Assembly (NCBI GenBank): GCA_016432465.1
Contig: CP066690.1
Coordinates: 526,823-590,822 of the forward strand
Reading direction: 5' to 3'
Source of the DNA: Candidatus Sungiibacteriota bacterium
Lineage (GTDB): Bacteria > Patescibacteriota > Minisyncoccia > Sungbacterales > HO2-52-23
DNA: 64,000 nt
In this document: piece after piece, positions 1 to 64,000 of the stretch
Layout: every line of letters starts with the position of its first letter
Numbering within the stretch: position 1 is the stretch's first letter
Program-made: the position numbers and the translations under genes
Notes under the pieces: generated by a model
What the model saw: only the letters and a program-made list of their open reading frames with translations
Told to the model about the DNA's origin: nothing
Database searches by the model: none

Positions 1-2172
1 GTCATTCGCATATCTCAAGGTGATCGGGTGCCGGCTGACGCGCGGCTTATTTTTGTGAATAATTTGGAGGTGGATGAGTCACCTCTCACCGGCGAGTCTT
101 TGCCCGTGGAAAAAGATATAAATACGTTGGACGCTGCGACAGCTCTTGCAGATCGGACCCCATTGGTGTTTAGCGGAACTTTGGCAACGCGCGGCTTTGC
201 GGATGCGGTAGTAACCGCTACGGCATCTTTGAGTGAATTTGGTAAAATTGCAAAATTTGTTGCCGGAAGCCAGCGTCAGCCCACACCTATGCAGCAAGCC
301 ATAACGCGTTTTGCGAAGCGCGTGGGGCTATTGCTTGGCATCTTGGCAATTATTCTTTTTGGGTTTGGACTTTGGGCGGGACAGGATCCCTTTGAAATGT
401 TTTTGATTGCTGTTGCCGCGGCCGTGTCCGCTGTTCCCGAAGGCCTTCCCATTGCTCTTACCGTAATTCTTGCGGTTGGCGTGCAAAGACTGGCCAGCCG
501 CAAGGGTGTGGTGCGAAGACTGCTGGCCGCAGAAACCCTTGGTTCAACCACGCTTATTTTGACTGATAAAACCGGTACTCTTACTCAAGCCCGTATGGAG
601 CTTGCGAAAGTTATTCCTTATCAGGGGTCCCAGCCAGAACACAACATACTGCTTCTTAAAGAAGCAATACTGAACACCGACACGATAATAGAAAACCCCG
701 AGGCGCCGCCGCAGGAGTGGAGAATTTTCGGGCGGGCAGTAGAAGTGGCGTTGGTGCGGGGAGCTGCGGCGCAGGGTGTTTTACTGCCGGAAATTCAAAA
801 AGCTGAAAAATTTCTAGACAGACTTCCTTTTAGTTCCGAACACAAATTTTCAGGCGTGGTGGCCCGCCTTGATAATACTACTCGCATCGTGCTTTTGGGG
901 GCTCCGGAGGTGCTGGTATCCTATACGGATATGCCGCCGGAAAATCGGAGTTCCCTTCTTGGTGAAGTTGACCGTTTGGCTTTGGGAGGAGAGCGGGTGC
1001 TGGGGGTTGCCTCGGCCGTTGTTGCGGATCACGAGCAAATACTGCACGCCAAAAAATTTAAGCACTTGAATTTTCGCGGACTTCTTACTTTTCGCGACCC
1101 ATTGCGTCCGGAAGTGTCCGGGGCCATTAAAAAAATTGCGGCATCAGGAGTGAAAACAATAATTGTTACCGGGGACCATCGCGGCACGGCCGAGGCTGTG
1201 GCCAGAGACTTAGGAATGGTTGACGGACGCGGCGCGGTGCTTACGGGGGATGACTTAAACTTTTTATCGGAGGAAGAGTTAAGGGCGCGCTCGGGCGAAG
1301 TTACGGTCTATGCCCGTGTTACGCCGGAGCAAAAAGTACGGCTTACCAATCTTTACCGCAGTAAAGGAGAGGTTGTTGCGCTAACCGGAGACGGCGTAAA
1401 CGACGCGCCTGCTCTGCAGGCGGCCGACATTGGGATTGCTCTTGGTTCCGGCACTGACGTTGCCAAGGGTGCGGCCGACCTCGTGATTTTGGACGATAAT
1501 TTTAATACCATAGTCGCGGCCATAGAGGAGGGCAGAAGGATTGTAGAAAATTTGCGCAAAGTCATTGTTTATCTTCTTTCCGACTCTTTAGACGAGCTTT
1601 TTCTTATCGGGGGTTCGCTGTTAGTGGGCCTTGCTTTGCCTATTAACGCGCTTCAGATTCTTTTTGTGAACTTTTTCTCGGACAGTTTCCCGGCCATTGC
1701 CCTTGCTTTTGAGGGCGGCGTTGACAACTCGGGACAACGGCCCAAAAAGTTGGGGAAAAGTCTTTTTGACGGCGAGCTGCAGTTTCTTATTTTGGTCATC
1801 GGAATTTCAACCTCCGCTTTACTTTTTCTGTTTTACTATGGATTAATTAAATGGGGATTCTCGGAAGATATGGTGCGAACTTTTATCTTTGCTTCTTTTG
1901 CCACCTATACGCTCATTCTTTCATTTTCTTTGCGAAGTCTTGAAAAAAGCATTTTTTCTTACAATCCATTTGGTAATAAGTATCTTGTGGGCGGGGTTGT
2001 GCTTGGGATATTGCTTACGGCCCTGGTCATTTTCCTGCCGCCCCTTCAGAAAATTTTCGGAACCGTTCCGCTTTCCTGGCCGTGGCTTTTGGCGATAGCG
2101 GGAGTGGGGCTTCTTAATATGGCCGCGGTTGAGTTGGGGAAGTGGATTTTTAGGTCAAGGCCCGCCTCATGA
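1..2172 (+). CDS. P-type cation-transporting ATPase (Ca2+/Mg2+-type, P2 family), 5' partial (continues upstream of window)
   Basis: Frame 1 is open from nt 1 (VIRISQGDRVPADARL...). Motifs GDRVPAD, DKTGTLT (phosphorylation site), TGDGVNDAPAL and multiple C-terminal TM helices are present. Confidence 0.9.
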   Translation, partial: VIRISQGDRVPADARLIFVNNLEVDESPLTGESLPVEKDINTLDAATALADRTPLVFSGTLATRGFADAVVTATASLSEFGKIAKFVAGSQRQPTPMQQAITRFAKRVGLLLGILAIILFGFGLWAGQDPFEMFLIAVAAAVSAVPEGLPIALTVILAVGVQRLASRKGVVRRLLAAETLGSTTLILTDKTGTLTQARMELAKVIPYQGSQPEHNILLLKEAILNTDTIIENPEAPPQEWRIFGRAVEVALVRGAAAQGVLLPEIQKAEKFLDRLPFSSEHKFSGVVARLDNTTRIVLLGAPEVLVSYTDMPPENRSSLLGEVDRLALGGERVLGVASAVVADHEQILHAKKFKHLNFRGLLTFRDPLRPEVSGAIKKIAASGVKTIIVTGDHRGTAEAVARDLGMVDGRGAVLTGDDLNFLSEEELRARSGEVTVYARVTPEQKVRLTNLYRSKGEVVALTGDGVNDAPALQAADIGIALGSGTDVAKGAADLVILDDNFNTIVAAIEEGRRIVENLRKVIVYLLSDSLDELFLIGGSLLVGLALPINALQILFVNFFSDSFPAIALAFEGGVDNSGQRPKKLGKSLFDGELQFLILVIGISTSALLFLFYYGLIKWGFSEDMVRTFIFASFATYTLILSFSLRSLEKSIFSYNPFGNKYLVGGVVLGILLTALVIFLPPLQKIFGTVPLSWPWLLAIAGVGLLNMAAVELGKWIFRSRPAS

Positions 2173-3110
2173 CACTTTCTATTTTATTATTTATTGCAGG
2201 TTTCTACGTGCTCGTAAGGGGAGCGAATTTTCTCGTTGATGGCGCTTCATCCATAGCCAGGCTTTTTCATATTTCAAATTTTGTAGTGGGGCTTGTTATT
2301 GTCGGTATCGGCACATCCATTCCCGAGTTTGCGATATCTTTTATTGCCAATCTTACGGGGGCGAGCGATATTGGTTTCGGTACTATCGTGGGAAGCAATA
2401 CCTTCAACATCTTTTTTATTTTGGGCCTTACGGCCGCCGCCTTTACACTTCGCCTACATCCGATATGGGTTGAGCGCGACCTCAAGTGGAATATGCTTGC
2501 CGTAGCAACTGCTGTTATTTTTGCATTTTCTCTGGGAAATGGCGGTATTTCCAGACTCGAGGCGGCGGTGATGCTGGGTTTGTTTCTTCTTTGGCTCTAC
2601 GTAACGATTAAAAAAACAAATAATGTTGTTGATGACGAGAAGCCGATTCGCGTGATAGCTTTTCCGTTAGCATTCGGACTTATGCTTGCGGGTCTTTTGG
2701 GGATATTTCTTGGCGGTAAGTGGGTGGTTGACGGGGCGGAGGTCCTGGCGCGCGCTTTGGGCATGAGTGAAGCGCTTATTGGTTTAACTGTTGTTGGTTT
2801 GGGCACTTCGCTGCCGGAGTTAGCCGTTACCTTTGTGGCTGCTTACCGCGATCGGCCCGGAATTGCTATTGGCAATATCATTGGATCTAACATTTTTGAT
2901 TTTCTTGTGATTCTTGGCGTTTCTGCTCTCGCGCGTCCTGTTTTCGTAGCGCCCGGATTTTTCACTGATGCCGTAATCACTCTTCTTGCTTCAGCCCTTC
3001 TTTACGGCTTTATGTTTGTGGGCACCCCTTATATACTTAAACGTTGGCAGGGACTAGTGTTCGTCTTTCTCTATATTGTTTACCTATTTTATATAATTGG
3101 TAGAGGATAA
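2169..3110 (+). CDS. Na+/Ca2+ exchanger family membrane protein (CaCA, YrbG-like)
   Basis: Two alpha-repeat motifs, GTSIPEF and GTSLPELAV. About 10 TM helices. ATGA start/stop overlap with the upstream ATPase. Confidence 0.8.
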   Translation: MTLSILLFIAGFYVLVRGANFLVDGASSIARLFHISNFVVGLVIVGIGTSIPEFAISFIANLTGASDIGFGTIVGSNTFNIFFILGLTAAAFTLRLHPIWVERDLKWNMLAVATAVIFAFSLGNGGISRLEAAVMLGLFLLWLYVTIKKTNNVVDDEKPIRVIAFPLAFGLMLAGLLGIFLGGKWVVDGAEVLARALGMSEALIGLTVVGLGTSLPELAVTFVAAYRDRPGIAIGNIIGSNIFDFLVILGVSALARPVFVAPGFFTDAVITLLASALLYGFMFVGTPYILKRWQGLVFVFLYIVYLFYIIGRG

Positions 3111-3348
3111 TATGTCATCAAGCCGACAAAAAACTCAAACTGCAACTTCGCGTTCTGCCGCTGGGGATCAGAAGTCGCGTCATGCCATGGAAGAATTTGG
3201 TCCCTGAAAGGGCGGATTTATTTTCTGTCCGCACGGCGAGGCGGTCTACTATAAAAAATCGTGGCATCACATAGAAAAATTTTTCAGAAACCCGCCGAAT
3301 TTTAAAAAAGACAGTGCAGTTAAATCTAAACTTTGTCCGGCGCACGAG

Positions 3349-3648
3349 ATGATAAAAAACAAACAATACGAAGGCGAGGTGGTTGTTAAAAATGTACCTC
3401 CAAATTTCAGGAAAGAACTCTTGAATCTTATTGAAAATATGGGAGAGCGCGCAATGCGCCGCGATGTTTTGGACAGAGTTTTAGATTTAAGATTTAAGGA
3501 TAAAGATTTAAGAATCACGACCTCTGAAAATCAGCTTGCCCAAAAAATCGCCCTCAAGATTCAGGAAGTTTTTAAAAATAAGATAGAGAAAAAGATTCGT
3601 CGGGGGAAAGAAGGAGGGGTGTCCAGCGTCCTTGTTGACTTTTTATAA
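3349..3648 (+). CDS. hypothetical protein (start uncertain; frame is open upstream to 3208 without a canonical start)
   Basis: ORF with basic C-terminus. The upstream in-frame stretch encodes CPHG...CPAH but has no ATG/GTG/TTG. Confidence 0.4.
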   Translation: MIKNKQYEGEVVVKNVPPNFRKELLNLIENMGERAMRRDVLDRVLDLRFKDKDLRITTSENQLAQKIALKIQEVFKNKIEKKIRRGKEGGVSSVLVDFL

Positions 3649-3693
3649 AGAGTCCGGTAGCCTACAGACAGGTTCTTTTATCCGAGGTTTGAG

Positions 3694-4104
3694 ATGCGAA
3701 AACTTCTATCAATATTTTTGGCTGTTGCGCTTTTTGCGGCACCTTCTTTAGGAGAAGCTAGGTCCCTTGAGCTTCGTGCATACGAGTTTTACGAAAATGT
3801 AGTTAACGGTGACTATGATGACGTCTGGGATATGTTGACGACAGCGATTCAGCAGGATATCTCACAAGAAGATTTTATCCGTGAGCTTGAAGCGTTCTTT
3901 GAAGAAACGGATTTTAACTACGACAACCTGGAAATTGTAGAACAAAGGGGAAATTACGCTGTCACGGAGGCAATAGTAACCCTGTCCTCAGAAAAATTTT
4001 ATAAATCATTCTGTGAGAAGACGCTGTGGGTGCGGCGGGGAAATAGTTGGTATGTTGCTGACGCAAACTTAAGGTGTGATTACGACCCATTGGCCGGCAG
4101 ATAG
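3694..4104 (+). CDS. secreted hypothetical protein
   Basis: N-terminal signal peptide MRKLLSIFLAVALFAAPSLGEA. Terminator directly downstream. Confidence 0.6.
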   Translation: MRKLLSIFLAVALFAAPSLGEARSLELRAYEFYENVVNGDYDDVWDMLTTAIQQDISQEDFIRELEAFFEETDFNYDNLEIVEQRGNYAVTEAIVTLSSEKFYKSFCEKTLWVRRGNSWYVADANLRCDYDPLAGR

Positions 4105-4113
4105 GTTATTAGT

Positions 4114-4138
4114 AAGGCCGCAGTGCGGCCTTTTTTGT
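4114..4138 (+). terminator. rho-independent terminator (GGCCGCA..TGCGGCC stem + TTTTTT)
   Basis: Hairpin followed by a T-run, read directly from the sequence. Confidence 0.6.
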
Positions 4139-4306
4139 TTCCCCCAAGTGATCATTTCCTAAATCTTTAAAAGTCACTATTCTTTCTTCCTTCTCTAATT
4201 CGCGCGAATAGGCGAATAATGGCGCGGTATATTTCGCATGCCGCACCGGGTTTGCTCTGGTCAAGTTCCTGACTACGTTAAGGATTTATAATTAAAACAT
4301 CGGCCG

Positions 4307-4852
4307 CTAGGCCGATTTTTGGTTGGAGATACGCATACATTTCCAGATTTCCCAAAGAGTAGCAATGGTAAATATTATATTTAGGGCGAGAAACGGCAGC
4401 GACCCCACGCGATATGCGTAAAACGCCATCAGCACTCCTCCTGTAGTAAAAAATGTATTCCCGAGTGTGGTTTGCGCAAACGGAATGCCGAGCCCCAGTC
4501 CCACGATAGCAGCTACACCGAGCCATCTTAGCTGAGAGTCAATACTGCCGCCTGAGTACATACTTAAAATAGTCAGTATTGCGAAGAAGATAACCGTTGC
4601 AGCACTATCTGGATTCTTCCTTGCGCCCATGAAGGAAGCAACCAGTATGATTGTCTGCCCTCCTATAAATATAGGATCTCCTCCAAAAACAGCAAAGGAC
4701 CAGAGCATGATGCCGCCAATAAGAAATAGCCACGCCTGACGTTTTTTATCAAGAATACCCCATGTTAAAACCAAGAGCCCTGTATAAGCGAGAAGGTTAA
4801 AAACCGCGCTCCACAAAGAAGTAAAACCCAATACCGCCTGCCAATTGGGCAT
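4307..4852 (-). CDS. hypothetical integral membrane protein
   Basis: About 5 hydrophobic helices. No recognisable family. Confidence 0.5.
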   Translation of the reverse strand: MPNWQAVLGFTSLWSAVFNLLAYTGLLVLTWGILDKKRQAWLFLIGGIMLWSFAVFGGDPIFIGGQTIILVASFMGARKNPDSAATVIFFAILTILSMYSGGSIDSQLRWLGVAAIVGLGLGIPFAQTTLGNTFFTTGGVLMAFYAYRVGSLPFLALNIIFTIATLWEIWKCMRISNQKSA

Positions 4853-4924
4853 TATAACCCCTTAGATTATTGTTTTTGTGCTGAAGTTACGTTATCATTT
4901 CATCATTATAAATGTCAATCTTTT

Positions 4925-6199
4925 ATGAGAGTTATTGCTGACTTACATATTCATTCCCCTTACGCCCGCGCCGTATCTAAAGATATGACTTTGGAGAATT
5001 TGGATTTTTGGGCAGGGCTTAAAGGAATTACCGTAATGGGAACAGGAGATTTTACGCACCCGCAATGGATACGCGAGATTAAAACAAAACTGGAACCGGC
5101 GGAGCCGGGACTTTATAAACTTAAGTCAAGCGTCAAGGGTCAAATGTCAAATGTCGGTAAGCAAGAAACGCGTTTTTTGCTTACCGTTGAGATTTCAAGT
5201 ATTTATTCCAAAGGCGGGAAGACACGCAGGATCCACAACTTAATTTTTGCCCCATCAATTGAAACCGTGGAAAAAATAAACGCGCAGCTTGGCTGGCGGG
5301 GAAATTTAAAATCAGACGGCAGGCCAATCTTGGGGCTTGATTCCAAAGAGCTTGCCAAAATTGTTTTAAACATTGATGAGCGATGTATGATTGTGCCGGC
5401 GCACGCCTGGACCCCCTGGTTCAGTATTTTTGGTTCAATGTCAGGGTTTAACTCTATTGAGGAATGTTTTGACGAGTACGCAAAATATATTTATGCGGTG
5501 GAAACAGGACTTTCCAGCGACCCCGCGATGAACTGGCGGTGGTCGCATCTTGATAACATTGCCTTGATTTCTAATTCCGACAGCCACTCTCTGCAAAAAA
5601 TTGGCCGCGAGGCAAATGTATTTGATACAGAACTTTTCTATGATGGAATTATTGACGCGATAAAGTCGCACGACCCCAAAAAATTTCTTTACACCATAGA
5701 ATTTTTCCCGGAGGAGGGGAAATATCACTATGACGGCCATCGCCTATGCAAGTTTTCTTGCGGACCGGAGGAGACAAAACGCCTAAAAAAAATCTGTCCG
5801 CAATGCAACAAGGCTGTGACCGTAGGTGTTCTGAATCGCGTGGACGAACTGGCCGACCGCCCGGAGGGCGCAAGACCGGAGCGCGTCATACCCTTCAAAA
5901 GTCTTGTGCCTTTGGACGAAATTATTGCCGAAGGTTTTGGGGTGGGGACGTCGGCCAAGAAAGTGAAGATCGCTTACCGGGACTTGGTTGAAAAAATGGG
6001 AAGCGAGTTTGCGGTTTTGGTTGATGCTTCCCAATCCGATCTGGAGGCATCTGCGGCGCCCGAGATTGTGGAGGGTGTTATGAGAACGCGCGAGGGGCGG
6101 CTGCACATTGAACCCGGATACGATGGGGAGTATGGAAAAGTAAAAATTTTTGAAGAGGCGGAGCGAAAAGAAATTACAAAACAAACCGCACTTTTCTGA
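4925..6199 (+). CDS. PHP-domain nuclease, endonuclease Q (EndoQ)-like
   Basis: N-terminal ADLHIHSPYARAVSKDMT PHP signature. 424 aa. C-terminal zinc-finger-like CGPEE...CPQC. Architecture matches the EndoQ family (recalled, not searched). Confidence 0.5.
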   Translation: MRVIADLHIHSPYARAVSKDMTLENLDFWAGLKGITVMGTGDFTHPQWIREIKTKLEPAEPGLYKLKSSVKGQMSNVGKQETRFLLTVEISSIYSKGGKTRRIHNLIFAPSIETVEKINAQLGWRGNLKSDGRPILGLDSKELAKIVLNIDERCMIVPAHAWTPWFSIFGSMSGFNSIEECFDEYAKYIYAVETGLSSDPAMNWRWSHLDNIALISNSDSHSLQKIGREANVFDTELFYDGIIDAIKSHDPKKFLYTIEFFPEEGKYHYDGHRLCKFSCGPEETKRLKKICPQCNKAVTVGVLNRVDELADRPEGARPERVIPFKSLVPLDEIIAEGFGVGTSAKKVKIAYRDLVEKMGSEFAVLVDASQSDLEASAAPEIVEGVMRTREGRLHIEPGYDGEYGKVKIFEEAERKEITKQTALF

Positions 6200-6221
6200 A
6201 TTTATGGTAGGGAAAAATCCC

Positions 6222-6249
6222 TTGACAGGTTGTGAACGAGCGTTATACT
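6222..6249 (+). promoter_or_regulatory. sigma70-like promoter (TTGACA -16nt- TATACT)
   Basis: TTGACA at 6222-6227 and TATACT at 6244-6249, upstream of the S8 protease gene. Confidence 0.45.
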
Positions 6250-6287
6250 TACTTTATTATTAACAATTTCTAAATAGTTTCATTTTT

Positions 6288-7487
6288 ATGTCATATTCCA
6301 TAAACTATAAACATATTTTATATCTCGTCGTGCTGCTGCTTGCGGGAGTATTAATGTCGCTGCCGTTTGGCGGCCGCGGAGCTTATTCCGGGCGGAAAAT
6401 TGTTGTTTTTGACGAACATTTTGTAAATAAAGCAGCTCAGGAGGAGTTGCTTGCCAAAGCCGGCGGAGTAAAAACCAAAGACTTGCCGCTTATTAATGGC
6501 TCTGCCGTGTTTCTTCCCAGCAAAGCCTCGGAGCGCGCACTTTTAGTTAATCCTGCGGTAAAACGTATTGATGATGATGTCGTGGTTTCTATACTGGGGA
6601 AAGTCGGAGCCGGCGGTAGTGGCTCAACCCAACCCGCTCAAGTATTGCCTTGGGGAATTGATCGGATAGATGCCGAGCTTGTCTGGCCAGGTGGTAACAC
6701 CGCCGACCCCATAAAAGTGGGCGTTATTGATACTGGCATTTCCAATAAACATCCGGACCTTCTTGATAATGTAAAAGGCGGGGTTAATACTATAAATCCC
6801 AACAAAAACTGGAATGATGATAACGGTCATGGCTCGCATGTTGCGGGGATTGTCGGCGCGCTACAAAATAGTATTGGCGTTGTGGGTGCAGGACCGGCAG
6901 TTGATCTTTATGCCATCAAAGTACTTGGCGCCAATGGTTCTGGTTTTCTTTCCGATGTAGTTGAGGGAATTCAGTGGGCAGTGCAAAACGGCATGCAAGT
7001 AGTCAATATGAGTCTCGGAACCTCAAGCGATGTTCCTTCCCTGCATGATGCTGTTCTTGTTGCCCATAATGCCGGAGTAACCGTAGTCGCGGCAGCAGGT
7101 AATAGCGGCGGCGCAGTAATTTTTCCCGCAGCATATTCTGAAGTAATTGCGGTATCAGCGACCGATCAAAATAACGTGCTCGCTTCTTGGTCTTCGCGCG
7201 GTCCGGAAGTTGATCTGGCCTCACCCGGAGTTTCCATATACTCTACCTACAAGGGTACAGGATACGCTACACTTTCCGGGACTTCTATGGCCGCCCCGCA
7301 TGTTGCGGGTTCCGCGGCACTGGTTCTGAATACGCCAGTTGGTTTCTATGATGTGAATAGTAACGGTAAATGGGATCCTGCGGAGGTGCAAAAAAAGCTG
7401 CAGGATACAGCAGTGGATCTTGGGACAACTGGGGTGGATGGTTTGTACGGATGGGGACTGGTGAATGTTTTTAACGCGACACAGTAA
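6288..7487 (+). CDS. subtilisin-like serine protease (peptidase S8) with N-terminal signal/propeptide
   Basis: Catalytic triad motifs VIDTGI (Asp), HGSHVAG (His) and GTSMAAPHVAG (Ser). Confidence 0.9.
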   Translation: MSYSINYKHILYLVVLLLAGVLMSLPFGGRGAYSGRKIVVFDEHFVNKAAQEELLAKAGGVKTKDLPLINGSAVFLPSKASERALLVNPAVKRIDDDVVVSILGKVGAGGSGSTQPAQVLPWGIDRIDAELVWPGGNTADPIKVGVIDTGISNKHPDLLDNVKGGVNTINPNKNWNDDNGHGSHVAGIVGALQNSIGVVGAGPAVDLYAIKVLGANGSGFLSDVVEGIQWAVQNGMQVVNMSLGTSSDVPSLHDAVLVAHNAGVTVVAAAGNSGGAVIFPAAYSEVIAVSATDQNNVLASWSSRGPEVDLASPGVSIYSTYKGTGYATLSGTSMAAPHVAGSAALVLNTPVGFYDVNSNGKWDPAEVQKKLQDTAVDLGTTGVDGLYGWGLVNVFNATQ

Positions 7488-7508
7488 CTAAAGTAGATCT
7501 CAAGGCAA

Positions 7509-7545
7509 CTCAAAGCCCCGCGATAGCGGGGCTTTGAGTTATTTG
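7509..7545 (+). terminator. rho-independent terminator
   Basis: 13-bp stem CTCAAAGCCCCGC / GCGGGGCTTTGAG with GATA loop, then TTATTT. Confidence 0.7.
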
Positions 7546-8175
7546 GTATTATGGCCTCATATGAATCTCGTTATTCAGTCTCTTATATTCGCCAGTTTTA
7601 TTTTTGAGACCGGGTTTGGCCTGCTTTCGCCCATTTTTGCCGTTTTTGTAACACAGCAAGTCGGCGGAGGCGATGTTACGGTGGTAGGAATTGCAGCCGG
7701 CGTCTACTGGATTTTAAAGTCCATATTGCAGGTGCCGGTGGGCAGGTTTCTTGATAAAAAACAAGGGGAAGACGACGATTTTTGGGCGTTATTTGCCGGC
7801 CACTTTCTTATGGGTCTAACCGTGTTTCTTTATCAGTTTGCGCGTACCCCTATACATATATATATGCTGCAGGGGTTGCTGGCCATTGGCGGCGCGCTTC
7901 TGGTGCCGTCTTGGTACGCCATGTTTCTTCGCCACGTTGATAAACATAAAGAAGGTTTTGAGTGGAGTATTAACTCCAGTCTGTCTTACGGTTTAGGAAC
8001 AGGCGGAGCTGGGGTTCTGGGCGGATTTTTGGCCAAGGCCTATGGTTTTAATTTTATTTTTGTGACCGGGGCGATATTGGTGTGGGCCAGTTTGCTTATG
8101 CTCTTGGTTTTGCGGCGGAACCTGCGTAATCATCAGCTCCCGCCAATACCAAAAGCGCCTTCACCCGTTTTATGA
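7534..8175 (+). CDS. membrane protein, MFS-transporter-like half (6 TM)
   Basis: The ORF track start is TTG. ATG at 7561 is the more likely start. Hydrophobic helices with a G-rich loop. Confidence 0.5.
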   Translation: MSYLVLWPHMNLVIQSLIFASFIFETGFGLLSPIFAVFVTQQVGGGDVTVVGIAAGVYWILKSILQVPVGRFLDKKQGEDDDFWALFAGHFLMGLTVFLYQFARTPIHIYMLQGLLAIGGALLVPSWYAMFLRHVDKHKEGFEWSINSSLSYGLGTGGAGVLGGFLAKAYGFNFIFVTGAILVWASLLMLLVLRRNLRNHQLPPIPKAPSPVL

Positions 8176-9962
8176 CCAATCAGGAAATTGCAAAAATTTT
8201 GCAGGAAATGGCCGCCCTCTACGAGATGGAGGGCGTTGAGTTTAAGCCGCGCGCTTACGAGAAAGCCGCGCTTGGGGTGGAAGCGTTGGATACGGAAGTA
8301 AAAGAAATTTATAAAAAGGGCGGATTAAAAGCCCTTGAAGAAGTTCCGGGAGTGGGGCGGGGCATTGCGTATCACATGGAGATGCTTTTGAAAAAAGGCA
8401 GTTTCCCGGAGTATACGCGGCTTAAGAAAAAAATTCCAGTGCGAATTTCAGAGCTTACTTCAGTGGAGGGTGTGGGGCCGAAGATGGCGAAGGTATTGTG
8501 GCAGAAACTTAAAATTCGTAGTCTCGCTGATTTAGAAAAAGCGGCGAGAGCCGGAAAAATCCGAAAGCTTGAAAATTTCGGTGAAAAATCCGAGCAGAAA
8601 ATTTTAAAAGGCATTGGGTTTTTGAAAAAATCAGGCGGCAGACAAATTCTCGGATTTATTCTTCCGGAAATTCGCAATCTTGAGAAAATGATTCAATTTT
8701 TTCCAGAAGTTGACGAAGCGATTGTCTGCGGCTCCGTGCGGCGCCGTAAAGAAACCATTGGCGATATAGATATTTTGGCAACCTCATCAAAGCCCCAAAA
8801 AGTAATGGATAGATTTCTGGGACTGCCATTTATTGCCCATGTTTATGGCAAGGGGCCAACCAAGACCAACGTAAAACTCCGACGTTTTAGTCGGAGCTCC
8901 GACCCCGCGTCGGGGTTAAAAAATGGTCTGGATGCTGATTTGCGTGTAGTTCCCAAAAAATCTTTCGGTGCCGCGGTAAACTATTTTACCGGCTCCAAGG
9001 ACCATAACATCGCGCTTCGGGAAATTGCAATTAAAAAAGGGTGGAAGTTAAACGAGTACGGACTATTTGCGGGAAGTCGGACTTCCTTGAGGAAGTCCGA
9101 CTTCCTTGCCGGACGGACGGAAGAAGAGCTCTACCGGAAACTCGGGCTTCGCTATATTGAACCCGAAATGCGAGAGAATACAGGAGAGATTGAGTCTTCA
9201 CGGCAGAATAAATTACCCAAACTCATTGGCTATGGAGACCTCAAGGGAGATTTACAGGTCCAAACCAATTGGACTGACGGAGAGAACTCTATTGAGGAGA
9301 TGGCGCGAGCGGCCAAAGAGGCGGGGCTTGAATACATCGCGATAACAGACCACACCCGTTCTCTAGCCATGACCGGAGGCGCAGATGAGAAAAAACTCCT
9401 TAGGCAAATGAGAGAAATAGACGAAATCAACCAAAAGCTAAAAGCTAAAAGCTATAAGCTTCACGTGTTGAAGGGTGCTGAAGTAAATATCGGCAAAGAC
9501 GGCTCCTTGGACATCAAGGACGAAGTTTTAAAGAAACTTGATGTGGTTGGCGCGGCCGTGCACAGCCACTTTAATTTATCACGCAGCGAACAAACCAAAC
9601 GTCTTATCCGCGCCATGGAAAATCCAAACGTGGATATTATTTTTCATTTAACCGGTCGCATTATAAACCGCCGCGAGCCGATTGATGTGGATATTGACGA
9701 AATTGTAAAAGCCGCCAAGCGCACCAAAACAATTTTAGAAATTGATGCCTACCCCGACCGTTTGGATATTAAAGACGAATATATCCGCAAGTGCGTTGAA
9801 GCGGGTGTTAAAATGTCTATTGATTCCGACGCGCATTCGGCCCAGCACTACAAGTATTTAGAAATAGGGATAGCGCAGGCGCGAAGGGGTTGGGCAGAGA
9901 AGAAAGATATTATCAATGCGTGGCCGCTGGAGAAGATGAAGGATTTTCTAAGAGATGCTTGA
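8172..9962 (+). CDS. polX: DNA polymerase X family protein with C-terminal PHP domain
   Basis: HhH motifs. Pol-beta nucleotidyltransferase motif GSVRRRKETIGDIDIL. PHP motifs ITDHT and HSH. ATGA overlap with the upstream gene. Confidence 0.85.
   Translation: MTNQEIAKILQEMAALYEMEGVEFKPRAYEKAALGVEALDTEVKEIYKKGGLKALEEVPGVGRGIAYHMEMLLKKGSFPEYTRLKKKIPVRISELTSVEGVGPKMAKVLWQKLKIRSLADLEKAARAGKIRKLENFGEKSEQKILKGIGFLKKSGGRQILGFILPEIRNLEKMIQFFPEVDEAIVCGSVRRRKETIGDIDILATSSKPQKVMDRFLGLPFIAHVYGKGPTKTNVKLRRFSRSSDPASGLKNGLDADLRVVPKKSFGAAVNYFTGSKDHNIALREIAIKKGWKLNEYGLFAGSRTSLRKSDFLAGRTEEELYRKLGLRYIEPEMRENTGEIESSRQNKLPKLIGYGDLKGDLQVQTNWTDGENSIEEMARAAKEAGLEYIAITDHTRSLAMTGGADEKKLLRQMREIDEINQKLKAKSYKLHVLKGAEVNIGKDGSLDIKDEVLKKLDVVGAAVHSHFNLSRSEQTKRLIRAMENPNVDIIFHLTGRIINRREPIDVDIDEIVKAAKRTKTILEIDAYPDRLDIKDEYIRKCVEAGVKMSIDSDAHSAQHYKYLEIGIAQARRGWAEKKDIINAWPLEKMKDFLRDA
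9072..9105. repeat. tandem duplication of a 15-nt palindrome (GGAAGTCNGACTTCC x2) inside polX, in frame
   Basis: ggaagtcggacttcc-ttga-ggaagtccgacttcc, read directly. Confidence 0.7.
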
Positions 9963-9990
9963 CCCCGCACCTTTTTGGCGCAAGTAAAAT

Positions 9991-10266
9991 ATGCACTATA
10001 TTTATATCTTGAAAAGTATTACAGCCAAGATTCTGTACACTGGTCGTACAGAAAATTTGTCCAGAAGAATAAGAGAGCATAACTCCGGTGGTACTTTTAC
10101 TACAAAAAAGTATAAACCACGGGCGTTAGTATAGTGCGAAGGGTATTTTGATATTGAGGACGCTAAGTATAGAGAACGGACCATCAAACAGTTCGGTAGG
10201 GTGTATTCACAGCTCAAACGCAGAATACAAAGAAGCCTTCGCAGCGCCGAAAAGGTGCGGGGTTGA
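9991..10266 (+). pseudogene. GIY-YIG nuclease superfamily protein (UPF0213-like) interrupted by in-frame TAG
   Basis: MHYIYILKS...ILYTGRTENLSRRIREHN is a GIY-YIG signature. TAG at 10132-10134 sits where the conserved Tyr of ..LVY.E.. is expected. The frame continues to TGA at 10264-10266. Confidence 0.6.
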
Positions 10267-10291
10267 CTTTTTGAAGTAAAAAGAATATAAT
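10263..10291 (+). promoter_or_regulatory. sigma70-like promoter (TTGACT -17nt- TATAAT)
   Basis: TTGACT at 10263-10268 and TATAAT at 10286-10291, upstream of the GC-rich ORF. GGGGG SD before the ATG at 10375. Confidence 0.5.
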
Positions 10292-10374
10292 AAAGATATA
10301 GTTCACAGGCCCGCTGAACTTCCGCATGGTGTGGGATAAGGCGTGTCCGTCACAACAAAGAAAGGGGGACAACC

Positions 10375-10968
10375 ATGCCAGAGCATGGAACAACCCAGGC
10401 AGAGTTTGAAGGTCTCTATATTGACCTTCAGTCGGCGGTGCTCCGTCAGCTACCGCGGCCGGCAGCCTTTACCCGCGAGACGCTGAAGAGCCTGCTCGGG
10501 AAGCAGGCGGCACTTCGGCGCGGTTTGGCGCCGCTCGCCAAAGGACTCGTGGACGGCTTCGCTGCCCCACTGCGGCCGATCCTGCAGAACGACAAGCGGC
10601 GGCAGGGATGGACGCTCGTCGACCACACGCCGCGTAGCATCATGGCCGTGTCGGACCTAGAGCTTGTCCCGTTTCTGCGGGACGGCGAGAAGGTTCTCCG
10701 CGGCTACGACATGATGGGCCGCGCGCGCTATGAGTTCGACGCGGACCTCGGCCAAGAGGACGCCGAGTTCATTCTTGAGCGTCAGGCCGAGATTCCAGAG
10801 GAGTTCCGCCAGTACTACCTGGTTTTCCTCAGGACGGTCTGGCTGGCCTCGGACGGCGACCTGTACGTGTCCTGCCTCTACTTCGGCGACGGGCGGTGGT
10901 ACCCGTTCTTCGGCTGGCTCGACTTCGACTTCCGTCCGGGCGTTCGTCTCGCTCGCTTCCGCAAGTAG
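10375..10968 (+). CDS. hypothetical protein, GC-rich (foreign-looking) gene
   Basis: Coding region is markedly more GC-rich than its flanks (third positions mostly G/C). Own promoter and SD. Terminator downstream. No recognisable family. Confidence 0.6.
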   Translation: MPEHGTTQAEFEGLYIDLQSAVLRQLPRPAAFTRETLKSLLGKQAALRRGLAPLAKGLVDGFAAPLRPILQNDKRRQGWTLVDHTPRSIMAVSDLELVPFLRDGEKVLRGYDMMGRARYEFDADLGQEDAEFILERQAEIPEEFRQYYLVFLRTVWLASDGDLYVSCLYFGDGRWYPFFGWLDFDFRPGVRLARFRK

Positions 10969-11023
10969 TCCTTTCACTCTTGGGATTCTGGACAGTTCTT
11001 GTCCTGGATTCCTTGAGAACTTT

Positions 11024-11065
11024 AACGCCTGTGTGGCTTCTCCGCACAGGCGTTCGACATTTTTA
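11024..11065 (+). terminator. rho-independent terminator (imperfect 12-bp stem + TTTTT)
   Basis: AACGCCTGTGTGG..CCGCACAGGCGTT, then CGACATTTTT. Confidence 0.5.
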
Positions 11066-11072
11066 AGTTAAT

Positions 11073-11085
11073 GAGGTTGAACCTC
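11073..11085. repeat. palindromic hairpin GAGGTTGAACCTC (copy 1, left end)
   Basis: Read directly. Confidence 0.8.
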
Positions 11086-11113
11086 ACTAGGAGATGGAGT
11101 ATACTGATCTTGT

Positions 11114-11827
11114 ATGTCAAAACCACAATTCGTTGAGGACAATATCTATCATGTATATAACCGAGGCGTGGAGAAGAGAAACGTATTTCTTCGAGACCGA
11201 GACTACCTCCGTTTTATTCACGATCTCTATGAGTTTAATGATGTCGATCCTGTCTCCAATGTATGGTACTATTTCAACCCAAAATATAATGAGGTTGAAC
11301 CTCATTATATTCCAAAAGAACGGAAGAAACGTAAATTGCTTGTAGAGATTCTGGCATTCGTATTGATGCCGAATCATTATCATCTTCTTTTACGCCAGCT
11401 TCGAGAAAATGGTATTGTAAATTTTATGCAGAAGCTGGGCGGCTACACGATGTATTTTAACAAAGTGAATCAACGGGTTGGTCCACTTTTTCAGGGACGA
11501 TTTAAGGCGGTTGCGGTTACCGAAGAACCCCACTTTATTTACCTGCCGTTCTATATTCATGTTAACCCCATCAAAATCTATCGAGGTTCGACCTCGCTAG
11601 ATAAGACGATGAAGTTCTTAGAATCATATCGCTGGAGCAGCTTTCCCGATTATATTGGAAAAAAGAATTTTCCTTCGATAACTTCGCGCCGATTTCTGCA
11701 TGAATGTTTTGGCGGGGAAAAGGAACAACGGAATGAAATGCGGCAGCTTGTCAAAACGAAATTTGCTGATTTGGAAAAGGTTAGTGAGCTGACCCTCGAT
11801 GATGATTTCGGAATGCTACAAAAATAG
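11114..11827 (+). CDS. Y1 (HUH) transposase, IS200-like / REP-associated tyrosine transposase (RayT/TnpA_REP)-like
   Basis: HUH motif in LMPNHYHLLL. N-terminal IYHVYNRGV. GRFKAV and a Tyr-containing C-terminal region. About 237 aa. Confidence 0.65.
   Translation: MSKPQFVEDNIYHVYNRGVEKRNVFLRDRDYLRFIHDLYEFNDVDPVSNVWYYFNPKYNEVEPHYIPKERKKRKLLVEILAFVLMPNHYHLLLRQLRENGIVNFMQKLGGYTMYFNKVNQRVGPLFQGRFKAVAVTEEPHFIYLPFYIHVNPIKIYRGSTSLDKTMKFLESYRWSSFPDYIGKKNFPSITSRRFLHECFGGEKEQRNEMRQLVKTKFADLEKVSELTLDDDFGMLQK
11291..11303. repeat. palindromic hairpin GAGGTTGAACCTC (copy 2, inside transposase CDS)
   Basis: 18-nt identity with copy 1 (TAATGAGGTTGAACCTCA). Confidence 0.8.
11583..11595. repeat. palindromic hairpin GAGGTTCGACCTC (copy 3, inside transposase CDS)
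   Basis: cgaggttcgacctcgctag, read directly. Confidence 0.75.
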
Positions 11828-11828
11828 C

Positions 11829-11841
11829 GAGGTTCAACCTC
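11829..11841. repeat. palindromic hairpin GAGGTTCAACCTC (copy 4, right end)
   Basis: cgaggttcaacctcactag, immediately after the transposase stop. Confidence 0.8.
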
Positions 11842-12008
11842 ACTAGTTACGGCTGGGTGCATTTTCCCGACCACCGCGTCTTACGAACTACCACCAAAAG
11901 GCGTATGATTAAAAAGTTAGCCGCGGCCAAAACTAAAGCAACCGAGATTTCTTACGCCGGATTTCTCAAACACGGCAGTACTTATAAGTTGAGAGCTTCT
12001 CTTAATTT

Positions 12009-12458
12009 ATGCCCGTTGAACGCTCTGCAGGAATAATAGTTTTTCGCAAGACCCCAAGAGGAAGGAGATATTTGGTTATACGGGCCTCTAGAAATTTTTC
12101 TGAAGTTGCCAAGGGCAGAAAAGTTCATGAATTTTGGGATTTTCCGAAAGGAAGATTGGATAAGGGCGAGACGGGAATTGGCGCTGCTCTGCGGGAAGCA
12201 AAAGAGGAAGTGGGTCTGGACAATTTTGAAGTTGTCCCGGATTTTAAGGAAACCATCCGTTATTTCACGTGGCGTGGCGGAAAACCAATCCCTAAATTTG
12301 TGGCTCTCTTTTTGGCTCGCACCAAAACCAGTAAAGTTAAACTTTCCTGGGAACACGATAAATATGAGTGGCTGTCCTACACTGAAGCTGTGAGGCTGGT
12401 TACTTTGCCACAGATGAAAGATGCGCTGAGGAAGTCAGAGAACTTTTTATCCCGTTAG
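12009..12458 (+). CDS. NUDIX hydrolase
   Basis: Nudix box GRLDKGETGIGAALREAKEEVGL. Confidence 0.85.
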   Translation: MPVERSAGIIVFRKTPRGRRYLVIRASRNFSEVAKGRKVHEFWDFPKGRLDKGETGIGAALREAKEEVGLDNFEVVPDFKETIRYFTWRGGKPIPKFVALFLARTKTSKVKLSWEHDKYEWLSYTEAVRLVTLPQMKDALRKSENFLSR

Positions 12459-12541
12459 AGGCCGCGGTCGCGTATGTTGTAGTATTAAAGATACATAGAT
12501 AAAAATTATCAACACAATTTAGATTTAGTTTGTGGTAGAAA

Positions 12542-12865
12542 ATGGGCAGACCGCGACCTGCCTCTAACGGGATGATTACTAAATTCCAGCAAAAAGTATA
12601 TAATGTAGTTAAAAGAATTCCGGCCGGTCGGGTGATGACTTATGCCGCTGTTGCCAAAGCCGTCGGCAAGCCCAAGACAGTTCGCGCCGTAGGAAACGCG
12701 TTAAATAAAAACAATTTTCGCGATGTTCCTTGCCACCGCGTTATTCGTTCCGACGGAAAAGCCGGAGGATATAACCGCGGAACAAAAAAGAAAATAAAAT
12801 TGCTTCTTCGTGAAGGAATAAAAATTAAAAACGGGAAAATTATAAATGGGAGGTACCATTCTTGA
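12542..12865 (+). CDS. ogt: methylated-DNA-protein-cysteine methyltransferase family protein (MGMT/Ogt, short form)
   Basis: Active-site PCHRV motif (VPCHRVIRSDG). HTH-like DNA-binding region. Start may be the internal M at 12572. Confidence 0.75.
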   Translation: MGRPRPASNGMITKFQQKVYNVVKRIPAGRVMTYAAVAKAVGKPKTVRAVGNALNKNNFRDVPCHRVIRSDGKAGGYNRGTKKKIKLLLREGIKIKNGKIINGRYHS

Positions 12866-13562
12866 GGTAAAAAATCTTTCCGTAACGCTTGATTCCGAAG
12901 AAATACTTCGGGATATTTCTTTTTCCGTAAAAAAAGGAGAGGCCCTCGCGATTATAGGGCCCAACGGCGCAGGAAAAACAGTGCTTTTTCGCGCGCTTCT
13001 GGGCCTCGTTCCTTATAAAGGAGAAATACGCTGGCAGAATAACATCCAAATTGGGTATGTTCCGCAAAAGTTTTTTATTGATCGTTCCACCCCCCTTACC
13101 GTTAGAGAATTCTTCCTTCTTAAGTGTTCCAATTTTTGGTTTCCTCCTAAAAATTTTAAAAAGCATTTGGGGCATGAGCTTACTCTGGTTGGTCTCCCGG
13201 AAGTAATCTTAAAAAAACCGATTTCGGAACTCTCCGGAGGACAAGTGCAGCGTGTTTTAATCTCGTGGGCCATGCTTAATCACCCGGATGTGCTTTTGTT
13301 TGACGAACCAACGTCGGGGATTGATGTTGGGGCCGAGGAGACAATCTATAACTTGATACATAGACTCCAGGATGAGCGGGGGACCACCGTGCTTCTTATC
13401 TCGCACGATCTGGGGGTGGTATATCGCTACGCCGGAAGCGTTCTTTGCATAAATAAACAGCTTGTCTGCTACGGTAATCCGCAGGAAGTATTAAGCCCCC
13501 AAGAACTTACCAAGCTTTACGGCGAAGGACGTTTTTATCATCATTTGGAAAACCGGACATAG
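12846..13562 (+). CDS. ABC transporter ATP-binding protein (metal/Zn-Mn type, ZnuC-like)
   Basis: Walker A GPNGAGKT. LSGGQ signature. Walker B LLFDEPTSGID. Confidence 0.85.
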   Translation: MGGTILEVKNLSVTLDSEEILRDISFSVKKGEALAIIGPNGAGKTVLFRALLGLVPYKGEIRWQNNIQIGYVPQKFFIDRSTPLTVREFFLLKCSNFWFPPKNFKKHLGHELTLVGLPEVILKKPISELSGGQVQRVLISWAMLNHPDVLLFDEPTSGIDVGAEETIYNLIHRLQDERGTTVLLISHDLGVVYRYAGSVLCINKQLVCYGNPQEVLSPQELTKLYGEGRFYHHLENRT

Positions 13563-13570
13563 ATTGTAGT

Positions 13571-14335
13571 ATGGATTCAACCACACTCCAAACATTATTT
13601 ATTGCGCTTGCGGTTGGTGTTGCCTCGGGAAGCATCGGGTCTTTCATAATTTTGAAACGGATGGCGCTGGTGGGAGATGCGCTCTCGCACGTTGCCCTGC
13701 CCGGCATTGCTCTTGCCCTTGCTTACCATGCTGACCCGTTTTTTGGCGTGCTTATTTTTCTCCTATTGGCTGCGGTGTTGATTTGGTTTTTGGAAGGCAA
13801 GACTAAACTCCCGACGGATGCTATAGTGGGGCTTTTATTTACCGCCAGTCTTGCTGTTGGAATTTTAACCATTCCCGATACTGAAATTCTTGAGTCTCTT
13901 TTTGGGACGTTTCCTATTTTCCAGCCGTTTGTTTTTTTTCTGGTACTTGGCGCCGCACTTCTTTTGAGTATTGCCAGTTTTCTATTTGCGAGACGCTTTC
14001 TTTTTGCGATTGTGTCGCCGGAGCTTTCCCGCGTTGAAGGCGGGGGAAGGCGCTTTGACCTCTTTTTGCTTCTAATTTTCTCTTTTGTGGTGGCCCTGGG
14101 CATCAAACTTGCGGGCACACTGCTTATGGGGGCTCTTACCATAATTCCCGCCGCTACTGCTAAAAACATCAGCTTGAGCACCAAAGGGTATATGTTTTGG
14201 AGCGCGTTTCTCGGGGGGGCGGTTTCTGTAGTGGGAGCGTTTTTGGCTTTACGCCTCGGACTTCTGCCCGGTCCGACAATTATACTTCTGGGCGTGGGTT
14301 TTTTCCTTGTGTCACTATTTTTTGCAAGAAAATAA
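13571..14335 (+). CDS. ABC transporter permease (ABC-3/ZnuB-like metal permease)
   Basis: About 8 TM helices. Downstream of the ZnuC-like ATPase. Confidence 0.7.
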   Translation: MDSTTLQTLFIALAVGVASGSIGSFIILKRMALVGDALSHVALPGIALALAYHADPFFGVLIFLLLAAVLIWFLEGKTKLPTDAIVGLLFTASLAVGILTIPDTEILESLFGTFPIFQPFVFFLVLGAALLLSIASFLFARRFLFAIVSPELSRVEGGGRRFDLFLLLIFSFVVALGIKLAGTLLMGALTIIPAATAKNISLSTKGYMFWSAFLGGAVSVVGAFLALRLGLLPGPTIILLGVGFFLVSLFFARK

Positions 14336-14341
14336 CCCCTC

Positions 14342-14365
14342 CGGCGAAGGGGAGGTATTCAGTTG
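14342..14365. terminator. bidirectional terminator hairpin (CCTCCCC/GGAGGGG-like stem; U-rich on minus strand)
   Basis: cccctccggcgaaggggagg, flanked by aaaataa on + (UUAUUUU on the minus transcript) and a tattcagttgtttg tail on +. Confidence 0.45.
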
Positions 14366-14447
14366 TTTGCACACTTACTAACGATCGGTTTTAAGTGTAC
14401 AAATCAGGAAACCATACACGTAGCGAAGCGGCGTATGGGGGAGGAGG

Positions 14448-14792
14448 TCATTTTATAGACTCCAGCAACTTTTGAAATACAGGCGGATGCTGCTCGGCAA
14501 GCTCTGCTAAAATTTTTCGGTCAAGCTGAATGTTTTTTTTGTGCAATCCTGCGAAAAATTTACTATAGGATAGGCCCTGCGCCCGGACAGCGGCGTTAAT
14601 TTTTGTCTGCCAAAGCCGGCGAAAATCGCGTTTACGCTGTTTCCTTCCCACGAAAGCGTGGGGCCAAGCGTGCAAAAGCGCCTCGCGCGCGAGACGTTCT
14701 TTTGATTTTCTGCCCCAGCGAAAACCCTTGGCGTATTTTAAAAGCTTCTCCCGTTTTTTGTGGGCGATAACGCCGCGCTTTACTCGTGTCAT
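14448..14792 (-). CDS. rplT: 50S ribosomal protein L20
   Basis: MTRVKRGVIAHKKREKLLKYAKGFRWGRK..., typical L20. Confidence 0.9.
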   Translation of the reverse strand: MTRVKRGVIAHKKREKLLKYAKGFRWGRKSKERLAREALLHAWPHAFVGRKQRKRDFRRLWQTKINAAVRAQGLSYSKFFAGLHKKNIQLDRKILAELAEQHPPVFQKLLESIK

Positions 14793-14971
14793 AGTTGATT
14801 CATATAGACCTTAAGTTTCCGCTCGCCCCTACCGCCAACGCGTGTCATTGTCTTTTTTCTTAACTGCACCCTTCTTGATGCCTTTGCATTAAAATGATTC
14901 TGCCCCGATTTGCGGTACAGAAGTTTTCCGGTTTTTGTGATTTTGATGCGTTTTAGTACGGCTTTCCTCAT
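14789..14971 (-). CDS. rpmI: 50S ribosomal protein L35
   Basis: KRIKITKTGKLLYRKSGQNHFNAKASRRVQLRKK pattern. ATGA overlap with rplT. Confidence 0.8.
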   Translation of the reverse strand: MRKAVLKRIKITKTGKLLYRKSGQNHFNAKASRRVQLRKKTMTRVGGRGERKLKVYMNQL

Positions 14972-15090
14972 ACCGTTAGAGATTTATCCCGTTAGAGATT
15001 TATTACGTATGGAAACATGCAGTAAGACGCGTTCCGCATACATTGATATCCCACAGACCGCATTTAGTTCCATATCTCTAACGGGACTCA

Positions 15091-15579
15091 TTATTTTTTA
15101 GTTAGGATTGCAATAAACCCCTGCGGAAATCTTTTGGGCGGCGACTCAAGATTAAATTCCACCGGAATCATAGTAAGGAATTCGTTGAATTTCTGCAAGG
15201 CAACATTTCCGTGCGCTTTTTCCCGTCCCCGCAGGCGCATGTCAATTCTTACTTTGTCCCCCCTCTCTAAAAATTTTTTAGCCTGCCCCGCACGCAGTCC
15301 AAGATCGTGTTTGCCGGTCGTAAATCCGATGCGTATCATTTTAACTTCGGATTCTTTTTGTTTTTTACCGTGTTCCCGCTCTCCCTTTTCGCGTTGATAC
15401 TTAAACTTCCCAAAATCCATTATCTTTGCAACCGGCGGATTTGCGGTTGGCGCAATTTCAATCAAATCCAACCCTTTCTCTTGGGCAATACGCAAGGCCT
15501 CGGCAGTTTCTATGGTTCCGAGGTTTTTGCCGTCCTCGTCAATGACCCTGACGGGCGAGACGCGGATATATTGGTTTAT
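15091..15579 (-). CDS. infC: translation initiation factor IF-3
   Basis: INQYIRVSPVRVIDEDGKNLG...LDLIEIAP...PPVAKIMDFGKFKYQ. The frame upstream of the track's TTG has no ATG/GTG/TTG/ATT. Candidate AUA starts at 15577-15579 or 15595-15597 (minus strand). Confidence 0.8.
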   Translation of the reverse strand: MNQYIRVSPVRVIDEDGKNLGTIETAEALRIAQEKGLDLIEIAPTANPPVAKIMDFGKFKYQREKGEREHGKKQKESEVKMIRIGFTTGKHDLGLRAGQAKKFLERGDKVRIDMRLRGREKAHGNVALQKFNEFLTMIPVEFNLESPPKRFPQGFIAILTKK

Positions 15580-15611
15580 ATAATAACGGCGTTGTATAAA
15601 GTTATTTTATC

Positions 15612-15639
15612 GGACGACGTCAGACGTCGTCTTTTTTTA
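15612..15639 (+). terminator. perfect 9-bp hairpin GACGACGTC-A-GACGTCGTC followed by TTTTTTT (terminator-like on + strand; function unclear)
   Basis: Read directly. Lies between the ssrA 3' end and the infC start. Confidence 0.4.
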
Positions 15640-15660
15640 GATAAATTAGTCTTTAGACTC

Positions 15661-16013
15661 GGTGGAGATGGGGGGAATCGGACCCCCGTCTGGAAGTTTC
15701 GGCAGCTAAAATTTATACGGGTGTATCCCACACTTTGCGGGAAGAGGTGCTCGATAAATGTCATAACCCCTATCGAGCATCTGGGTTACCAAGCTCGGTG
15801 TTATAACACCGGTTTGCTCTCTCACGAGCGTTGAGAGACCGATGCCACAAATCCGAAGATTCGTAGGGTTCTTTCGTTAAGCTACTGCGTAGGCAGGCTG
15901 CGCGAAAGATTTAAATAAGTTTGCACTTATTTGATGCGAGAATTTAACGAGTGATCTCGCGTCCTCGACCCGATTTTAACCACCTCTGACCCCCATCGAA
16001 GCCAATCATCCCC
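15661..16013 (-). ncRNA. ssrA: tmRNA (SsrA), about 353 nt
   Basis: Minus-strand 5' end GGGGAUGAUUGGCUUCGAUGGGGG. 3' end GGGGGUCCGAUUCCCCCCAUCUCCACC (T-arm plus acceptor). Internal tag ORF GCA AAC UUA ... GCU UAA encodes ANLFKSFAQPAYAVA*. smpB is adjacent. Confidence 0.8.
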
Positions 16014-16095
16014 ACTTCTTCGTTTCCTTGGAGTTTATCTTCAAAGAGACGAAGAGGTGTCCTTAGAAGCCTTGGCGAAGAAGGGCATCCATTCT

Positions 16096-16551
16096 TCAGG
16101 AAAGCTTCGAAGTGCGCAGCGCTCTTTTAACTTCTCGTTCGGTGTCACGTTTTTTGATAATCTCCCGTTTGTCTGTCTTCCTTTTATGCCGCGCGAGGCC
16201 TATTAAAATCTTCACGCGGTTACGTTTAGTATACACCTTAAGTGGCACTATCGTCAATCCTTTCTGCGCTGAGGCGCCGATAAGTTCTTTGGTTTCGGAT
16301 TTATGGAGGAGGAGTCGGCGCGTTCTAATTGGGTCGTAATCGGGTGGCGCGTTTTTGGGCTGATGTGGTGGGATGGTTGCGTTAATCAGCCACGCCTCGT
16401 TATTTTTTATAACCGCGAAAGAGCCGGATAGGTTTATATGTCCGGTTTTTATTGCCTTTACCTCAAATCCGCGTAGTTCAATACCGGCCTCGTAGGTGTC
16501 CAGGACTTCATAGTCAAAATAGGCCCGACGGTTAACCGCAATGTCTCCCAT
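16096..16551 (-). CDS. smpB: SsrA-binding protein SmpB
   Basis: Typical SmpB sequence (RRAYFDYEVLDTYEAGIELRGFEVK...). Confidence 0.9.
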   Translation of the reverse strand: MGDIAVNRRAYFDYEVLDTYEAGIELRGFEVKAIKTGHINLSGSFAVIKNNEAWLINATIPPHQPKNAPPDYDPIRTRRLLLHKSETKELIGASAQKGLTIVPLKVYTKRNRVKILIGLARHKRKTDKREIIKKRDTEREVKRALRTSKLS

Positions 16552-16590
16552 GTCTTTCTATTTTGGCTTTATTTTGTTAAAATTCAAGCC

Positions 16591-18174
16591 ATGATAAGAT
16601 CCGAAATAAAAGCCGCGTTGAGGGACGCAATCCGGAAAATATTCGGCAAAGTTGAGGCGCCGGAATTTTCTATTGAGGTTCCGGAAAATCCGGAGCATGG
16701 CGATTATGCAACAAACGTAGCGCTAGTGCTGGCCAAGCAACTGAAAAAGCCTCCGATGGAAATCGCGCATAGTCTTGCCGCGCAACTTACAACTAAAGTC
16801 GAAGTTGCCCCCCCGGGATTTATTAATTTCTGGGTTTCCCCTGCTACATTATATAAAGAACTCGTTACGGTTCTGAAAAAGAATGACAAATATGGAAAGG
16901 GAGAGAGAAAGGCAACAAAAATCTCGGTTGAGTATCTGGACGCTAACCCCACTGGGCCTGTACATATAGGCCACGGACGCAGTGGGTTTTTGGGTGATGT
17001 ACTTTCCAACGTTCTTTCTTTTTTTGGATACCGCGTGACCAGAGAGTTTTATGTGAATAATGCCAAAATTAGTGGCCAGATAAAATCGTTAGGAAAAACT
17101 GCGCTTGGAAAAGGCAGCGAATACCGCCACGCACAGCTGCTTCGTATTCTAAAAACTCAACGGGTCCATACAAAAATCAAAAAATTAAAAAACGAAAGCG
17201 AGGCAGGATTTATTATCGCGCGTATAATACAGAAAGAAAATGAGGAATTGCTTAAAGAAAAAGCAAGGATTAGTTTTGATTTATTTTTTGAAGAAGAGGC
17301 GGTTTACAAATCTGGCGACGCAGAGCGGCTTCTCGGGCGTCTTAAAAAACAAGGAATTTTGTATGAGAAAGATGGCGCTTGGTGGTTTCAGGCAAAGAAA
17401 TTCGGCGACGCAGAAGATCGTGTTTTTGTACGAAGCACCGGAGAGCCGACATATATTGTTCCGGACATTGTTTACCACCTTGATAAGTTAGTGAATCGTA
17501 AAAACGACCTTGTTATCAATATCTTTGGCGCGGACCACTATGGTTACGGACCGCGTCTTCTGGGGGCCTTGAAGGCGCTTGGTATTGAACCGGCAAGGGT
17601 TCGTATACTCATCATGCAGACAGTCCGTCTGATTAAGGGCGGAAAAGAATTTAAGATGTCAAAACGCCGCGGCCTCTTTGTGACGCTTGAGGAACTTATT
17701 AAAGAAGTCGGTTTGGATGCCGCGCGGTACTTTTTCTTGGAAAAATCTCCGGATACGCATATGGATTTTGATCTGGATTTGGCAAAAGAGCGGTCGGTGA
17801 AGAATCCGGTGTACTATATTCAATATGCCCATGCTAGAATTTCGAGCATCTTTAAAAATGCTCGAAATTCAAATTACAAATTACAAATTACAAATTACAA
17901 ATTACTTAAAGAGAGGGAAGAACTAAGACTAATTAAAAAATTGATCCAATTCACCGAGATTGTGGAGGATACCGCTCGCGATTATCAAGTTCACCGTCTG
18001 CCGCGTTATGCTTACGAGCTTGCCCGCGCTTTTCATAATTTTTACGAAAAGCACCGCGTGATTACCGAAGATAAAAATTTGACCGCCGCCCGTCTTAATC
18101 TTGTTTCCGCAACCCAAGTTGTACTGAAAAATATTCTTAGTTTGATGGGTATCGGCGCGCCTGAAAAAATGTGA
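16591..18174 (+). CDS. argS: arginyl-tRNA synthetase
   Basis: HIGH-region PTGPVHIGHGRS. Class I ArgRS anticodon-binding C-terminus. Confidence 0.9.
   Translation: MIRSEIKAALRDAIRKIFGKVEAPEFSIEVPENPEHGDYATNVALVLAKQLKKPPMEIAHSLAAQLTTKVEVAPPGFINFWVSPATLYKELVTVLKKNDKYGKGERKATKISVEYLDANPTGPVHIGHGRSGFLGDVLSNVLSFFGYRVTREFYVNNAKISGQIKSLGKTALGKGSEYRHAQLLRILKTQRVHTKIKKLKNESEAGFIIARIIQKENEELLKEKARISFDLFFEEEAVYKSGDAERLLGRLKKQGILYEKDGAWWFQAKKFGDAEDRVFVRSTGEPTYIVPDIVYHLDKLVNRKNDLVINIFGADHYGYGPRLLGALKALGIEPARVRILIMQTVRLIKGGKEFKMSKRRGLFVTLEELIKEVGLDAARYFFLEKSPDTHMDFDLDLAKERSVKNPVYYIQYAHARISSIFKNARNSNYKLQITNYKLLKEREELRLIKKLIQFTEIVEDTARDYQVHRLPRYAYELARAFHNFYEKHRVITEDKNLTAARLNLVSATQVVLKNILSLMGIGAPEKM
17837..17898. 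repeat. 13-bp perfect inverted repeat (GAATTTCGAGCAT..ATGCTCGAAATTC) followed by (AAATTAC)x4 heptamer tandem array, in frame inside argS
   Basis: Read directly. Encodes ARISSIFKNARNSNYKLQITNYKLLKE. Confidence 0.8.
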
Positions 18175-21100
18175 CTATGAATATAGAAAAATCAAAATTA
18201 AGCCTTCCGGAGTTGGCCGCCCACCGAAAATGGGCGAGCCTCGCTCTTCCGGAGCGGGAAGAAAAAATTCTGAAATTCTGGGAGGAAAATAAAATTTTTG
18301 AAAAGTCCCTTGAAAAAACTAAACGGGGAAAGACCTTTGTTTTTTACGAAGGTCCTCCGACAGCCAATGCCGCTCCCGGGATTCATCACGTTTTGGCGCG
18401 CGCCTTCAAAGACATTATTCCGCGCTACAAAACCATGCGCGGGTTTTTTGTTCCGAGAAAAGCTGGTTGGGATACGCACGGTCTGCCCGTTGAGATTCAA
18501 ATAGAAAAAGAGCTTGGATTTAAAACCAAGCAGGATATAGAAAAATACGGCATTGCCAAGTTTAACCAAAAAGCCAAGGAGTCGGTGTGGCGTTACAAAG
18601 AAGAGTGGGAAAAGCTGACTAAGCGTATTGGGTATTGGCTTGACCTTGAGCACCCTTACATAACTTATGACATCCGGTATATGGAAACCCTCTGGTGGGT
18701 TATAAAAGAAATTTGGAAAAAGGGTTTACTGGTTGAAGATTTTAAAGTAGTTCCTTGGTGCCCTAGGTGTCAGACCGGACTTTCCACGCACGAGCTCGGC
18801 CAACCCGGAGCCTACAGATTAGTAAAAGATAACTCTATATATGTAAAACTAAAAATTAAGGGCCGTAAAAACGAGTACTTATTGGTTTGGACCACAACTC
18901 CATGGACGCTTCCCGCCAATGTTGCCGTAGCCGTCAATCCCAAGATTGATTACACAAAATTTAAAATTGATGATGAATTTTTGTGGTCAGCGGTGATGCC
19001 GCCCTACGGCAAAGACCAAAAGATTACGATCATAGAAAAAGCGTCCGGCAAATCTCTTATCGGTATAAATTATGAACCGCTTTTCCGTGTTCCCCAAGGC
19101 TACTCTTGGGGTAAAGAACCGGAGTTTGTAACAATCCCGGCAGATTTTGTTTCCACCGAAGAGGGGACGGGCATGGTTCATATTGCTCCTGCCTTCGGAG
19201 ACGAAGATATGTTGGCGGCCAAGAAAACTTGGGGCGCAAGCTATCCGATTTTACACACTGTTAATGTAAACGGAAAAATGAAAAAGGGAGTAATCGGGGA
19301 GGGGAAATTTGTCAAGGATGCGGACGAGGAGATAACCGCTGACCTTAAGAGGCGTAAACTTCTTTATCGCTTGGCGCCGTACGAACACGAGTATCCCCAC
19401 TGCTGGAGATGTGATACTCCGCTGCTTTATTTTGCCCAAAACGCTTGGTGGATAAGAACCACCGCCGTAAAAGACAAGCTTCTTAAAGAAAACGAAAAAA
19501 TTAACTGGATTCCGGAGCATTTAAAACACGGCCGCTTCGGCGATTTTTTGCGCGAGCTACGCGATTGGGCTTTTTCGCGCGAGAGGTATTGGGGAACGCC
19601 GCTTCCTATTTGGAAATGTACAGGGTGCAAAAAGCAAGAAGTTATCGGCAGCAGAGAAGAATTGAGTTTACGTGTCGGCAAAGCCAAGAACCGCTATTTT
19701 GCCATGCGTCACGGCGAGTCACTTGCCAACGTCCGCCACGTTTTTGATTCCCACGACAGTAAATTTCCAATAACCCTTAGGGGACGCAGCGCAGTAGAAA
19801 AGTCCGCCAAGACATTAAAACAAAAAAAGATAGATTTTATTTTTTCTTCAGAAATTCTTCGGGCACGAGAAACTGCAGAGATTGTAGCCAGGGCCCTTGG
19901 CCATAAAGAAATAAAATTTGACAGGCGTCTTAACGAAATTGACCCGGGCGTATTTGAAGGAAGATCTCCTGCCGAATATCATAAGTTTTATACCTCTACT
20001 CTTGAGAAATGGATAAAGCCCCCTCCGCGGGGAGAGTCTTTGGGAGACGTGCGAGCAAGAGCAACAGCGCTTCTGGAGGATTTAGAGAAAAAATATATAG
20101 GCAAAAATATTCTTTTGGTGAGTCATGACTATCCGATTTGGGCCCTGTATGCCGGAGCCGTGGGTTTTTCGGACGAGGAAGCGGTGCTATTTAGGAAACA
20201 GAGACGTGGGCAAGGAGAAGAATTTGTTGATTTTGCAGAAACCATGGAAGTCCCCTACAAAATTTTACCGCGCGATGATACGGGTTCGGTAAACCTGCAC
20301 CGACCCTATGTGGATTCATTTGAGTTTCCGTGCCATAAGTGTAAATCTTCAATGCGGCGAGTATTGGAAGTGGTTGATGTCTGGTTTGATTCGGGGGCGA
20401 TGCCGTTTGCTCAAAGCCACTGGCCATTTGCTAACAACCAACAACCTAAAAAATTGCTGTACCCCGCGGATTATATTGCGGAGGCGGTGGACCAGACAAG
20501 GGGCTGGTTTTATACCTTGCTTGCCGTGGCAACGCTTCTGGGGAAAGGGGCTCCGTATAAAAATGTCATTTCACTGGGACACGTTTTGGACAAAAACGGC
20601 CAGAAAATGTCCAAGTCCAAGGGCAACGTGGTTGATCCGTGGGAGATGATTGAAAAATACGGCGCCGACGCAGTCCGCTGGTATTTTTATACGGTTAATG
20701 CGCCCGGAGAGCCAAAACGTTTTGATGAAAAAGATTTACAGGCGAAACTGCGCGGATTTCTTATGACACTCTGGAACAGCTTTGTGCTTTTTGATACGTA
20801 TATAGAAAAAATTACAAATTCCTCGCCTCGTTCAAGCTCCGGCGGAGCGGGCAAAACCCAAAACCTTCTTGATCGGTGGGTCCTCACGAAAGTAGAAATT
20901 TTGATAAAAGAAGTTACGGCAAAGCTTGAGCGCTACGATATTGCCGGAGCGGGACGCGACTTGGAAGATTTTGTTATCAACGACTTTTCGCAATGGTATT
21001 TGCGGCGCTCCCGCAGACGTTTCCAACACCCGCAGTCCAAAAAAGAATTTGAGGGAGCCGCACAAACGACTGCTACGGCTTTGTTATCTCTAGTTAAACT

Positions 21101-21713
21101 TATTGCGCCGTTTGTCCCATTTTTGTCGGAGGCAATTTATCAAGAATTGAAAAAGAAAATGTCTCTTAAGGAATTGAGCGTACATCTCACACCGTGGCCC
21201 GACAAAGAGCAAAGAACAAGGGGTAAAGAGCAAAAATTACTGGATGATATGGAAGCAGTGCGGACCATTGTGGCCGAAGCTCTGAAATTACGTGCGGTAG
21301 CAGGAATTAAGGTAAGACAACCGCTGGGTATACTACAAATTGCAAATCGCAAATTATCTAAGGAGCTTCTGGGGCTTATTAAAGACGAAGTGAATGTGAA
21401 AGATATCGTCCTTGGTAGGGTATTGAAACTTGATACTGCGCTAACCCCGGAATTAAAAGAAGAAGGTTTGGCGCGCGAATTTATCCGCAACATTCAGGAG
21501 ATGCGAAAGGATTTGGGATTAAAACCCAAACAGGTTATTCGGGGACAGATAACGGGTGATAGAGCGACCGAAGATACGATGGTCAAGTGGCAGCAGATGA
21601 TTAAAAAAGAGACCAACATGCGCGAGTTAAAAGTCGGCGGCAAAAAAGAATTTAAAATAGAGCGTGAACTTGATTTTGACGGTAAATCCTTGTGGTTGGG
21701 GATTAAAGTATAA
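18171..21713 (+). CDS. ileS: isoleucyl-tRNA synthetase (type 2) carrying an inserted histidine-phosphatase-family domain
   Basis: HIGH-type GIHHV and KMSKS. Conserved SRERYWGTPLP and HRPYVD blocks are separated by about 190 aa containing RHGES and LVSHD motifs. GTG start overlaps the argS stop. Confidence 0.9.
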   Translation: MTMNIEKSKLSLPELAAHRKWASLALPEREEKILKFWEENKIFEKSLEKTKRGKTFVFYEGPPTANAAPGIHHVLARAFKDIIPRYKTMRGFFVPRKAGWDTHGLPVEIQIEKELGFKTKQDIEKYGIAKFNQKAKESVWRYKEEWEKLTKRIGYWLDLEHPYITYDIRYMETLWWVIKEIWKKGLLVEDFKVVPWCPRCQTGLSTHELGQPGAYRLVKDNSIYVKLKIKGRKNEYLLVWTTTPWTLPANVAVAVNPKIDYTKFKIDDEFLWSAVMPPYGKDQKITIIEKASGKSLIGINYEPLFRVPQGYSWGKEPEFVTIPADFVSTEEGTGMVHIAPAFGDEDMLAAKKTWGASYPILHTVNVNGKMKKGVIGEGKFVKDADEEITADLKRRKLLYRLAPYEHEYPHCWRCDTPLLYFAQNAWWIRTTAVKDKLLKENEKINWIPEHLKHGRFGDFLRELRDWAFSRERYWGTPLPIWKCTGCKKQEVIGSREELSLRVGKAKNRYFAMRHGESLANVRHVFDSHDSKFPITLRGRSAVEKSAKTLKQKKIDFIFSSEILRARETAEIVARALGHKEIKFDRRLNEIDPGVFEGRSPAEYHKFYTSTLEKWIKPPPRGESLGDVRARATALLEDLEKKYIGKNILLVSHDYPIWALYAGAVGFSDEEAVLFRKQRRGQGEEFVDFAETMEVPYKILPRDDTGSVNLHRPYVDSFEFPCHKCKSSMRRVLEVVDVWFDSGAMPFAQSHWPFANNQQPKKLLYPADYIAEAVDQTRGWFYTLLAVATLLGKGAPYKNVISLGHVLDKNGQKMSKSKGNVVDPWEMIEKYGADAVRWYFYTVNAPGEPKRFDEKDLQAKLRGFLMTLWNSFVLFDTYIEKITNSSPRSSSGGAGKTQNLLDRWVLTKVEILIKEVTAKLERYDIAGAGRDLEDFVINDFSQWYLRRSRRRFQHPQSKKEFEGAAQTTATALLSLVKLIAPFVPFLSEAIYQELKKKMSLKELSVHLTPWPDKEQRTRGKEQKLLDDMEAVRTIVAEALKLRAVAGIKVRQPLGILQIANRKLSKELLGLIKDEVNVKDIVLGRVLKLDTALTPELKEEGLAREFIRNIQEMRKDLGLKPKQVIRGQITGDRATEDTMVKWQQMIKKETNMRELKVGGKKEFKIERELDFDGKSLWLGIKV

Positions 21714-22028
21714 GAAGTGTCATGGTGGATAAAGAAAAATGCCACACATTGGTGGCACTACTTGCGAAGGATTGAAAGGAGTGAGTTGAGAGAAATCCAT
21801 GCAGCAGCCGCAAACGAGAATGACGCTTGTACATGACCGGTCAAATGATATACTCCATAGCCGACAAAAAGACCGAATAGCATAGATTGCGCTTGATATC
21901 TGTTGATCATTGCGTCCTCCGCGTGTTTGATAGACCTATTTGATAGAGTAGCAAATTCAGATATGAATTATAAGAGTCACTATAGGATAGGAATGAAGTA
22001 ACAAAGGTGCCACAGTAATTTTTAAGTT

Positions 22029-22490
22029 ATGCACACCACCGAAGGCATTATTTTGAGAAAACAAGACTTCGGAGAAGCGGACGCCGTTTTTACTATTTAT
22101 ACCAAAGATTTTGGCAAGCTTCGCCTGCTGGCGCAGGGAGTAAAAAAGGAAGGGGCAAAACTAAAAGGACATCTGGAGCCGTTGAATCATGCCCGCATAA
22201 CTTTTGTGCTTGGTAGAAACGGAGAACGCCTAACTCACGCCACCCTGCTTAATTTTGGGCCGGAGCTTCGCACTGATTTTGCTAAACTTTACGCAGCACA
22301 CCGTGTTGTCGGCTGCATTGACAACCGGACATTTCCCGGCGAAAGAGATAGACCGCTTTGGGACTTGTTGGTCAATAGTTTAACACGGCTGGACAACGGC
22401 GCTTTTAGCGCCTCGGAACTACAGCTGTTTTTTGGTTCTTTTGAGAAAGAGCTGGAAGCCTGCCTTGGTTACGGCAGGCCAGAGTCGTAG
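22029..22490 (+). CDS. recO: DNA repair protein RecO-like (short, N-terminal OB-fold region only)
   Basis: GIILRKQDFGEADAVFTIYTKDFGKLRLLAQGVKK...LEPLN matches the RecO N-domain pattern. Confidence 0.55.
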   Translation: MHTTEGIILRKQDFGEADAVFTIYTKDFGKLRLLAQGVKKEGAKLKGHLEPLNHARITFVLGRNGERLTHATLLNFGPELRTDFAKLYAAHRVVGCIDNRTFPGERDRPLWDLLVNSLTRLDNGAFSASELQLFFGSFEKELEACLGYGRPES

Positions 22491-22496
22491 GTCTTG

Positions 22497-22505
22497 TGGT
22501 ATAAT
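22497..22505 (+). promoter_or_regulatory. extended -10 element TGgTATAAT directly abutting the downstream ATGs
   Basis: TGG-TATAAT at 22497-22505. ATGs at 22504 and 22513. Possible leaderless transcript. Confidence 0.3.
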
Positions 22506-24411
22506 GGATGTCATGAGCAAACTTGAGGAACTTGAAGAAGAACTATACGGAGAAAACGAAGGAGATCTTAAAAAGCGGATGAGCCGCAGGATAGTTTTTC
22601 CGGGAACGCTCCAGAAGCCACCGGTTTCGTGGCTAGAGCGTAAAATTAAAGCTGGCGTAGAGAAGGGGGTCGGCGTGGGAAGCAGGGTGCCAAAGTTGCT
22701 TGTGGCAGTTTTTGCCATTTTTTTAATCGTCGGCGGCGCATTATTTATTTTCTTATATCTTGGCACACGGGGTCAGGAAGCAGAAATAGAAGTTCAGGGG
22801 CGCGAAAAAATAGAATCCGGTGAAATTCTGACTATTCCCATAGTTTTTCGCAACACCTCACGAAGTACACTGAAAGAAGTTGAGCTTACCATTATTATTC
22901 CAGAAGGTTCTTTGGTGCGCGAGGGGGGCAGAGAGTTTCCCGCTCCGTCCCGCATCATCAGGAAAATAAAAGATTTAGCGCCCGGCGAGGGAGACGAGGA
23001 AGAAACGGTAGTACGTCTTTTCGGACGCGAAGGCGAGGGTAAAACAGTTGAGGTCAACCTTCTTTATCGTCCCGAGAACCTTCGCGCCCGGTTTTCTTCC
23101 CGCAGCTCAAAGACGTTTACGGTTAGCAAGGTGCCGCTGGCTTTGTCTTGGGAGCTTCCGGAGATTTTGTCGTCGGGACAGGAGGTTGAAGCAAAGATTC
23201 GTTACACCTCGTCTTCTCCCCTTACTTTTGAAAAGGTATCGCTGCGTCTTGAATATCCGCAGGGATTTATTTATAAGTCAGCCGACCCCAAGCCAAGTCT
23301 CGGAGACACAATTTGGGATTTAGGAACAGTGGGGCCCGGTAGTGACGGGTTTGTAACTTTTCGGGGAACCATATCCGGCGGAGAGGGCGAGGTTAAAACA
23401 TTTCAAGCGGGTCTTGGCGTTTTTAATATCTTAACCAAAGAGTGGCGTCCTTGGAGCGAAGCAAGTTATGAGGCCAAAATTGCCATTGCGCCTCTTTCGG
23501 TGCAGGGATTTCTTGATAGTGTGCGTGAGAGGTTGATCACACCCGGAGAGCGCCTGAATTTTACCGTTCGCTACAAAAACAATACCGCCTCGGATTTAAA
23601 AAACATAACCATACGGGCGTTTTTGGACGGCAGCATTCTTTCCCGGGACACTGTGGTAACTAGTAAAGGTGGTACGTTGCTCGCCGCAGAAAATGCTATT
23701 ATTTGGGGTCCGGGAGGCACACCCGAACTCCGTGTTGTGGAGGCGGGCAAAGAGGGGGGGGTTGATTTTCACGTAGATACTCGCGAGCAGCCGGTTGTCA
23801 GAAACGTCGGCGACAAAAATTTGCAGGTTCGTCTGCGTCTTACCATTGAGGCGGCGACCACGCCCAAAGAATTTATCGGCACGAGTCTTGCCTCGGAAGA
23901 CAATCTTGAGTTTAAGGTGCGCTCTAAAGTTATTTTTTCTGGAAGGGCCTTATATCGTTTGTCGCCCCTCATTAACTCCGGACCTCTGCCACCTAAGGCT
24001 GGCAGCAAAACTTTTTACACCGTTGTTTGGGAGGTGAGAAATTTTACTAACAATATGCAAAACGTAGAAATAACTACAGCATTGCCCCCTAACGTAAAAT
24101 GGGAAAACGCGTTTTCTCCCAAGGACGCACGTATAATTTTTGACGAGGCGTCGTCCGAGGTTCGTTGGAAAATAGGATCCCTGCGGGCGGGCATCGGGGT
24201 TCTTGCTCCGGCTCTTGTCGGTGCCTTTCAGATATCGGTTGTTCCTTCCTCAGCCGATGTTGGGAAACCGCTTATACTTACGAGCAAGTCTTTATTTCTC
24301 GGGACCGACACCTTTACGGGCGAGAATATTGAAATGACATCAGGCGAACTTACCACCGAACTTCGTGAAGACGCGGCCACTTCTGCCAAAGACTGGTCTG
24401 TGGTAAGGTAG
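22504..24411 (+). CDS. large membrane-anchored surface protein, hypothetical
   Basis: Acidic N-terminus. Single TM (LLVAVFAIFLIVGGALFIFLYL). Beta-rich extracytoplasmic domain of about 560 aa. Start may be 22513. Confidence 0.55.
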   Translation: MDVMSKLEELEEELYGENEGDLKKRMSRRIVFPGTLQKPPVSWLERKIKAGVEKGVGVGSRVPKLLVAVFAIFLIVGGALFIFLYLGTRGQEAEIEVQGREKIESGEILTIPIVFRNTSRSTLKEVELTIIIPEGSLVREGGREFPAPSRIIRKIKDLAPGEGDEEETVVRLFGREGEGKTVEVNLLYRPENLRARFSSRSSKTFTVSKVPLALSWELPEILSSGQEVEAKIRYTSSSPLTFEKVSLRLEYPQGFIYKSADPKPSLGDTIWDLGTVGPGSDGFVTFRGTISGGEGEVKTFQAGLGVFNILTKEWRPWSEASYEAKIAIAPLSVQGFLDSVRERLITPGERLNFTVRYKNNTASDLKNITIRAFLDGSILSRDTVVTSKGGTLLAAENAIIWGPGGTPELRVVEAGKEGGVDFHVDTREQPVVRNVGDKNLQVRLRLTIEAATTPKEFIGTSLASEDNLEFKVRSKVIFSGRALYRLSPLINSGPLPPKAGSKTFYTVVWEVRNFTNNMQNVEITTALPPNVKWENAFSPKDARIIFDEASSEVRWKIGSLRAGIGVLAPALVGAFQISVVPSSADVGKPLILTSKSLFLGTDTFTGENIEMTSGELTTELREDAATSAKDWSVVR

Positions 24412-24421
24412 CGGCATAATT

Positions 24422-25756
24422 ATGGAGTCTTTAATGGATAAAATTGTATCATTGGCCAAGCGTAGGGGATTCATCTTTCCGGGTTCTGAAATCTACGGGG
24501 GGCTTTCGGGCACTTGGGATTACGGACCGTTAGGGGTGGAGCTGAAGAATAATATCAAGAGGGAATTTTGGAAGGCAATGATTTATGAGCGTGACGATAC
24601 GGTTGGTTTAGACGCTTCTATTTTAATGAATCCCAAGGTTTGGGAAGCGTCGGGCCATACGGAAGCTTTTACCGACCCCTTGGTGGAGTGTAAAACTTGC
24701 CACGAGCGTTTTCGCGCCGATCACGAGGAGGAAGTCAAGGAGCACGAGGAAGAACATAAAAAGAAAAAAGAAAAAGTTTCCTGGACTAAACCTAAGAAGT
24801 TTAACTTACTGGTGGAGTCTAAACTCGGCGTGGTTGAGGGCGAGCAGCAAACCGTTTATTTACGCGGCGAGATTACTCAAGGAGTCCATGTTAATTTTAA
24901 AAATATTCTTGATTCCACGGCGCGAAAATTACCTTTCGGAATTGTACAAATAGGCAAGGCCTTTCGCAACGAAATCACGCCCGGCAATTTTATTTTTCGC
25001 TCGCGCGAATTTGAACAGATGGAACTTCAGTGGTATGTGAAGCCGGATGCGACCGAATCCATGAAGTGGTTTGAGTACTGGAAAGAGGAAAGGGTGAAGT
25101 GGTATCAGGGGCTGGGCATCAAAAAATCTAAGTTGCGTTTCCGGGAACACGGGTCGGATGAGCGCGCGCACTATGCCCGTGCGGCTTGGGATATTGAGTA
25201 CGATTCGCCTTTTGGCGGATGGAAGGAATTTGAGGGGGTTCATCACCGTGGCGACTGGGACTTGTCGCGTCATGCCAAGTTTTCCGGCGAGGAACTGACT
25301 TATTTTGATGAGGAGAGTAAAATACGCTATATTCCGTGGGTTATTGAAACTTCTGGCGGGGTGGATCGCGCCGCGCTATTTTTCCTTATTGACGCTTATG
25401 AGGAAGATGGCGATCGGGTAGTGCTTAAACTTCATCCGCGCCTTGCGCCGATAAAAGTTGCCGTATTTCCGCTTCTTGCCAATAAGCCGCAGTTAGTTGA
25501 GAAAGCGCGAGAAATTTATAAGGCCCTGAAAGCCGAAGTCGCGCATCTGGGGACCGCGATGGCTTGGGACGATCGCGGCAATATCGGCAAACGTTATTAC
25601 GCCCAAGACGAAATCGGTACCCCGTGGTGTGTTACCGTAGATTTCCAGACACTTGAGGACGATACAGTGACAGTAAGGGATAGAGATACTGCTAAACAGG
25701 AGCGAATCTCAATCGGGGAACTCGCCACGTATTTTAATTCTGAACTTAATGTTTAA
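24422..25756 (+). CDS. glyQS: glycyl-tRNA synthetase (alpha2 type)
   Basis: Class II GlyRS N-terminus GFIFPGSEIYGGLSGTWDYGPLG. Confidence 0.9.
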   Translation: MESLMDKIVSLAKRRGFIFPGSEIYGGLSGTWDYGPLGVELKNNIKREFWKAMIYERDDTVGLDASILMNPKVWEASGHTEAFTDPLVECKTCHERFRADHEEEVKEHEEEHKKKKEKVSWTKPKKFNLLVESKLGVVEGEQQTVYLRGEITQGVHVNFKNILDSTARKLPFGIVQIGKAFRNEITPGNFIFRSREFEQMELQWYVKPDATESMKWFEYWKEERVKWYQGLGIKKSKLRFREHGSDERAHYARAAWDIEYDSPFGGWKEFEGVHHRGDWDLSRHAKFSGEELTYFDEESKIRYIPWVIETSGGVDRAALFFLIDAYEEDGDRVVLKLHPRLAPIKVAVFPLLANKPQLVEKAREIYKALKAEVAHLGTAMAWDDRGNIGKRYYAQDEIGTPWCVTVDFQTLEDDTVTVRDRDTAKQERISIGELATYFNSELNV

Positions 25757-27023
25757 AAAAATAATTTTAGACAACGGACTGCGGGTTATTACCGCGCCCA
25801 TGCAAGGGACCAATACGGTCACTGTTTTGGTATTGTGCGGCACTGGCTCGGATTATGAATCGCGAGAGATTAACGGCATATCACATTTTCTGGAGCACAT
25901 GTTTTTTAAGGGGACAAAAAATCGGCCAAGCCCAGATGTTATAAAACACGAGCTGGACAGCATGGGCTCAATCTCCAATGCTTTTACGAGCCACGAAATT
26001 ACCGGTTATCACGTCAAGGCGGGCAAAACATATTTAGATCAATCTCTTCATCTTCTCTCCGATATTTATAAAAATTCCACCCTACCCAAAGAAGAGATTG
26101 AACGGGAAAGACAAGTGGTTATTGAAGAAATGCACAAAGACCGTGATACCCCCACGCTTTACGTTAACTGGGTTTGGGAGCACTTGCTTTATGGCGATCA
26201 GCCGGCCGGCTGGGACGTGATTGGAGAAGAAAAAATAATCCGCGCGCTAAAACGCGAGGAGTTTGTTAATTATTTTAATCATCAATATGTTTCTTCCAAC
26301 ACAGCGGTTGTTGTTGCCGGAAACTTTGATGAGGCGGCCACCGCACGGCTGGTTAAGGAATTATTTTCTGATATTAGGCATGAGCCGCCTTTTCGTTCCA
26401 AGCCGCCCCTGCGGGAAGCGCAAACAACGCCTCAAGTAAAAATAATTTATAAAGAAACTGACCAGACGCATCTTATGATTGGGTTTCGCGGATACGATGC
26501 TTTGCACGATAGACGTTATGTCGCCGAAGTTTTAGCTGCGGTTTTAGGCGGTTCCTGGAGTGCTCGCATGTGGGATCGTATTCGGGATAAATTGGGTCTT
26601 GCCTACACGGTTTGGAGCAGCCACGAATCCTATTCCAATCGCGGCTACCTTGTTACTTACGCCGGAGTTGATCATGGAAACGTAAAGAAGACCGTGCGCG
26701 CTATTTTGGAAGAATATAAAAAAACATGCGAGAAGCCGATTGAAAACGGAGAGTTGAAACGGGTCAAAGATTATATCCGCGGCACCACATTGATTGGTCT
26801 TGAGGCCTCCAATGCCGTGGCGAGTTTTGTAGGAGTGGAAGAGATGGTAACAGGCAAGCCCGTGACAATAGAAGAAGTTTTTGCTAAAATAGAGGCGGTA
26901 ACAGCTGACGATTTATGTGCGGTTGCAGGAGAGATATTCAGACCGGAAAGTTTGAATCTTGCCATGATCGGACCGTTTAAAGATACTGCTGAACTTGGAA
27001 AGATACTTGGAGAGTTTAAATAG
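25749..27023 (+). CDS. M16 family zinc peptidase (pitrilysin/insulinase-like)
   Basis: Inverted zinc motif HFLEHMFFKGT (HxxEH). Confidence 0.85.
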   Translation: MFKKIILDNGLRVITAPMQGTNTVTVLVLCGTGSDYESREINGISHFLEHMFFKGTKNRPSPDVIKHELDSMGSISNAFTSHEITGYHVKAGKTYLDQSLHLLSDIYKNSTLPKEEIERERQVVIEEMHKDRDTPTLYVNWVWEHLLYGDQPAGWDVIGEEKIIRALKREEFVNYFNHQYVSSNTAVVVAGNFDEAATARLVKELFSDIRHEPPFRSKPPLREAQTTPQVKIIYKETDQTHLMIGFRGYDALHDRRYVAEVLAAVLGGSWSARMWDRIRDKLGLAYTVWSSHESYSNRGYLVTYAGVDHGNVKKTVRAILEEYKKTCEKPIENGELKRVKDYIRGTTLIGLEASNAVASFVGVEEMVTGKPVTIEEVFAKIEAVTADDLCAVAGEIFRPESLNLAMIGPFKDTAELGKILGEFK

Positions 27024-27024
27024 T

Positions 27025-28068
27025 ATGCCAACCAAAGACACACCCCATATTCATATTTCAACCGGCACCATAATCAGGTTTTTCCTGGTTATTTTTGGCA
27101 TTGCGGCTCTCTACATCGTACGCGATGTTTTGGCCGCGCTTTTTTTGGCGGTTATAATAGCCTCGGCCTTGGAGCCGGCGATAGACTGGCTGAAAGAGCG
27201 AAGAGTGCCAAGGCTTGTTAGTGTAATTTTGATATATCTTGGTATTACTCTTGGTTTTTTCTTTCTCACGTATCTTATTTTTCCGTTACTTATTGAGGAG
27301 TTGCGAAGTATCACTTACACCTATCCGGTGTTGGAACGCGAGGTTCTGCGCGGCGTACGGCAGGTGGGAGAGCTTCCTTTTCTCTCTTTTCTTACTATTG
27401 ATTTTGAAAGTTTAGTGGGCGCATCCTCGGCCTATCTCGAAAAACTTGGCGGGGGAATTTTGAATTTCGCTTCGCTGGTGTTTGGGGGAGCATTCTCCCT
27501 TTTTCTTATTGTTATCTTCTCTTTTTACCTTGCTATTCAAGAAAGGGGTATTGAAAGTTTTCTGCGTCTCGTCTCGCCAGTTTCTCAGGAGCCTTATGTT
27601 ATTGGTTTATGGGAGCGGTCGCAAAGAAAATTGGGGCGTTGGCTGCGGGCCCAAATGTTACTGGCCGCACTCGTGGGCGTATTGATATTTTTTGGTCTAA
27701 CCTTTTTGGGTATTAAACACGCGCTTCTTTTTGCGGTTCTGGCTGCGCTTTTTGAAGTGATCCCTGTTGCTGGGCCAATTTTAGCCTCGGTCCCGGCAGT
27801 GATGATAGCCTTTCTTACTTCACCACTCTTGGGCGTTGCCGTGGCCGCGCTTTATCTTGGGGTTCAGCAGTTTGAGTCGCATGTCATAGTGCCGGTGGTT
27901 ATGCGCAAAACCATTGGACTCTCACCACTTGTGGTGGTGCTGGCTTTATTGGTGGGTCTAAAACTGGGAGGAATTTTTGGTGTTTTACTTGCGGTTCCAG
28001 TTACGGCCATTTTGGCGGAGTTGGTGAATGACTGGGATAAAAAGAAGAGGGCATTGATACCGGAGTAA
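27025..28068 (+). CDS. AI-2E family transporter (PerM/UPF0118)
   Basis: About 8 TM helices. Typical AI-2E topology and conserved C-terminal segment. Confidence 0.75.
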   Translation: MPTKDTPHIHISTGTIIRFFLVIFGIAALYIVRDVLAALFLAVIIASALEPAIDWLKERRVPRLVSVILIYLGITLGFFFLTYLIFPLLIEELRSITYTYPVLEREVLRGVRQVGELPFLSFLTIDFESLVGASSAYLEKLGGGILNFASLVFGGAFSLFLIVIFSFYLAIQERGIESFLRLVSPVSQEPYVIGLWERSQRKLGRWLRAQMLLAALVGVLIFFGLTFLGIKHALLFAVLAALFEVIPVAGPILASVPAVMIAFLTSPLLGVAVAALYLGVQQFESHVIVPVVMRKTIGLSPLVVVLALLVGLKLGGIFGVLLAVPVTAILAELVNDWDKKKRALIPE

Positions 28069-28070
28069 CG

Positions 28071-28222
28071 CGCGGGTCCCTCTCGGCAATTCTCGTCGAA
28101 AACACGCACGGCTGGTCCAGCGACCAACCGTGTTCAGTGTTCGGTCGCCCATTCCGCCTTCGGCGGAAACCATGCTGGGCGACCTCTCAATGGTTTTCTT
28201 GCGAGAATTGCCTCGATCCCGC
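28071..28222. ncRNA. candidate structured RNA / long multi-stem element (strand unknown)
   Basis: Closing helix CGCGGG+TCGGCAATTCTCG pairs with CGAGAATTGCC+CCCGCG. Nested helices GGTCGCCC/GGGCGACC, AACACG/CGTGTT and CCGCC-UUC-GGCGG. Confidence 0.3.
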
Positions 28223-28235
28223 GAATCCCGTTATC

Positions 28236-28775
28236 TTAAAAGAGAAGATAGAATGCAAGGAAAAGAATCAATAGTTGAAACGGGACCCCGATTAAAGGAT
28301 AGGGCCCTAATTTTATTTTGGTGTGGGTGAAGGAGTGGAAGTGATGAACTGGGGAAAGAAAATTTAATTTACGCGTATAAAAAAGTCCTTCCAAGAAATC
28401 CGGCAGAGCGCCGCCGATTATAATTAATATCGCGCGGATCCATTCGTTGGGTGTTGCTGGCGATAACAATAAAAACACGAGCGCGGCGCCTAAAAATCCG
28501 TCTAGAGTAACACGTCCTAAATCGCCCAGAATTGTGCGCCGCGAAAACTCCCAATGGCGTTTTTCGTTATCTTCGTCGTCCGCAGCCGATTTTAACTTAT
28601 AATCCCAGTGCGGTATGGCGTCAGAAAGATAGTGTGAAGCAAGCGCCGCAAGAAAGGAAAAAGCGGGATGTATTGAGGCGAGCGGCTTGGTAACTGCGGC
28701 GGCGATAATGGTGTGTGTAGTTAGGGTCACAATAGTTATGTTATACAATTCCCCGCAAATTAAAAGAGCACCCAA
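28236..28775 (-). CDS. hypothetical membrane protein (possible membrane-bound metal-dependent hydrolase-like)
   Basis: Hydrophobic helices. Conserved His/Asp residues. No firm family assignment. Confidence 0.45.
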   Translation of the reverse strand: MGALLICGELYNITIVTLTTHTIIAAAVTKPLASIHPAFSFLAALASHYLSDAIPHWDYKLKSAADDEDNEKRHWEFSRRTILGDLGRVTLDGFLGAALVFLLLSPATPNEWIRAILIIIGGALPDFLEGLFYTRKLNFLSPVHHFHSFTHTKIKLGPYPLIGVPFQLLILFLAFYLLF

Positions 28776-28780
28776 GGGTG

Positions 28781-29248
28781 CTACTTTTTGTCTATTAGAC
28801 CAAGGAACTTTCTTACACTGGTGAGTGGGGTGTTAGAACCCATTACTATTATTCCGTAAGAATTAAAATAGGTTTCCCCCCAACGATTATGTAATATTAT
28901 TATTTCTACACCCTCCTCAACCAGTTTTTGTAAAGAGCCCATAACCTCACTATCATTCATAATTGTTTTGTAAAGCTCCTCGCAGTGGCTGTTATCGCTA
29001 TAGAGATTAGTTGCAACACATTTCGCTGGCCCGCTTTGCAGAAGTTCTTTTATTTTTTTATCTTCAGCTTCTTTCTCTGCCTTAATCGCCCTTGATTTCG
29101 TAACAATTTCTTCCAGCATAGAAACGTTGCCGGCGGGGGGGCGTACTACGGTTTTGGGCGCCTGTTTTTCCGGCAAAAAGAAAGTTACTGCTATAATTAT
29201 TACTAGGATAGAGAGCGCGACGATATCGGCGGTCGTCAGCCTTCTCAC
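28781..29248 (-). CDS. hypothetical membrane-anchored protein
   Basis: N-terminal TM helix, then a soluble domain. Confidence 0.5.
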   Translation of the reverse strand: MRRLTTADIVALSILVIIIAVTFFLPEKQAPKTVVRPPAGNVSMLEEIVTKSRAIKAEKEAEDKKIKELLQSGPAKCVATNLYSDNSHCEELYKTIMNDSEVMGSLQKLVEEGVEIIILHNRWGETYFNSYGIIVMGSNTPLTSVRKFLGLIDKK

Positions 29249-29300
29249 TCTTTTGCTCCTTGAAGGATCGTCATAACGAGGTTATCATAAGCCTATATTT

Positions 29301-30776
29301 ATGTCAAGCAAGTTTTATATTACCACCAGCATCCCTTACGCTAATGCCGCGCCTCATGTGGGGCATATTTTGGATCCTTTGATTGCGGATGTTTTGGCAC
29401 GATATCACAGAATAAAAGGTAAGGAAGTAAGATTTTTGGTAGGTACGGATGAGCACGGAGCAAAAATTGTTCGTAAAGCCGAGGAAGAAGACAAGACACC
29501 AAAAGAGCTGGTTGACGAAAATTCAGCAAAATTCAGAGAAATGCAAAACACTCTGAACATTTCTTATGACGATTTCATCCGAACCAGCGACCAAAAACGC
29601 CATTGGCCCGGCGCGGAAAAAATGTGGCGGGAGATGGTTGCTTCCGGTGATATATATAAGAAAGAATATCACGGCCTTTATTGCGTGGGCCACGAAGCTT
29701 TTGTTACTGAAAAAGATTTAGTAAATGGCAAGTGTCAGGACCATCAAAAAGAGCCGGAAGCGGTTGAAGAAGAAAATTGGTTTTTCCGACTGTCAAAATA
29801 TGCCCAAGAAATAGCGTCAAGAATTAAGAATGATGAATTGCAAACTATACCGGAGTCTAGAAAAAACGAGATTTTGTCTTTTATTGAAAGCGGCCTTGAG
29901 GATGTTAGTTTTTCGCGTCCTGCCAAGGATTTATCATGGGGCGTTCCGGTTCCCGACGACCCCACCCAAACGATGTATGTTTGGTCAGACGCCTTGGTTA
30001 ATTATATTTCTGCTATTGGCTACGGACACGATGATCCGGAGTCACAGTTGTCACTTAAAAAATGGTGGCCAGCGGATGTGCAGGTAATTGGGAAAGACAA
30101 TCTCCGATTTCACGCCGCAATCTGGCCCGGAATGCTTTTATCAGCGGGCCTTGAATTGCCTAAAGCAATTTTTGTGCATGGATTTGTTAACGTGGAAGGG
30201 CAGAAAATTTCTAAAACCGTGGGCAACGTGATACCGCCCGAAACGGTAGTGCAAAAATATGGTGTGGACCCCGTGCGTTATTATTTTTTGCGCGAGTTCC
30301 CCTCATATGAGGACGGCGATTTTAGTTATAAAAAATTTGAAGATCGGTATAACGGGGACTTAGCCAACGGTCTTGGGAACCTTGTGGCGCGCGTCTCTAC
30401 TTTGGGAGAAAGTATAAGTCCGATTCATTTTGATTTTCAAAAGGATATTATCACGGAAGCAAAAAAAGAAACCGCGCGCGTCTTTGCCGAGTACGAAAAA
30501 CACGTCACCGAAGTTCGTCTGAATGAAGCGCTCGCCATTGTCTGGGCGCTGGTCTCGTTTACGGATAAGTATATAAATGACGAAAAACCATGGGAGAAAT
30601 CCGGGGATGATTTTAAGGGGGTTATTATCAATGCTGCTTATGTAATTGGCGTAATTTCCAACCTCCTTCAGCCGTTTTTGCCCCAAACCGCAGAAAAAAT
30701 CAGCACGCAGATTTCTTTTGAAGACTCGGTGGTGCGAGTTAAAAAAGGAGTGTCGCTCTTTCCGAGGTTAAAATAA
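29301..30776 (+). CDS. metG: methionyl-tRNA synthetase
   Basis: HIGH-type PHVGH and KMSKS-type KISKT. MetRS core. Confidence 0.9.
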   Translation: MSSKFYITTSIPYANAAPHVGHILDPLIADVLARYHRIKGKEVRFLVGTDEHGAKIVRKAEEEDKTPKELVDENSAKFREMQNTLNISYDDFIRTSDQKRHWPGAEKMWREMVASGDIYKKEYHGLYCVGHEAFVTEKDLVNGKCQDHQKEPEAVEEENWFFRLSKYAQEIASRIKNDELQTIPESRKNEILSFIESGLEDVSFSRPAKDLSWGVPVPDDPTQTMYVWSDALVNYISAIGYGHDDPESQLSLKKWWPADVQVIGKDNLRFHAAIWPGMLLSAGLELPKAIFVHGFVNVEGQKISKTVGNVIPPETVVQKYGVDPVRYYFLREFPSYEDGDFSYKKFEDRYNGDLANGLGNLVARVSTLGESISPIHFDFQKDIITEAKKETARVFAEYEKHVTEVRLNEALAIVWALVSFTDKYINDEKPWEKSGDDFKGVIINAAYVIGVISNLLQPFLPQTAEKISTQISFEDSVVRVKKGVSLFPRLK

Positions 30777-30886
30777 ACCCCGCACTAATTTCGTTTAGAG
30801 CATTTCTTTTCAGAAAATAGTACCTCGGTAGCGCCTTCGGCTTACGTTTTCCCAGTTTAAGTTTATCTTAAAATTAGTGCGGGGTT
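30776..30886. repeat. 16-bp perfect inverted repeat (AACCCCGCACTAATTT / AAATTAGTGCGGGGTT) enclosing 79 nt, followed by a T-rich tail
   Basis: Read directly. Starts at the metG stop codon. Confidence 0.7.
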
Positions 30887-30970
30887 CTGTTATTTGTTGC
30901 TAAATTTTCTTCTCCTGACGGATTGAAAATTTAGACAAATAACGAAAAAGGCGGGAATCTCTTCCCACGG

Positions 30971-30999
30971 CTAAAATAATAGCGGGAACGTGTTCCCGC
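30971..30999 (-). terminator. rho-independent terminator for the minus-strand gene 31012-31365
   Basis: GCGGGAAC-G-TGTTCCCGC hairpin followed, on the minus strand, by UAUUAUUUUAG. Confidence 0.55.
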
Positions 31000-31011
31000 G
31001 AAAGTAGGTTC

Positions 31012-31365
31012 TTACTGAGGGGCCTCGACCGCACTCTCCGCTTCGCCCAGCAAAAATTTAATGATCTTCTCCGGCGGATCGTTGTGGTTGATATAGATGG
31101 TTCCGTCCACGACGTACGACTCGTTAGCGAGAGACATATCTATATGGTGGCCTTTTGCTATAGCAAGAGCCTCTGCTAGGTCTGGACTATCGGTTACCAG
31201 TAGCGCAAATACTTCAAAGTCAGCGTCACTGCGTCCCTCGTTTTTTCCGATTCCCAGGCTCTTAAGGTATTCCACGGCCTTTCTTGTCCTTACACGTTCA
31301 GCAGCAATCTCTGCGTTTGTTTTACGCCTCGCGATTACTTGGGCGATAGCACCTTTTTCGTTCAT
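31012..31365 (-). CDS. hypothetical protein
   Basis: ORF with a downstream terminator. No family recognised. Confidence 0.5.
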   Translation of the reverse strand: MNEKGAIAQVIARRKTNAEIAAERVRTRKAVEYLKSLGIGKNEGRSDADFEVFALLVTDSPDLAEALAIAKGHHIDMSLANESYVVDGTIYINHNDPPEKIIKFLLGEAESAVEAPQ

Positions 31366-31398
31366 CCTTCGTCCTCCCCAAGCCCAATATCATTATAA

Positions 31399-32319
31399 GT
31401 GATAGACAAAAAGATGTCAACCCCAAAACTTTTTGATGCCCATACTCATATTCAATTTGCGGCATTTAAAGACGACGCGGATTTGGTTGTTAAACGCGCC
31501 TTGGATGCAGGAATTTGGATGGTAAACATCGGAACGCAGAAAGATACTTCGGCGCATGCGGTGGAGATGGCGCAAAAATACCCCGAAGGAGTGCATGCGA
31601 CTGTGGGGCTTCACCCGATTCATACGGAGCGCTCGTACCACGACCCACAGGAACTCGGAGAACCATCATCTCTAGTGTTCTCTAATTCGCGCGAATTAGA
31701 GAATAAAGAAAAAGAAAGTGGGAAAAAGAGTGAACAGGATGGGGGTTTTACCAGTCGCGGAGAAGAGTTTGATTATGAGTATTACAAAAAATTAGCGCAG
31801 GATCCGAAGGTTGTTGCAATTGGCGAGTGCGGCTTGGACTACTATCGTCTAGGCCCGGAGACGCGAGAAAAACAAAAAAGTGCTTTCTTGAAGCAGATTG
31901 AACTTGCGCATGAAGTCAAAAAACCGCTAATGATCCACTGCCGGAATGCCTTTTCCGATTTAATTGCTATCCTGCAAACTTATAACCCACAACTTACAAC
32001 TCCGGGCGTGGTTCACTTTTTCTCCGGCACCAAAACCGACGCAGAGAAACTTCTTGATATGGGTTTTTCGTTTACTTTTGGGGGTGTTATCACGTTCGCC
32101 CGCGACTATGACGAAGTGGTACAATATATTCCATTGGAGCGAATAATGGTTGAAACCGATGCGCCTTATGTTGCGCCTACGCCCTATCGCGGAAAAAGAA
32201 ACGAACCAGCATATATAATAGAAGTAGCCAAAAAGGTGGCCGAACTTAAAAATTTGTCTTATGAAGAAGTGAGCACCAAAACCACCCAGAACGCATTAAA
32301 AATTTTTGGAATTCAATGA
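31399..32319 (+). CDS. tatD: TatD family hydrolase/DNase (with a low-complexity insertion)
   Basis: LFDAHTHI, GECGLDYYR, MIHCRNAF, VHFFSG and ETDAPY motifs. Confidence 0.85.
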   Translation: MIDKKMSTPKLFDAHTHIQFAAFKDDADLVVKRALDAGIWMVNIGTQKDTSAHAVEMAQKYPEGVHATVGLHPIHTERSYHDPQELGEPSSLVFSNSRELENKEKESGKKSEQDGGFTSRGEEFDYEYYKKLAQDPKVVAIGECGLDYYRLGPETREKQKSAFLKQIELAHEVKKPLMIHCRNAFSDLIAILQTYNPQLTTPGVVHFFSGTKTDAEKLLDMGFSFTFGGVITFARDYDEVVQYIPLERIMVETDAPYVAPTPYRGKRNEPAYIIEVAKKVAELKNLSYEEVSTKTTQNALKIFGIQ

Positions 32320-34742
32320 GATACGACCCCAAAACAATTGAAAAAAAGTGGCAAGCGCGCTGGCTCAAAGAAAAAACTTATGAGCCGGATTTAAGGCGCG
32401 CCAAAAAGCCCTTTTATAATCTTATGATGTTTCCGTACCCATCGGCCGAGGGTCTGCATGTGGGTAATATGTACGCCTTTGTGGGTGCGGATATTTACGG
32501 ACGGTTTAAGCGCATGCAGGGATACGACGTTTTTGAGCCAATAGGGCTTGATGGTTTTGGGATTCACTCCGAAAATTATGCGTTAAAGATAAAGAAGCAT
32601 CCGGCGGACCAAGCCAAAGTTTCAGAGAAAAATTTTTATCGGCAACTGGAGACGGTTGGCAATGGTTTTGCGTGGCAGGAAAAATTGGAAACTTACGACC
32701 CCGATTACTACAGATGGACTCAATGGATTTTTATACAAATGTATAAACACGGCCTTGCTTATCGTAAGAAAGCACAAGTCAATTGGTGTCCCTCCTGCCT
32801 TACTGTTTTGGCAGATGAGCAAGTACTTGCAGGAGAATGTGAGAGATGCGAGACCGAGGTGATTAAAAAAGAACTTGAGCAATGGTTTTTTAAGATTACG
32901 GATTATGCCGAGCGACTTTTAAAAAACTTGGATACTCTGGATTGGTCCGAGAGGATAAAAATCGCCCAGCGAAATTGGATTGGAAAAAGCGAGGGCGCGC
33001 TCCTTCGCTTTAATGTCAGATGTCAGATGTCAGATGTCAGATGTCCGTCTGTTGAAGTTTTCACCACCCGCCCTGATACTCTTTTCGGCGCGACCTACAT
33101 AGTGTTGGGGCCGGAACACCAACTTATATCAAAAATTAGAAATCAAATATCAAATATTAAAGAAGTTGAAGGGTACATTACAGGAGCTAAAACCAAGACT
33201 GATGAGGAGCGGATTGCGGAGGGTAAAGAAAAAAACGGGGTGGAGCTAAAAGGAATAAAAGCGACAAATCCGGCAAACGGCGAAGAAATTCCTATTTGGG
33301 TTGCAGATTATGTGTTGGGGAATGTGGGCACCGGAGCGATTATGGCGGTTCCGGCGCATGATGAACGCGATATGGAATTTGCTAAAAAATTTAATTTGCC
33401 CGTTAGCAACGCGCCGTTTGTTGATAAGGAAGAAATTGTCAGAAGGGTTGGGGGCAAAAAGACCGTAAATTATAGGCTTCGCGACTGGCTTATTTCCCGA
33501 CAGAGATATTGGGGACCGCCGATTCCGATGATTTACTGTCATAAGTGCGGTTGGATACCTGTTCCGGAGAAGGATTTGCCGGTGCGGCTTCCTTATATAA
33601 AAGAATTCAGACCAACAGGAACTGAAAAATCACCCCTGGCGCTGGTAGAAAAATTTTATAAGGTTCGTTGTCCAAAATGTAAGTCGTGGGCAAGACGAGA
33701 AACCGATGTTTCCGATACATTTTTGGATTCCGCGTGGTATTATATCGGCTACCTCATGGCGGCCTACGATTGGAAATTAGAAATTGGAAATTTGAAATTA
33801 CAGGAAGCCATGCGCAAATGGCTTCCGGTTGATATGTATATCGGCGGCGCCGAGCATGCGGTATTGCATCTTTTATATGTGAGATTTCTCGCGATGGCCT
33901 TTCGTGATTGGGGCTTAACTCTTTTTGAGGAACCATTTAAAAAATTCCGGGCGCACGGACTTTTGATCAGGGATGGCGCCAAAATGTCAAAATCGCGCGG
34001 CAACGTGGTGAACCCGGATGAATATATCCGCGCCTATGGCGCGGATGCCCTGCGGATGTATTTAATGTTTTTGGGGCCGTTTGAGCAGGGAGGGGATTTT
34101 CGGGATGACGGCATCAGGGGGATTACGAGGTTTCTTGAAAGGGCGTGGCGGTTTTGTTCGTCATACAAGGAGAGAAAGACGACTCCAATACACGAATTTC
34201 ACTCGAATGATTCGAATAATTCGGGTGCATTAGAGTATTTGAGTCGCATTCTACATAAAACCATCAAAAAAGTTACCGAGGATATTGAAGGTTTGCAGTA
34301 CAATACGGCGATATCGGCGTTAATGATTCTGCTGAATAAGTTTGAAGAAAGTCCGGAGGCTGTCACCAAGGAGCATGTTGCGGTTTTTCTTAGGCTTCTT
34401 GCGCCGTTTGCGCCGTTTATCAGCGAAGAGTTGTGGTCCCGATTTTTTGCGAACAAAAAATCGGGGATCCTCGATTCGCGAAGCGAATCGGGACATTCAT
34501 TTCATTCAATCCACCACGAGTCGTGGCCAAAGTATAATCCTAAGTTCGTTAAAGAAGAAACTTTTGAACTGGTAATACAAGTGAACGGTAAAGTGCGCGG
34601 CCGCGTTACTTTGCCGATTGGCGCGAGCGAGGAAGATGCAAAAAAGGCGGCTCTGGGTCCGGATTCGGTCAGGAAATATGTGATAGGAGATCCGCGAAAA
34701 GTCATTTTCGTGCCGAATAAGCTTATCAATTTTGTGGTTTAA
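32316..34742 (+). CDS. leuS: leucyl-tRNA synthetase
   Basis: HIGH-region HVGN, KMSKS, TTRPDT, CP1 editing-domain blocks. Confidence 0.9.
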   Translation: MRYDPKTIEKKWQARWLKEKTYEPDLRRAKKPFYNLMMFPYPSAEGLHVGNMYAFVGADIYGRFKRMQGYDVFEPIGLDGFGIHSENYALKIKKHPADQAKVSEKNFYRQLETVGNGFAWQEKLETYDPDYYRWTQWIFIQMYKHGLAYRKKAQVNWCPSCLTVLADEQVLAGECERCETEVIKKELEQWFFKITDYAERLLKNLDTLDWSERIKIAQRNWIGKSEGALLRFNVRCQMSDVRCPSVEVFTTRPDTLFGATYIVLGPEHQLISKIRNQISNIKEVEGYITGAKTKTDEERIAEGKEKNGVELKGIKATNPANGEEIPIWVADYVLGNVGTGAIMAVPAHDERDMEFAKKFNLPVSNAPFVDKEEIVRRVGGKKTVNYRLRDWLISRQRYWGPPIPMIYCHKCGWIPVPEKDLPVRLPYIKEFRPTGTEKSPLALVEKFYKVRCPKCKSWARRETDVSDTFLDSAWYYIGYLMAAYDWKLEIGNLKLQEAMRKWLPVDMYIGGAEHAVLHLLYVRFLAMAFRDWGLTLFEEPFKKFRAHGLLIRDGAKMSKSRGNVVNPDEYIRAYGADALRMYLMFLGPFEQGGDFRDDGIRGITRFLERAWRFCSSYKERKTTPIHEFHSNDSNNSGALEYLSRILHKTIKKVTEDIEGLQYNTAISALMILLNKFEESPEAVTKEHVAVFLRLLAPFAPFISEELWSRFFANKKSGILDSRSESGHSFHSIHHESWPKYNPKFVKEETFELVIQVNGKVRGRVTLPIGASEEDAKKAALGPDSVRKYVIGDPRKVIFVPNKLINFVV
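33013..33045. repeat. (ATGTCAG)x4 heptamer tandem repeat in frame inside leuS
   Basis: atgtcagatgtcagatgtcagatgtcagatgtc. Encodes NVRCQMSDVRC. Confidence 0.8.
33773..33800. repeat. (GAAATTN)x4 heptamer tandem repeat in frame inside leuS
   Basis: gaaattagaaattggaaatttgaaatta. Encodes KLEIGNLKL. Confidence 0.8.
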
Positions 34743-34743
34743 A

Positions 34744-34784
34744 AACATTCTAACATTCTGCAGAATGTTAGAATGTTTTTTGCT
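34744..34784 (+). terminator. rho-independent terminator (17-bp perfect palindrome + TTTTTT)
   Basis: AACATTCTAACATTCTG / CAGAATGTTAGAATGTT, then a T-run. Confidence 0.8.
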
Positions 34785-34846
34785 ACTTTTCTGGTTGCCG
34801 CTGGTGTTATATAAAGTGTGGGCTTGAATTTTTAAATAAATTTGGC

Positions 34847-36691
34847 ATGTGCGGAATTGTTGGATATATAGGAAAACAAAAGGCGCTTCCCATACTTCTG
34901 GATGGGATTAGAAATCTGGAATACCGTGGATATGATTCGGCTGGTTTTGCGCTACTTTCTCACAATCAACGCGTCCGGGCTGAAAAAGCCGTGGGGCGCG
35001 TTTTAAATCTTGAACAAAAAATTAAAGATCCGGCCGACTTTGCCGGGAAGATGGGTATCATTCACAGCCGCTGGGCCACCCACGGAGGAGTAACCGAAGC
35101 CAATGCCCACCCGCACTCGGATTGTCAGAAAAACATCTGGCTTGTGCATAACGGCATTATTGAAAACTACAAACAACTCAAGAGCGATCTGCTGAAAGTC
35201 GGACATAAATTTGATTCGGAAACCGATACTGAAGTGTTAGCACACCTAATAGAGGAGGTTCAAACCAAAAACCCGGAAACTGGATTAGAAGAAGCGGTGC
35301 GCCTTGCACTTCTTTCAATCCGCGGGACTTATGGTTTGGCCGTTTTTGACAAAAGAGAACCTGGAAAGTTGATAGCGGCCAGAAATTTCAGTCCGCTTCT
35401 TTTAGGGATCGGTAACAGGGAGTATTTTGTGGCGTCTGACGCTTCGGCCATTTTAAAGCATACCCAAAATGTAGTTTATCTTGATGACGGAGAAATGGCG
35501 GTCCTTACGCCGCACGAACACCATGTCTATGATCTTAGAAGAAATCTGCGCCCGAAGGAAACGCATAAAGTTGAGTGGTCACTAGAACAGGCGCAAAAGG
35601 CGGGCTTCCCCCACTTCATGTTAAAAGAAATCCATGAGCAACCAGAAGCCATTGAAAATTCTCTACGTGGGCGTCTGATTCCGGAAGAAGGACGCGTCAA
35701 GCTCGGAGGACTTTCCGAGGTTGCAGAGAAATTAAAAAACGCAAAGCGAATTTTAATTTCTGCCTGCGGCACGGCCTATTTTGCCGGGATGGTTGGTGAA
35801 TATATGCTTGAGGAATATGCCGGAATCCCGGTTGAGGTTGATTTGGCTTCCGAATTTCGCTACCGAAAACCGGTTTTCCGCGAAGGCGATGTGTTTTTAG
35901 CAATCTCGCAGTCTGGCGAGACCGCCGACACTTTGGCCGCGCTTCGGGAAGCAAAAGAAAAGGGAGTACTGACGTTGGGGATTGTTAATGTGGTTGGTTC
36001 AACCATGGCGCGCGATACGGATGCGGGCGTGTATCAGCATATTGGTCCGGAAATTGGCGTTGCTTCCACTAAAGCCTTTACTTCGCAGGTTGCTATTTTG
36101 GGACTCTTGACGCTTCTTTTAGGAAGGCAGCGGGAAATGTCGTTGGTAACAGGACAGCGAATTGCTAAAGAATTGAAAACTATCCCAGTTTTGATTAAGA
36201 AAATTTTGACTCAAGATGATTGTATTAAAAAGCTTGCCCAAAAATATCAGCACCATCAGAATTTCTTGTATCTTGGCAGAAAATATAACCTTCCGGTCGC
36301 GTACGAGGGCGCGTTGAAATTGAAAGAAATTTCTTATGCTCACGCCGAAGGATACGGAGCAGGAGAGATGAAACACGGATCCATTGCGTTGATTGATGAA
36401 AATTTCCCCTCTTTGTTTATTGCGCCACACGACTCTGTTTACGAAAAGATGATTTCCAACATGGAAGAGGTAAAAGCCCGTAGGGGCCCCGTGATTGCTG
36501 TTGCCACCGAGGGCGATAAAAAAATCCGCGAGCTTGCGGACGATGTAATTTATATACCTAAAACCCTGGAGATGCTGACCCCGCTTTTGTCAGTAATCCC
36601 GCTTCAGCTTTTTGCGTATCATTTTGGAGTATTGCGCGGTTGTGATGTTGATAGGCCCCGTAACTTGGCTAAGAGCGTAACTGTAGAATAG
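34847..36691 (+). CDS. glmS: glutamine--fructose-6-phosphate aminotransferase
   Basis: MCGIVGYIG N-terminal nucleophile. Two SIS domains. Confidence 0.95.
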   Translation: MCGIVGYIGKQKALPILLDGIRNLEYRGYDSAGFALLSHNQRVRAEKAVGRVLNLEQKIKDPADFAGKMGIIHSRWATHGGVTEANAHPHSDCQKNIWLVHNGIIENYKQLKSDLLKVGHKFDSETDTEVLAHLIEEVQTKNPETGLEEAVRLALLSIRGTYGLAVFDKREPGKLIAARNFSPLLLGIGNREYFVASDASAILKHTQNVVYLDDGEMAVLTPHEHHVYDLRRNLRPKETHKVEWSLEQAQKAGFPHFMLKEIHEQPEAIENSLRGRLIPEEGRVKLGGLSEVAEKLKNAKRILISACGTAYFAGMVGEYMLEEYAGIPVEVDLASEFRYRKPVFREGDVFLAISQSGETADTLAALREAKEKGVLTLGIVNVVGSTMARDTDAGVYQHIGPEIGVASTKAFTSQVAILGLLTLLLGRQREMSLVTGQRIAKELKTIPVLIKKILTQDDCIKKLAQKYQHHQNFLYLGRKYNLPVAYEGALKLKEISYAHAEGYGAGEMKHGSIALIDENFPSLFIAPHDSVYEKMISNMEEVKARRGPVIAVATEGDKKIRELADDVIYIPKTLEMLTPLLSVIPLQLFAYHFGVLRGCDVDRPRNLAKSVTVE

Positions 36692-36756
36692 GGCATGATG
36701 CTTGCCCCGTCACTAAATTTTGACCCTTTATTTTGCCGCCCTTCATCCCCCACCTA

Positions 36757-36849
36757 TTCTACACTCGACTCCGTGTTGAAACGGACAGGGTTATAGAAAA
36801 TACTCTTTTCAAAGCCTCCTCGGGGTTTGTCAGTAGAATAGGTGGGGGA
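36757..36849. repeat. 15-bp perfect inverted repeat (CCCCCACCTATTCTA / TAGAATAGGTGGGGG) enclosing 63 nt
   Basis: Read directly. GTAGAATAGG/GTAGAATAAT also occurs at 36683 and 36976. Confidence 0.7.
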
Positions 36850-37019
36850 CAAGTAAGCTGGCGAGATAGACACCATAGCGGGCTAAAATTGAAGTGGACT
36901 CATTATACACGATTGCGGCAGTCAAAATTTTAGTGCGGGGATGATAAACCGCGAAACCTTGCAAAATCAGTAACGGTAGAATAATCTAAAAATAGGACTT
37001 GTTTTGGGGATCTAGTTAG

Positions 37020-37235
37020 GTGCCAAAGAAAAGTAAACGCTCCAAAGAGAAACAAACAATTTGTGTAGTTTGCAAACTGCCTATCAGAAAAGGAACGCTT
37101 TGTATAGTAGTACATTCCTGCACTAAAAATGGTCGTTCGCGGAAGAGGTGTAGATGTAAGAAATTAGCGCATATCCGTCATGGTGGTCTCGAGGCAGTAG
37201 TTGATAATCGTGAAGCAATCGGCATGGGTGATTAA
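37020..37235 (+). CDS. small basic Cys-rich (zinc-ribbon-like) protein, hypothetical
   Basis: GTG start. CVVC...C...C..CRC pattern. Terminator downstream. No clear SD. Confidence 0.3.
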   Translation: MPKKSKRSKEKQTICVVCKLPIRKGTLCIVVHSCTKNGRSRKRCRCKKLAHIRHGGLEAVVDNREAIGMGD

Positions 37236-37277
37236 AAAATTTAACATCCTACCTCTGGGTAGGATGTTCGTCTTTTT
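37234..37277. terminator. bidirectional rho-independent terminator
   Basis: AAAAAA + AACATCCTACC..GGTAGGATGTT + TCTTTTT, between convergent genes. Confidence 0.7.
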
Positions 37278-37283
37278 CAGCCC

Positions 37284-37805
37284 TTACTCTTCCGGTCTTA
37301 TCATCATTTTGTAAAGATTTGTTCCCCATTCCCCCTTAGCCTCCGCAACCTGCACAAAACCAAGTTTTAAGTATAGCTTATTGGCTTCAACTCTGCTGGG
37401 ACGGCTGGTAAGGCCAAGAAAAAGGTGATCGTAGTAAAGTTTGACCGGCAGCCGGTGTTCTCTGGCAAACCCCCGCGCGTTTTCAATCAGATGCCGGACG
37501 ATTATTTCACCAATACCTTGGCCACGATGGTCTTTATCCACCACAATATCATGAATTTCTGCGATCCAGCGACCCAGATTTCTTTGAAAGAAAATTGAAC
37601 CCATTCCCAGTAGTAACTGTTCGCCGCCCCCAGAAGTTTCTCTGGCCACAAAGAGATAGAAATTTTGGTTGCCAAGACATTCATTAAGTTCTTCTATCGT
37701 AAGCGGTACTGCTTTTCCTGAAGGTGAGAGCTGGGGAAGCAGCCGGTTTATGGTTGCAAGAGCGCGGCGCGCGTCTGCGGGCCCAATCCTTTTAATTTCA
37801 ACCAC
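37284..37805 (-). CDS. GNAT family N-acetyltransferase
   Basis: Acetyl-CoA binding motif HRGQGIGEIIV. Confidence 0.8.
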   Translation of the reverse strand: MVEIKRIGPADARRALATINRLLPQLSPSGKAVPLTIEELNECLGNQNFYLFVARETSGGGEQLLLGMGSIFFQRNLGRWIAEIHDIVVDKDHRGQGIGEIIVRHLIENARGFAREHRLPVKLYYDHLFLGLTSRPSRVEANKLYLKLGFVQVAEAKGEWGTNLYKMMIRPEE

Positions 37806-38042
37806 GGATCGTCGTCCTTTTTGGGTAGATGTTCTATATTTTGAAACGAAGGATTATGCTCTTTGGTTATATCAAATAGACATTTAGATGCAATAGTTGG
37901 CATCGCCGCCCTTCATGCCAAACCCGCTTGTTTTAAGTAAAGTTCTAATGCTTTCCGAAATGGATATACATAGCGCTTGGGATGTTCGGCAGACCGGAGA
38001 GGGTCCTTGCGAGAGTGATTTCTTAAACCTTCATTTTTTAGG

Positions 38043-38678
38043 ATGGTTCAAGTAGCAGCGGAAAAACCCAAAAAACGTAAGGGAATCATTATATGGGATT
38101 TTGATCGGGTGCTTTTTAATACCGAGAAATATTTTCAAGATAACGCCCAAGTTTTTCGTACTTATAATATTCCGGAGGATGCCCTGCGGCATGCAGTAGA
38201 TAACATAAATAATAGCGATGCTACTTTTTCTACGGCCGCACTCTGTCGTGAATTAAAAAAGATGGGGTTATACTGCCCAGTTAGTCGGGCGCGGCGTACG
38301 GTAAACCAAAGCCTTTCCCGTTATCGGTACATTGATGCTGCGGCGGATCAACTGCTACACCGTCTTAAAAGACGGGGATTTATCCACTTTCTTTTGAGCT
38401 TTGGAAATGGAGCATATCAGGGAAAAAAAATTAAAATTGCCGGCGGTAAAACCCTACGTCATTTTGAAAAATTGATTGTTACCGGAAAACCCAAGCATGT
38501 ATTTATTAAGCGTATTGCCCGTCGCTATTTCGACCTTCCCATATTTTTTATTGATGATACGCGGAGCCATATTGAACTTGTTCAAAAATACATTCCTCGG
38601 GTATGCACTATACACTATAGTGGTCGATTGTCGCTGCGGGACGTGGAACGCACGATTTTAAATCGCCATGCTGACTAA
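38043..38678 (+). CDS. HAD-superfamily hydrolase-like protein
   Basis: Motif I IIIWDFDRVLFNT (DxD). Motif IV FFIDDTRSH. Confidence 0.5.
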   Translation: MVQVAAEKPKKRKGIIIWDFDRVLFNTEKYFQDNAQVFRTYNIPEDALRHAVDNINNSDATFSTAALCRELKKMGLYCPVSRARRTVNQSLSRYRYIDAAADQLLHRLKRRGFIHFLLSFGNGAYQGKKIKIAGGKTLRHFEKLIVTGKPKHVFIKRIARRYFDLPIFFIDDTRSHIELVQKYIPRVCTIHYSGRLSLRDVERTILNRHAD

Positions 38679-39627
38679 ACCGATAATTAAAATTCCTAAA
38701 GTTGTTGTAATTGGTGGTGGAACCGGTGTCTTTACAGTACTCTCGGGCCTTAGAAAGTATAATCTTGACCTTACGGCAATAGTGTCTATGGCTGACGACG
38801 GCGGTTCCTCCGGAACCTTACGCGAAGAGTTCGGAATTCTGCCGCCCGGAGACGCACGAAGGGCCTTGGTTGCTCTTGCTCATACCGACAACCAGATGTT
38901 GAGTGAACTTTTTAATTATCGTTTTACGGAAGGCAGGCTGACTGGTCATGCCTTTGGTAATTTGTTACTCACGGCCCTGGAAAGAATTACTGGAAGTTTT
39001 GAGGGGGCGTTAAGTGAGGCCGGCCGCATACTAAATGTACGGGGACGGGTTATTCCTGTTACTTTGGATAAGGTGCGGCTATGCGCTAAGTTGGAAGACG
39101 GCACCGTTGTTCGGGGTGAAACCAACATTGATATTCCTAAACACGACCCGCGTCTTAGAGTTAAAAAGATATATTTAGAGCCAAGGGCCAAAGGAAATAA
39201 AAACGCCGTGAGGGTTCTTAAAGAAGCAGATCTTATAGTTATGGGGCCCGGCGACTTATTTACCAGTGTTTTGCCCAACCTTCTCGTTCGGGGGGTTCCG
39301 GTAGCAATCAGAAAATCAAAAGCAAAAAAAGTTTTTGTCGTAAATACTATGACCAAGGTCGGCGAGACAAACAGTTTTAAGGTCAACGATTTCCTTTTTG
39401 AGGTAGAAAAATATCTTGGCCGCGGAGTTTTGAATTATATCGTGGTAAATACTAAAAAACCGCCACACACGCGTCTTGTTGAGTATGAACGCGAGGGCAA
39501 GATTATGGTAGGGACAGGAAGTCTGTCGTCTAAACCCATACCAATCCTCGGTAACTTTATTCGTACTTCTGGTTTCGTACGTCATGATCCGGAAAAATTA
39601 TCTAAGGTTTTAGTGTCTTTATTGTGA
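38668..39627 (+). CDS. YvcK/UPF0052 family protein (gluconeogenesis factor, CofD-like)
   Basis: VVVIGGGTGVFTVLSGL and SMADDGGSSG motifs. Confidence 0.8.
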   Translation: MLTKPIIKIPKVVVIGGGTGVFTVLSGLRKYNLDLTAIVSMADDGGSSGTLREEFGILPPGDARRALVALAHTDNQMLSELFNYRFTEGRLTGHAFGNLLLTALERITGSFEGALSEAGRILNVRGRVIPVTLDKVRLCAKLEDGTVVRGETNIDIPKHDPRLRVKKIYLEPRAKGNKNAVRVLKEADLIVMGPGDLFTSVLPNLLVRGVPVAIRKSKAKKVFVVNTMTKVGETNSFKVNDFLFEVEKYLGRGVLNYIVVNTKKPPHTRLVEYEREGKIMVGTGSLSSKPIPILGNFIRTSGFVRHDPEKLSKVLVSLL

Positions 39628-40262
39628 GAGTAACAAGGTTGTCCGAAAAAAATTTCCGCAAGGTTTTATCTTTGACGGAGAAAATTTTACTATCCGGCGG
39701 AGTTCTGATTGGTCCGACTGATACGGTCTATGGAATTTTTGGTGATGCAACCAAATCCGAGGTTATAAAAAAAATGTTTGCGATGAAAAAGCGGCCGGAG
39801 GAAAAGGCATTTCCGATTTTTGTAAAAGATGTTGCTGCCGCCCGCAAATATGTTTATATTTCGGACGCCAAAACAAAATTTTTAGAAAAAGTATGGCCGG
39901 GACCCGTAACAGCTGTGTTTCATCATAAAGAAAAATTACCCAAGATTCTCACGAAAGAGTTTGATACCTTGGGTATTCGTATACCCAGCCACCCCTTTTT
40001 ACTTGAGCTTCTTTCGCGGCTTGATTTTCCTTTGGCCCAGACCTCGGCGAACATTTCGGGAAAGCCGCCTGCAAAAAATACCAGCACGATAAAGAGATAT
40101 TTTGAGAAGGAAAAAGTAAAACCCGACTTGGTAGTTGATGGCGGTGAACTTTCGGGTCGCCCCTCCGCCGTAGTTGATTTTAGCGGCACGGGCCCCATTT
40201 TGTTACGAAGCGGTCTTGTAGACAAACGGGAGCTTGACCGGATTCTTGGTATCATGAAATAA
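39624..40262 (+). CDS. tsaC: L-threonylcarbamoyladenylate synthase (YrdC/TsaC domain)
   Basis: YrdC signature LIGPTDTVYGI...LGIRIPSHP...AQTSANISG. Confidence 0.8.
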   Translation: MRVTRLSEKNFRKVLSLTEKILLSGGVLIGPTDTVYGIFGDATKSEVIKKMFAMKKRPEEKAFPIFVKDVAAARKYVYISDAKTKFLEKVWPGPVTAVFHHKEKLPKILTKEFDTLGIRIPSHPFLLELLSRLDFPLAQTSANISGKPPAKNTSTIKRYFEKEKVKPDLVVDGGELSGRPSAVVDFSGTGPILLRSGLVDKRELDRILGIMK

Positions 40263-41557
40263 TGGCAACAGTTCCAGTGGGGGCTACAAAAAACATGAAC
40301 GGATTTCGCAACCTCAAAAAACATGACCCGCAACTTGCTAAGTTTCTTGCGGCAGAAGTTAAGCGCCAGCGTAAGACGCTTAATTTAATTCCTTCTGAAA
40401 ATATTATTTCTCCTGCGGTACTTGAGGCGTTGGGGTCACGGCTGACGGATAAATACTCCGAAGGATACCCCGGGAAAAGATATTACGCGGGGAATAAAAT
40501 TATTGATGAGATTGAGTTATTGGCTCAGCGTCGGGCAAGAAAGGTTTTTAGACTTGGGGAACATTGGCACGTTAATGTCCAGCCCTATTCGGGCTCACCG
40601 GCCAATTTAGCAATTTATCAAGCTCTGGTTCCGGTTGGCGAGAAATTAATGGGCATGGCTCTTCCTTTTGGCGGGCATTTAACTCACGGATGGAAAGTAA
40701 GCATAACCGGTAAACTCTGGACGCCGGTTCAATACGGCGTGGGCCGTGATGGCTACATTAATTATGAGGAAATCAGACAACTTGCCGAGCGCGAGAGGCC
40801 CAAAATTATTGTTGCCGGCGCCACCGCTTACCCGCGGGTTATAGATTTTGAGAAATTTGGCAGAATAGCGCATGAGGTGGGGGCGTATTTTCTGGCCGAT
40901 ATCTCGCATATTGCAGGACTTATTGCCGGAGGTGTGCATCCCTCGCCGTTTCCGCACGCTGATGTGGTTATGACCACTACCCATAAAACCCTACGCGGCC
41001 CCAGAGGCGCAATAATCTTTGTGAATCGCGAATCCGAAGTTGCTAGAAAGCAAGGGATGGACATTGCTGCTGCTGTTGATAAGGCCGTATTTCCCGGACT
41101 GCAGGGCGGACCGCACGATCATCAGACCGCAGCTATTGCCGCGGCCCTTGGGGAGGCGGCAAAACCGGCCTTTAAAAAATACGCTCACCAGATTGTAAAA
41201 AATGCCAAAGCCCTTGCGGCTGAATTGCAAAAACTTGGATTTCGTCTGGTTTCGGGCGGAACCGACAATCACCTTATGCTTATTGACCTTACGGTCCTTG
41301 GTATTTCCGGTCGGGAAGCGCAGGATCGGCTGGAAAAGGCGGGGATTATTGTAAATCGCAACACCATTCCGTATGATACCCGTTCTCCGTTTGATCCCTC
41401 AGGGATCAGAATTGGCACTCCGGCGTTAACGACAAGAGGCATGAAAGAGGGAGAAATGCAGGAGGTGGCGCAGCTAATTTATCAAGTATTGACCACCACC
41501 GTCCCGTATGGTACACTAAGGGCAGTGCATCGCCTTTGCAAGCGGTTCCCGACATAG
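40262..41557 (+). CDS. glyA: serine hydroxymethyltransferase
   Basis: PLP-lysine region TTTHKTLRGPRGA. Full-length SHMT. Confidence 0.95.
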   Translation: MATVPVGATKNMNGFRNLKKHDPQLAKFLAAEVKRQRKTLNLIPSENIISPAVLEALGSRLTDKYSEGYPGKRYYAGNKIIDEIELLAQRRARKVFRLGEHWHVNVQPYSGSPANLAIYQALVPVGEKLMGMALPFGGHLTHGWKVSITGKLWTPVQYGVGRDGYINYEEIRQLAERERPKIIVAGATAYPRVIDFEKFGRIAHEVGAYFLADISHIAGLIAGGVHPSPFPHADVVMTTTHKTLRGPRGAIIFVNRESEVARKQGMDIAAAVDKAVFPGLQGGPHDHQTAAIAAALGEAAKPAFKKYAHQIVKNAKALAAELQKLGFRLVSGGTDNHLMLIDLTVLGISGREAQDRLEKAGIIVNRNTIPYDTRSPFDPSGIRIGTPALTTRGMKEGEMQEVAQLIYQVLTTTVPYGTLRAVHRLCKRFPT

Positions 41558-41565
41558 GAGGGAAT

Positions 41566-41895
41566 ATGGGTTTAGATACGAAATGTCCTGTGCACGGCAA
41601 TATGCATTCTGGTTTTGCATGTGATCAGGCTTCCTCCACCGAAGAATTAAAGCTTTTCTACGTCTGCGCAGATTTTCCGAGCCCCTTTCGTGTTTATGAT
41701 ACAATTTCTGTGGGGTGCAAAGTATTGGCAAAAGATCAAGCAGAGGCACGGGAGTTGGTGACAGGAAGCCGACAATATCAAATTCTTATGGAGCGTTATG
41801 GGATCGTTGGACTTAAGACAAAGGAAATGCCAAAGTTTAACCGTCCTCATATTGTAGAGTGGGATAGTACCCTTGATCTTTTACTGGGCCACTAA
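41566..41895 (+). CDS. hypothetical small protein
   Basis: Strong SD AGGAGGGAAT before the ATG at 41566. Cys/His-containing. Terminator downstream. Confidence 0.45.
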   Translation: MGLDTKCPVHGNMHSGFACDQASSTEELKLFYVCADFPSPFRVYDTISVGCKVLAKDQAEARELVTGSRQYQILMERYGIVGLKTKEMPKFNRPHIVEWDSTLDLLLGH

Positions 41896-41924
41896 GCGAT
41901 TTTAAGCCCGTCACTAAGTAGTTG

Positions 41925-41955
41925 GAAGCCCGCGCGCTTCCATTTTTTTATTTTT
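41925..41955 (+). terminator. rho-independent terminator
   Basis: GGAAGC-ccgcgc-GCTTCC, then ATTTTTTTATTTTT. Confidence 0.75.
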
Positions 41956-41971
41956 AGGGCATAATTAGTTC

Positions 41972-42805
41972 ATGATTTTACTTGACGGGAAAAAGCTTTC
42001 GCAAAAAATACTAGACGAAGTCAAACAAGAAACAACGGCCACAAAAAAGAAACTACGGTTGGCCATCGTTGTTGTGGGCGAAAATCCCGTTGTCAAAAAA
42101 TTCATTGAGCAAAAAAAGAAAGCCGCCGATCAAATAGGCGCCGGTGTTAGAATTTATCCTTTTGATGAAAAAATAACCACCAACGAGCTTCGTAAGCGTT
42201 TATTTGAAATTGTGCACGAGAAGAAAAATACGGGAGTGATAATTCAACTTCCGCTGCCGACGCATATTAATACCCCTTATATTTTAAACTCCGTAACACC
42301 CGAGAAAGATATTGATATGCTCTCGGCGCGCGCAATTGGTAATTTTGCGGTCGGCCAAAGTCCTATTATTCCGCCCGTGGTGGGCGCCCTAAAATTTCTT
42401 TTGGAGGAATACCAAATTGACTACCAGCAAAAATCTGTCGTTATAGTAGGGGCAGGAAATTTAGTGGGGAAGCCAACGGCACTTTGGCTTTTGGGCAAGA
42501 AAGCAACTTTTACTGTTGTGGAAGAAAGAACCCCGCACCCCGAAGAATTAATCTCTAAGGCTGGAATCTTGATTACCGGCGTTGGCAAACCCGGGTTTAT
42601 ACGAGGTGATATGGTAAAAAACGGTGTTATAGTTATTGATGCCGGTACCTCTGAATCTGCGGGGCGGCTGGTGGGGGATGTTGACTTTAAGTCTGTGTCA
42701 AAAAAAGCTTCATATATTACGCCGGTTCCGGGAGGCATCGGGCCGCTCACTGTAGCCATGCTTTTTAAAAACCTTGTAACCCTCGCGAAAATCCAAAAAT
42801 CATGA
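41972..42805 (+). CDS. folD: bifunctional methylenetetrahydrofolate dehydrogenase/cyclohydrolase
   Basis: Typical FolD N-terminus ILLDGKKLS. NAD(P)-binding GxGxxVG. Confidence 0.9.
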   Translation: MILLDGKKLSQKILDEVKQETTATKKKLRLAIVVVGENPVVKKFIEQKKKAADQIGAGVRIYPFDEKITTNELRKRLFEIVHEKKNTGVIIQLPLPTHINTPYILNSVTPEKDIDMLSARAIGNFAVGQSPIIPPVVGALKFLLEEYQIDYQQKSVVIVGAGNLVGKPTALWLLGKKATFTVVEERTPHPEELISKAGILITGVGKPGFIRGDMVKNGVIVIDAGTSESAGRLVGDVDFKSVSKKASYITPVPGGIGPLTVAMLFKNLVTLAKIQKS

Positions 42806-43356
42806 TACAGCAACTTGATATTGTAGTCTTTCGTTGGTTAAATTCGTGGGTTGGCACTTCTACTTTTTTTGACTGGGCGATAAGATTTCGCGCCGTTTGG
42901 TTTCTTTATATTGTAATAGCGGCCCTGCTTCTTTTTTTTATTTTTACTCTTTGGATACGATTTCGCGACAAGAGAAGACGTAATTTAGGGTTGGTAGTTT
43001 TTGCTATTTTTTCTGCCCTGCTCGCGCGGTTTGCGGTTACCGAACTGGTCCGGTTTATTTATAATCGCCCCCGACCCTTTGAGGTTTTGGAAGAGGTGCG
43101 GCAGATTGTAGAACATACGGGTGGGGGTTCTTTTCCTTCGGGACACGCTACTTTTGCTTTTGCTATTGCAGCCGCAGTTTCATTTTATTACCCTAAAACA
43201 AGTATTTTATTTTTCCTCGCGGCATTTTCTGTTGGTTTGGGGCGCGTGGCGGCCGGAGTTCACTGGCCAAGCGATATTTTGGGCGCTGCGGCGGTGGGCA
43301 TATTAACAGCGTGGTTGCTTGGTAAAATTTTAAAGATAAAAAGCGCGACTCTCTAA
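42802..43356 (+). CDS. PAP2 family phosphatase (undecaprenyl-diphosphatase-like)
   Basis: PAP2 motifs SFPSGHAT and HWPSD. Confidence 0.8.
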   Translation: MIQQLDIVVFRWLNSWVGTSTFFDWAIRFRAVWFLYIVIAALLLFFIFTLWIRFRDKRRRNLGLVVFAIFSALLARFAVTELVRFIYNRPRPFEVLEEVRQIVEHTGGGSFPSGHATFAFAIAAAVSFYYPKTSILFFLAAFSVGLGRVAAGVHWPSDILGAAAVGILTAWLLGKILKIKSATL

Positions 43357-43370
43357 GAGTCGCTTTTTTT
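43344..43370. terminator. rho-independent terminator (bidirectional: A-run upstream, T-run downstream)
   Basis: GCGACTCT-cta-AGAGTCGC + TTTTTTT. Overlaps the PAP2 stop codon. Confidence 0.7.
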
Positions 43371-43373
43371 GCT

Positions 43374-43730
43374 CTACGCTTCGAAGGAGTGGCCACAGCC
43401 GCAGGTGGATTTGGCGTTGGGGTTGCGGAAGAAAAAGGCCTCTCCGCCTTCGGATATCAGATAGTCAATCTCCGAACCCCTTAAGTGTTCAGAGTGGGCA
43501 GTGGGTATTACTACTTTAAGCGGGGGATCTTCCGGCGAGGCGTCAGGTAATTTAAATTCATAAACTTGGTCCCTTTCAGTTTGTGTGTCCGTCAGATCCA
43601 TTTCGTAGGAAAAACCGCTGCAGCCGCCGCTTATTACTGTTATAAAAAGAAAGGTGGTACGGAAGTCCTTATTTTGCAGAGCGAAGATCTCTTTTATTTT
43701 CCGCAGCGCCAGTTCCGTTATGGTGATCAT
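43374..43730 (-). CDS. iscA: Fe-S cluster assembly A-type carrier (IscA/SufA/HesB family)
   Basis: GGCSGFSYE and C-terminal CGCGHSF motifs. Start taken at MITITELA. Confidence 0.75.
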   Translation of the reverse strand: MITITELALRKIKEIFALQNKDFRTTFLFITVISGGCSGFSYEMDLTDTQTERDQVYEFKLPDASPEDPPLKVVIPTAHSEHLRGSEIDYLISEGGEAFFFRNPNAKSTCGCGHSFEA

Positions 43731-43740
43731 CCTACCCTCC

Positions 43741-44079
43741 TTATACGGTGAAAGACTCCCCGCAACCGCAGGTTTTTTTGACGTTGGGGTTGCGGAACCT
43801 AAAGCCACTATACATCAGGGTCTGCTCAAAATCAAGCTCCGTTCCATTCAGGTAAATAAAACTTTTAAGGTCCACATATACCCTCACGCCCTTGTCCTCT
43901 CCGAAGATTTTATCACCGGCACGTTTCTGGGTCTCCACCCTTATGGTGTAAGTAAGACCCGAACAGCCGCCGCCCCTGACTCCAATACGCAGTCCCGCTT
44001 CGGGATTTTCTCCCAGACCTTGCGTCTCAATCAATTTTTTAATTTGTGCTGCGGCTAGTTCCGAAACAGTGATGGCCAC
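43741..44079 (-). CDS. Fe-S cluster assembly A-type carrier (IscA/ErpA family), second paralog
   Basis: GGGCSGLTY and C-terminal CGCGESF motifs. Confidence 0.8.
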   Translation of the reverse strand: MAITVSELAAAQIKKLIETQGLGENPEAGLRIGVRGGGCSGLTYTIRVETQKRAGDKIFGEDKGVRVYVDLKSFIYLNGTELDFEQTLMYSGFRFRNPNVKKTCGCGESFTV

Positions 44080-44081
44080 TC

Positions 44082-44588
44082 CTAACTCTCCTCGGGCGGC
44101 TCGGGGACGGGAGTTGTGACTTTTTGCTTTTTCTTCCAGTCCTCTATAGCGGCTTTGATGGCGCCTTCAGCCAGAACCGAGCAGTGAATTTTTACCGGAG
44201 GCAGACTAAGATAAGAAGCCACCTCGGCATTTTTGATTTGAGAAGCTTCCTTAAGCGTCTTACCTTTTACCCACTCGGTAACTAGACTGGAAGAAGCAAT
44301 GGCCGATCCACAGCCGAAAGTTTTAAATTTAGCATCTATAATCAGCTGTTCAGTATTTAGTGCCGTGCCCGAACAGTTGGGGCAGGCGCTTTCCTGACTT
44401 GACGCTGCCCAAGTATGCTGGCATTCCGTACATTGATGGGCAAAGATAACCTTAATTTGCAATTTCATTACGTCCCCGCATTCCGGTGCCCCTACAATGC
44501 CGGTTCCTATGTTCTCTTCGGTCTTGGCAAAACTTCCTACGTTACGAGGGTTATTGTAGTGCTCAATCACCTTGTCGCTGTATGCCAT
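44082..44588 (-). CDS. iscU: Fe-S cluster scaffold IscU/NifU-like with an internal CxxC..CxxC insertion
   Basis: AYSDKVIEHYNNPRNVGSF, GAPECGDVMKLQIKV and FKTFGCGSAIASSSL. About 35-aa insert CTECQH...ACPNC. Confidence 0.8.
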   Translation of the reverse strand: MAYSDKVIEHYNNPRNVGSFAKTEENIGTGIVGAPECGDVMKLQIKVIFAHQCTECQHTWAASSQESACPNCSGTALNTEQLIIDAKFKTFGCGSAIASSSLVTEWVKGKTLKEASQIKNAEVASYLSLPPVKIHCSVLAEGAIKAAIEDWKKKQKVTTPVPEPPEES

Positions 44589-44673
44589 GTTAACCTTCCT
44601 TAGTCAGAGGACTACCTACTAAAATATCATAAAACAACAAAAAAGCCAGAACGTGTCTGGCCCCATTTAATAT

Positions 44674-45129
44674 TTAAAGTGTCGGCGATAATACGGCAAT
44701 AGCTATTTCTACTGCTTCGTCGAGCGTCTCAACAATGAATCCGGCAGCTTCGCGAAGTATGGCATGACTATGAATGTTTTCTTTTTCCATGACAATAACT
44801 ATCGGTTTCCTCAACATATCTGCCCAAGCGATTTCCATCACTGTTCCGATGGAAACCTTGGCGGCGCCAAGTAGGTTTACCAGCAGCAGGTCACAGCGCA
44901 TGACATCCATCCGATCCCGGCAGGTGATGCCTTTTGGGGAGCCTAAGGGGTGTTGGGCATAAGAGTCTTTAACTAATTTTTCTTTGGCAAGATAATTTTT
45001 GCCCCGCATGGGTGAGACCGCTTTTATGTGGGCAGGAAGTTTTTTGGCTACATATTCACGCCATTCTGTACATCCCTCGAAAGAGACACCGGTAATAGGT
45101 CCTGCGCAGTAGAGAAGAAATTCCCTCAT
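44674..45129 (-). CDS. nucleoside 2-deoxyribosyltransferase-like protein
   Basis: YCAGPI and GTVMEIAWADMLRKPIVIV resemble the deoxyribosyltransferase fold signature. Start taken at MREFLL. Confidence 0.45.
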   Translation of the reverse strand: MREFLLYCAGPITGVSFEGCTEWREYVAKKLPAHIKAVSPMRGKNYLAKEKLVKDSYAQHPLGSPKGITCRDRMDVMRCDLLLVNLLGAAKVSIGTVMEIAWADMLRKPIVIVMEKENIHSHAILREAAGFIVETLDEAVEIAIAVLSPTL

Positions 45130-45293
45130 GGGTTTTCCCAAGAACAAAAGATCTATAAGTAAACTACAAGACGGAACCTCGGGGATCAACCACAGGATAT
45201 CCACAGCTGGTATTATCCCCCCCCGAACCCTTGCAAAATTAAACACCCCGTGGTATTATATTTTAGAACCCGAAAAATTAACGGAGGAGGATT

Positions 45294-45923
45294 GTGAGCG
45301 ATCCGAACAGAAAAGAGTGGCGTGCGCTTTGGTGGCGCATAAAAGCGCAAGGTGATCCGGAACCGCCGTATGAGCAGCTTGTCGGGCTGTATTCTCAACC
45401 CCACCGTTGTTATCACACGTTAGCCCACATTGAACATTGCCTAAAGGAGTTTGATGCAGTCTGGCACTTTGCCAGAAGTCCGAATGCGGTAGAGATGGCA
45501 CTTTGGTACCACGACGCAATTTATGTTGCTAAGGCTAAAGACAACGAAGAGAAAAGCGCCGAGCTGGCGGCCCGGGTATTAAGAAGTGCGTTGGTTCCAG
45601 ATACTTTTGTGCAGGAAGTTGTCCGCCTGATACTTAAAACTAAACACGATGCTCCTCCCGCAGATTTCGATGCGCAGCTTGTTGTTGATATTGATCTATC
45701 CAGTCTTGGTCTGCCGGAAGATGTATTTGAGAAGCATGGCGAGGAGATACGCAGAGAATACTGGTGGGTTCCAGATGCTCTTTTTGCTGAAGTCCGGTCA
45801 CAGATTTTTAAATCATTTTTCTCCCGACCCACGATTTATTTAACCAATTTTTTCCAAGAAAAATACGAGAAACAGGCCCGCAGGAATTTAATACGCGTGC
45901 TCACAAAACCTCGGGAACAGTAA
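45294..45923 (+). CDS. HD-domain-like metal-dependent phosphohydrolase, hypothetical
   Basis: H..H...HD pattern in HTLAHIEHC...WYHDAIY. Confidence 0.45.
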   Translation: MSDPNRKEWRALWWRIKAQGDPEPPYEQLVGLYSQPHRCYHTLAHIEHCLKEFDAVWHFARSPNAVEMALWYHDAIYVAKAKDNEEKSAELAARVLRSALVPDTFVQEVVRLILKTKHDAPPADFDAQLVVDIDLSSLGLPEDVFEKHGEEIRREYWWVPDALFAEVRSQIFKSFFSRPTIYLTNFFQEKYEKQARRNLIRVLTKPREQ

Positions 45924-45926
45924 TAG

Positions 45927-45957
45927 CCGCAGCACTAACGTGCTGCGGTGTTTTTTT
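45927..45957 (+). terminator. rho-independent terminator
   Basis: CCGCAGCAC-taac-GTGCTGCGG + TGTTTTTTT. Confidence 0.8.
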
Positions 45958-46024
45958 ATATCAAATTTAACAGATCTGCCGGTTGGCGTAGATGGCGGCC
46001 TCCTCCGGACTGCAAATTCCTTAC

Positions 46025-46110
46025 TGGTGCCCGGGGAGAGACTTGAACTCTCAAGGTCTTGCGACCAGTGGATTTTGAGTCCACCGCGTATGCCATTCCG
46101 CCACCCGGGC
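46025..46110 (-). tRNA. tRNA-Leu (anticodon CAA), type II with long variable arm, CCA encoded
   Basis: Minus strand GCCCGGGTGGCGGAATGG...GGACTCAAAATCC...GGTCGCAAGACC...GAGAGTTCAAGTCTCTCCCCGGGCACCA. Confidence 0.85.
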
Positions 46111-46180
46111 ACCGCCACCTATTATTATAAACCAGAACCATAAAAATCGCAACATTTGTGTGTTGAAATAAAATTATTCT

Positions 46181-46975
46181 TTGAGTATTGTAGAGATGAT
46201 GGCTCGTATTATTTCTCTCTGTAACCAAAAGGGCGGTGTGGGAAAAAGTACCACGGTGCAGAATCTGGCTGTTTTTCTGGCGGCACTCGGAAAAAGAGTG
46301 CTGGTGGTTGATATTGATCCGCAGGCCAATACGACCTCGGGTTTTGGCATAAACCCGCGAAAGTTAGATAAGAATATTTACCATGTTCTTATAGGAAAGA
46401 ACCCCATTGATACCGTTATAAAGAAAACGGGTGTACTGTCGGTGGACATTATTCCTTCGGCATCGGCACTCGCCGGAGCAGCCATTGAACTTATTGACAT
46501 GAGGCATCGGGAGTATAGACTAAAGGAAGTCCTTGAGCCACTACGCAGAAAATATGATTTTATTGTGATTGATTCGCCGCCCAGTCTCGGCCTCCTCACT
46601 ATTAACGCCCTAACCGCCGCGCAAAAAACTATTATCCCGGTACAGTGCGAGTATTACGCCCTGGAGGGTTTGGCCGATCTTTTGCATACCATACAGCTTG
46701 TTAACACCAATCTGAAAACAAAAATTGCGATTATGGGTGCGTTACTTACCATGTATGACAGAAAATCACGCTTGCATCGGGCAGTGGCCAAAGAAATTCG
46801 CCGCAAATTTCCCGGATACGTATTTGAGGCTGTAATTCCAAGAAATGTCAGCTTGGCCGAGGCGCCTTCTTTTGGGAAAACAATTTTGCATTATGAGCCT
46901 TATTCACATGGCGCCAAGGCGTATCGGCAGCTTGCCGAAGAAGTGTTGAGACTAGAAGGAGTTAGAAATATATAA
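46181..46975 (+). CDS. parA: chromosome partitioning ATPase ParA/Soj
   Basis: Deviant Walker A CNQKGGVGKSTT. Confidence 0.9.
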   Translation: MSIVEMMARIISLCNQKGGVGKSTTVQNLAVFLAALGKRVLVVDIDPQANTTSGFGINPRKLDKNIYHVLIGKNPIDTVIKKTGVLSVDIIPSASALAGAAIELIDMRHREYRLKEVLEPLRRKYDFIVIDSPPSLGLLTINALTAAQKTIIPVQCEYYALEGLADLLHTIQLVNTNLKTKIAIMGALLTMYDRKSRLHRAVAKEIRRKFPGYVFEAVIPRNVSLAEAPSFGKTILHYEPYSHGAKAYRQLAEEVLRLEGVRNI

Positions 46976-47057
46976 GCGACAAGAGATACGCGACAAGCTA
47001 CATGTAGATTTCTTTTTGCATGTTTTTTGTCTTATGTCTCGTGTACCGCGCTGTTTA

Positions 47058-48062
47058 ATGCCAGAGTCTTTAGGAAGGGGTCTTGAGTCTTTAATACCAG
47101 ATAAGCCACCGGAAGAAATGCCGGAAAATTTTGATACATCGGAAGCAGTTCTGCCTTCGGCGGAGAAGCAAAAACCAAAATTATCTAGCCTTGGAGAGGG
47201 ATCACGATTAAGTTACGAAGACCATTTTACACCGCGGCGGAGCGATTCTGTTTTCTGGATTGAGGTCGAAAAAATAGAACCCAATCCGTTTCAGCCGCGA
47301 CGCGAATTTGAAGAGTCCACCCTTAAAGATCTGGCCGGTTCTATTCGGGAGCACGGCGTGCTACAGCCAATTTTAGTAACCAAAAGAGAAATAGAAACCC
47401 CAGGCGGTATTGACGTCCGTTATCAGTTGATTGCGGGAGAAAGGCGTTGGCGTGCGGCACGCTTGGCAGGACTGACCCAGATCCCCGCAGTGATTCGTCG
47501 GGGGATGCCGGACGATCGTCTCAAGCTGGAATTGGCTTTGATTGAAAACGTACAACGTGAGGACTTAAATCCCCTGGAGCGCGCGAGGGCTTTTAAACAG
47601 CTTATTGATGAGTTTCATCTGGTACAGAGAGAAATTGGAGAAAGGGTTGGTAAGTCCCGGGAGTTTGTAGCTAACACCATACGTCTTCTTGCTCTTCCCA
47701 ACGAAATTCAGGAAGCATTGCACGCAGGCAAAATTACCGAAGGGCACGCTCGGGCCGTTTTAATTGTCGGTGACGACCCGACTAAACAATCTGAAGTTTA
47801 TAACGCCGTGGTTATGGATCGCCTCACAGTTCGCGAGGCGGAAAACAAAGCGCGCCAAGTAAGCGGAAAAGTTTTTGTTCCGCGCAGACGTCCTGCTGCG
47901 GTTCAAGATCCGGAGATGCGCGAGTGGAAAAATAGACTTGAGGAAAAACTAGGCACCAAAGTCCAGCTTCAAAAAATCGGCGAGCGCGGAAAAATCGTGG
48001 TGGAGTTTTATTCCGAAGAAGAACTTAGGGGAATACTTGGCAAACTGATTAGAGAAGCATAA
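47058..48062 (+). CDS. parB: chromosome partitioning protein ParB/Spo0J
   Basis: LGRGLESLIP N-terminus. ParB box IAGERRWRAARLAG. HTH. The track ORF starts at 47016; the internal Met before LGRGL is preferred. Confidence 0.85.
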   Translation: MPESLGRGLESLIPDKPPEEMPENFDTSEAVLPSAEKQKPKLSSLGEGSRLSYEDHFTPRRSDSVFWIEVEKIEPNPFQPRREFEESTLKDLAGSIREHGVLQPILVTKREIETPGGIDVRYQLIAGERRWRAARLAGLTQIPAVIRRGMPDDRLKLELALIENVQREDLNPLERARAFKQLIDEFHLVQREIGERVGKSREFVANTIRLLALPNEIQEALHAGKITEGHARAVLIVGDDPTKQSEVYNAVVMDRLTVREAENKARQVSGKVFVPRRRPAAVQDPEMREWKNRLEEKLGTKVQLQKIGERGKIVVEFYSEEELRGILGKLIREA

Positions 48063-48110
48063 TCTGGTCATCCAGACACCGATCGGACGTTGATTATTAA
48101 AATAAGTTTT

Positions 48111-49850
48111 TTAGGAAGTCAGCCTGTACCCCACCTCCTCCACCCCTTTCACCTCCTTCAGCCTCACCATTACGCGTTCAATTTGGATGCGGTTTTTAAA
48201 CGGGGCCTGAATAGTTATCTTGGCCCAAGTTTGGTTTTTGGTGTCGGTGTCTACTCTTTTGATATTGATTTTTTGTTTGGCCAAAACGTTGGTGACGTCA
48301 CGCAAAAGCCCCACCCGGTCTTTTATCGTAAGACTTAGTTCCACAATTTCGCTGGTCCGTTTCCCAAAAACTTCGTCCTGACGTTTCTTTTTTAAAAAAG
48401 AAGCAATGCGTTTTCGGGCCTGCGGACTTTTTATAAAACCAAGCCAGTCCGAGCTTGGTCTTTTGTTTTTTTGGGTTAAAATTTCCACCACGTCCCTATT
48501 TTTTAAAACATAATCAAGAGCAACCATTTTTCCGTTTACTTTGGCGCCGGCAGCAGTGTTCCCTACGTCAGTATGGACGTGGTAGGCAAAGTCAATGGGC
48601 GTTGATCCCTCGGGAAGATCCAGCACGTCACCCTTCGGTGTCAGGACAAAAATTCTGTTTTTGAAAAAATCAATTTTTAGTGACTCCAAAAATTCGTCCG
48701 GCTTCTCAAATTCTTTCTGCCATTCTTTGAGCTGTCTGATCCAAGAAAATTGACGTTGGTTCATAAAAGACGCCTGCTCCTTTGCGTAGGCCGCCGGATT
48801 TTTGCGTTTAAACTCTGAATAAGCCCAGTGGGCGGCAATACCGTGTTCTGCTTCCTCGTGCATCTCCGGCGTTCGCATCTGGATTTCTATTGGCCGTTCC
48901 TCCGGCCCAAAAACAGTGGTATGGAGAGAACGATAACCATTGGGTTTGGGCATAGCAATATAGTCTTTAATTTTTCCGGGCACGGGCCTCCATGTTTTGT
49001 GCACTACTCCGAGAGTGGAATAACAATCCTCAACGGTAGGAACAATAACGCGTAGCGCCACAATGTCGGTGATTTTATTGATGTCCATGTCATTTTTCAG
49101 AAGCTTTTTATACAGACTATAGTAGTGTTTTGCCCGCGCATGTATGTCAAGAAAGGATATGTGCTCTTCAATGAGGACACCAGCTAGTTTTGGTTTGACC
49201 CCTCTTACGTAATTGTCCCAGTCCTCGTATTTTTCTTTGGTGGCTTTCATTAGCCATTCGTATTCTTTAGGGTAAACGTAAGGAAAAGCCAAGTCTTCTA
49301 GTTTTCCTGAAAGTTCTTTGATACCTAGCCTATAGGCAAGCGGCGCATAGATCTCCATGGTTTCTAAAGCAATACGTCGTTGTTTTTCCGGCGCCATAGA
49401 ATTTAAGGTTTCCACGTTGTGGAGGCGGTCAAGTAATTTGATTAGTACAACGCGTATATCTTCAGCCACCGCAAGAAACATTTTTCTTAAAGACTCGGCC
49501 GATCTTTCTGTGCCTTTATAGCGTATTTTGTCAAGTTTGGTGACGCCCTCCACTAAAAACGCAACATCTTCACCAAAACTTTTCCGGATGACTTCTTTGC
49601 TGCAGGTGGTATCTTCACAAACATCATGCAGTAGTGCTGCAACAATAGTGGTTGTGTCAAGTTTCAACTCCGCAAGATACAAAGCCACGACCAAGGGATG
49701 AGTAATATAAGGCTCACCAGATTTCCGGGTTTGTCCTTGGTGGGCTTGGTAGGCTAACTCATAAGCCTTTTTGACGGTTTCCAAACTTTCGTCCGACTGC
49801 GCCTGAATCTTTATTTTTTCCAGGAGATTATTGATCGTCATCTTGCGCAT
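48111..49850 (-). CDS. rel: bifunctional (p)ppGpp synthetase/hydrolase (RelA/SpoT homolog, compact)
   Basis: HD hydrolase motif LLHDVCEDT. Synthetase domain. TGS (FVLTPKGDVLDLPEGSTPIDFAYHVHTDVG). C-terminal ACT domain. Confidence 0.85.
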   Translation of the reverse strand: MRKMTINNLLEKIKIQAQSDESLETVKKAYELAYQAHQGQTRKSGEPYITHPLVVALYLAELKLDTTTIVAALLHDVCEDTTCSKEVIRKSFGEDVAFLVEGVTKLDKIRYKGTERSAESLRKMFLAVAEDIRVVLIKLLDRLHNVETLNSMAPEKQRRIALETMEIYAPLAYRLGIKELSGKLEDLAFPYVYPKEYEWLMKATKEKYEDWDNYVRGVKPKLAGVLIEEHISFLDIHARAKHYYSLYKKLLKNDMDINKITDIVALRVIVPTVEDCYSTLGVVHKTWRPVPGKIKDYIAMPKPNGYRSLHTTVFGPEERPIEIQMRTPEMHEEAEHGIAAHWAYSEFKRKNPAAYAKEQASFMNQRQFSWIRQLKEWQKEFEKPDEFLESLKIDFFKNRIFVLTPKGDVLDLPEGSTPIDFAYHVHTDVGNTAAGAKVNGKMVALDYVLKNRDVVEILTQKNKRPSSDWLGFIKSPQARKRIASFLKKKRQDEVFGKRTSEIVELSLTIKDRVGLLRDVTNVLAKQKINIKRVDTDTKNQTWAKITIQAPFKNRIQIERVMVRLKEVKGVEEVGYRLTS

Positions 49851-49963
49851 ATTTTAGCCCAAAAACTTAATTTTTTCAAGTTTCGTTACGAAGGCGTATT
49901 TCGCAACAAGCCCTTAGTTATAAAAAACCGGTTCTGCTGAAGGACCAGTCAATCGCTCTTGGC

Positions 49964-50188
49964 TTATTGCTCTTTGTCCGGGACTGCCCGATGAATTGTG
50001 ATATATTCGTCAGGTTCCAAAAGACGGCCCCCGATGACCTCCTTCAAAAAAGCGCATTTTCCAAGACGTTCGGGCGTATACTTTCCGCCGACCTCTGGGC
50101 CGCGCGCCTTTTCAATGGCCTGCTGGATAAAAGTAATCATAGCCTCTACAGACTCCACAAACCAAGGGCATGTTATTTCTACCTGCAC
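49964..50188 (-). CDS. hypothetical small protein
   Basis: 74-aa ORF immediately downstream of palindrome copy A. Confidence 0.45.
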   Translation of the reverse strand: MQVEITCPWFVESVEAMITFIQQAIEKARGPEVGGKYTPERLGKCAFLKEVIGGRLLEPDEYITIHRAVPDKEQ

Positions 50189-50206
50189 GTATTTCCCCCT
50201 TTTTAC

Positions 50207-50248
50207 TTATTACAACATTTATATCGATCGTTTTAGATGTTGTAATAA
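50207..50248. promoter_or_regulatory. 42-bp palindromic operator-like site, copy A (TTATTACAACAT-N18-ATGTTGTAATAA, spacer contains CGATCG)
   Basis: Read directly. 19 nt upstream of the minus-strand gene starting at 50188. Confidence 0.5.
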
Positions 50249-50259
50249 ACTTTTTCTCT

Positions 50260-50811
50260 CTAAATTGTGCCAGTCGCACTGAGCGATACGATATGGATAT
50301 ATTTGCTCATACGGCGGGCGTCAATACTTTTAATAAGCGTTTCGGGCAGGGGGCGTTTCCCAATGTAAACGCTTTTTTGAAGCGGCTCGAATCCGCAGGC
50401 TAGAAGTTCCTTACGCAGCCACGAGCGTTTTTCTTTCTCGTCCTCGGGGATATCAAAGGTAACAAGACGCGTCAGGCCGTCAGCGGGTGGGAGTATATGC
50501 GTCATCCTTGGTTCTGCCGGTTTTGTATCTTTTAACTTGTGCAGCCCTTTCTTGGTGATGCGCCACCTTGCTTTTTTCTTAGGACCCGCACATACCACCA
50601 AACCTTCTCTTTTGAGGCGATTTAGAATACTTGAAAGCGAGTGTTTGGCTTCGGGGACGGAGGAGTATCGTACGTGGTCGAGTCCGAACAAACCGCGGAT
50701 TAATCCCGTACCCGGGTAGTATTTAGGGAAGAAGGCGTCGATCATAAGCGGTCCAGCTTCTGCCAGCTGATCAAGAAGAGCGCGTGTTATGGATTTTAAC
50801 ACCTTTTTCAT
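50260..50811 (-). CDS. PaaX-like transcriptional regulator (N-terminal winged helix + C-terminal Cas2-fold-like domain)
   Basis: The C-terminal LVTFDIPEDEKEKRSWLRKELLACGFEPLQKSVYIG resembles a PaaX_C/Cas2-like fold. The N-terminus is wHTH-like. Confidence 0.5.
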   Translation of the reverse strand: MKKVLKSITRALLDQLAEAGPLMIDAFFPKYYPGTGLIRGLFGLDHVRYSSVPEAKHSLSSILNRLKREGLVVCAGPKKKARWRITKKGLHKLKDTKPAEPRMTHILPPADGLTRLVTFDIPEDEKEKRSWLRKELLACGFEPLQKSVYIGKRPLPETLIKSIDARRMSKYIHIVSLSATGTI

Positions 50812-50830
50812 GATATTTCCCCAGCATATT

Positions 50831-50872
50831 TTATTACAACATTATAAACGATCGCTAGGAATGTTGTAATAA
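50831..50872. promoter_or_regulatory. 42-bp palindromic operator-like site, copy B (TTATTACAACAT-N18-ATGTTGTAATAA, spacer contains CGATCG)
   Basis: Read directly. 20 nt upstream of the regulator gene start at 50811. Confidence 0.5.
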
Positions 50873-50998
50873 AATTATAATGGGCGTGGCACGGAATGTA
50901 AATAGCAAGGAAGGCAAGTTTGGATTTTTTATCCAGACGCGGGTCTACCCAGGAGGCATGATCATACTCGGGCGAGCCTCGCTGCCCCCTTGTATATA

Positions 50999-53029
50999 TT
51001 AAGAAGTTTTCTCCTCGTTACTTTTTCTAGGGTCTTTCCAAGATGCGTACTCACAGGCGGGATACCGCGAACAGCCGTAAAAAACTTTTCCACGTTTTGT
51101 CCGTCGTATAACCATGTCGCCAACGCTGCACTTGGGGCACTTCAGGTCAAGTTTTTCCGGCTCCGCATTGGTTTTTAGCGATTTTGTATTTTTGCATTCC
51201 GGAAAACCGGAACAGGCCAAAAATTTTCCAAAGCGCGAGAGTTTTACCACCATGGCTTTTCCACAGCGTTCGCAAACCTCATCAGTGGTTTCCTGCACCT
51301 CGTGTTTTTTAACTGTTTTGTATTTTTCTTCCAAGTGTTTAGCAAATGGATCATAAAACTCTTGCACCACCGGTCGCCATTCTTTTTCACCAGTAGCAAC
51401 TTCGTCCAGTTCTTCTTCCATTTTGGCCGTAAATTGCACATCAACAATTTCGGGAAAGTGCTCGACCAGGAGATCGTTTACCAAAAAGCCGGTGTCAGTC
51501 GGTCTAAGATATCTTTTTTCATGGCGCTCCACATATCCGCGTTCCTGTATGGTAGAGATAATGGGCGCATAAGTTGAAGGACGGCCAATGCCGTATTTTT
51601 CCAGAGTTTTGACGAGTGAAGCTTCAGTAAAACGAGCAGGCGGCTGGGTGAAATGCTGTAGTGGCTTTAGTTCCACCAAGCCAAGTCTCTCTTCCGGTTT
51701 TAGTTCGGGCAGTGTTACCTCGGCGAATTTTATCGGATATATTTTAAGAAATCCGTCAAACCTCATTACTTGACCAGTCGTGCGGAAAAAATGTTCCAGT
51801 GCGGCCTCTACATCTATAGTCGTGCTGTCAAAAACCGCGGGAGGCATCTGGCTGGCCACAAATCTTCTCCAGATAAGGCCGTAAAGTTTATACTGCCGTA
51901 CGTCCAGAAAATTATTTACTGACTCGGGTGTCCGCCAAGGGTCTGTGGGGCGTATGGCTTCATGCGCCTCCTGCGCCCCCTTGGTTTTGGTTAGAAAGCG
52001 CCGCGGAGAGGGCGTGGTGTAGCTTTCCCCGACTTCTTTTTTAAGAAAATCGTGGGCCGCGTTAAGAGATTCTTCAGAAAGATTTACAGAGTCAGTTCTC
52101 ATGTAGGTTATCAGACCAACCGCTCCTTCTCCCAGCTCTACTCCTTCGTAAAGCTGTTGGGCAACACGCATGGTTTGTTTAGCGGAAAATCCAAGCCTTC
52201 GGAAAGCATCTTGCTGTAGGGTAGAAGTGGTGAAGGGCGGCATGGGGTTTCTGGAGACAGCGCGTTTCTCCACATTTTTTACTACCCATTCTCCATTCTC
52301 CAGACTTTTAACAATTTTTTCTGCCGCCTCCTTATTTTTTACGGCAAATTTTTGCAGAGTTTCATCTTTGATTTTAAAAAGTGCGGCACTGAAGCGTTCT
52401 TTATTTCCGGTTTCAAGCAGTGCTTCAACCGACCAGTACTCGTCCGGCTTAAAGTTATGGATCTCCCGCTCTCGTTCAGCAATGAAGCGTACCGCCACCG
52501 ACTGCACCCTGCCGGCTGAAAGTCCCCGGTATACCTTTTTCCACAAAAAAGGAGAAAGTTTATAACCCACCAGCCGGTCAAGAACCCTGCGTGCCTGTTG
52601 TGCATCAACCAACTTCATATTAATATTTCCCGGTTTTTTTAATGCGTCTTCAATGGCTCGCTTGGTAATTTCATGGAACACTATACGTTCAGTTTTTAGG
52701 TTTTTATTTTTTATTTTTAATTTAGCAAGTTCAAGCGCTTGTGTAAGGTGCCAGGCAATGGCTTCTCCTTCGCGGTCTTCGTCGGTTGCCAAGATAATTT
52801 TTTCTGCTTCAGCGGCCTCTGTTTTTAATTTTTTCACGTTGGGGGCCGCTTTTCTCGGAATCACATACTGCGGTTCAAAGTTGTGGTCTACGTCTACGCC
52901 AAGTTTTGAAACTGGCAGGTCGCGGACATGACCAAAACTTGATTCAACTACAAAATCGCTCCCGAGAAAGCGGGAGATGGTATGAGCCTTGGTGGGGGAC
53001 TCTACTATGACAAGCTTATTGGCCATCAA
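50999..53029 (-). CDS. topA: DNA topoisomerase I
   Basis: Toprim N-terminus LVIVESPTKAHTISRFLG. Active-site region. C-terminal C4 zinc ribbons. Confidence 0.9.
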   Translation of the reverse strand: MMANKLVIVESPTKAHTISRFLGSDFVVESSFGHVRDLPVSKLGVDVDHNFEPQYVIPRKAAPNVKKLKTEAAEAEKIILATDEDREGEAIAWHLTQALELAKLKIKNKNLKTERIVFHEITKRAIEDALKKPGNINMKLVDAQQARRVLDRLVGYKLSPFLWKKVYRGLSAGRVQSVAVRFIAEREREIHNFKPDEYWSVEALLETGNKERFSAALFKIKDETLQKFAVKNKEAAEKIVKSLENGEWVVKNVEKRAVSRNPMPPFTTSTLQQDAFRRLGFSAKQTMRVAQQLYEGVELGEGAVGLITYMRTDSVNLSEESLNAAHDFLKKEVGESYTTPSPRRFLTKTKGAQEAHEAIRPTDPWRTPESVNNFLDVRQYKLYGLIWRRFVASQMPPAVFDSTTIDVEAALEHFFRTTGQVMRFDGFLKIYPIKFAEVTLPELKPEERLGLVELKPLQHFTQPPARFTEASLVKTLEKYGIGRPSTYAPIISTIQERGYVERHEKRYLRPTDTGFLVNDLLVEHFPEIVDVQFTAKMEEELDEVATGEKEWRPVVQEFYDPFAKHLEEKYKTVKKHEVQETTDEVCERCGKAMVVKLSRFGKFLACSGFPECKNTKSLKTNAEPEKLDLKCPKCSVGDMVIRRTKRGKVFYGCSRYPACEYASWKDPRKSNEEKTS

Positions 53030-54126
53030 ACCATTTTTTGGTAAGTGTCGCCGCCGAGATTTTTTATAAACCCTTTAAGTTCCAGTAGAGAAAGCGAGGC
53101 CACAATGGCGGCGGTATCTAAACCGATTTTTTCTTTTATAAAATCTACGCTCTGCGGCTCTTCCAAAAGTTCAAGAATAATACTTTCGCGTTCTTCCAGC
53201 AAACCCCGCGGTTTGCCTTCTTTATTATCATTATACCCCATTCCGTACTCTTCCAAAATATCTTGGGCCGAGGCGACAATTTTGGCCCCCTCTTTAATAA
53301 GCGCATGCGGACCCGCAGAGGTTAAAGAAAAAACAGATCCGGGTACAGCAAAGACGTCACGGTTTTGCTCAAGCGCGAGTCTGGCCGTGATCAGTGCCCC
53401 CGATTTTTCACGCGCTTCCACCACCACTACCCCCCGGGAAAGGCCGGAGATTATGCGGTTGCGCATAGGGAAATGTTCTTTTACAGCAGGCGTGCCGGGA
53501 GAGTACTCGCTAATAACCGCTCCTCCGGCCTCTGCTATTCTTCGTGCCAGCCCAATGTTTTCCGGAGGGAATATGGAGTTGGGGTCAAGACCAGAGCCAA
53601 GCACCGCAATAGTAACGCCTCTGGCATCTAAGGTTGCCTCGTGGGCCCTGGAGTCAATTCCCGTAGCAAGTCCGCTGACAGTCACAACACCCGAAACCGC
53701 AAGTTCATGCACGATTTTTTCTGTCGCTTCTAATCCGTAGGTAGTGGGACGCCTGGTGCCGACCACCGCCAAATAAAGACTTTCTTTTTTAAGGATGTTT
53801 GGTACGCCGCGTCCGTAAAGCATTACTGGAGGATTTGGTATCTCTTTTAATATTGAGGGGTACTCTGGCTGGTCATCGGTAAAAACCCAGATTTCTTCCT
53901 TGACCAATCGCTCCATTTCTTTATCCGGGTTTATAGAGGGACGCTTCCAGGGAATAGAGCGTAAAGCCAACGTCGGCAGACCTGCGGATTCTAGGTCCTT
54001 TCCCTCCGCCCGCCAAGCCGCTTCGTAAGAGCCGAACTTATTTTTTAGCATACGTAAAGTTGCCGCCCCAATGTTGGGTATGGAATTTAGGGCATTCAAA
54101 AACTTTAAGTCGCGGCTGTTGGGCAT
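53026..54126 (-). CDS. dprA: DNA processing protein DprA (Smf)
   Basis: Rossmann-like DprA core GLATGIDSRAHEATL...VVVEA..SGALITA. Confidence 0.85.
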   Translation of the reverse strand: MPNSRDLKFLNALNSIPNIGAATLRMLKNKFGSYEAAWRAEGKDLESAGLPTLALRSIPWKRPSINPDKEMERLVKEEIWVFTDDQPEYPSILKEIPNPPVMLYGRGVPNILKKESLYLAVVGTRRPTTYGLEATEKIVHELAVSGVVTVSGLATGIDSRAHEATLDARGVTIAVLGSGLDPNSIFPPENIGLARRIAEAGGAVISEYSPGTPAVKEHFPMRNRIISGLSRGVVVVEAREKSGALITARLALEQNRDVFAVPGSVFSLTSAGPHALIKEGAKIVASAQDILEEYGMGYNDNKEGKPRGLLEERESIILELLEEPQSVDFIKEKIGLDTAAIVASLSLLELKGFIKNLGGDTYQKMV

Positions 54127-54202
54127 AATATTTTTCTACAATACTTTTCTTTGCAAAGCAAATAGGTTAAAGTAAAAGCCAAACCACAGAGGAGGAAACG
54201 TC

Positions 54203-54727
54203 GTGTCCGTGAAAGAGCGAAACCCCCTTTATGATGCCGCACGGAGGGGACCGCCAGTAGCAATAGCTCTTTTCATTTTACTACTATTTGTAATCGCACT
54301 GGCCTCAATTGGGTTTCAGTATTATAAGTATTGGCCTCGCCACGGAACCTCCTACTACGTTCATCCTGTCGGCATACCCATTTATAATATGAGCAATGTT
54401 AAGATTAGTTGGGAAGAATGGACCAGCATGGTTAAAACCGTAGATAAGTCTTTGGAAACTCTTAAATCGTGTCTTGGGGTCGCAGATATGCTGGACGAAG
54501 ACAAACTTCTTAGCGTTTCTATTATAGTACTGCCCCCGGAGACCATAACCCATTTTAAAGAAGCAGTAGAAGGATTTATCGGCCTAAAGTATATTTTTAT
54601 TCGTCGGGATCTTTTTGACGAGTCTCGTTTGGTCCACGAATGGCTGCATGCTTATTTTTTCCTGGCCTATCGCTGGAGAAGCAATTTATTTCATCAGAGT
54701 CCTTTATTTAAAAAGTGTGGTCAATAA
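54203..54727 (+). CDS. hypothetical membrane-anchored protein with HExxH motif (putative minimal zinc metallopeptidase)
   Basis: N-terminal TM. LVHEWLHAYF contains HEWLH. Confidence 0.45.
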   Translation: MSVKERNPLYDAARRGPPVAIALFILLLFVIALASIGFQYYKYWPRHGTSYYVHPVGIPIYNMSNVKISWEEWTSMVKTVDKSLETLKSCLGVADMLDEDKLLSVSIIVLPPETITHFKEAVEGFIGLKYIFIRRDLFDESRLVHEWLHAYFFLAYRWRSNLFHQSPLFKKCGQ

Positions 54728-54820
54728 TATATGTCCCGCCTTGACGGGGCATTTGATTTCTTGCGTTAAAAAGCGTAAGGTCAGATAAGATCGTTACCAC
54801 TTTTTAGTGAGGCGAATCTC

Positions 54821-56023
54821 ATGGCAGGAAAGAAGGGGTATGCCTATTATCGTAGTCTTGAAGAGGATCCCTCTTTGCACGAAAGGCATCGGGAAGTCAT
54901 CAGGGTGGTTAATCTGTTATTAAACGGCTTGAGGGCGGTGATTGTAGGAAGGGAACTAGAGCGTGTTGCCACTTCTGTGGTGGTTGGTCTTTTTTCAGTC
55001 AGCGACTCCAAACCGGCGATGACTCACGTTAAACTTCGGCAGGAAGGGGATGAGCTTGTAAAAGAAACAGTTTTCTCCGAAGGTATCGTAGTTTCCGGAA
55101 ATATCCTTTTGACTGGTCCTCCGGGTGGCGGTAAAACTTATCTGGCAGAGACTCTGGCTTCGTTAAGCGGTCTCTCCCTTGCTTTTGTGCAGATGACACC
55201 AGACCTTACGCCGCAGGACCTTATTGTTACTGATGTGCTGGAGGGAGATAAGGTATTCACGTACTATGGCCCTGTTTTCAGACACATACTTCTGGCTGAT
55301 GAAATTAACCGCGCTACCCCCAAAACCCAGTCGGCTTTAATTCAGCGTATGTCAAGCGGCGCAGTAACTTTCAACAAGGATGGTAAAAATATTACCAAAG
55401 TACTTCCTACACCCTGTTTTACCATAGCTAGCCGGAACCCCATTGAACAGGAAGGGACCTATCCTTTGCCCGAAGCACAGCTTGATCGATTTCTTTATCA
55501 CGTTTACTTTTCTCTTCCTTCGCGTCAAACCCTGGAGGATGTTGCCCGCTTTGTTCCGGGACAGCGCGATATGGCCCTGCAGCCAGTGACAGAGGAGGAC
55601 GACATTTTAAAATCCAGAGATTTTATTGCGCGAGAAATAGAAGTTCCGGAGAAAATGATAAAGTATATGGCGCGGCTTATAGAAGCAACCTACAGTCCGT
55701 TGGATCATGGACTTTTTCCGGAGTTAAAGGAGAAGTTGGCCGGAGAGCCGTTGCTGTCACTTCCCCCGAACTCCAGAGCCATTTTGCATCTTCGCAACTC
55801 TTCGCAGACCCTGGCTTGTATTGCCGGAGAACGCGTGGTCGGGCCGTATAACATCAAGAAGCGTTTTTACGAAGCCGTAAACCATCGTTTTGTAATTAAC
55901 CCCCGGGTGCGGGGACTGCTCATGGAGTATGGCGGGCCAGAGCGCTTTTTAAGGATTTTGATAAAAGGTGATCCGGATAAGCGCCAGCACGGTCTTTTGG
56001 ATGTTATACCCATTGAGGAGTAA
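54821..56023 (+). CDS. MoxR-like AAA+ ATPase
   Basis: Walker A GPPGGGKT. Walker B LLADEINRATPKTQSALIQRM (AAA_3 family). Confidence 0.85.
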   Translation: MAGKKGYAYYRSLEEDPSLHERHREVIRVVNLLLNGLRAVIVGRELERVATSVVVGLFSVSDSKPAMTHVKLRQEGDELVKETVFSEGIVVSGNILLTGPPGGGKTYLAETLASLSGLSLAFVQMTPDLTPQDLIVTDVLEGDKVFTYYGPVFRHILLADEINRATPKTQSALIQRMSSGAVTFNKDGKNITKVLPTPCFTIASRNPIEQEGTYPLPEAQLDRFLYHVYFSLPSRQTLEDVARFVPGQRDMALQPVTEEDDILKSRDFIAREIEVPEKMIKYMARLIEATYSPLDHGLFPELKEKLAGEPLLSLPPNSRAILHLRNSSQTLACIAGERVVGPYNIKKRFYEAVNHRFVINPRVRGLLMEYGGPERFLRILIKGDPDKRQHGLLDVIPIEE

Positions 56024-56031
56024 GAGGAACC

Positions 56032-56970
56032 ATGAACGGTTTTTGCCGTGAGATGTTTTTGCGCTCACTGCAGGAATTTGAGTTAAGCGAACCAGCCTTT
56101 CGCGTCTGGACCCTTACTTTTGGTGAACACCGCAGCAAGCAAATTGGAGAAGGAATAGAATTTAAAGAGTACCGACCCTACGAGCCCGGACACGATGTAC
56201 GCGCAATTGATATTGCAGCCACCTTAAGAACCGGTAAGACTCTGATGCGGATTAATTTAACCGAAGAAAAAGTTCGTTATGTTATAGTTTTTGATGATTC
56301 TCCGTCTCTTAATTATTATGGAATGCGCGAGGCGGCTCTGCTGGCTCTTGGATGCTATGCCCTCTCGGCCGTAAAAGAACGTGATCCGTTGCGCTTGGCC
56401 GTGGTAAACGGCGATAAACAAAAAATTTTTTCCGAGCCGCTTTACACCGCAGAAGAAGTAATACCTTTTCTTTTACGCCTCTGGGATGAACCCGGCAGAA
56501 TTTCAGGACAAGCAACTTCCCTGACAAGATTTTCCGGGGAAGTCATGCGTCTGCCGCAGCTTGTCAACACCCGCGTTTTATTTGTTTCAGATTTTCTTTT
56601 CTCCGACGCCGGAGTCAAGTTTACGCGCAGGGGCGAGGCGCACCTTGAGGGCTATGGAGCGTTAAAACAGTTTACGGCCAGTGTTATTTCTTCGGGTGAG
56701 TCAACCGATCTTGCGTTTCTTGGAGTTGCCCCCTGTTGGAAAGAGTTTTTGGACCTGCGCGGGTTTGTGCCATTTACAGATTCGGAGGACCAAAGCAGGG
56801 GTCTGGTGCGGTTTACCAGAAAAAATACTAAGAAGTTTACGGATCGCGGCCGGAAGTTGGAAGAGCTCTGGAAAAGGACCGCGCTTGCGCTTAACATACC
56901 CATGGTCTGGATTCACGCCGGTGGTCCAGATGTGATTTTAAACGAACTGGCAAGACTATATACACCATAA
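56032..56970 (+). CDS. DUF58 family protein (MoxR-associated, VWA-like)
   Basis: FKEYRPYEPGHDVRAIDI signature. Positioned immediately after the moxR-like gene. Confidence 0.75.
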   Translation: MNGFCREMFLRSLQEFELSEPAFRVWTLTFGEHRSKQIGEGIEFKEYRPYEPGHDVRAIDIAATLRTGKTLMRINLTEEKVRYVIVFDDSPSLNYYGMREAALLALGCYALSAVKERDPLRLAVVNGDKQKIFSEPLYTAEEVIPFLLRLWDEPGRISGQATSLTRFSGEVMRLPQLVNTRVLFVSDFLFSDAGVKFTRRGEAHLEGYGALKQFTASVISSGESTDLAFLGVAPCWKEFLDLRGFVPFTDSEDQSRGLVRFTRKNTKKFTDRGRKLEELWKRTALALNIPMVWIHAGGPDVILNELARLYTP

Positions 56971-57018
56971 ATTTACTCCGCCACGAGGTGGAGTATTTTT
57001 GTTAAAGCGTGTGTATAC

Positions 57019-57048
57019 TTGACAATATGGTGCTTTCTGTGCTAAGAT
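57019..57048 (+). promoter_or_regulatory. sigma70-like promoter (TTGACA -18nt- TAAGAT)
   Basis: TTGACA at 57019-57024. Followed by SD AAGGAGAAG and ATG at 57085. Confidence 0.5.
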
Positions 57049-57084
57049 GCTAACAGTTCCATCGTCGCTTCACAAGGAGAAGCA

Positions 57085-57309
57085 ATGCCGCCTGAAAAAG
57101 AGCTTGTTTGCGGAGAGTTTGATAGAGTTGAATATCTTGAAAATCATACCATCTTTTATTTCAAAGAGGGTCAAACTTTTGTTTTTAAGGGTCTTATAAG
57201 TTCGTCGTACGTACGGGGAGAGATTTTGTCGGTGGTTGGTAATCCAGATAATCCTAGAATAGTATCTAATGGAATGGGCTGTATGATCTTCGGTGGAGGT
57301 TGTATATAG
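57085..57309 (+). CDS. small protein (74 aa), hypothetical, C-terminus NGMGCMIFGGGCI
   Basis: Strong promoter and SD. Terminator downstream. Confidence 0.5.
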   Translation: MPPEKELVCGEFDRVEYLENHTIFYFKEGQTFVFKGLISSSYVRGEILSVVGNPDNPRIVSNGMGCMIFGGGCI

Positions 57310-57350
57310 TGGCACGGTATATCTAGCCTGTGTTCTCGTTCTTCTTTTCC

Positions 57351-57385
57351 AGCATAGCCATCAAGATAGGATGGCTATTTTTTAT
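57351..57385 (+). terminator. rho-independent terminator
   Basis: ATAGCCATC-aagata-GGATGGCTAT + TTTTTATTC. Confidence 0.6.
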
Positions 57386-57555
57386 TCTTACGCCCCATGA
57401 CCCATGACACTTTTGCTTTTTCAATAACCAACCGCAGGGATTTTCCCCCGGCCTCCGTAGCTTTATGCGAAGGAGGCTTTATTTTAAGCCGTTTTTCAAT
57501 CTGTGAATACTTCGAATTGGTCATTTTATAGAAAATGTCATGGTGATTCAAAAAC

Positions 57556-57585
57556 TTGACAAATGCTATACTTTCATGCTATACT
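57556..57585 (+). promoter_or_regulatory. sigma70-like promoter (TTGACA -18nt- TATACT)
   Basis: Followed by SD AGGAGGTG and ATG at 57630. Confidence 0.5.
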
Positions 57586-57629
57586 TTAGGCAGTATTCCA
57601 GTTAGTACAACCTTAACAGGAGGTGGGCC

Positions 57630-57830
57630 ATGGCCAGCGAGATGACGGAGCACGGAGAGGTGTTCAAGTGCGAATCGGGGAACTTCGTGGGGTTCGGCGG
57701 ATCCTCATCGCTTGCCAAGATTCTCTTGGCCGCAGAGAAGGAATTTCCTGGCGTACTCCCTGAAAACCTGGAAGTCTACTGCACTGATGACCGCGACCTC
57801 TACCTCGCTCCCAAGAGCAAGTCCAAGTGA
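57630..57830 (+). CDS. small protein (66 aa), hypothetical, GC-rich coding sequence
   Basis: Strong SD. Clearly GC-richer than surroundings. Terminator hairpin overlaps the stop codon. Confidence 0.5.
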   Translation: MASEMTEHGEVFKCESGNFVGFGGSSSLAKILLAAEKEFPGVLPENLEVYCTDDRDLYLAPKSKSK

Positions 57831-57850
57831 CTTGCTCTTCTTTTTTATTC
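57816..57850 (+). terminator. rho-independent terminator
   Basis: AGAGCAAGT-ccaagtg-ACTTGCTCT + TCTTTTTTATTCC. Confidence 0.55.
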
Positions 57851-57974
57851 CTCTACGCCCCATGACATCTCTTATACTTATTCCAGTGACAAAAATACCC
57901 TGCGGATTTGTCGCATTGATTTTTATGTTCAAGTATTGTACTATAAATTAGGTTGTCTTACCGAAGTGTGGCTT

Positions 57975-58556
57975 ATGCGTAAATCCGTTCTGGTCTGGAG
58001 TATGGCAACTGTAATACTGATTGTGTTTCAGGCGTCGGCCCACGAAGATCACGTCTCTCCACTACCGAAAAGAGCCAACGAAACACTTAGCTGCACCGGG
58101 GGAGTCGCATTTGTTCCGGATACTGCCCGCGGCGAGGGAACAATCTTAGTGATCATCACAAATCGCGCTGACTACCGTCTTCGTTTGATGGGATCGGGAA
58201 TCTTTAAAGAATCTCCATCCCTTGATCCGCGTCACTGCTTAAAGCGCTTTATACATTTCGGTAAGCATAGGATTGCCCTTTCTGCTTTCCGACTTAAAAC
58301 CTACCCCTGGTTTAAATCGCTTGAGGAATGGTTTGACGTTGGCGGAGGGTTGGTTAGTCTCGCCACGCCTAATGTAGCGCAGGCAGTCGTATATGCCGAG
58401 ATCACGAACGAAGATATAGTTCTTTATTCCGTTGGTGAGCATCTGCGGAAAAACTGGTTCAAATATTTCAGCATTGCAAGCCTGTATTTACTTACGCTTC
58501 TCACGTTAGCCGGATTACTCGTAGTGACCCGGATCGTACTCAAACTTAAAGGATAG
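57975..58556 (+). CDS. secreted protein with C-terminal membrane anchor, hypothetical
   Basis: Signal peptide MRKSVLVWSMATVILIVFQASA. C-terminal TM IASLYLLTLLTLAGLLVV. Confidence 0.5.
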   Translation: MRKSVLVWSMATVILIVFQASAHEDHVSPLPKRANETLSCTGGVAFVPDTARGEGTILVIITNRADYRLRLMGSGIFKESPSLDPRHCLKRFIHFGKHRIALSAFRLKTYPWFKSLEEWFDVGGGLVSLATPNVAQAVVYAEITNEDIVLYSVGEHLRKNWFKYFSIASLYLLTLLTLAGLLVVTRIVLKLKG

Positions 58557-58730
58557 ACCAATTTTACCCCGTGATTCTTCACGTGGTATTTTAATAAGGT
58601 TCGTTTACCAAGACGGCATCAAAAAAGAACGGAAAACCCGTTCTTTTTTGATGGAAAAAACACTGATTGACAAGAGTACAAGATCAGGCTATACCATAGA
58701 GTAAGAACGTTGACATAAGAAAGGCAAGTC

Positions 58731-60488
58731 ATGCAGCATATCAGAAGTCCGGTTCGGATGCTGGTTTTGCTTTTTTTGCTTCTTCTTGTCCCCGGTATTG
58801 GTTTTGGTCAGGATGGTTCTGATTATGGCATGGCGGCCCCGTCCCCACCAACCCCGCCGTCCTACTACACGCCGGCTGACTTTTACTATCTTGATAAAGA
58901 AGGCCGCCGGGTAACATTGGAAGTTCACCCCGGTGCGGTTATGCTTTGGTTTCCGGATGGGAAAAGTGAATCTGATATTACAAAATCTCTCTCCGAGATC
59001 GCTAACATGTTTCCACAAACGCAGATTGGGGTAGAGAAAATTCTTTTGCCGTTGGGGGTAAAGGAACTCAAGCGGATTTTTTTCAGTCGCACAGTATATG
59101 TTCTGCAGTTTTCGTCTCCGGTAAACATTATTTCGGCGTTGAATCTTCTTGCGACCCGGCAGGAGTTGATAGACGTTGCCCCTATAGTTTATCACGAGGA
59201 TAGCTGGACTTTTCCGTCAGGTGTGTGGGCGCGTACTAAACCTCTGGCCAAGAAACAACTGGATGCTTTGCTAGTGCAAATTAGTGCTTTTGGTTACTCA
59301 TCGCTACGTGCTACTAGGCCCGTTGATTCCGGTTGGCCAAACCGTCTTGAATACTTTAGCCGCGCTTTTTACTTCAAGGGAGAACCAATAAATCCCCTGC
59401 GTTTTAGCCGGTTGCTGGCCGAAGATATTAAGATTCTTTGGTCCGTGCCTGATTTTACTCCGCTTGTTCCGTGGATACGGATACGCTGCGAGGTTACGCG
59501 GCCCTCCGGAACCATTAACGACCCCTTTGTTTTTGGATGCGGAATTAAGTTTGATCCCAAGCGCATCAAGATAGATGTAGATCAGTTGAAGAAACTTAGC
59601 GGTATAAATCTTAAACCCGAATCAGTGCTGCCGGGTCTTTTCCGTACCGAGGCACCAGTAGTTATTGAAAGTCCGGGCGAAATAACCCTGAAAATTTCTT
59701 TCCGCGTATATCAGCCCAGCGAAAAACGTGTAGGAAATTTAAGCATCACTACTTTTGACTTGGGAAGTTTGCCCATTTACTACGCCATGGTGGGCGCGCC
59801 CCCCAACCTTCCTCCGCAGATAATCAACACCACCATGCTGCCTATTAGGATCTCGGCGTTGGTTCCGCGCGATAACGACGGTAATCCAACGGTGACCGAT
59901 ATTCTTGGTTGGAAGCGGATACCGGTAAGTGAGGCATTGTTACCCATCAAGCCGGAAAAATCAGTTTATTCCCAAACCGATCTGCGTTACTGGGCCTCAC
60001 TTTTTAAGGAGTATAGTCCCAAGGCCTCTTTGAGGATGCGTCAAGCGGGCGGCGGAATCGTGATTTTGGTAGTTACGATGGTGCTCGCCACCGTGTCGCT
60101 AAAAACGATCAAGGCTAGTTTGCGGCGCAGGAAATATCCTTATCAACGGTTTCGTAGGGAGCTTGCAAGGATCCGTTCGGTATCTTATATCTGTTCATTA
60201 ACCATTGAGGAACAGCATAAGGTGTTACTGTTGGCTAAATCTGTCCTGCGTTCACTCCTGAATCAGCCCCAAGGGAAAACCGATTCGGAACTGTTGCAGG
60301 AAAGTCCGGAGCCTGTTCGGGAACTGGTTGATAAAATCTTGTCTATACTCAACAACAGACACGAGGGGCAGGTTCTTCTTTCAGAAGAAATAGAGGAGAT
60401 GGCGGGCCTCTTTAGAAAACTTCTCTGGGACATGCGGGTGGTTAGACTTTGGGGTAAATTATCTAAAATGGTCCGGAAGGGGGTCTGA
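58731..60488 (+). CDS. large exported protein with C-proximal TM helix (BatD-like topology), hypothetical
   Basis: Signal peptide. About 440-aa extracytoplasmic domain. TM GGGIVILVVTMVLATVSL. Cytoplasmic tail. Confidence 0.5.
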   Translation: MQHIRSPVRMLVLLFLLLLVPGIGFGQDGSDYGMAAPSPPTPPSYYTPADFYYLDKEGRRVTLEVHPGAVMLWFPDGKSESDITKSLSEIANMFPQTQIGVEKILLPLGVKELKRIFFSRTVYVLQFSSPVNIISALNLLATRQELIDVAPIVYHEDSWTFPSGVWARTKPLAKKQLDALLVQISAFGYSSLRATRPVDSGWPNRLEYFSRAFYFKGEPINPLRFSRLLAEDIKILWSVPDFTPLVPWIRIRCEVTRPSGTINDPFVFGCGIKFDPKRIKIDVDQLKKLSGINLKPESVLPGLFRTEAPVVIESPGEITLKISFRVYQPSEKRVGNLSITTFDLGSLPIYYAMVGAPPNLPPQIINTTMLPIRISALVPRDNDGNPTVTDILGWKRIPVSEALLPIKPEKSVYSQTDLRYWASLFKEYSPKASLRMRQAGGGIVILVVTMVLATVSLKTIKASLRRRKYPYQRFRRELARIRSVSYICSLTIEEQHKVLLLAKSVLRSLLNQPQGKTDSELLQESPEPVRELVDKILSILNNRHEGQVLLSEEIEEMAGLFRKLLWDMRVVRLWGKLSKMVRKGV

Positions 60489-60489
60489 C

Positions 60490-61635
60490 ATGTTTTCTGG
60501 CCTTGAGCTCTTTTTCTCCCGTTACTTTGAGACACCAGAGGTTCTTTTACTGATTCTTTTGTTGGTTTTATCACTGATAGTTAGCAGAAGGTCCAGAGTC
60601 AGCGTAAGTTCCCGGACACTTTTTCAGCTATTACCGCGCTCGTGTTTTACACGAGCTCTGTTTTTGCTAGGACCGCTGTTTTTGTTTCTGGGCACCTCCT
60701 CGGGTATTGTGGCTTTGGCCAAACCCCGCAGTGCTATAGTTGAGCGGATAAATCGTGAGGTCAGCGGGCAGATCGCTATTCTTATTGACGACATCTCCGG
60801 CAGTATGGGCATGCAGGCAAAAAGCGGAAAGTCTCGACTAGAAGTTCTCAAGGTTGCCAACGAAATTTTCCTGAACGAATTCTGTCGGGAAAAGATTAAA
60901 GGAGAAGGACTTGGTCTGAACATGGCGGGGCTTGTAGTTTTTGACTCTGATGCCCAAGTTTTAGTTAGACCTACCACTGATTGTAATTTGGTAAGAAGGG
61001 CGGTGCGGTCTTTAAAAGATACAACATCTACATCCGTTGAACAGGGCCTTTGGGCCGGGCTTAAACTTCTTTTGATTTTTGCTGATAAGGAACGAATCAT
61101 ACCCCTGACAGAGCTTACAGAAATTCAGACCTCGCTCAAAGAGCGGGCGGTTCGCATACCGCAGCGCCGCCAAGAGTTTTGTGAAAAAAATCAAGGTCTT
61201 TCCCTACTACTTTTTACTGATGGCGATTTCGCGATAGCCGGAAGCAGGCAAGCCTTATTACAGGAGCGCGAGACCACACGCGGAGGATACTTTAAAATAA
61301 ATCCCTTCCACGTTCTTGACCTGGCCAAGGCTCTCTGTATAAAAACTTATTTTTGGAGCATGAATGAGATTTGGCCGGCTTTTGAGGAGGCGTTTTCCAA
61401 CCCTCCCGGCACCGGAGAAGCAATGCTGGTCTCGGATCTTGACGAACGTACTCTGGGAGATTTGTACCGCAGAGTTGCAGAAAAGGAACGTGGAGGGTTT
61501 GTTATTCAGGAAGTAACGACTTATAATCCCCTAAGAAGATATTTTATAGCAGGTGCGCTGGTGGGTATACTTTGCGGGGCATTTCTTACGGGTCTGGGTC
61601 GGCTCCTTGTTCATAGCGGGAGGGCAAGAAAATGA
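60490..61635 (+). CDS. VWA domain membrane protein (BatA-like)
   Basis: N-terminal TMs. MIDAS motif IAILIDDISGSM (DxSxS). C-terminal TM. Confidence 0.7.
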   Translation: MFSGLELFFSRYFETPEVLLLILLLVLSLIVSRRSRVSVSSRTLFQLLPRSCFTRALFLLGPLFLFLGTSSGIVALAKPRSAIVERINREVSGQIAILIDDISGSMGMQAKSGKSRLEVLKVANEIFLNEFCREKIKGEGLGLNMAGLVVFDSDAQVLVRPTTDCNLVRRAVRSLKDTTSTSVEQGLWAGLKLLLIFADKERIIPLTELTEIQTSLKERAVRIPQRRQEFCEKNQGLSLLLFTDGDFAIAGSRQALLQERETTRGGYFKINPFHVLDLAKALCIKTYFWSMNEIWPAFEEAFSNPPGTGEAMLVSDLDERTLGDLYRRVAEKERGGFVIQEVTTYNPLRRYFIAGALVGILCGAFLTGLGRLLVHSGRARK

Positions 61636-62378
61636 AAAAAGTCCTGATTCTTTCTTTTCTTCTGCTTCTTGGTTTGGGACTATGGCTGGCCGGAAATCAG
61701 GTTGACGAGTGGGACGCCAAAAATAAACTGCAGCAGGAAAGGGCGGAAACTGCTTTTCAGGATCGGCTGCTGCAGCTTCGCGCCTTTCCGGATAAAGTGA
61801 AAAAGATTGATCAGTTTTTGGGTCGGGGGAAACTGAAGGAGGCGCAAAAAGAAACAGCGGAATTATTAAAAAACGCGCCGGTTGAGTTTGTCAGTTCCTT
61901 GAAATATCGCGAGGCTGAAATCAATTACCGTCTTTGCGAACAAAGGCTGATTAACTTTATCTTTTTTGTTTCCAGTCATACCGCCGAGAATCCCACTCAA
62001 GAGCAGGCAGCCGAGGAACGGGATAGGGCTCTTTCCTATTGCGACAAGGCGTTGGAAATTATAAAAAGTCTTAAACCCCAAACTAAAGAAGAGGAACTTT
62101 ACTATCAATATGGACGCGGAAATTTGGAAGTGAGGCGTGCGGCTTTAGCGGCTTCCCAAGAAGAATTTACCGAAACCCTAAAAAGAGCCATGGAAGCCTA
62201 TGTGCAGGCGTTGGTAGCCAAGGATGATTACCAAACCAAGTTTAACCTTGAACTTTTAATTTGGCAGTTTGAAAAATCAGGCGGAGGCGGATCTAATAAT
62301 CAAACGCCGGCAGATTTACTGAAGCTGAAGCCAGTGCCGGGCGCGGGTCCGGGGAGACTTGGTAAAAGCAAACTATAA
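61632..62378 (+). CDS. exported helical-repeat (TPR-like) protein (BatC-like)
   Basis: Signal peptide. Alpha-helical repeat composition. Position in the operon. Confidence 0.4.
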   Translation: MKKVLILSFLLLLGLGLWLAGNQVDEWDAKNKLQQERAETAFQDRLLQLRAFPDKVKKIDQFLGRGKLKEAQKETAELLKNAPVEFVSSLKYREAEINYRLCEQRLINFIFFVSSHTAENPTQEQAAEERDRALSYCDKALEIIKSLKPQTKEEELYYQYGRGNLEVRRAALAASQEEFTETLKRAMEAYVQALVAKDDYQTKFNLELLIWQFEKSGGGGSNNQTPADLLKLKPVPGAGPGRLGKSKL

Positions 62379-62393
62379 CCTTACAGGGCAGCA

Positions 62394-63587
62394 TTGCCCT
62401 GTTTTAATTTTTATGTTATAAATTCGGCAGACAACCATAAAGAGGCCAAGATGCAGCTTTTGGCTTCGTTCTTTGATACCATTGGTCCTACCCTGGCACG
62501 TATGGCCGGCGTAGATAAAATTTTATTTCACTTTCCGCAGGCTTGGTGGATGATCGGTGCTGTCCCCTTATTAGTACTTTGGTTTTTGCGGGCTCTGTAT
62601 TTGCGAAGACGCGGCGCCTCCATATTGGGGGTCAGATCCGGGTTTGTTCGCCACGCCCCAAAGTACATTTTTCTGATAACAGCCATAGTTGGTCTTGTTG
62701 CCGCGTTTTCCGATCCTTACGGGATAAGTACTGTCCCGCGGCCGGTATACAAAGGCGAGGCGCTTGACTTTGTTTTTGATCTTTCGCCAAGTCAAAAGGC
62801 CACTGACGTATCTCCTAACCGTCTGGAAGCGGTGAAAATAAAAGTGGTTGGCGCCATAGACCTGCTAAGTAAAGAAGGCACGTGGATTATGTGCATAGGG
62901 TATTTTACCATGAGCTTTAACCGCTGGCGCAGCTGCGGGCCGGATCTGGCAGGAGTAAAATTTGATATCGCGCAGCTTGATACTTATTTTAGTTATGAAG
63001 AGGGAACCGACCTTATGGCTGCTTTCCCCACTGATTATAAAGAACTTCGCAAAGAAGGTTTAAGTCCGGGGACTCGTATTACACTTTTTATTTTTACTGA
63101 CGGCGGAAAAGAAATGTGGTATGAGGCGGGTGGGGTGGTTAGGGTGCTTGAACCGGACTGGAACGAGGCCGAATTTAAAAAAAAGATAGCCGAATTTACC
63201 AAAGAGGGAATACGAGTTATTCCTGTGGGCATAGGCGGCGAGAAACCAGTTCCGGTGTATATTACTGACAACAAGGGGGTTAGCCGTCCTGCTACAAGAC
63301 CCACGGGTGAAATAGTTTATACTATGCTGGACGAGGAGATTTTGCGAAAGATCGCAGAGTGGAGCGGTGCGCCGGGTAGATATTTTATTTTGCGCGAAGG
63401 CACCTCACTAGAGCGCTGGATTACGGATACCACTCTTTTGAGCCGGGAGGTTGACCACTACGTTAACGATAAAAAGGAAAAGGAACTTTGGCAGTATCCT
63501 TTGGTTGTCGGGATAATTTCAGGAGCATTAGCGCTGGGGGCATTAGGTTTTTTCCCGCGTATTTTTGAAATTTTAAGATTCAAATAA
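62394..63587 (+). CDS. VWA domain membrane protein (BatB-like)
   Basis: N-terminal TMs. MIDAS-like ALDFVFDLSPSQ (DxSxS). C-terminal TM. Confidence 0.65.
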   Translation: MPCFNFYVINSADNHKEAKMQLLASFFDTIGPTLARMAGVDKILFHFPQAWWMIGAVPLLVLWFLRALYLRRRGASILGVRSGFVRHAPKYIFLITAIVGLVAAFSDPYGISTVPRPVYKGEALDFVFDLSPSQKATDVSPNRLEAVKIKVVGAIDLLSKEGTWIMCIGYFTMSFNRWRSCGPDLAGVKFDIAQLDTYFSYEEGTDLMAAFPTDYKELRKEGLSPGTRITLFIFTDGGKEMWYEAGGVVRVLEPDWNEAEFKKKIAEFTKEGIRVIPVGIGGEKPVPVYITDNKGVSRPATRPTGEIVYTMLDEEILRKIAEWSGAPGRYFILREGTSLERWITDTTLLSREVDHYVNDKKEKELWQYPLVVGIISGALALGALGFFPRIFEILRFK

Positions 63588-63678
63588 TTCCCGCATATTT
63601 TGTTGCGGGGTTTTTTGTTACTTGATAACGATAAAATTACCCTTATACTGGTATTATTGAACCTTGACAGGGGTAGTT

Positions 63679-64000
63679 ATGAAAATGTTGCTTTTGATTG
63701 GTATACTTTTGGCCGCCTTTTTGGGTGTTTCCCCAGAACCGCTTAATTCAGCCGAAGACGAGAGTAGTGACTTATCCGGCGCGAAACACGCTGTTGCTAT
63801 CATAAAATATGCCGTCCAGCTTTCTGCTGTGGCTCAAAGCAGCGCCCAGGCGCCTTATTGTGTAGGCAGTAAAGAAGACAACGTACCTTCAGAAGTCGTA
63901 GCAAGTTGCGAGAATAGTTTTGTTACGATTTGGGTTGAAAATAAAAAAGTTGACGGTGTGGAGTATAGTGTTGGAAGCGGCGGATTTATTACTTCACGGC
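63679..64000 (+). CDS. exported protein, 3' partial (continues beyond window)
   Basis: Signal peptide MKMLLLIGILLAAFLGVSPEP. Open to the window end. Confidence 0.4.
   Translation, partial: MKMLLLIGILLAAFLGVSPEPLNSAEDESSDLSGAKHAVAIIKYAVQLSAVAQSSAQAPYCVGSKEDNVPSEVVASCENSFVTIWVENKKVDGVEYSVGSGGFITSR

Follow-up and report, generated by a model that had tools for sequence, protein, structure and literature searches.

A PaaX-related protein family of Patescibacteria encoded between matched CGATCG-centered palindromes

The closest described relative of the protein analyzed here is the repressor PaaX of Escherichia coli and Pseudomonas (PDB 8A39; PaaX-like protein, PDB 3L09), in which a winged helix is followed by a Cas2-like domain and a C-terminal domain (Pfam: PF07848, PF20803, and PF08223). 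In E. coli, the operator of PaaX is TGATTC-N27-GAATCA, and autorepression is brought about by steric exclusion of RNA polymerase from the promoter (PMC9493321). The Cas2-like domain of PaaX was described as a dimerization motif, and the C-terminal domain was assigned the binding of phenylacetyl-CoA; up to the 2022 review, the structure of PaaX in complex with DNA had yet to be solved (PMC9493321).

Here, a gene for a 183-aa protein was analyzed in a 64-kb stretch of DNA of an ultra-small, uncultured bacterium, herein referred to as the window, together with 45 related loci retrieved by a scan of genome collections with an alignment of 12 family sequences. Hosts of the retrieved loci are almost all Patescibacteria (Candidate Phyla Radiation), with a few distant matches carrying other taxon labels. 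In total, the family, which is chromosomal, includes 5174 clusters at 50% identity (E ≤ 1e-3). Gene regulation in Patescibacteria is, in our assessment, largely uncharted. Neither this two-domain family nor CGATCG-centered twin palindromes were found described in the literature covered, in which subscription journals are thinly represented, and a prior description is possible.

Domain architecture of the 183-aa protein

The gene for the 183-aa protein is located at positions 50260–50811 of the minus strand, followed by a 74-aa open reading frame (ORF) at positions 49964–50188 of the same strand; both ORFs are as originally predicted. Residues 110–179 of the protein match the Cas2-like domain PaaX_M (Pfam: PF20803) with an E-value of 8.4e-14 and 51.9 bits, the cut-off being 24. 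No Pfam match was found for the PaaX C-terminal domain (PF08223), and the protein stops at residue 183, right behind the Cas2-like domain. The Pfam model of the PaaX N-terminal domain had no match at E ≤ 1, the N-terminal part having only a weak match to BLACT_WH (0.014). The score for the PaaX model TIGR02277 was 17.6 bits vs. a cut-off of 264.55.

In the AlphaFold model (mean pLDDT 81), residues 8–95 form a predicted winged helix, with helices at residues 8–19, 36–42, 52–68, and 87–95 and the wing at residues 72–85, and residues 114–178 form a ferredoxin-like β-α-β-β-α-β fold. The best Foldseek match for this model is PaaX of E. coli W (8a39), followed by the PaaX-like protein 3l09 and then by Cas2 proteins and MarR-type winged helices. 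The alignment with PaaX spans 190 columns, and the winged helix was aligned to those of the MarR type. When the single protein or a profile was searched against the sequences of solved structures, all matches were weak (E > 0.1), and it is Pfam and the fold comparison that connect the protein to PaaX.

According to the domain matches and the predicted structure, the protein is a two-domain relative of PaaX without the effector domain, herein referred to as mini-PaaX; no other domain for a ligand or effector was found in it. Thus, the original prediction of a PaaX/Cas2-like regulator is supported, the similarity being detected by both Pfam and Foldseek. That prediction also assigned the Cas2-like fold to the C-terminal domain of PaaX. 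The fold was recognized correctly, but PaaX carries it in the middle; its C-terminal position in mini-PaaX results solely from the lack of the PaaX C-terminal domain.

Palindromes in the window and across the family

Two exact matches to TTATTACAACAT-N18-ATGTTGTAATAA, each 42 bp long, flank the mini-PaaX gene. The upstream palindrome, copy B (TTATTACAACAT-TATAAA-CGATCG-CTAGGA-ATGTTGTAATAA, positions 50831–50872), ends 19 nt 5′ of the regulator ATG and is the proposed primary operator. The downstream palindrome, copy A (TTATTACAACAT-TTATAT-CGATCG-TTTTAG-ATGTTGTAATAA, positions 50207–50248), is the proposed second operator; it is located 624 bp from copy B, 11 nt past the regulator stop codon and 18 nt ahead of the GTG start of the 74-aa ORF. 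The CGATCG hexamer is the exact center of the spacer in both copies, and the arm complementarity of copy B extends to 16 nt. With up to 3 mismatches allowed, only these two matches were found in the window vs. 0.00 expected from 100 shuffles. The 12-nt half-site has four occurrences in the 64 kb (0.45 expected), all within the two copies, even with 1 mismatch. All the predicted features of the pair, namely near-identical 42-bp palindromes around the gene with identical arms, N18 spacing, and the CGATCG core, were therefore recovered.

A predicted sigma-70-like promoter, TTTACA-17-TATAAT, is located at positions 50874–50902 of the minus strand and has 11 of 12 consensus matches. Its –10 box is directly adjacent to the extended arm of copy B or overlaps it, and transcription is therefore likely to start inside the proposed operator. 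An alternative promoter-like sequence by consensus match, ATTACA-18-TATAAT (positions 50841–50870, minus strand), lies inside copy B, with its –35 box in one arm and its –10 box at the junction of the spacer and the other arm; an analogous ATTACA-17-TATAAA can be read in copy A. The ribosome-binding-like sequence GGGGAAATA precedes the regulator ATG (positions 50814–50822, minus strand), and the 74-aa ORF has its own such site, GGGGGAAATA. A ribosome-binding-like sequence GGGG(G)AAATA is common to both gaps between palindrome and start codon, and the distance from palindrome center to start is 41 nt for both genes.

The 74-aa ORF is a lineage-specific orphan. Its codon usage, with a log-likelihood of 0.27 per codon, is within the range of real genes, and among 5.8 billion proteins searched with word seeding, it matched only itself. 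In this genome, transcription of the 74-aa gene probably starts in copy A or passes through it, and the gene is probably co-repressed, as its sequence context suggests. It does not belong to the conserved cassette. Thus, in a 79%-identical relative (locus L043) this ORF is replaced by unrelated DNA and the downstream palindrome is retained; in L045, the downstream palindrome is kept before a separately promoted gene for RNase P RNA. According to the original prediction, copy A would be a second operator that controls the small gene and perhaps also rel. For the small gene this is acceptable locally, given a coding-like ORF with the same 41-nt spacing, but not for the family, in which the downstream palindrome follows the regulator stop rather than the start of the next gene. 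As for rel, this gene has its own promoter-like site, and in L043 a convergent gene lies between the downstream palindrome and rel.

In the 45 loci and the window, 47 regulator genes were found, 45 of which could be evaluated on both sides. A palindrome is present on each side of the gene in 38 of these 45 cases; one or both are missing by the criteria used for the other 7. The center of the upstream palindrome is located a median of 35 nt before the regulator start, and that of the downstream palindrome a median of 36 nt past the regulator stop (interquartile range 22–46 nt). The distance from the downstream palindrome to the start of the next gene has a median of 156 nt and an interquartile range of 69–219 nt. 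This next gene is co-directional with the regulator in 27 of 38 loci and convergent in 11. The downstream palindrome has on average 17.2 symmetric pairs of 21 with a co-directional next gene vs. 17.1 with a convergent one, and its arms resemble the upstream copy equally when the next gene is convergent. Since the downstream site is kept whatever the orientation of the next gene, it appears to be a part of the regulator cassette. The spacing between the two centers is 585–835 bp in 35 cassettes.

Symmetric flanks were found for 73 of the 113 CGATCG hexamers in these loci vs. 1.3% of random centers. The symmetry is 96–98% at positions ±1–3 from the center, 60–77% at ±4–9, and 81–98% at ±10–17, and drops beyond about ±18. 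As judged from the sequences, this profile is a bipartite footprint on double-stranded DNA. Arms from one locus have an identity of 0.77, and arms from different loci one of 0.41. The flanks outside the palindromes have a similarity of 0.42–0.45 within a locus vs. 0.41 between loci, with the exception of L036. Correlations between arm distance and domain distance were weak and confounded by phylogeny, with Spearman coefficients of 0.18 (N-terminal domain), 0.28 (C-terminal domain), and 0.23, and they do not separate the domain that reads the arms from the one that reads the core. A promoter-like motif is located near 21 of the 40 upstream palindromes and 17 of the 41 downstream ones vs. 14% of random positions, most of them within coding sequence; the position of the promoter relative to the palindrome varies among loci.

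The closest relatives (79, 78, and 60% identity) have retained both palindromes, and their downstream neighbors differ. Clustering of the neighboring ORFs revealed no conserved partner gene, the largest non-regulator cluster being present in only 5 of 46 loci; the genes adjoining the regulator in the 45 loci are housekeeping genes of various kinds. The position of the regulator is nonetheless stable within lineages, as in topA-regulator-rel, DnaE-regulator-ThrRS, HtpX-regulator-NUDIX, and CysRS-regulator-GrpE-DnaK. Some genomes contain several paralogs with distinct arms, and L040 contains tandem cassettes. Additional sites with the same arms were also found; the search for a regulon covered the 64 kb of the window and one metagenome scan. 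In L010, such a site is present in four successive intergenic gaps, and in L046 one precedes an unrelated membrane-protein gene, no regulator gene being present on its 2-kb contig. The presence of palindromes across the family on the upstream side, the co-variation of the arms with the protein, and the promoter-like site abutting copy B agree with the predicted autoregulated repressor. Both the retention of palindromes in related genomes and the site distant from any regulator gene agree with that prediction as well.

Proposed mechanism and alternatives

In the reading that we favor and consider fairly probable, mini-PaaX is an autorepressor that binds long palindromes as a dimer, the upstream operator covering the promoter and the downstream palindrome being the second operator of the cassette. 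Dimerization would be mediated by the Cas2-like domain. On the 42-bp palindrome, the two winged helices of the dimer would read the outer arms, about 15 bp on either side of the dyad, and the invariant CGATCG center would be read by, or needed by, a conserved part of the protein. Binding to the upstream palindrome, which overlaps the predicted promoter, would shut off transcription of the regulator gene itself, resulting in negative autoregulation. The downstream palindrome would most likely be occupied by a second dimer, which may cooperate with the first by looping out the gene of about 620 bp or may block transcription at the 3′ boundary. In this genome, copy A lies on the promoter-like sequence and the ribosome-binding-like site of the 74-aa gene, so that this gene would probably be co-repressed.

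A broader version of this mechanism is speculative and rather unlikely. In this version, palindrome, gene, and palindrome would form an autonomous, self-insulating module that ranks among the major transcription-factor systems of Patescibacteria. In this module, the Cas2-like dimer would sit on CGATCG, the winged helices would bind lineage-specific arms, and the flanking dimers would loop or wall off the gene. The Cas2 dimer is known to carry duplex DNA in the Cas1-Cas2 integrase. If the broader version were true, Cas2-type DNA handling and PaaX-type repression would be two uses of one ancient DNA-binding dimer, and the family would offer dozens of natural, mutually orthogonal pairs of repressors and operators.

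Alternatively, the downstream palindrome can be the operator of the adjoining gene, with the regulator controlling itself and this neighbor and the bracket being a by-product of compact genomes. The 41-nt spacing and the ribosome-binding-like sequence that copy A shares with copy B are compatible with this possibility, as are the coding appearance of the 74-aa ORF and the prevalence of co-directional next genes. TTGAC-like –35 boxes are located right behind several downstream palindromes, in addition to the promoter-like motifs counted above, and the same-arm sites in L010 precede each of four same-strand genes. However, palindrome symmetry and arm match are undiminished in the loci with convergent next genes, the distance to the regulator stop is tight and that to the next start is loose, and the downstream genes are not conserved. 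Moreover, the palindrome adjoins a convergent gene in L043 and an RNA gene with a promoter of its own in L045. On balance, this explanation is possible but doubtful. The original prediction also offered that the pair could be terminal repeats of a small inserted module; in this case, the palindromes would be the ends of a mobile or selfish cassette, and the protein would use its Cas2-like domain to cleave them or to promote their recombination. The tight and symmetric bracket, with centers located 35 nt before and 36 nt past the gene, the missing conserved neighbor, the paralogs with different arms within one genome, including the tandem cassettes, and the invariant aspartate in the Cas2-like FDIPE motif are in line with such a cassette, and the outer edge of copy A is precisely where the homology between the window and L043 ends. 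On the other hand, the position is stable within lineages, the arms diverge gradually alongside the protein, and palindromes exist also at sites remote from any regulator gene. No transposase or recombinase was recognized among the 25 commonest of 83 Pfam families of downstream neighbors or among the upstream neighbors sampled, the flanks beyond the palindromes are unduplicated and so provide no target-site duplications, and no homologs were found in the plasmid, phage, and IMG/VR collections. The inserted module is thus not supported and is very unlikely.

The remaining two explanations concern RNA and CRISPR. If the palindromes formed hairpins in the transcript, one in each untranslated region (5′ and 3′), and served as terminators, stabilizers, or binding sites of the RRM-like Cas2 domain, autoregulation would be post-transcriptional. 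Both copies do fold better than shuffled sequences (z-scores –3.1 and –6.0), and RNases are present among the Cas2/VapD relatives (Foldseek matches 3exc and 9kan). In the downstream palindromes, G·U-compatible mismatches are more frequent than A·C ones (34 vs. 20), but the difference is not significant (p = 0.076), and in the upstream palindromes no strand bias was found (37 vs. 29, p = 0.39); Rfam had no matching family either, and selection at the RNA level was not accepted. Conservation and symmetry of the palindrome are both highest at its exact center, a feature that a hairpin loop would not need, and the predicted start sites are likely to be inside the upstream palindrome. The stems are AU-rich and weak (–9.9 and –16.6 kcal/mol). 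Intrinsic terminators were rejected because U tracts are absent and T-runs, found after 5 of the 41 downstream palindromes and 8 of the 40 upstream ones, are not enriched behind the former. A role as RNA hairpins is therefore highly improbable. Finally, the public name of the protein is "CRISPR-associated endonuclease Cas2," and it does score barely above the cut-offs of two Cas2 models, TIGR01573 (27.1 vs. 24.5 bits) and PF09827 (24.6 vs. 23.8 bits, E-value of 2.9e-5); PADLOC also reported Cas2 models only, all of them weak. Nevertheless, the match to the Cas2 model is confined to about 40 of the 183 residues, the protein also having a predicted winged helix at its N-terminus, and this match is far outscored by PaaX_M. 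The 64-kb window contains no CRISPR-like repeat array, Cas1 is absent from the 25 commonest of the 83 downstream-neighbor families in the 45 loci, and the neighbors of the gene in the window are topA, dprA, rel, and parAB. The probability of a genuine CRISPR-associated Cas2 is negligible.

Implications and comparison with described systems

The public "Cas2" names in this family are most likely misannotations, and with 5174 clusters they would inflate CRISPR counts in Patescibacteria. The analysis pairs a large protein family with an operator grammar, that is, a CGATCG core, arms at ±10–17 bp, and a site at each gene end, which can be scanned for in any genome sequence. The bipartite conservation predicts the DNA positions contacted by the protein and leads one to ask if the Cas2-like dimer itself makes contact with DNA. 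In view of the distinct arms of paralogs within one genome, the family may yield orthogonal pairs of repressors and operators.

Among systems with a similar layout, RAYT transposases and Xer-dependent pdif modules are palindrome-flanked genes in mobile contexts, in which a gene lies between paired palindromic sites recognized by its product or by a recombinase. In contrast to them, mini-PaaX has neither a transposase nor a recombinase fold, its synteny is stable, and its palindromes are not dispersed in many copies, only three CGATCG-centered ones being present in the window, which has an orphan site at positions 14361–14404. In addition, the arms are located 10–17 bp from the center and do not abut a crossover region of 6–8 bp.

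HrcA is a heat-shock repressor encoded upstream of grpE-dnaK, and its operator CIRCE has an arm spacing of 9 nt. The likeness to HrcA is positional only: mini-PaaX genes are located directly upstream of grpE-dnaK in L009, L016, and L023, with a palindrome between the regulator and grpE-dnaK in L009 and L023, and other family members adjoin clpB or htpX. The half-sites of CIRCE resemble some mini-PaaX arms, for example, TATAGCACTT in L025. However, the domain architecture of HrcA is different, the arm spacing here is 18 nt, and most family members are not located beside chaperone genes.

Operators that flank the gene or promoter of their own repressor and cooperate by looping are known for lambda CI (OL and OR around cI), coliphage 186 CI (FL and FR), GalR, and LacI. 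As in these systems, two matched operators are located a few hundred bp apart, one proximal to the promoter and the other distal, and the gene lies between them as lambda cI does. The folds of these repressors are unrelated to that of mini-PaaX, the sites of which are single 42-bp palindromes with the distal one tied to the stop codon; looping by mini-PaaX is a prediction from this arrangement.

CRISPR Cas2 and VapD share with mini-PaaX the ferredoxin-like fold and the motif LVxFDIPE...QKSVF, and structures 3exc, 5zyf, 8ia4, and 9kan were found as matches. CRISPR Cas2 is, however, a stand-alone protein of about 90–100 aa encoded beside cas1 and an array, whereas in mini-PaaX this domain is fused to a predicted winged helix. 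The closest likeness is to PaaX, with the same order of winged helix, predicted in mini-PaaX, and Cas2-like domain and with the WDGKWR-LV-FDIPE motif of the latter domain being common to distant mini-PaaX family members. The widely spaced N27 repeat of the PaaX operator resembles the 12-N18-12 palindrome, to which binding of mini-PaaX is predicted. PaaX differs by its C-terminal effector domain and by its association with paa genes, none of which are found near mini-PaaX. Mini-PaaX, in turn, is distinguished from PaaX by the invariant CGATCG center of its putative operator and, in most members, by a second such site directly past the stop codon.

The regulator and its palindromes

Exactly two exact matches to the palindrome TTATTACAACAT-N18-ATGTTGTAATAA were found in the window, at 50207-50248 (copy A) and 50831-50872 (copy B). 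As the original prediction stated, they bracket a 183-aa ORF on the minus strand (50260-50811), herein referred to as the regulator. No additional match with up to three mismatches was found in the window, and none in 100 shuffles. The 12-nt half-site occurs at only four places in the window, all of them arms of copies A and B, and CGATCG is the exact centre of both 18-nt spacers. Copy A starts 11 nt past the regulator stop and ends 18 nt before the GTG start of a 74-aa ORF (49964-50188, minus strand), while copy B ends 19 nt ahead of the regulator ATG. Each copy is followed by GGGG(G)AAATA and then a start codon. The regulator's neighbours in the window are topA, dprA, a RelA/SpoT-type gene (rel), and parAB.

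Residues 110-179 of the regulator match the Pfam family PF20803 ("PaaX protein central Cas2-like domain", E 8.4e-14); the match to Pfam Cas2 is weaker (E 2.9e-5). The NCBIfam PaaX equivalog lies below its cut-off (17.6 bits vs 264.55), and the NCBIfam Cas2 model barely above (27.1 bits vs 24.5). An AlphaFold model built with 39 homologues (mean pLDDT 81) contains a winged helix-turn-helix (8-95), a linker, and a beta-alpha-beta-beta-alpha-beta fold (114-178). In a Foldseek search of the PDB, this model matched PaaX of E. coli W (8a39) first and the PaaX-like 3l09 second; its C-terminal half then matched Cas2 proteins and its N-terminal half MarR-type winged helices. Because each domain is matched separately, the TM-scores are low (about 0.33); sequence-only PDB searches gave no significant match. 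The Pfam match, the modelled fold, and the similarity to 8a39 support the prediction of a PaaX/Cas2-like regulator. The protein ends directly after the Cas2-like domain, having neither an effector domain nor the C-terminal domain of PaaX, which binds phenylacetyl-CoA according to a review (PMC9493321). The regulator is a two-domain "mini-PaaX".

In NCBI and UniRef, the regulator (in an entry from a Candidatus Sungiibacteriota genome) and some of its relatives are named "CRISPR-associated endonuclease Cas2". Cas2 models exceed their cut-offs on the regulator by 1-3 bits and span about 40 residues, and the name is most likely a family-wide misannotation. A true CRISPR Cas2 is excluded by the architecture and context of the regulator. 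No CRISPR-like array was found in the 64-kb window.

Other palindromes were also observed in the window. One of them, GTTTGCACACTTACTAA-CGATCG-GTTTTAAGTGTACAAAT (14361-14404), has other arms, with 16 of 24 pairs symmetric, and is flanked by the 3' ends of two genes, one membrane-permease-like (13571-14335, plus strand) and the other rplT (14448-14792, minus strand). No regulator gene is adjacent, and this site may be a target of a paralogue encoded elsewhere in the genome. A perfect palindrome with 20-bp arms, AAAAACATTCTAACATTC-TGCAG-AATGTTAGAATGTTTTT (34740-34780), is followed by T's just past a gene ending at 34742 and resembles an intrinsic terminator; its arms (TCTAACAT) are similar to arm motifs of the mini-PaaX family, and its core differs (CTGCAG). 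Several 6-bp palindromes occur far less often in the 64-kb window than expected (ATGCAT, 1 vs 17.8 expected; CCTAGG, GCTAGC, and GTCGAC, each 1 vs 13.0), which suggests restriction-modification pressure. CGATCG is only mildly depleted (8 vs 13.0 expected).

Distribution and architecture of the sites

A profile search for the regulator yielded 5174 clusters (50% identity) at E ≤ 1e-3, of which 2088 are at E ≤ 1e-10; most of the best 150 matches listed are 170-210 aa long. The analyzed loci comprise 42 from genome assemblies, most labelled as Patescibacteria lineages, and contigs of three close relatives (79%, 78%, and 60% identity). In a core-agnostic scan, a long palindrome adjoined the regulator gene in nearly every locus, its centre being almost always CGATCG, with CTATAG in one small clade and one-base variants in a few loci. 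When explicit criteria were applied, a palindrome was present both upstream and downstream of 35 of the 48 regulator ORFs. Three corrections apply to this count: two ORFs in locus L030 are one frameshifted gene, the upstream site in L015 is 186 nt off, and a site of L043 (the 79% relative) is cut by the contig end yet visible. With these taken into account, 45 genes can be evaluated, of which 38 are bracketed, five have a single site, and two lack both. Symmetric flanks were found at 73 of the 113 CGATCG hexamers in 242 kb of loci, compared with 1.3% of random centres.

Several genomes contain 2-4 paralogues with distinct arms. For example, L040 (550-3295) carries two paralogous regulator genes 1.5 kb apart, each with its own palindrome pair and distinct arms. 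All its cores are CTATAG except for one CGATCG; thus, the two sites of one regulator can differ at the second and fifth positions of the core. An apparent frameshift or sequencing error divides the regulator gene of L030 (2768-3399) into two ORFs, 83 and 123 aa long; the palindromes on both sides are intact.

Symmetry is 96-98% at ±1-3 from the dyad, 60-77% at ±4-9, and 81-98% at ±10-17, falling to 73% at ±18, to 54-55% at ±20-21, and lower further out. The pattern is therefore bipartite, with an invariant core and outer arms about 1.5 helical turns to each side. The arms are locus-specific: identity between upstream and downstream copies is 77% for pairs from one locus and 41% for pairs from different loci. 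Regulators with the same putative recognition helix have common arm motifs (KHS[LF]SS with CAA[CT]AT, NTVSVTL with TTAACA); these protein groups are also close relatives, and distance correlations between arms and protein domains do not separate which domain reads which part of the site.

Assignment of the downstream palindrome

No neighbour gene is conserved, the largest cluster of non-regulator ORFs being present in 5 of 46 loci. The neighbours are diverse housekeeping genes, including those for DnaE and ThrRS, M48/HtpX protease and NUDIX hydrolase, ClpB, GrpE-DnaK, KsgA, ComM, LspA, ribosomal proteins S12 and S7, and ECF sigma factors. The median distance is 35 nt (interquartile range 27-49) from the upstream palindrome centre to the regulator start, 36 nt (22-46) from the regulator stop to the downstream centre, and 156 nt (69-219) from that centre to the next gene where this is co-directional. 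All three close relatives keep both palindromes and differ in the sequence after the cassette of palindromes and gene. The 74-aa ORF and then rel follow in the window, and a convergent 140-aa gene and then rel in L043; the two are homologous up to the outer border of copy A (50203) and again in rel. In L045, the 60% relative, RNase P class A RNA (3409-3841; Rfam RF00010, 156 bits) with its own promoter (TTGACT...TATAAT) lies directly past the downstream palindrome. The bracket belongs to the regulator and not to its neighbours.

If the downstream palindrome were only an operator of the next gene, its tie to the stop codon would be unexplained. So would the 11 of 38 loci with a convergent next gene, where symmetry (17.1 of 21 pairs vs 17.2 with a co-directional next gene) and arm match to the upstream copy (0.86 vs 0.83) are retained. 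The alternative that the palindromes are terminal repeats of an inserted, mobile module does not hold up for several reasons: gene order is stable within lineages, the sequence outside the palindromes is not repeated in within-locus comparisons, no recombinase was recognised nearby (among the 25 commonest Pfam families downstream and the sampled upstream neighbours), and no homologues were found in the plasmid, phage, or viral collections searched. RNA hairpins are disfavoured as well, since a perfectly conserved symmetric centre is needed by a dimer on duplex DNA and not by a hairpin loop. Additionally, G.U vs A.C mismatches revealed no significant strand bias, the predicted hairpins are weak and have no U tracts, T-runs are not enriched after downstream sites, and the palindromes match no Rfam family. 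The most plausible reading of the downstream site is a second operator that is part of the cassette.

Predicted regulation and relation to known systems

By analogy with PaaX, the regulator would dimerise via its Cas2-like domain, and the dimer would occupy the whole 42-bp palindrome. PaaX itself recognises TGATTC-N27-GAATCA and acts as an autorepressor, keeping RNA polymerase off its own promoter (PMC9493321). Promoter-like sites abut copy B (TTTACA-17-TATAAT) and lie inside it (ATTACA-18-TATAAT), so that binding would block initiation and result in negative autoregulation. These sites, together with the palindrome upstream of most relatives, fit the proposed autoregulated repressor, which remains putative. 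A promoter-like motif lies close to 21 of 40 palindromes on the upstream side and 17 of 41 on the downstream side, compared with 14% of random positions; this evidence is modest because random positions are mostly coding. Candidate roles of the downstream site are cooperative binding with DNA looping over about 620 bp and a protein roadblock where the gene ends; in many loci, including that of the window, it may additionally be the operator of a promoter into the next gene.

The second operator had been predicted to control the 74-aa ORF and possibly rel. The codon usage of the 74-aa ORF is gene-like (0.27 per codon vs 0.33 ± 0.11 in 75-codon windows of long genes) and no homologue was detectable; it is a plausible local target, not a conserved one. 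Direct control of rel, which has its own promoter-like site, is unlikely.

Other loci contain further sites. A palindrome with the same arms as in the window, TTTATTACAACAT-N6-CGATCG-N6-ATGTTGTAATAAA, was found in L046 (metagenome contig OBEQ011407922.1, 1831-1875), about 40 nt ahead of the start (1915) of a membrane-protein ORF. The 2-kb contig contains no regulator gene, which suggests regulator targets beyond its own cassette. In L010, the palindromes at 2271, 2790, 3490, and 4154 share the arms TAGTCACAAC...GTTGTGACT and lie one in each successive intergenic gap of an array of four same-strand genes, the regulator gene among them; the arrangement looks like a small local regulon. The regulator is located directly upstream of grpE-dnaK, the usual position of hrcA, in L009 (2923-4152), L016 (2914-6136), and L023 (2857-5737), with the downstream palindrome 55-88 nt ahead of grpE in L009 and L023. 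It adjoins clpB in L011, L013, and L022 and the M48/HtpX protease gene in L004, L005, and L007. A link of mini-PaaX to heat-shock or proteostasis control is possible in some lineages.

In the literature searched, whose coverage is incomplete and in which a prior description may have been missed, no description was found of a two-domain mini-PaaX family, a universal CGATCG core, or the bracket layout. The PaaX-type fold, the palindromic operator, and autorepression are of known kinds; what is new is that the self-bracketing layout is conserved and the core invariant.

Follow-up and report, generated by a model that had tools for sequence, protein, structure and literature searches.

The tag shared by two small-gene modules in a Candidatus Sungiibacteriota genome can be recognized by homology as derived from secA: on the other strand it spells the closing codons of a SecA-type SEC-C tail (..K-Y-K-R-C-H-G-A-stop) plus the A-rich sequence lying beyond them. 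Comparison with related genomes identifies the locus itself as a lineage-specific insertion of ~1.7 kb that separates the terminator of a DUF58 gene from the promoter of the gene after it. The scaffold of the insertion is shared with other genomes, where its cargo varies, and the substitution pattern of one small gene (ORF2) marks it as a real gene under purifying selection. Taken jointly, these points carry high confidence. The whole account, comprising SecA-tail relics, an inserted array, recurrent insertion at the secA tail, and later relocation, is judged somewhat better than an even bet. The analyzed stretch of DNA, 64,000 nt long, is called the window, and its relevant features are as follows.

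56974–57002, plus strand: terminator of the DUF58 gene (hairpin and T-run), left edge of the insertion.
57019–57048, plus strand: promoter-like site 1 by consensus match (TTGACA at 57019–57024, 18-nt spacer, TAAGAT at 57043–57048; 10/12, TG-extended).
57085–57309, plus strand: ORF1 (HYW89_03160), orphan small protein of 74 aa, with Shine–Dalgarno (SD) sequence AAGGAG at 57075–57080.
57354–57385, plus strand: ORF1 terminator, a hairpin with a 9-bp stem (57354–57378) and a T-run.
57387–57440, minus strand: tail relic R1 (T2 type), reading GENPCGWLLKKQKCHG and then A-stop; its end is tag copy 1.
57396–57554, minus strand: conserved block of ~130 nt with a promoter-like TTGAAT-17-TAAAAT (57551–57523) and an A-rich leader, ending in R1.
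57446–57476, unstranded: GC-rich hairpin of 31 nt, an insert within the block, terminator-like on the plus strand.
57556–57585, plus strand: promoter-like site 2 (TTGACA at 57556–57561, 18-nt spacer, TATACT at 57580–57585; 11/12, with TG).
57630–57830, plus strand: ORF2 (HYW89_03165), 66 aa, with SD AGGAGGTG at 57619–57626.
57813–57848, plus strand: ORF2 terminator, with a hairpin (57813–57839) that overlaps the ORF2 stop codon.
57853–57920, minus strand: tail relic R2 (T1 type), reading NQCDKSAGYFCHWNKYKRCHGA-stop; it lacks a start codon and ends in tag copy 2.
57975–58556, plus strand: orf206, third gene of the insertion, a predicted membrane or secreted protein of 193 aa counted from ATG.
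58617–58653, unstranded: bidirectional terminator with a 16-bp stem, marking the right edge of the insertion and immediately preceding the promoter of a 585-aa gene.
21681–21732, plus strand: third SecA-tail relic, reading NPCGWGLKYKKCHGG-stop and overlapping the last 11 codons and stop of IleRS out of frame.

An earlier reading made from the sequence only had described the same 22-mer at the end of each module. The motif is indeed found at both ends, but it consists of two shorter matches, a 10-mer and a 13-mer, with a gap of 1 nt in copy 1 and of 3 nt in copy 2: TTTTTTATTC is common to both modules, at 57378 and 57841, and TACGCCCCATGAC occurs exactly at 57389–57401 and 57854–57866. The search proposed for the 13-mer returned only these two exact copies in the 64-kb window; with up to two mismatches, four matches were found against 0.89 expected. 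As a direct repeat, TTTTTTATTC..TACGCCCCATGAC bounds a 465-bp unit (57402–57866). On the minus strand, the tag reads ..TGT CAT GGG GCG TA(A/G), namely C-H-G-A-stop, with which the SEC-C zinc-finger tail of SecA ends. About 30 CPR loci match a 17-mer of the tag region, where it forms the end of 820- to 950-aa ORFs that terminate in GRNDPCPCGSGKKYKRCHG[KA], and the end of a real secA in L056 is identical to window positions 57854–57880 at 27 of 27 nt. The interpretation of the tag as a cassette-borne 3′ signal or attC site is overturned by this homology to SecA C-terminal coding sequence on the other strand. In practical terms, an apparent "shared 3′ tag" beside terminators may turn out to be the remnant of coding sequence on the opposite strand.

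The relics were scored by nhmmer with a profile built from 19 real secA tails. R2 matched with E 4e-7 in the part 57884–57854(−) only, and this match is partly circular because the 17-mer that collected the secA ends was derived from the window; the upstream limit of R2 (57920) was taken from the open frame and lies beyond the matched part. R1 alone gave a weak match (E 0.44). It is broken by a 7-bp tandem duplication of CCATGAC (57395–57408), and its DNA is 87–91% identical to L086 7442–7486 and L009 3595–3639, both downstream of a real secA. The third relic matched at 21687–21731(+) with E 2.7e-7. At the protein level, it scored 15.6 bits (E 0.015) against Pfam SEC-C (PF02810), under the cutoff of 20.4, compared with 48 bits for a real tail, and the translations of R1 and R2 gave no match to this family. 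In translation, R2 gives FCHWNKYKRCH and keeps KYKRCHG, and R1 gives PCGWLLKKQKCH. At the DNA level, the relics share homology with the 3′ ends of real secA genes, but they are not SEC-C domains that reach the gathering score and have the CxC..C[HC] ligands: they have indels or a stop, or else are devoid of both a start codon and the CxC half, and here they belong to no SecA protein. No secA gene is located within the 64-kb window, although decayed copies of its tail are present.

In relatives of the host (L104–L110, Sungiibacteriota), an equivalent DUF58 terminator stands immediately ahead of the next gene's promoter, and only about 105–135 nt separate DUF58 from a 536- to 600-aa gene. The segment at ~56997–58660 with ORF1, ORF2, and orf206 is thus an insertion. 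The sequence-only reading had suggested examining this junction and had placed the modules inside an operon. Three related lineages proved uninterrupted after DUF58, with ORF1, ORF2, orf206, and the tail relics all absent from the same junction. The insertion is upheld, but it separates two transcription units within a conserved cluster, since the relatives share the terminator and the promoter. Both outer junctions were reproduced by independent Logan assemblies from four runs, and the two halves bear, respectively, the upstream and the downstream genes of a cluster with synteny in the relatives. The order on the minus strand is R2, ORF2 (opposite strand), the ~130-nt block ending in R1, and ORF1 (opposite strand). 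The third independent unit of the insertion, orf206, has a normal GC3 (0.48), is absent from the relatives, and showed no family match in Pfam, NCBIfam, or PHROGs.

Both modules were found as described earlier, with promoter, SD, small ORF, and terminator in place, and each thus has the elements of a self-contained expression unit. The reported duplication in promoter 2 is also real: ATGCTATACTTT is repeated in tandem at 57563 and 57576. This promoter stands back-to-back with that of the ~130-nt block. It is kept beside the block in L180, including the repeated TATACT, and TTGACAAAT..TGCTATAAT is kept in L007. The GC-rich character of ORF2 is stronger than was claimed, because its GC3 of 0.74 (host mean, 0.46) exceeds all of the 1213 host windows of 66 codons (maximum, 0.667). 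ORF1 is an outlier on the low side (GC3 0.31; 0.7% of host windows). In a word-indexed protein search, ORF1 matched only itself among 5.8 billion proteins, and ORF2 also found only itself. An exhaustive search of 1.84 billion representatives gave one relative of ORF2, P0003 (68% identity), which is located in L007 and adjoins SEC-C tails. Between the two genes, dN/dS is 0.15 at a saturated dS of 1.4, and the ORF2 terminator differs from that of the homologue by three compensatory stem changes. As had been stated, neither protein matches a recognized family (Pfam, NCBIfam, PHROGs, and PDB sequence search). AF2 models from single sequences were of poor quality, with pLDDT values of 63 for ORF2 and 54 for the all-beta model of ORF1, and Foldseek gave no match to PDB below E 1. 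The suggestion of toxin- or bacteriocin-like cargo found no backing in these sequence and fold searches. The two products are probably accessory small proteins, with predicted expression from their own sigma-70-type promoters. An apparent sequence variant, the L004 start inside ORF2, turned out to be a Nextera adapter artifact.

The ~130-nt block is conserved well beyond the host. It matched the block profile with E 5e-29 (nhmmer) and occurs as a single copy in each of nine loci, five of which are Saccharibacteria metagenome-assembled genomes (MAGs). Window positions 57402–57548 are 75–91% identical to L025, L086, L009, L050, and L014, and an ATG in the tail of the block starts a same-strand gene in L009 and L014. 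In the Saccharibacteria MAGs, the arrangement directly downstream of a real secA is a tail relic, a convergent self-expressed cargo, the block with a second relic, and again cargo. Beyond the real tail, its strand has one or two weaker copies in L086, L009, L033, L040, L027, L050, and L075, and they bound cargo in the first four of these. The tail-profile scores drop away from secA (58.5 > 20.8 > 1.6 bits in L086 and 59.8 > 15.3 in L033), the exception being L075, where the downstream copy scores 35.3 versus 24.7 bits; the window, which has no secA, shows 25.8 > 6.5 bits. An ATG within the tail is the start of the downstream gene in L033, L009, and L014.

The cargo differs from genome to genome and is unrelated, consisting of small proteins or small RNAs: a 74-aa Cys-rich protein and a 73-aa protein in L086, a 65-aa membrane protein in L025, a 67-aa protein in L050, an ORF of up to 112 aa in L180, and RNA-like units that appear non-coding in L009 and L007. 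L086 also has a cassette for a 23-aa hydrophobic peptide convergent on secA. In L180, a tyrosine recombinase/integrase lies 280 nt from the tail relic, making this one of the nine block-bearing loci the only one with an integrase nearby. Within the window, no integrase was detected by searching long ORFs for the Phage_integrase domain or by phmmer with the L180 enzyme, and viral, phage, and plasmid collections showed no similarity. The earlier proposal of mobile small-gene cassettes is thus partly retained. The absence from the junction in relatives, the foreign-looking codon usage of ORF2, and the shared scaffold with unrelated cargo agree with it, but no attC cores and no integrase were found in the window. 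A cassette-like, horizontally moving nature is plausible because other genomes have this scaffold with unrelated cargo.

In the mechanism that we infer, self-contained units would be inserted repeatedly right at the stop region of secA. Each insertion would leave secA intact and displace a copy of its tail, and the displaced tail would overlap the start codon of the downstream gene in several genomes. Since each event displaces a tail copy, older copies should be located further out and be more decayed. The ultra-conserved tail is probably the recombination site, acting in homologous (Campbell-type) or site-specific recombination. In the present genome, an array without secA may later have moved, or have been acquired horizontally, into the bat-like cluster. 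Taken alone, insertion at the secA tail is a tentative proposal to which we give rather less than an even chance. No recombinase was found in the 64-kb window, which argues against it, as does the fact that the tail copies within a genome are non-identical, T1 and T2 each being closer between genomes than to their own secA tail. Because the relic types are more alike between genomes, the scaffold may be old and maintained rather than recent. Moreover, 9 of the 10 variable sites of the T2 relic are at codon position 3 despite an in-frame stop just upstream, which the relic model leaves unexplained. We infer mobility indirectly, as no pair of close relatives differing by a single cassette was found.

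Genomic islands or islets at the 3′ end of conserved genes, such as tRNA, tmRNA, and guaA, offer a parallel. They are also bounded by direct repeats from that 3′ end, leave the target gene intact, form series of copies by tandem accretion, and carry foreign-looking cargo. Flanking direct repeats are likewise found here, and an integrase adjoins the relic in L180 only, with none in the window. However, the units here are tiny (0.3–0.5 kb) and without their own integrase, their target is the zinc-finger tail of secA, the types of relic stay conserved from genome to genome, and the array of the window is detached from secA.

As a possible but doubtful extension of insertion at the secA tail, the last ~30–60 nt of secA may be a gene-capture site of CPR bacteria, serving as an attachment or homology site for successive self-expressing micro-units. 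A micro-unit (small protein or small RNA) would be a piece the size of a transcript, reaching from its start site to the terminator hairpin, and the arrays would be marked by progressively decayed SecA-tail copies. Whole or partial arrays would spread across phylum-level lineages and reach other chromosomal positions, of which the window would be an example. CPR/Patescibacteria have tiny genomes and few recognizable mobile elements, and how they acquire new genes is poorly understood; both small genes of the present locus are orphan (ORF1) or near-orphan (ORF2). If the region after secA is a dedicated or favored landing site for small genes that come ready for expression, it would account for part of this orphan content. 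SecA-tail relics would then be a simple search key for recently gained genes in thousands of MAGs, and the site would be a natural one for inserting genetic tools in cultivable Saccharibacteria. Literature searches returned no description of secA-tail relics or CPR cassette arrays.

Alternatively, the block and relics may be not insertion scars but functional non-coding modules passed on by vertical inheritance, with back-to-back promoters, a leader, and a start-codon setting that goes back to the overlap of secA with the next gene. The cargo would then be swapped between the conserved flanks by ordinary homologous recombination after DNA uptake, with no dedicated cassette mechanism. The block is a single-copy element conserved at 75–91% across genomes with far more diverged proteins, all of its copies have promoter-like elements, and the DUF1653 gene of L009 and a 108-aa gene of L014 take their start codons from it. 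The ORF2 homologues are both near tails, yet their dS is saturated, and the competence gene dprA is present in the window. The arrangement resembles islets exchanged by homologous recombination after natural transformation, in which conserved flanks enclose unrelated inserts, the flanks here being the tail and A-run on one side and the promoter and block on the other. Unlike the core genes that flank such islets, these flanks are short non-coding relics common to phylum-level lineages. We consider this alternative unlikely, because it leaves unexplained both the resemblance to a decayed SecA tail, with scores dropping away from secA, and the presence in a Sungiibacteriota cluster whose relatives have no scaffold. 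The block also showed no RNA structure in RNAalifold.

Control of harmful small proteins by an antisense RNA from the block promoter, which points toward the 3′ end of the convergent small gene, as in type I toxin–antitoxin systems, would be suggested by the promoter-like site at 57551–57523(−), a consensus match convergent on ORF1, and by the hydrophobic peptide of L086 and the membrane protein of L025. It is quite improbable, since ORF1 and ORF2 (66–74 aa) look soluble, have no hydrophobic helix, and fall outside this class; two of the cargos appear non-coding, and PHROGs and NCBIfam gave no match.

The integron-like reading, in which the tag would be an attC-type site on each cassette used by an integron integrase, is largely refuted and very improbable. 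Clusters of attC sites without an integrase are known as CALINs. The locus shares with integron arrays and CALINs the short single-gene units, unrelated cargo, recurring site, and fixed platform, and two consecutive units of similar size have a common end motif; the variable cargo elsewhere and the recombinase of L180 would also fit. However, no RYYYAAC is present in 56990–58000, and the single GTTRRRY is inside ORF1, with none at the boundaries. No attC-like imperfect palindrome was found, and the folded tag regions gave terminator hairpins only. No IntI was found in the 64-kb window. In addition, both cassettes have their own promoter-like sites and terminators, unlike typical integron cassettes, and are oriented against the platform gene, and the recurring site is a coding-sequence relic. 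It is extremely improbable that these are ordinary orphan genes whose tag arose by chance or belongs to terminators in general, or that the locus is an assembly chimera. CPR genomes are rich in orphan genes, and the stretch joining the two halves (57430–57579) lies outside the Logan contigs examined, but the tag's homology to the ends of secA genes, together with the scaffold conserved in eight other loci, excludes chance, and the reproduced outer junctions and the syntenic genes on both halves speak against a chimera.

Several other identities of the block were considered and rejected. As a structured RNA, an RNAalifold alignment of eight blocks gave −0.42 kcal/mol with three pairs and no covariation, and Rfam gave no match (E up to 5) at the locus or in L007, L180, L086, L009, and L025. 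As a small ORF or programmed frameshift, it has no conserved start codon in any frame. Its ends, CCATGACA..TGTCATGG, might suggest a MITE or REP-type repeat, yet it is single copy in the window and in each of the eight other loci. The pattern GGTTATTRAAAAAGCAAAA in a metagenome scan mostly hit conserved rho coding sequence (MVIEKAK), and among the matches listed only L180 and L216 were true. The 31-nt hairpin, which is absent from the block in L025, L086, L009, L050, and L180, was rejected as a REP family because the window has one copy only. Similar hairpins occur elsewhere, at 3091–3115 in L025 and at 2365–2386 in L007.

Reading of the sequence at 56400–58500, together with the ORF list and a consensus scan, bore out two modules of promoter, SD, small ORF, and terminator that had been proposed from the sequence alone. 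Their genes, ORF1 and ORF2, are annotated as hypothetical proteins HYW89_03160 and HYW89_03165 in the Candidatus Sungiibacteriota MAG (923-kb contig).

TTGACA (57019)-18-TAAGAT: module 1 promoter (consensus scan)
57085–57309: ORF1, 74 aa, SD AAGGAG (ORF list)
57354–57378 plus T-run: module 1 terminator, 9-bp stem
TTGACA (57556)-18-TATACT: module 2 promoter (consensus scan)
57630–57830: ORF2, 66 aa, SD AGGAGGTG (ORF list)
57813–57839: module 2 terminator, 11-bp stem, overlapping the ORF2 stop codon

Within the 64-kb window, TACGCCCCATGAC occurs exactly at 57389 and 57854 only, and TTTTTTATTC sits ahead of both copies. The GC3 of the host genes is 0.46 ± 0.03. ORF2, with a GC3 of 0.74 that was reached by none of 1213 host windows of 66 codons, is unlike its neighbors in composition, as the sequence-only reading had stated; the value for ORF1 is 0.31.

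A word-indexed search of 5.8 billion clusters returned only self matches for ORF1 and ORF2. In an exhaustive phmmer search of 1.84 billion representatives, P0003 (65 aa, 68% identity) was the one relative of ORF2 recovered; its gene is located on a 2.5-kb NCBI contig (L007). The layout there is that of ORF2, with a TTGACA..TATAAT promoter, the SD AAGGAGGT, and a terminator overlapping the stop codon, and the terminator stems of the window and L007 differ by three compensatory changes. The retained layout, the dN/dS of 0.15, and the dS of about 1.4 between ORF2 and P0003 show that ORF2 is a genuine protein gene that diverged anciently. Neither ORF had a match in Pfam, NCBIfam, PHROG, or PDB sequence or fold searches, and the suggestion of toxin- or bacteriocin-like cargo gained nothing from them.

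The comparison of the window with L007 revealed conserved non-coding stretches, notably CCATGACATCTCTTATACTT. When TGACAYCTCTTATACTT was scanned against one genome per GTDB species, 96 loci were obtained, and about 30 of these were from CPR genomes with a long extension of the pattern in common. The opposite-strand translation of the CPR extension is the end of 820–950-aa ORFs, ..GRNDPCPCGSGKKYKRCHG[KA]-stop, and the extension encodes the zinc-finger tail that closes SecA, SEC-C (a real tail matches the Pfam model at 9e-13). Read on the same strand as these ORFs, the 13-mer tag just past each module terminator is (T)GT CAT GGG GCG TA(A/G), i.e. C-H-G-A-stop. The real secA end of L056, a Saccharibacteria MAG, has 27 nt identical to window 57854–57880, and the tag is a SecA-tail relic. 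At the window locus, secA is absent and the relics stand alone on the minus strand; a third lies elsewhere in the window.

57853–57920, minus: R2 (T1 type), reading NQCDKSAGYFCHWNKYKRCHGA-stop, with indels and without a start codon
57387–57440, minus: R1 (T2 type), reading GENPCGWLLKKQKCHG, then a 7-bp tandem duplication CCATGAC (57395–57408), then A-stop
21681–21732, plus: third relic, reading NPCGWGLKYKKCHGG-stop, overlapping, out of frame, the IleRS stop codon and the 11 codons before it

Thus, relic DNA encodes the IleRS C terminus, ..KSLWLGIKV-stop. A secA-tail profile built from 19 real CPR secA ends had these three relics as its best matches in the window (E 2.7e-7 for the third relic, 4.2e-7 for R2, and 0.44 for R1), the match of R2 being partly circular because the profile sequences were collected via a 17-mer from R2. 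The promoter 2 region also resembles a tail relic (TGACAAATGCTATACTT versus TGACATCTCTTATACTT), and ATTCCAGT is found at 57595 and 57880. In the T2 relic (window 57396–57440 and its equivalents in L086, L009, L180, and L216), nine of the ten variable sites are third codon positions in the SEC-C frame (p about 0.001), and the peptide E(N/K)PCGWLLKKQKCH is preserved. It has no conserved start codon in any frame, and an in-frame TAA just upstream is conserved. The T1 and T2 types are each closer between genomes than to the secA tail of their own genome.

The same scaffold was found downstream of real secA, as in the Saccharibacteria locus L086.

4311–6836: secA
6860–6960, minus: gene of a 23-aa hydrophobic peptide, MKPLHVVCIVAIVLALVAIWLSF, with a TATAAT promoter and an AGGAGG SD
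7029–7050, same strand as secA: relic T1, HVNKYKKCHGA-stop
After T1, opposite strand: 74-aa gene that has a promoter, SD, and terminator of its own
7366–7495, same strand as secA: promoter/leader block, ending in relic T2, NKENPCGWLLKKQKCHGA-stop
After the block, opposite strand: 73-aa gene, TTTACA-17-TATACT, AGGAGGTG

The peptide unit lies between the real tail and T1 and is convergent on the real secA stop. The elements and their order recur in L009, L025, L050, L014, L180, and L007. The block is present as a single copy in each of nine loci; window 57402–57548 shows 75–91% identity to those of the comparison loci, relative to which a 31-nt hairpin (57446–57476) is an insertion. No conserved RNA fold was found in the block, and neither the Parcubacteria-type secA loci nor the Sungiibacteriota relatives examined contain it. 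Promoter 2 with its repeated TATACT is conserved beside the block in L180. In the window, this promoter contains a 13-nt tandem repeat, ATGCTATACTTT (57563–57587), the source of its correctly spaced −10 box, and the repeat is old because L180 has it too. Each genome has its own cargo between the conserved pieces; in L009 and L007, this cargo looks non-coding. L007 2197–2345 and L009 about 3440–3540 (minus strand) have a strong promoter and a terminator with no ORF, forming transcript-like units of about 150 and about 100 nt, respectively, that matched no Rfam family. The score against the secA-tail profile usually drops with distance from secA: 58.5 > 20.8 > 1.6 bits in L086, 55 > 52 > 3 in L009, 59.8 > 15.3 in L033, and 59.7 > 10.8 in L040. 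L075 is an exception, with a higher score in the downstream copy (35.3 versus 24.7 bits). The window relics score 25.8 > 6.5, and an intact copy is absent.

DUF58 homologues in three related lineages (45–50% identity) lie in the same cluster of relA, topA, dprA, MoxR, and DUF58. There, DUF58 is followed by 105–135 nt containing a terminator and a promoter, then by a 536–600-aa protein, a VWA protein, and the remaining cluster; ORF1, ORF2, the third gene of the window locus (orf206), the tail relics, and the block are all missing from these loci. Since the uninterrupted junction of the relatives contains none of its elements, window ~56997–58660 is an insertion specific to this lineage and made up of three monocistronic units, in agreement with the earlier view that the cassettes were inserted. 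Both outer junctions are also present in Logan assemblies made independently from four sequencing runs. The contigs of three runs break off at exactly 57429 and one (SRR12113384) resumes at 57580, which suggests that in the community the 150-nt block core (57430–57579) may also be joined to different flanks, either as a repeat or as a strain variant. A 174-aa gene without a family match (54203–54727, plus strand) lies between dprA and the MoxR ATPase, and it is a second lineage-specific insertion of the cluster because the relatives have just 120–190 nt of intergenic sequence there.

Here, we propose that units would be inserted repeatedly at the secA stop region, with the newest nearest secA, and that the bat-like cluster would later have received part of the array. 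The tail copies lie as direct repeats around the cargo; those of the window, TTTTTTATTC..TACGCCCCATGAC, flank a 465-bp unit (57402–57866). In L033, L009, and L014, the next gene on the same strand starts at the ATG within TGTC-ATG-GG; therefore, an insertion between secA and this neighbor leaves both genes working only when the overlap is duplicated. This overlap and the decay gradient favor repeated insertion. With 27–44 nt identical across phylum-level lineages, the tail is conserved enough for homologous recombination, and the window contains dprA. The codon-position-3 bias of T2 and the between-genome likeness of T1 and T2 stay unexplained by this account. The integron-like reading fails on attC cores, which are absent, on the integrase, which was not found in the 64-kb window, and on promoters, as integron cassettes are promoterless whereas the window cassettes have their own promoter-like sites. 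The cassette-like, foreign character is supported by the cargo differing by genome within a common scaffold and by the GC3 of ORF2. We infer that a copy of a scaffold with variable cargo, normally found after secA, was relocated to this locus. Insertions at the 3′ ends of conserved genes are a known theme to which this case belongs, and the secA tail may be a gene-capture site; no description of the relic scaffold was found in the literature searched.

In L180, a tyrosine integrase (627–1628) lies directly upstream of the SecA-tail relic, at a distance of 280 nt. The long non-coding stretches flanking it (250–620 and 1629–1900) have TTAGCATAGGG(G)TTGT.. in common, at about 306–350 and 1732–1780, and had no Rfam match. 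The sole Rfam families in the window are a tmRNA gene (15660–16013, minus strand, 126 bits) and a tRNA gene (46028–46110, minus strand). A 237-aa protein (11114–11827, plus strand) matched IS200-like Y1 transposases at a borderline 23.3 bits (cutoff, 23) and could be RAYT-like, and a 183-aa protein (50260–50811, minus strand) has a PaaX_M/Cas2-like domain. In IleRS (18171–21713, plus strand, 1180 aa), a His_Phos_1 domain (histidine-phosphatase, phosphoglycerate-mutase-like) at residues 511–670 splits the catalytic domain into two halves.
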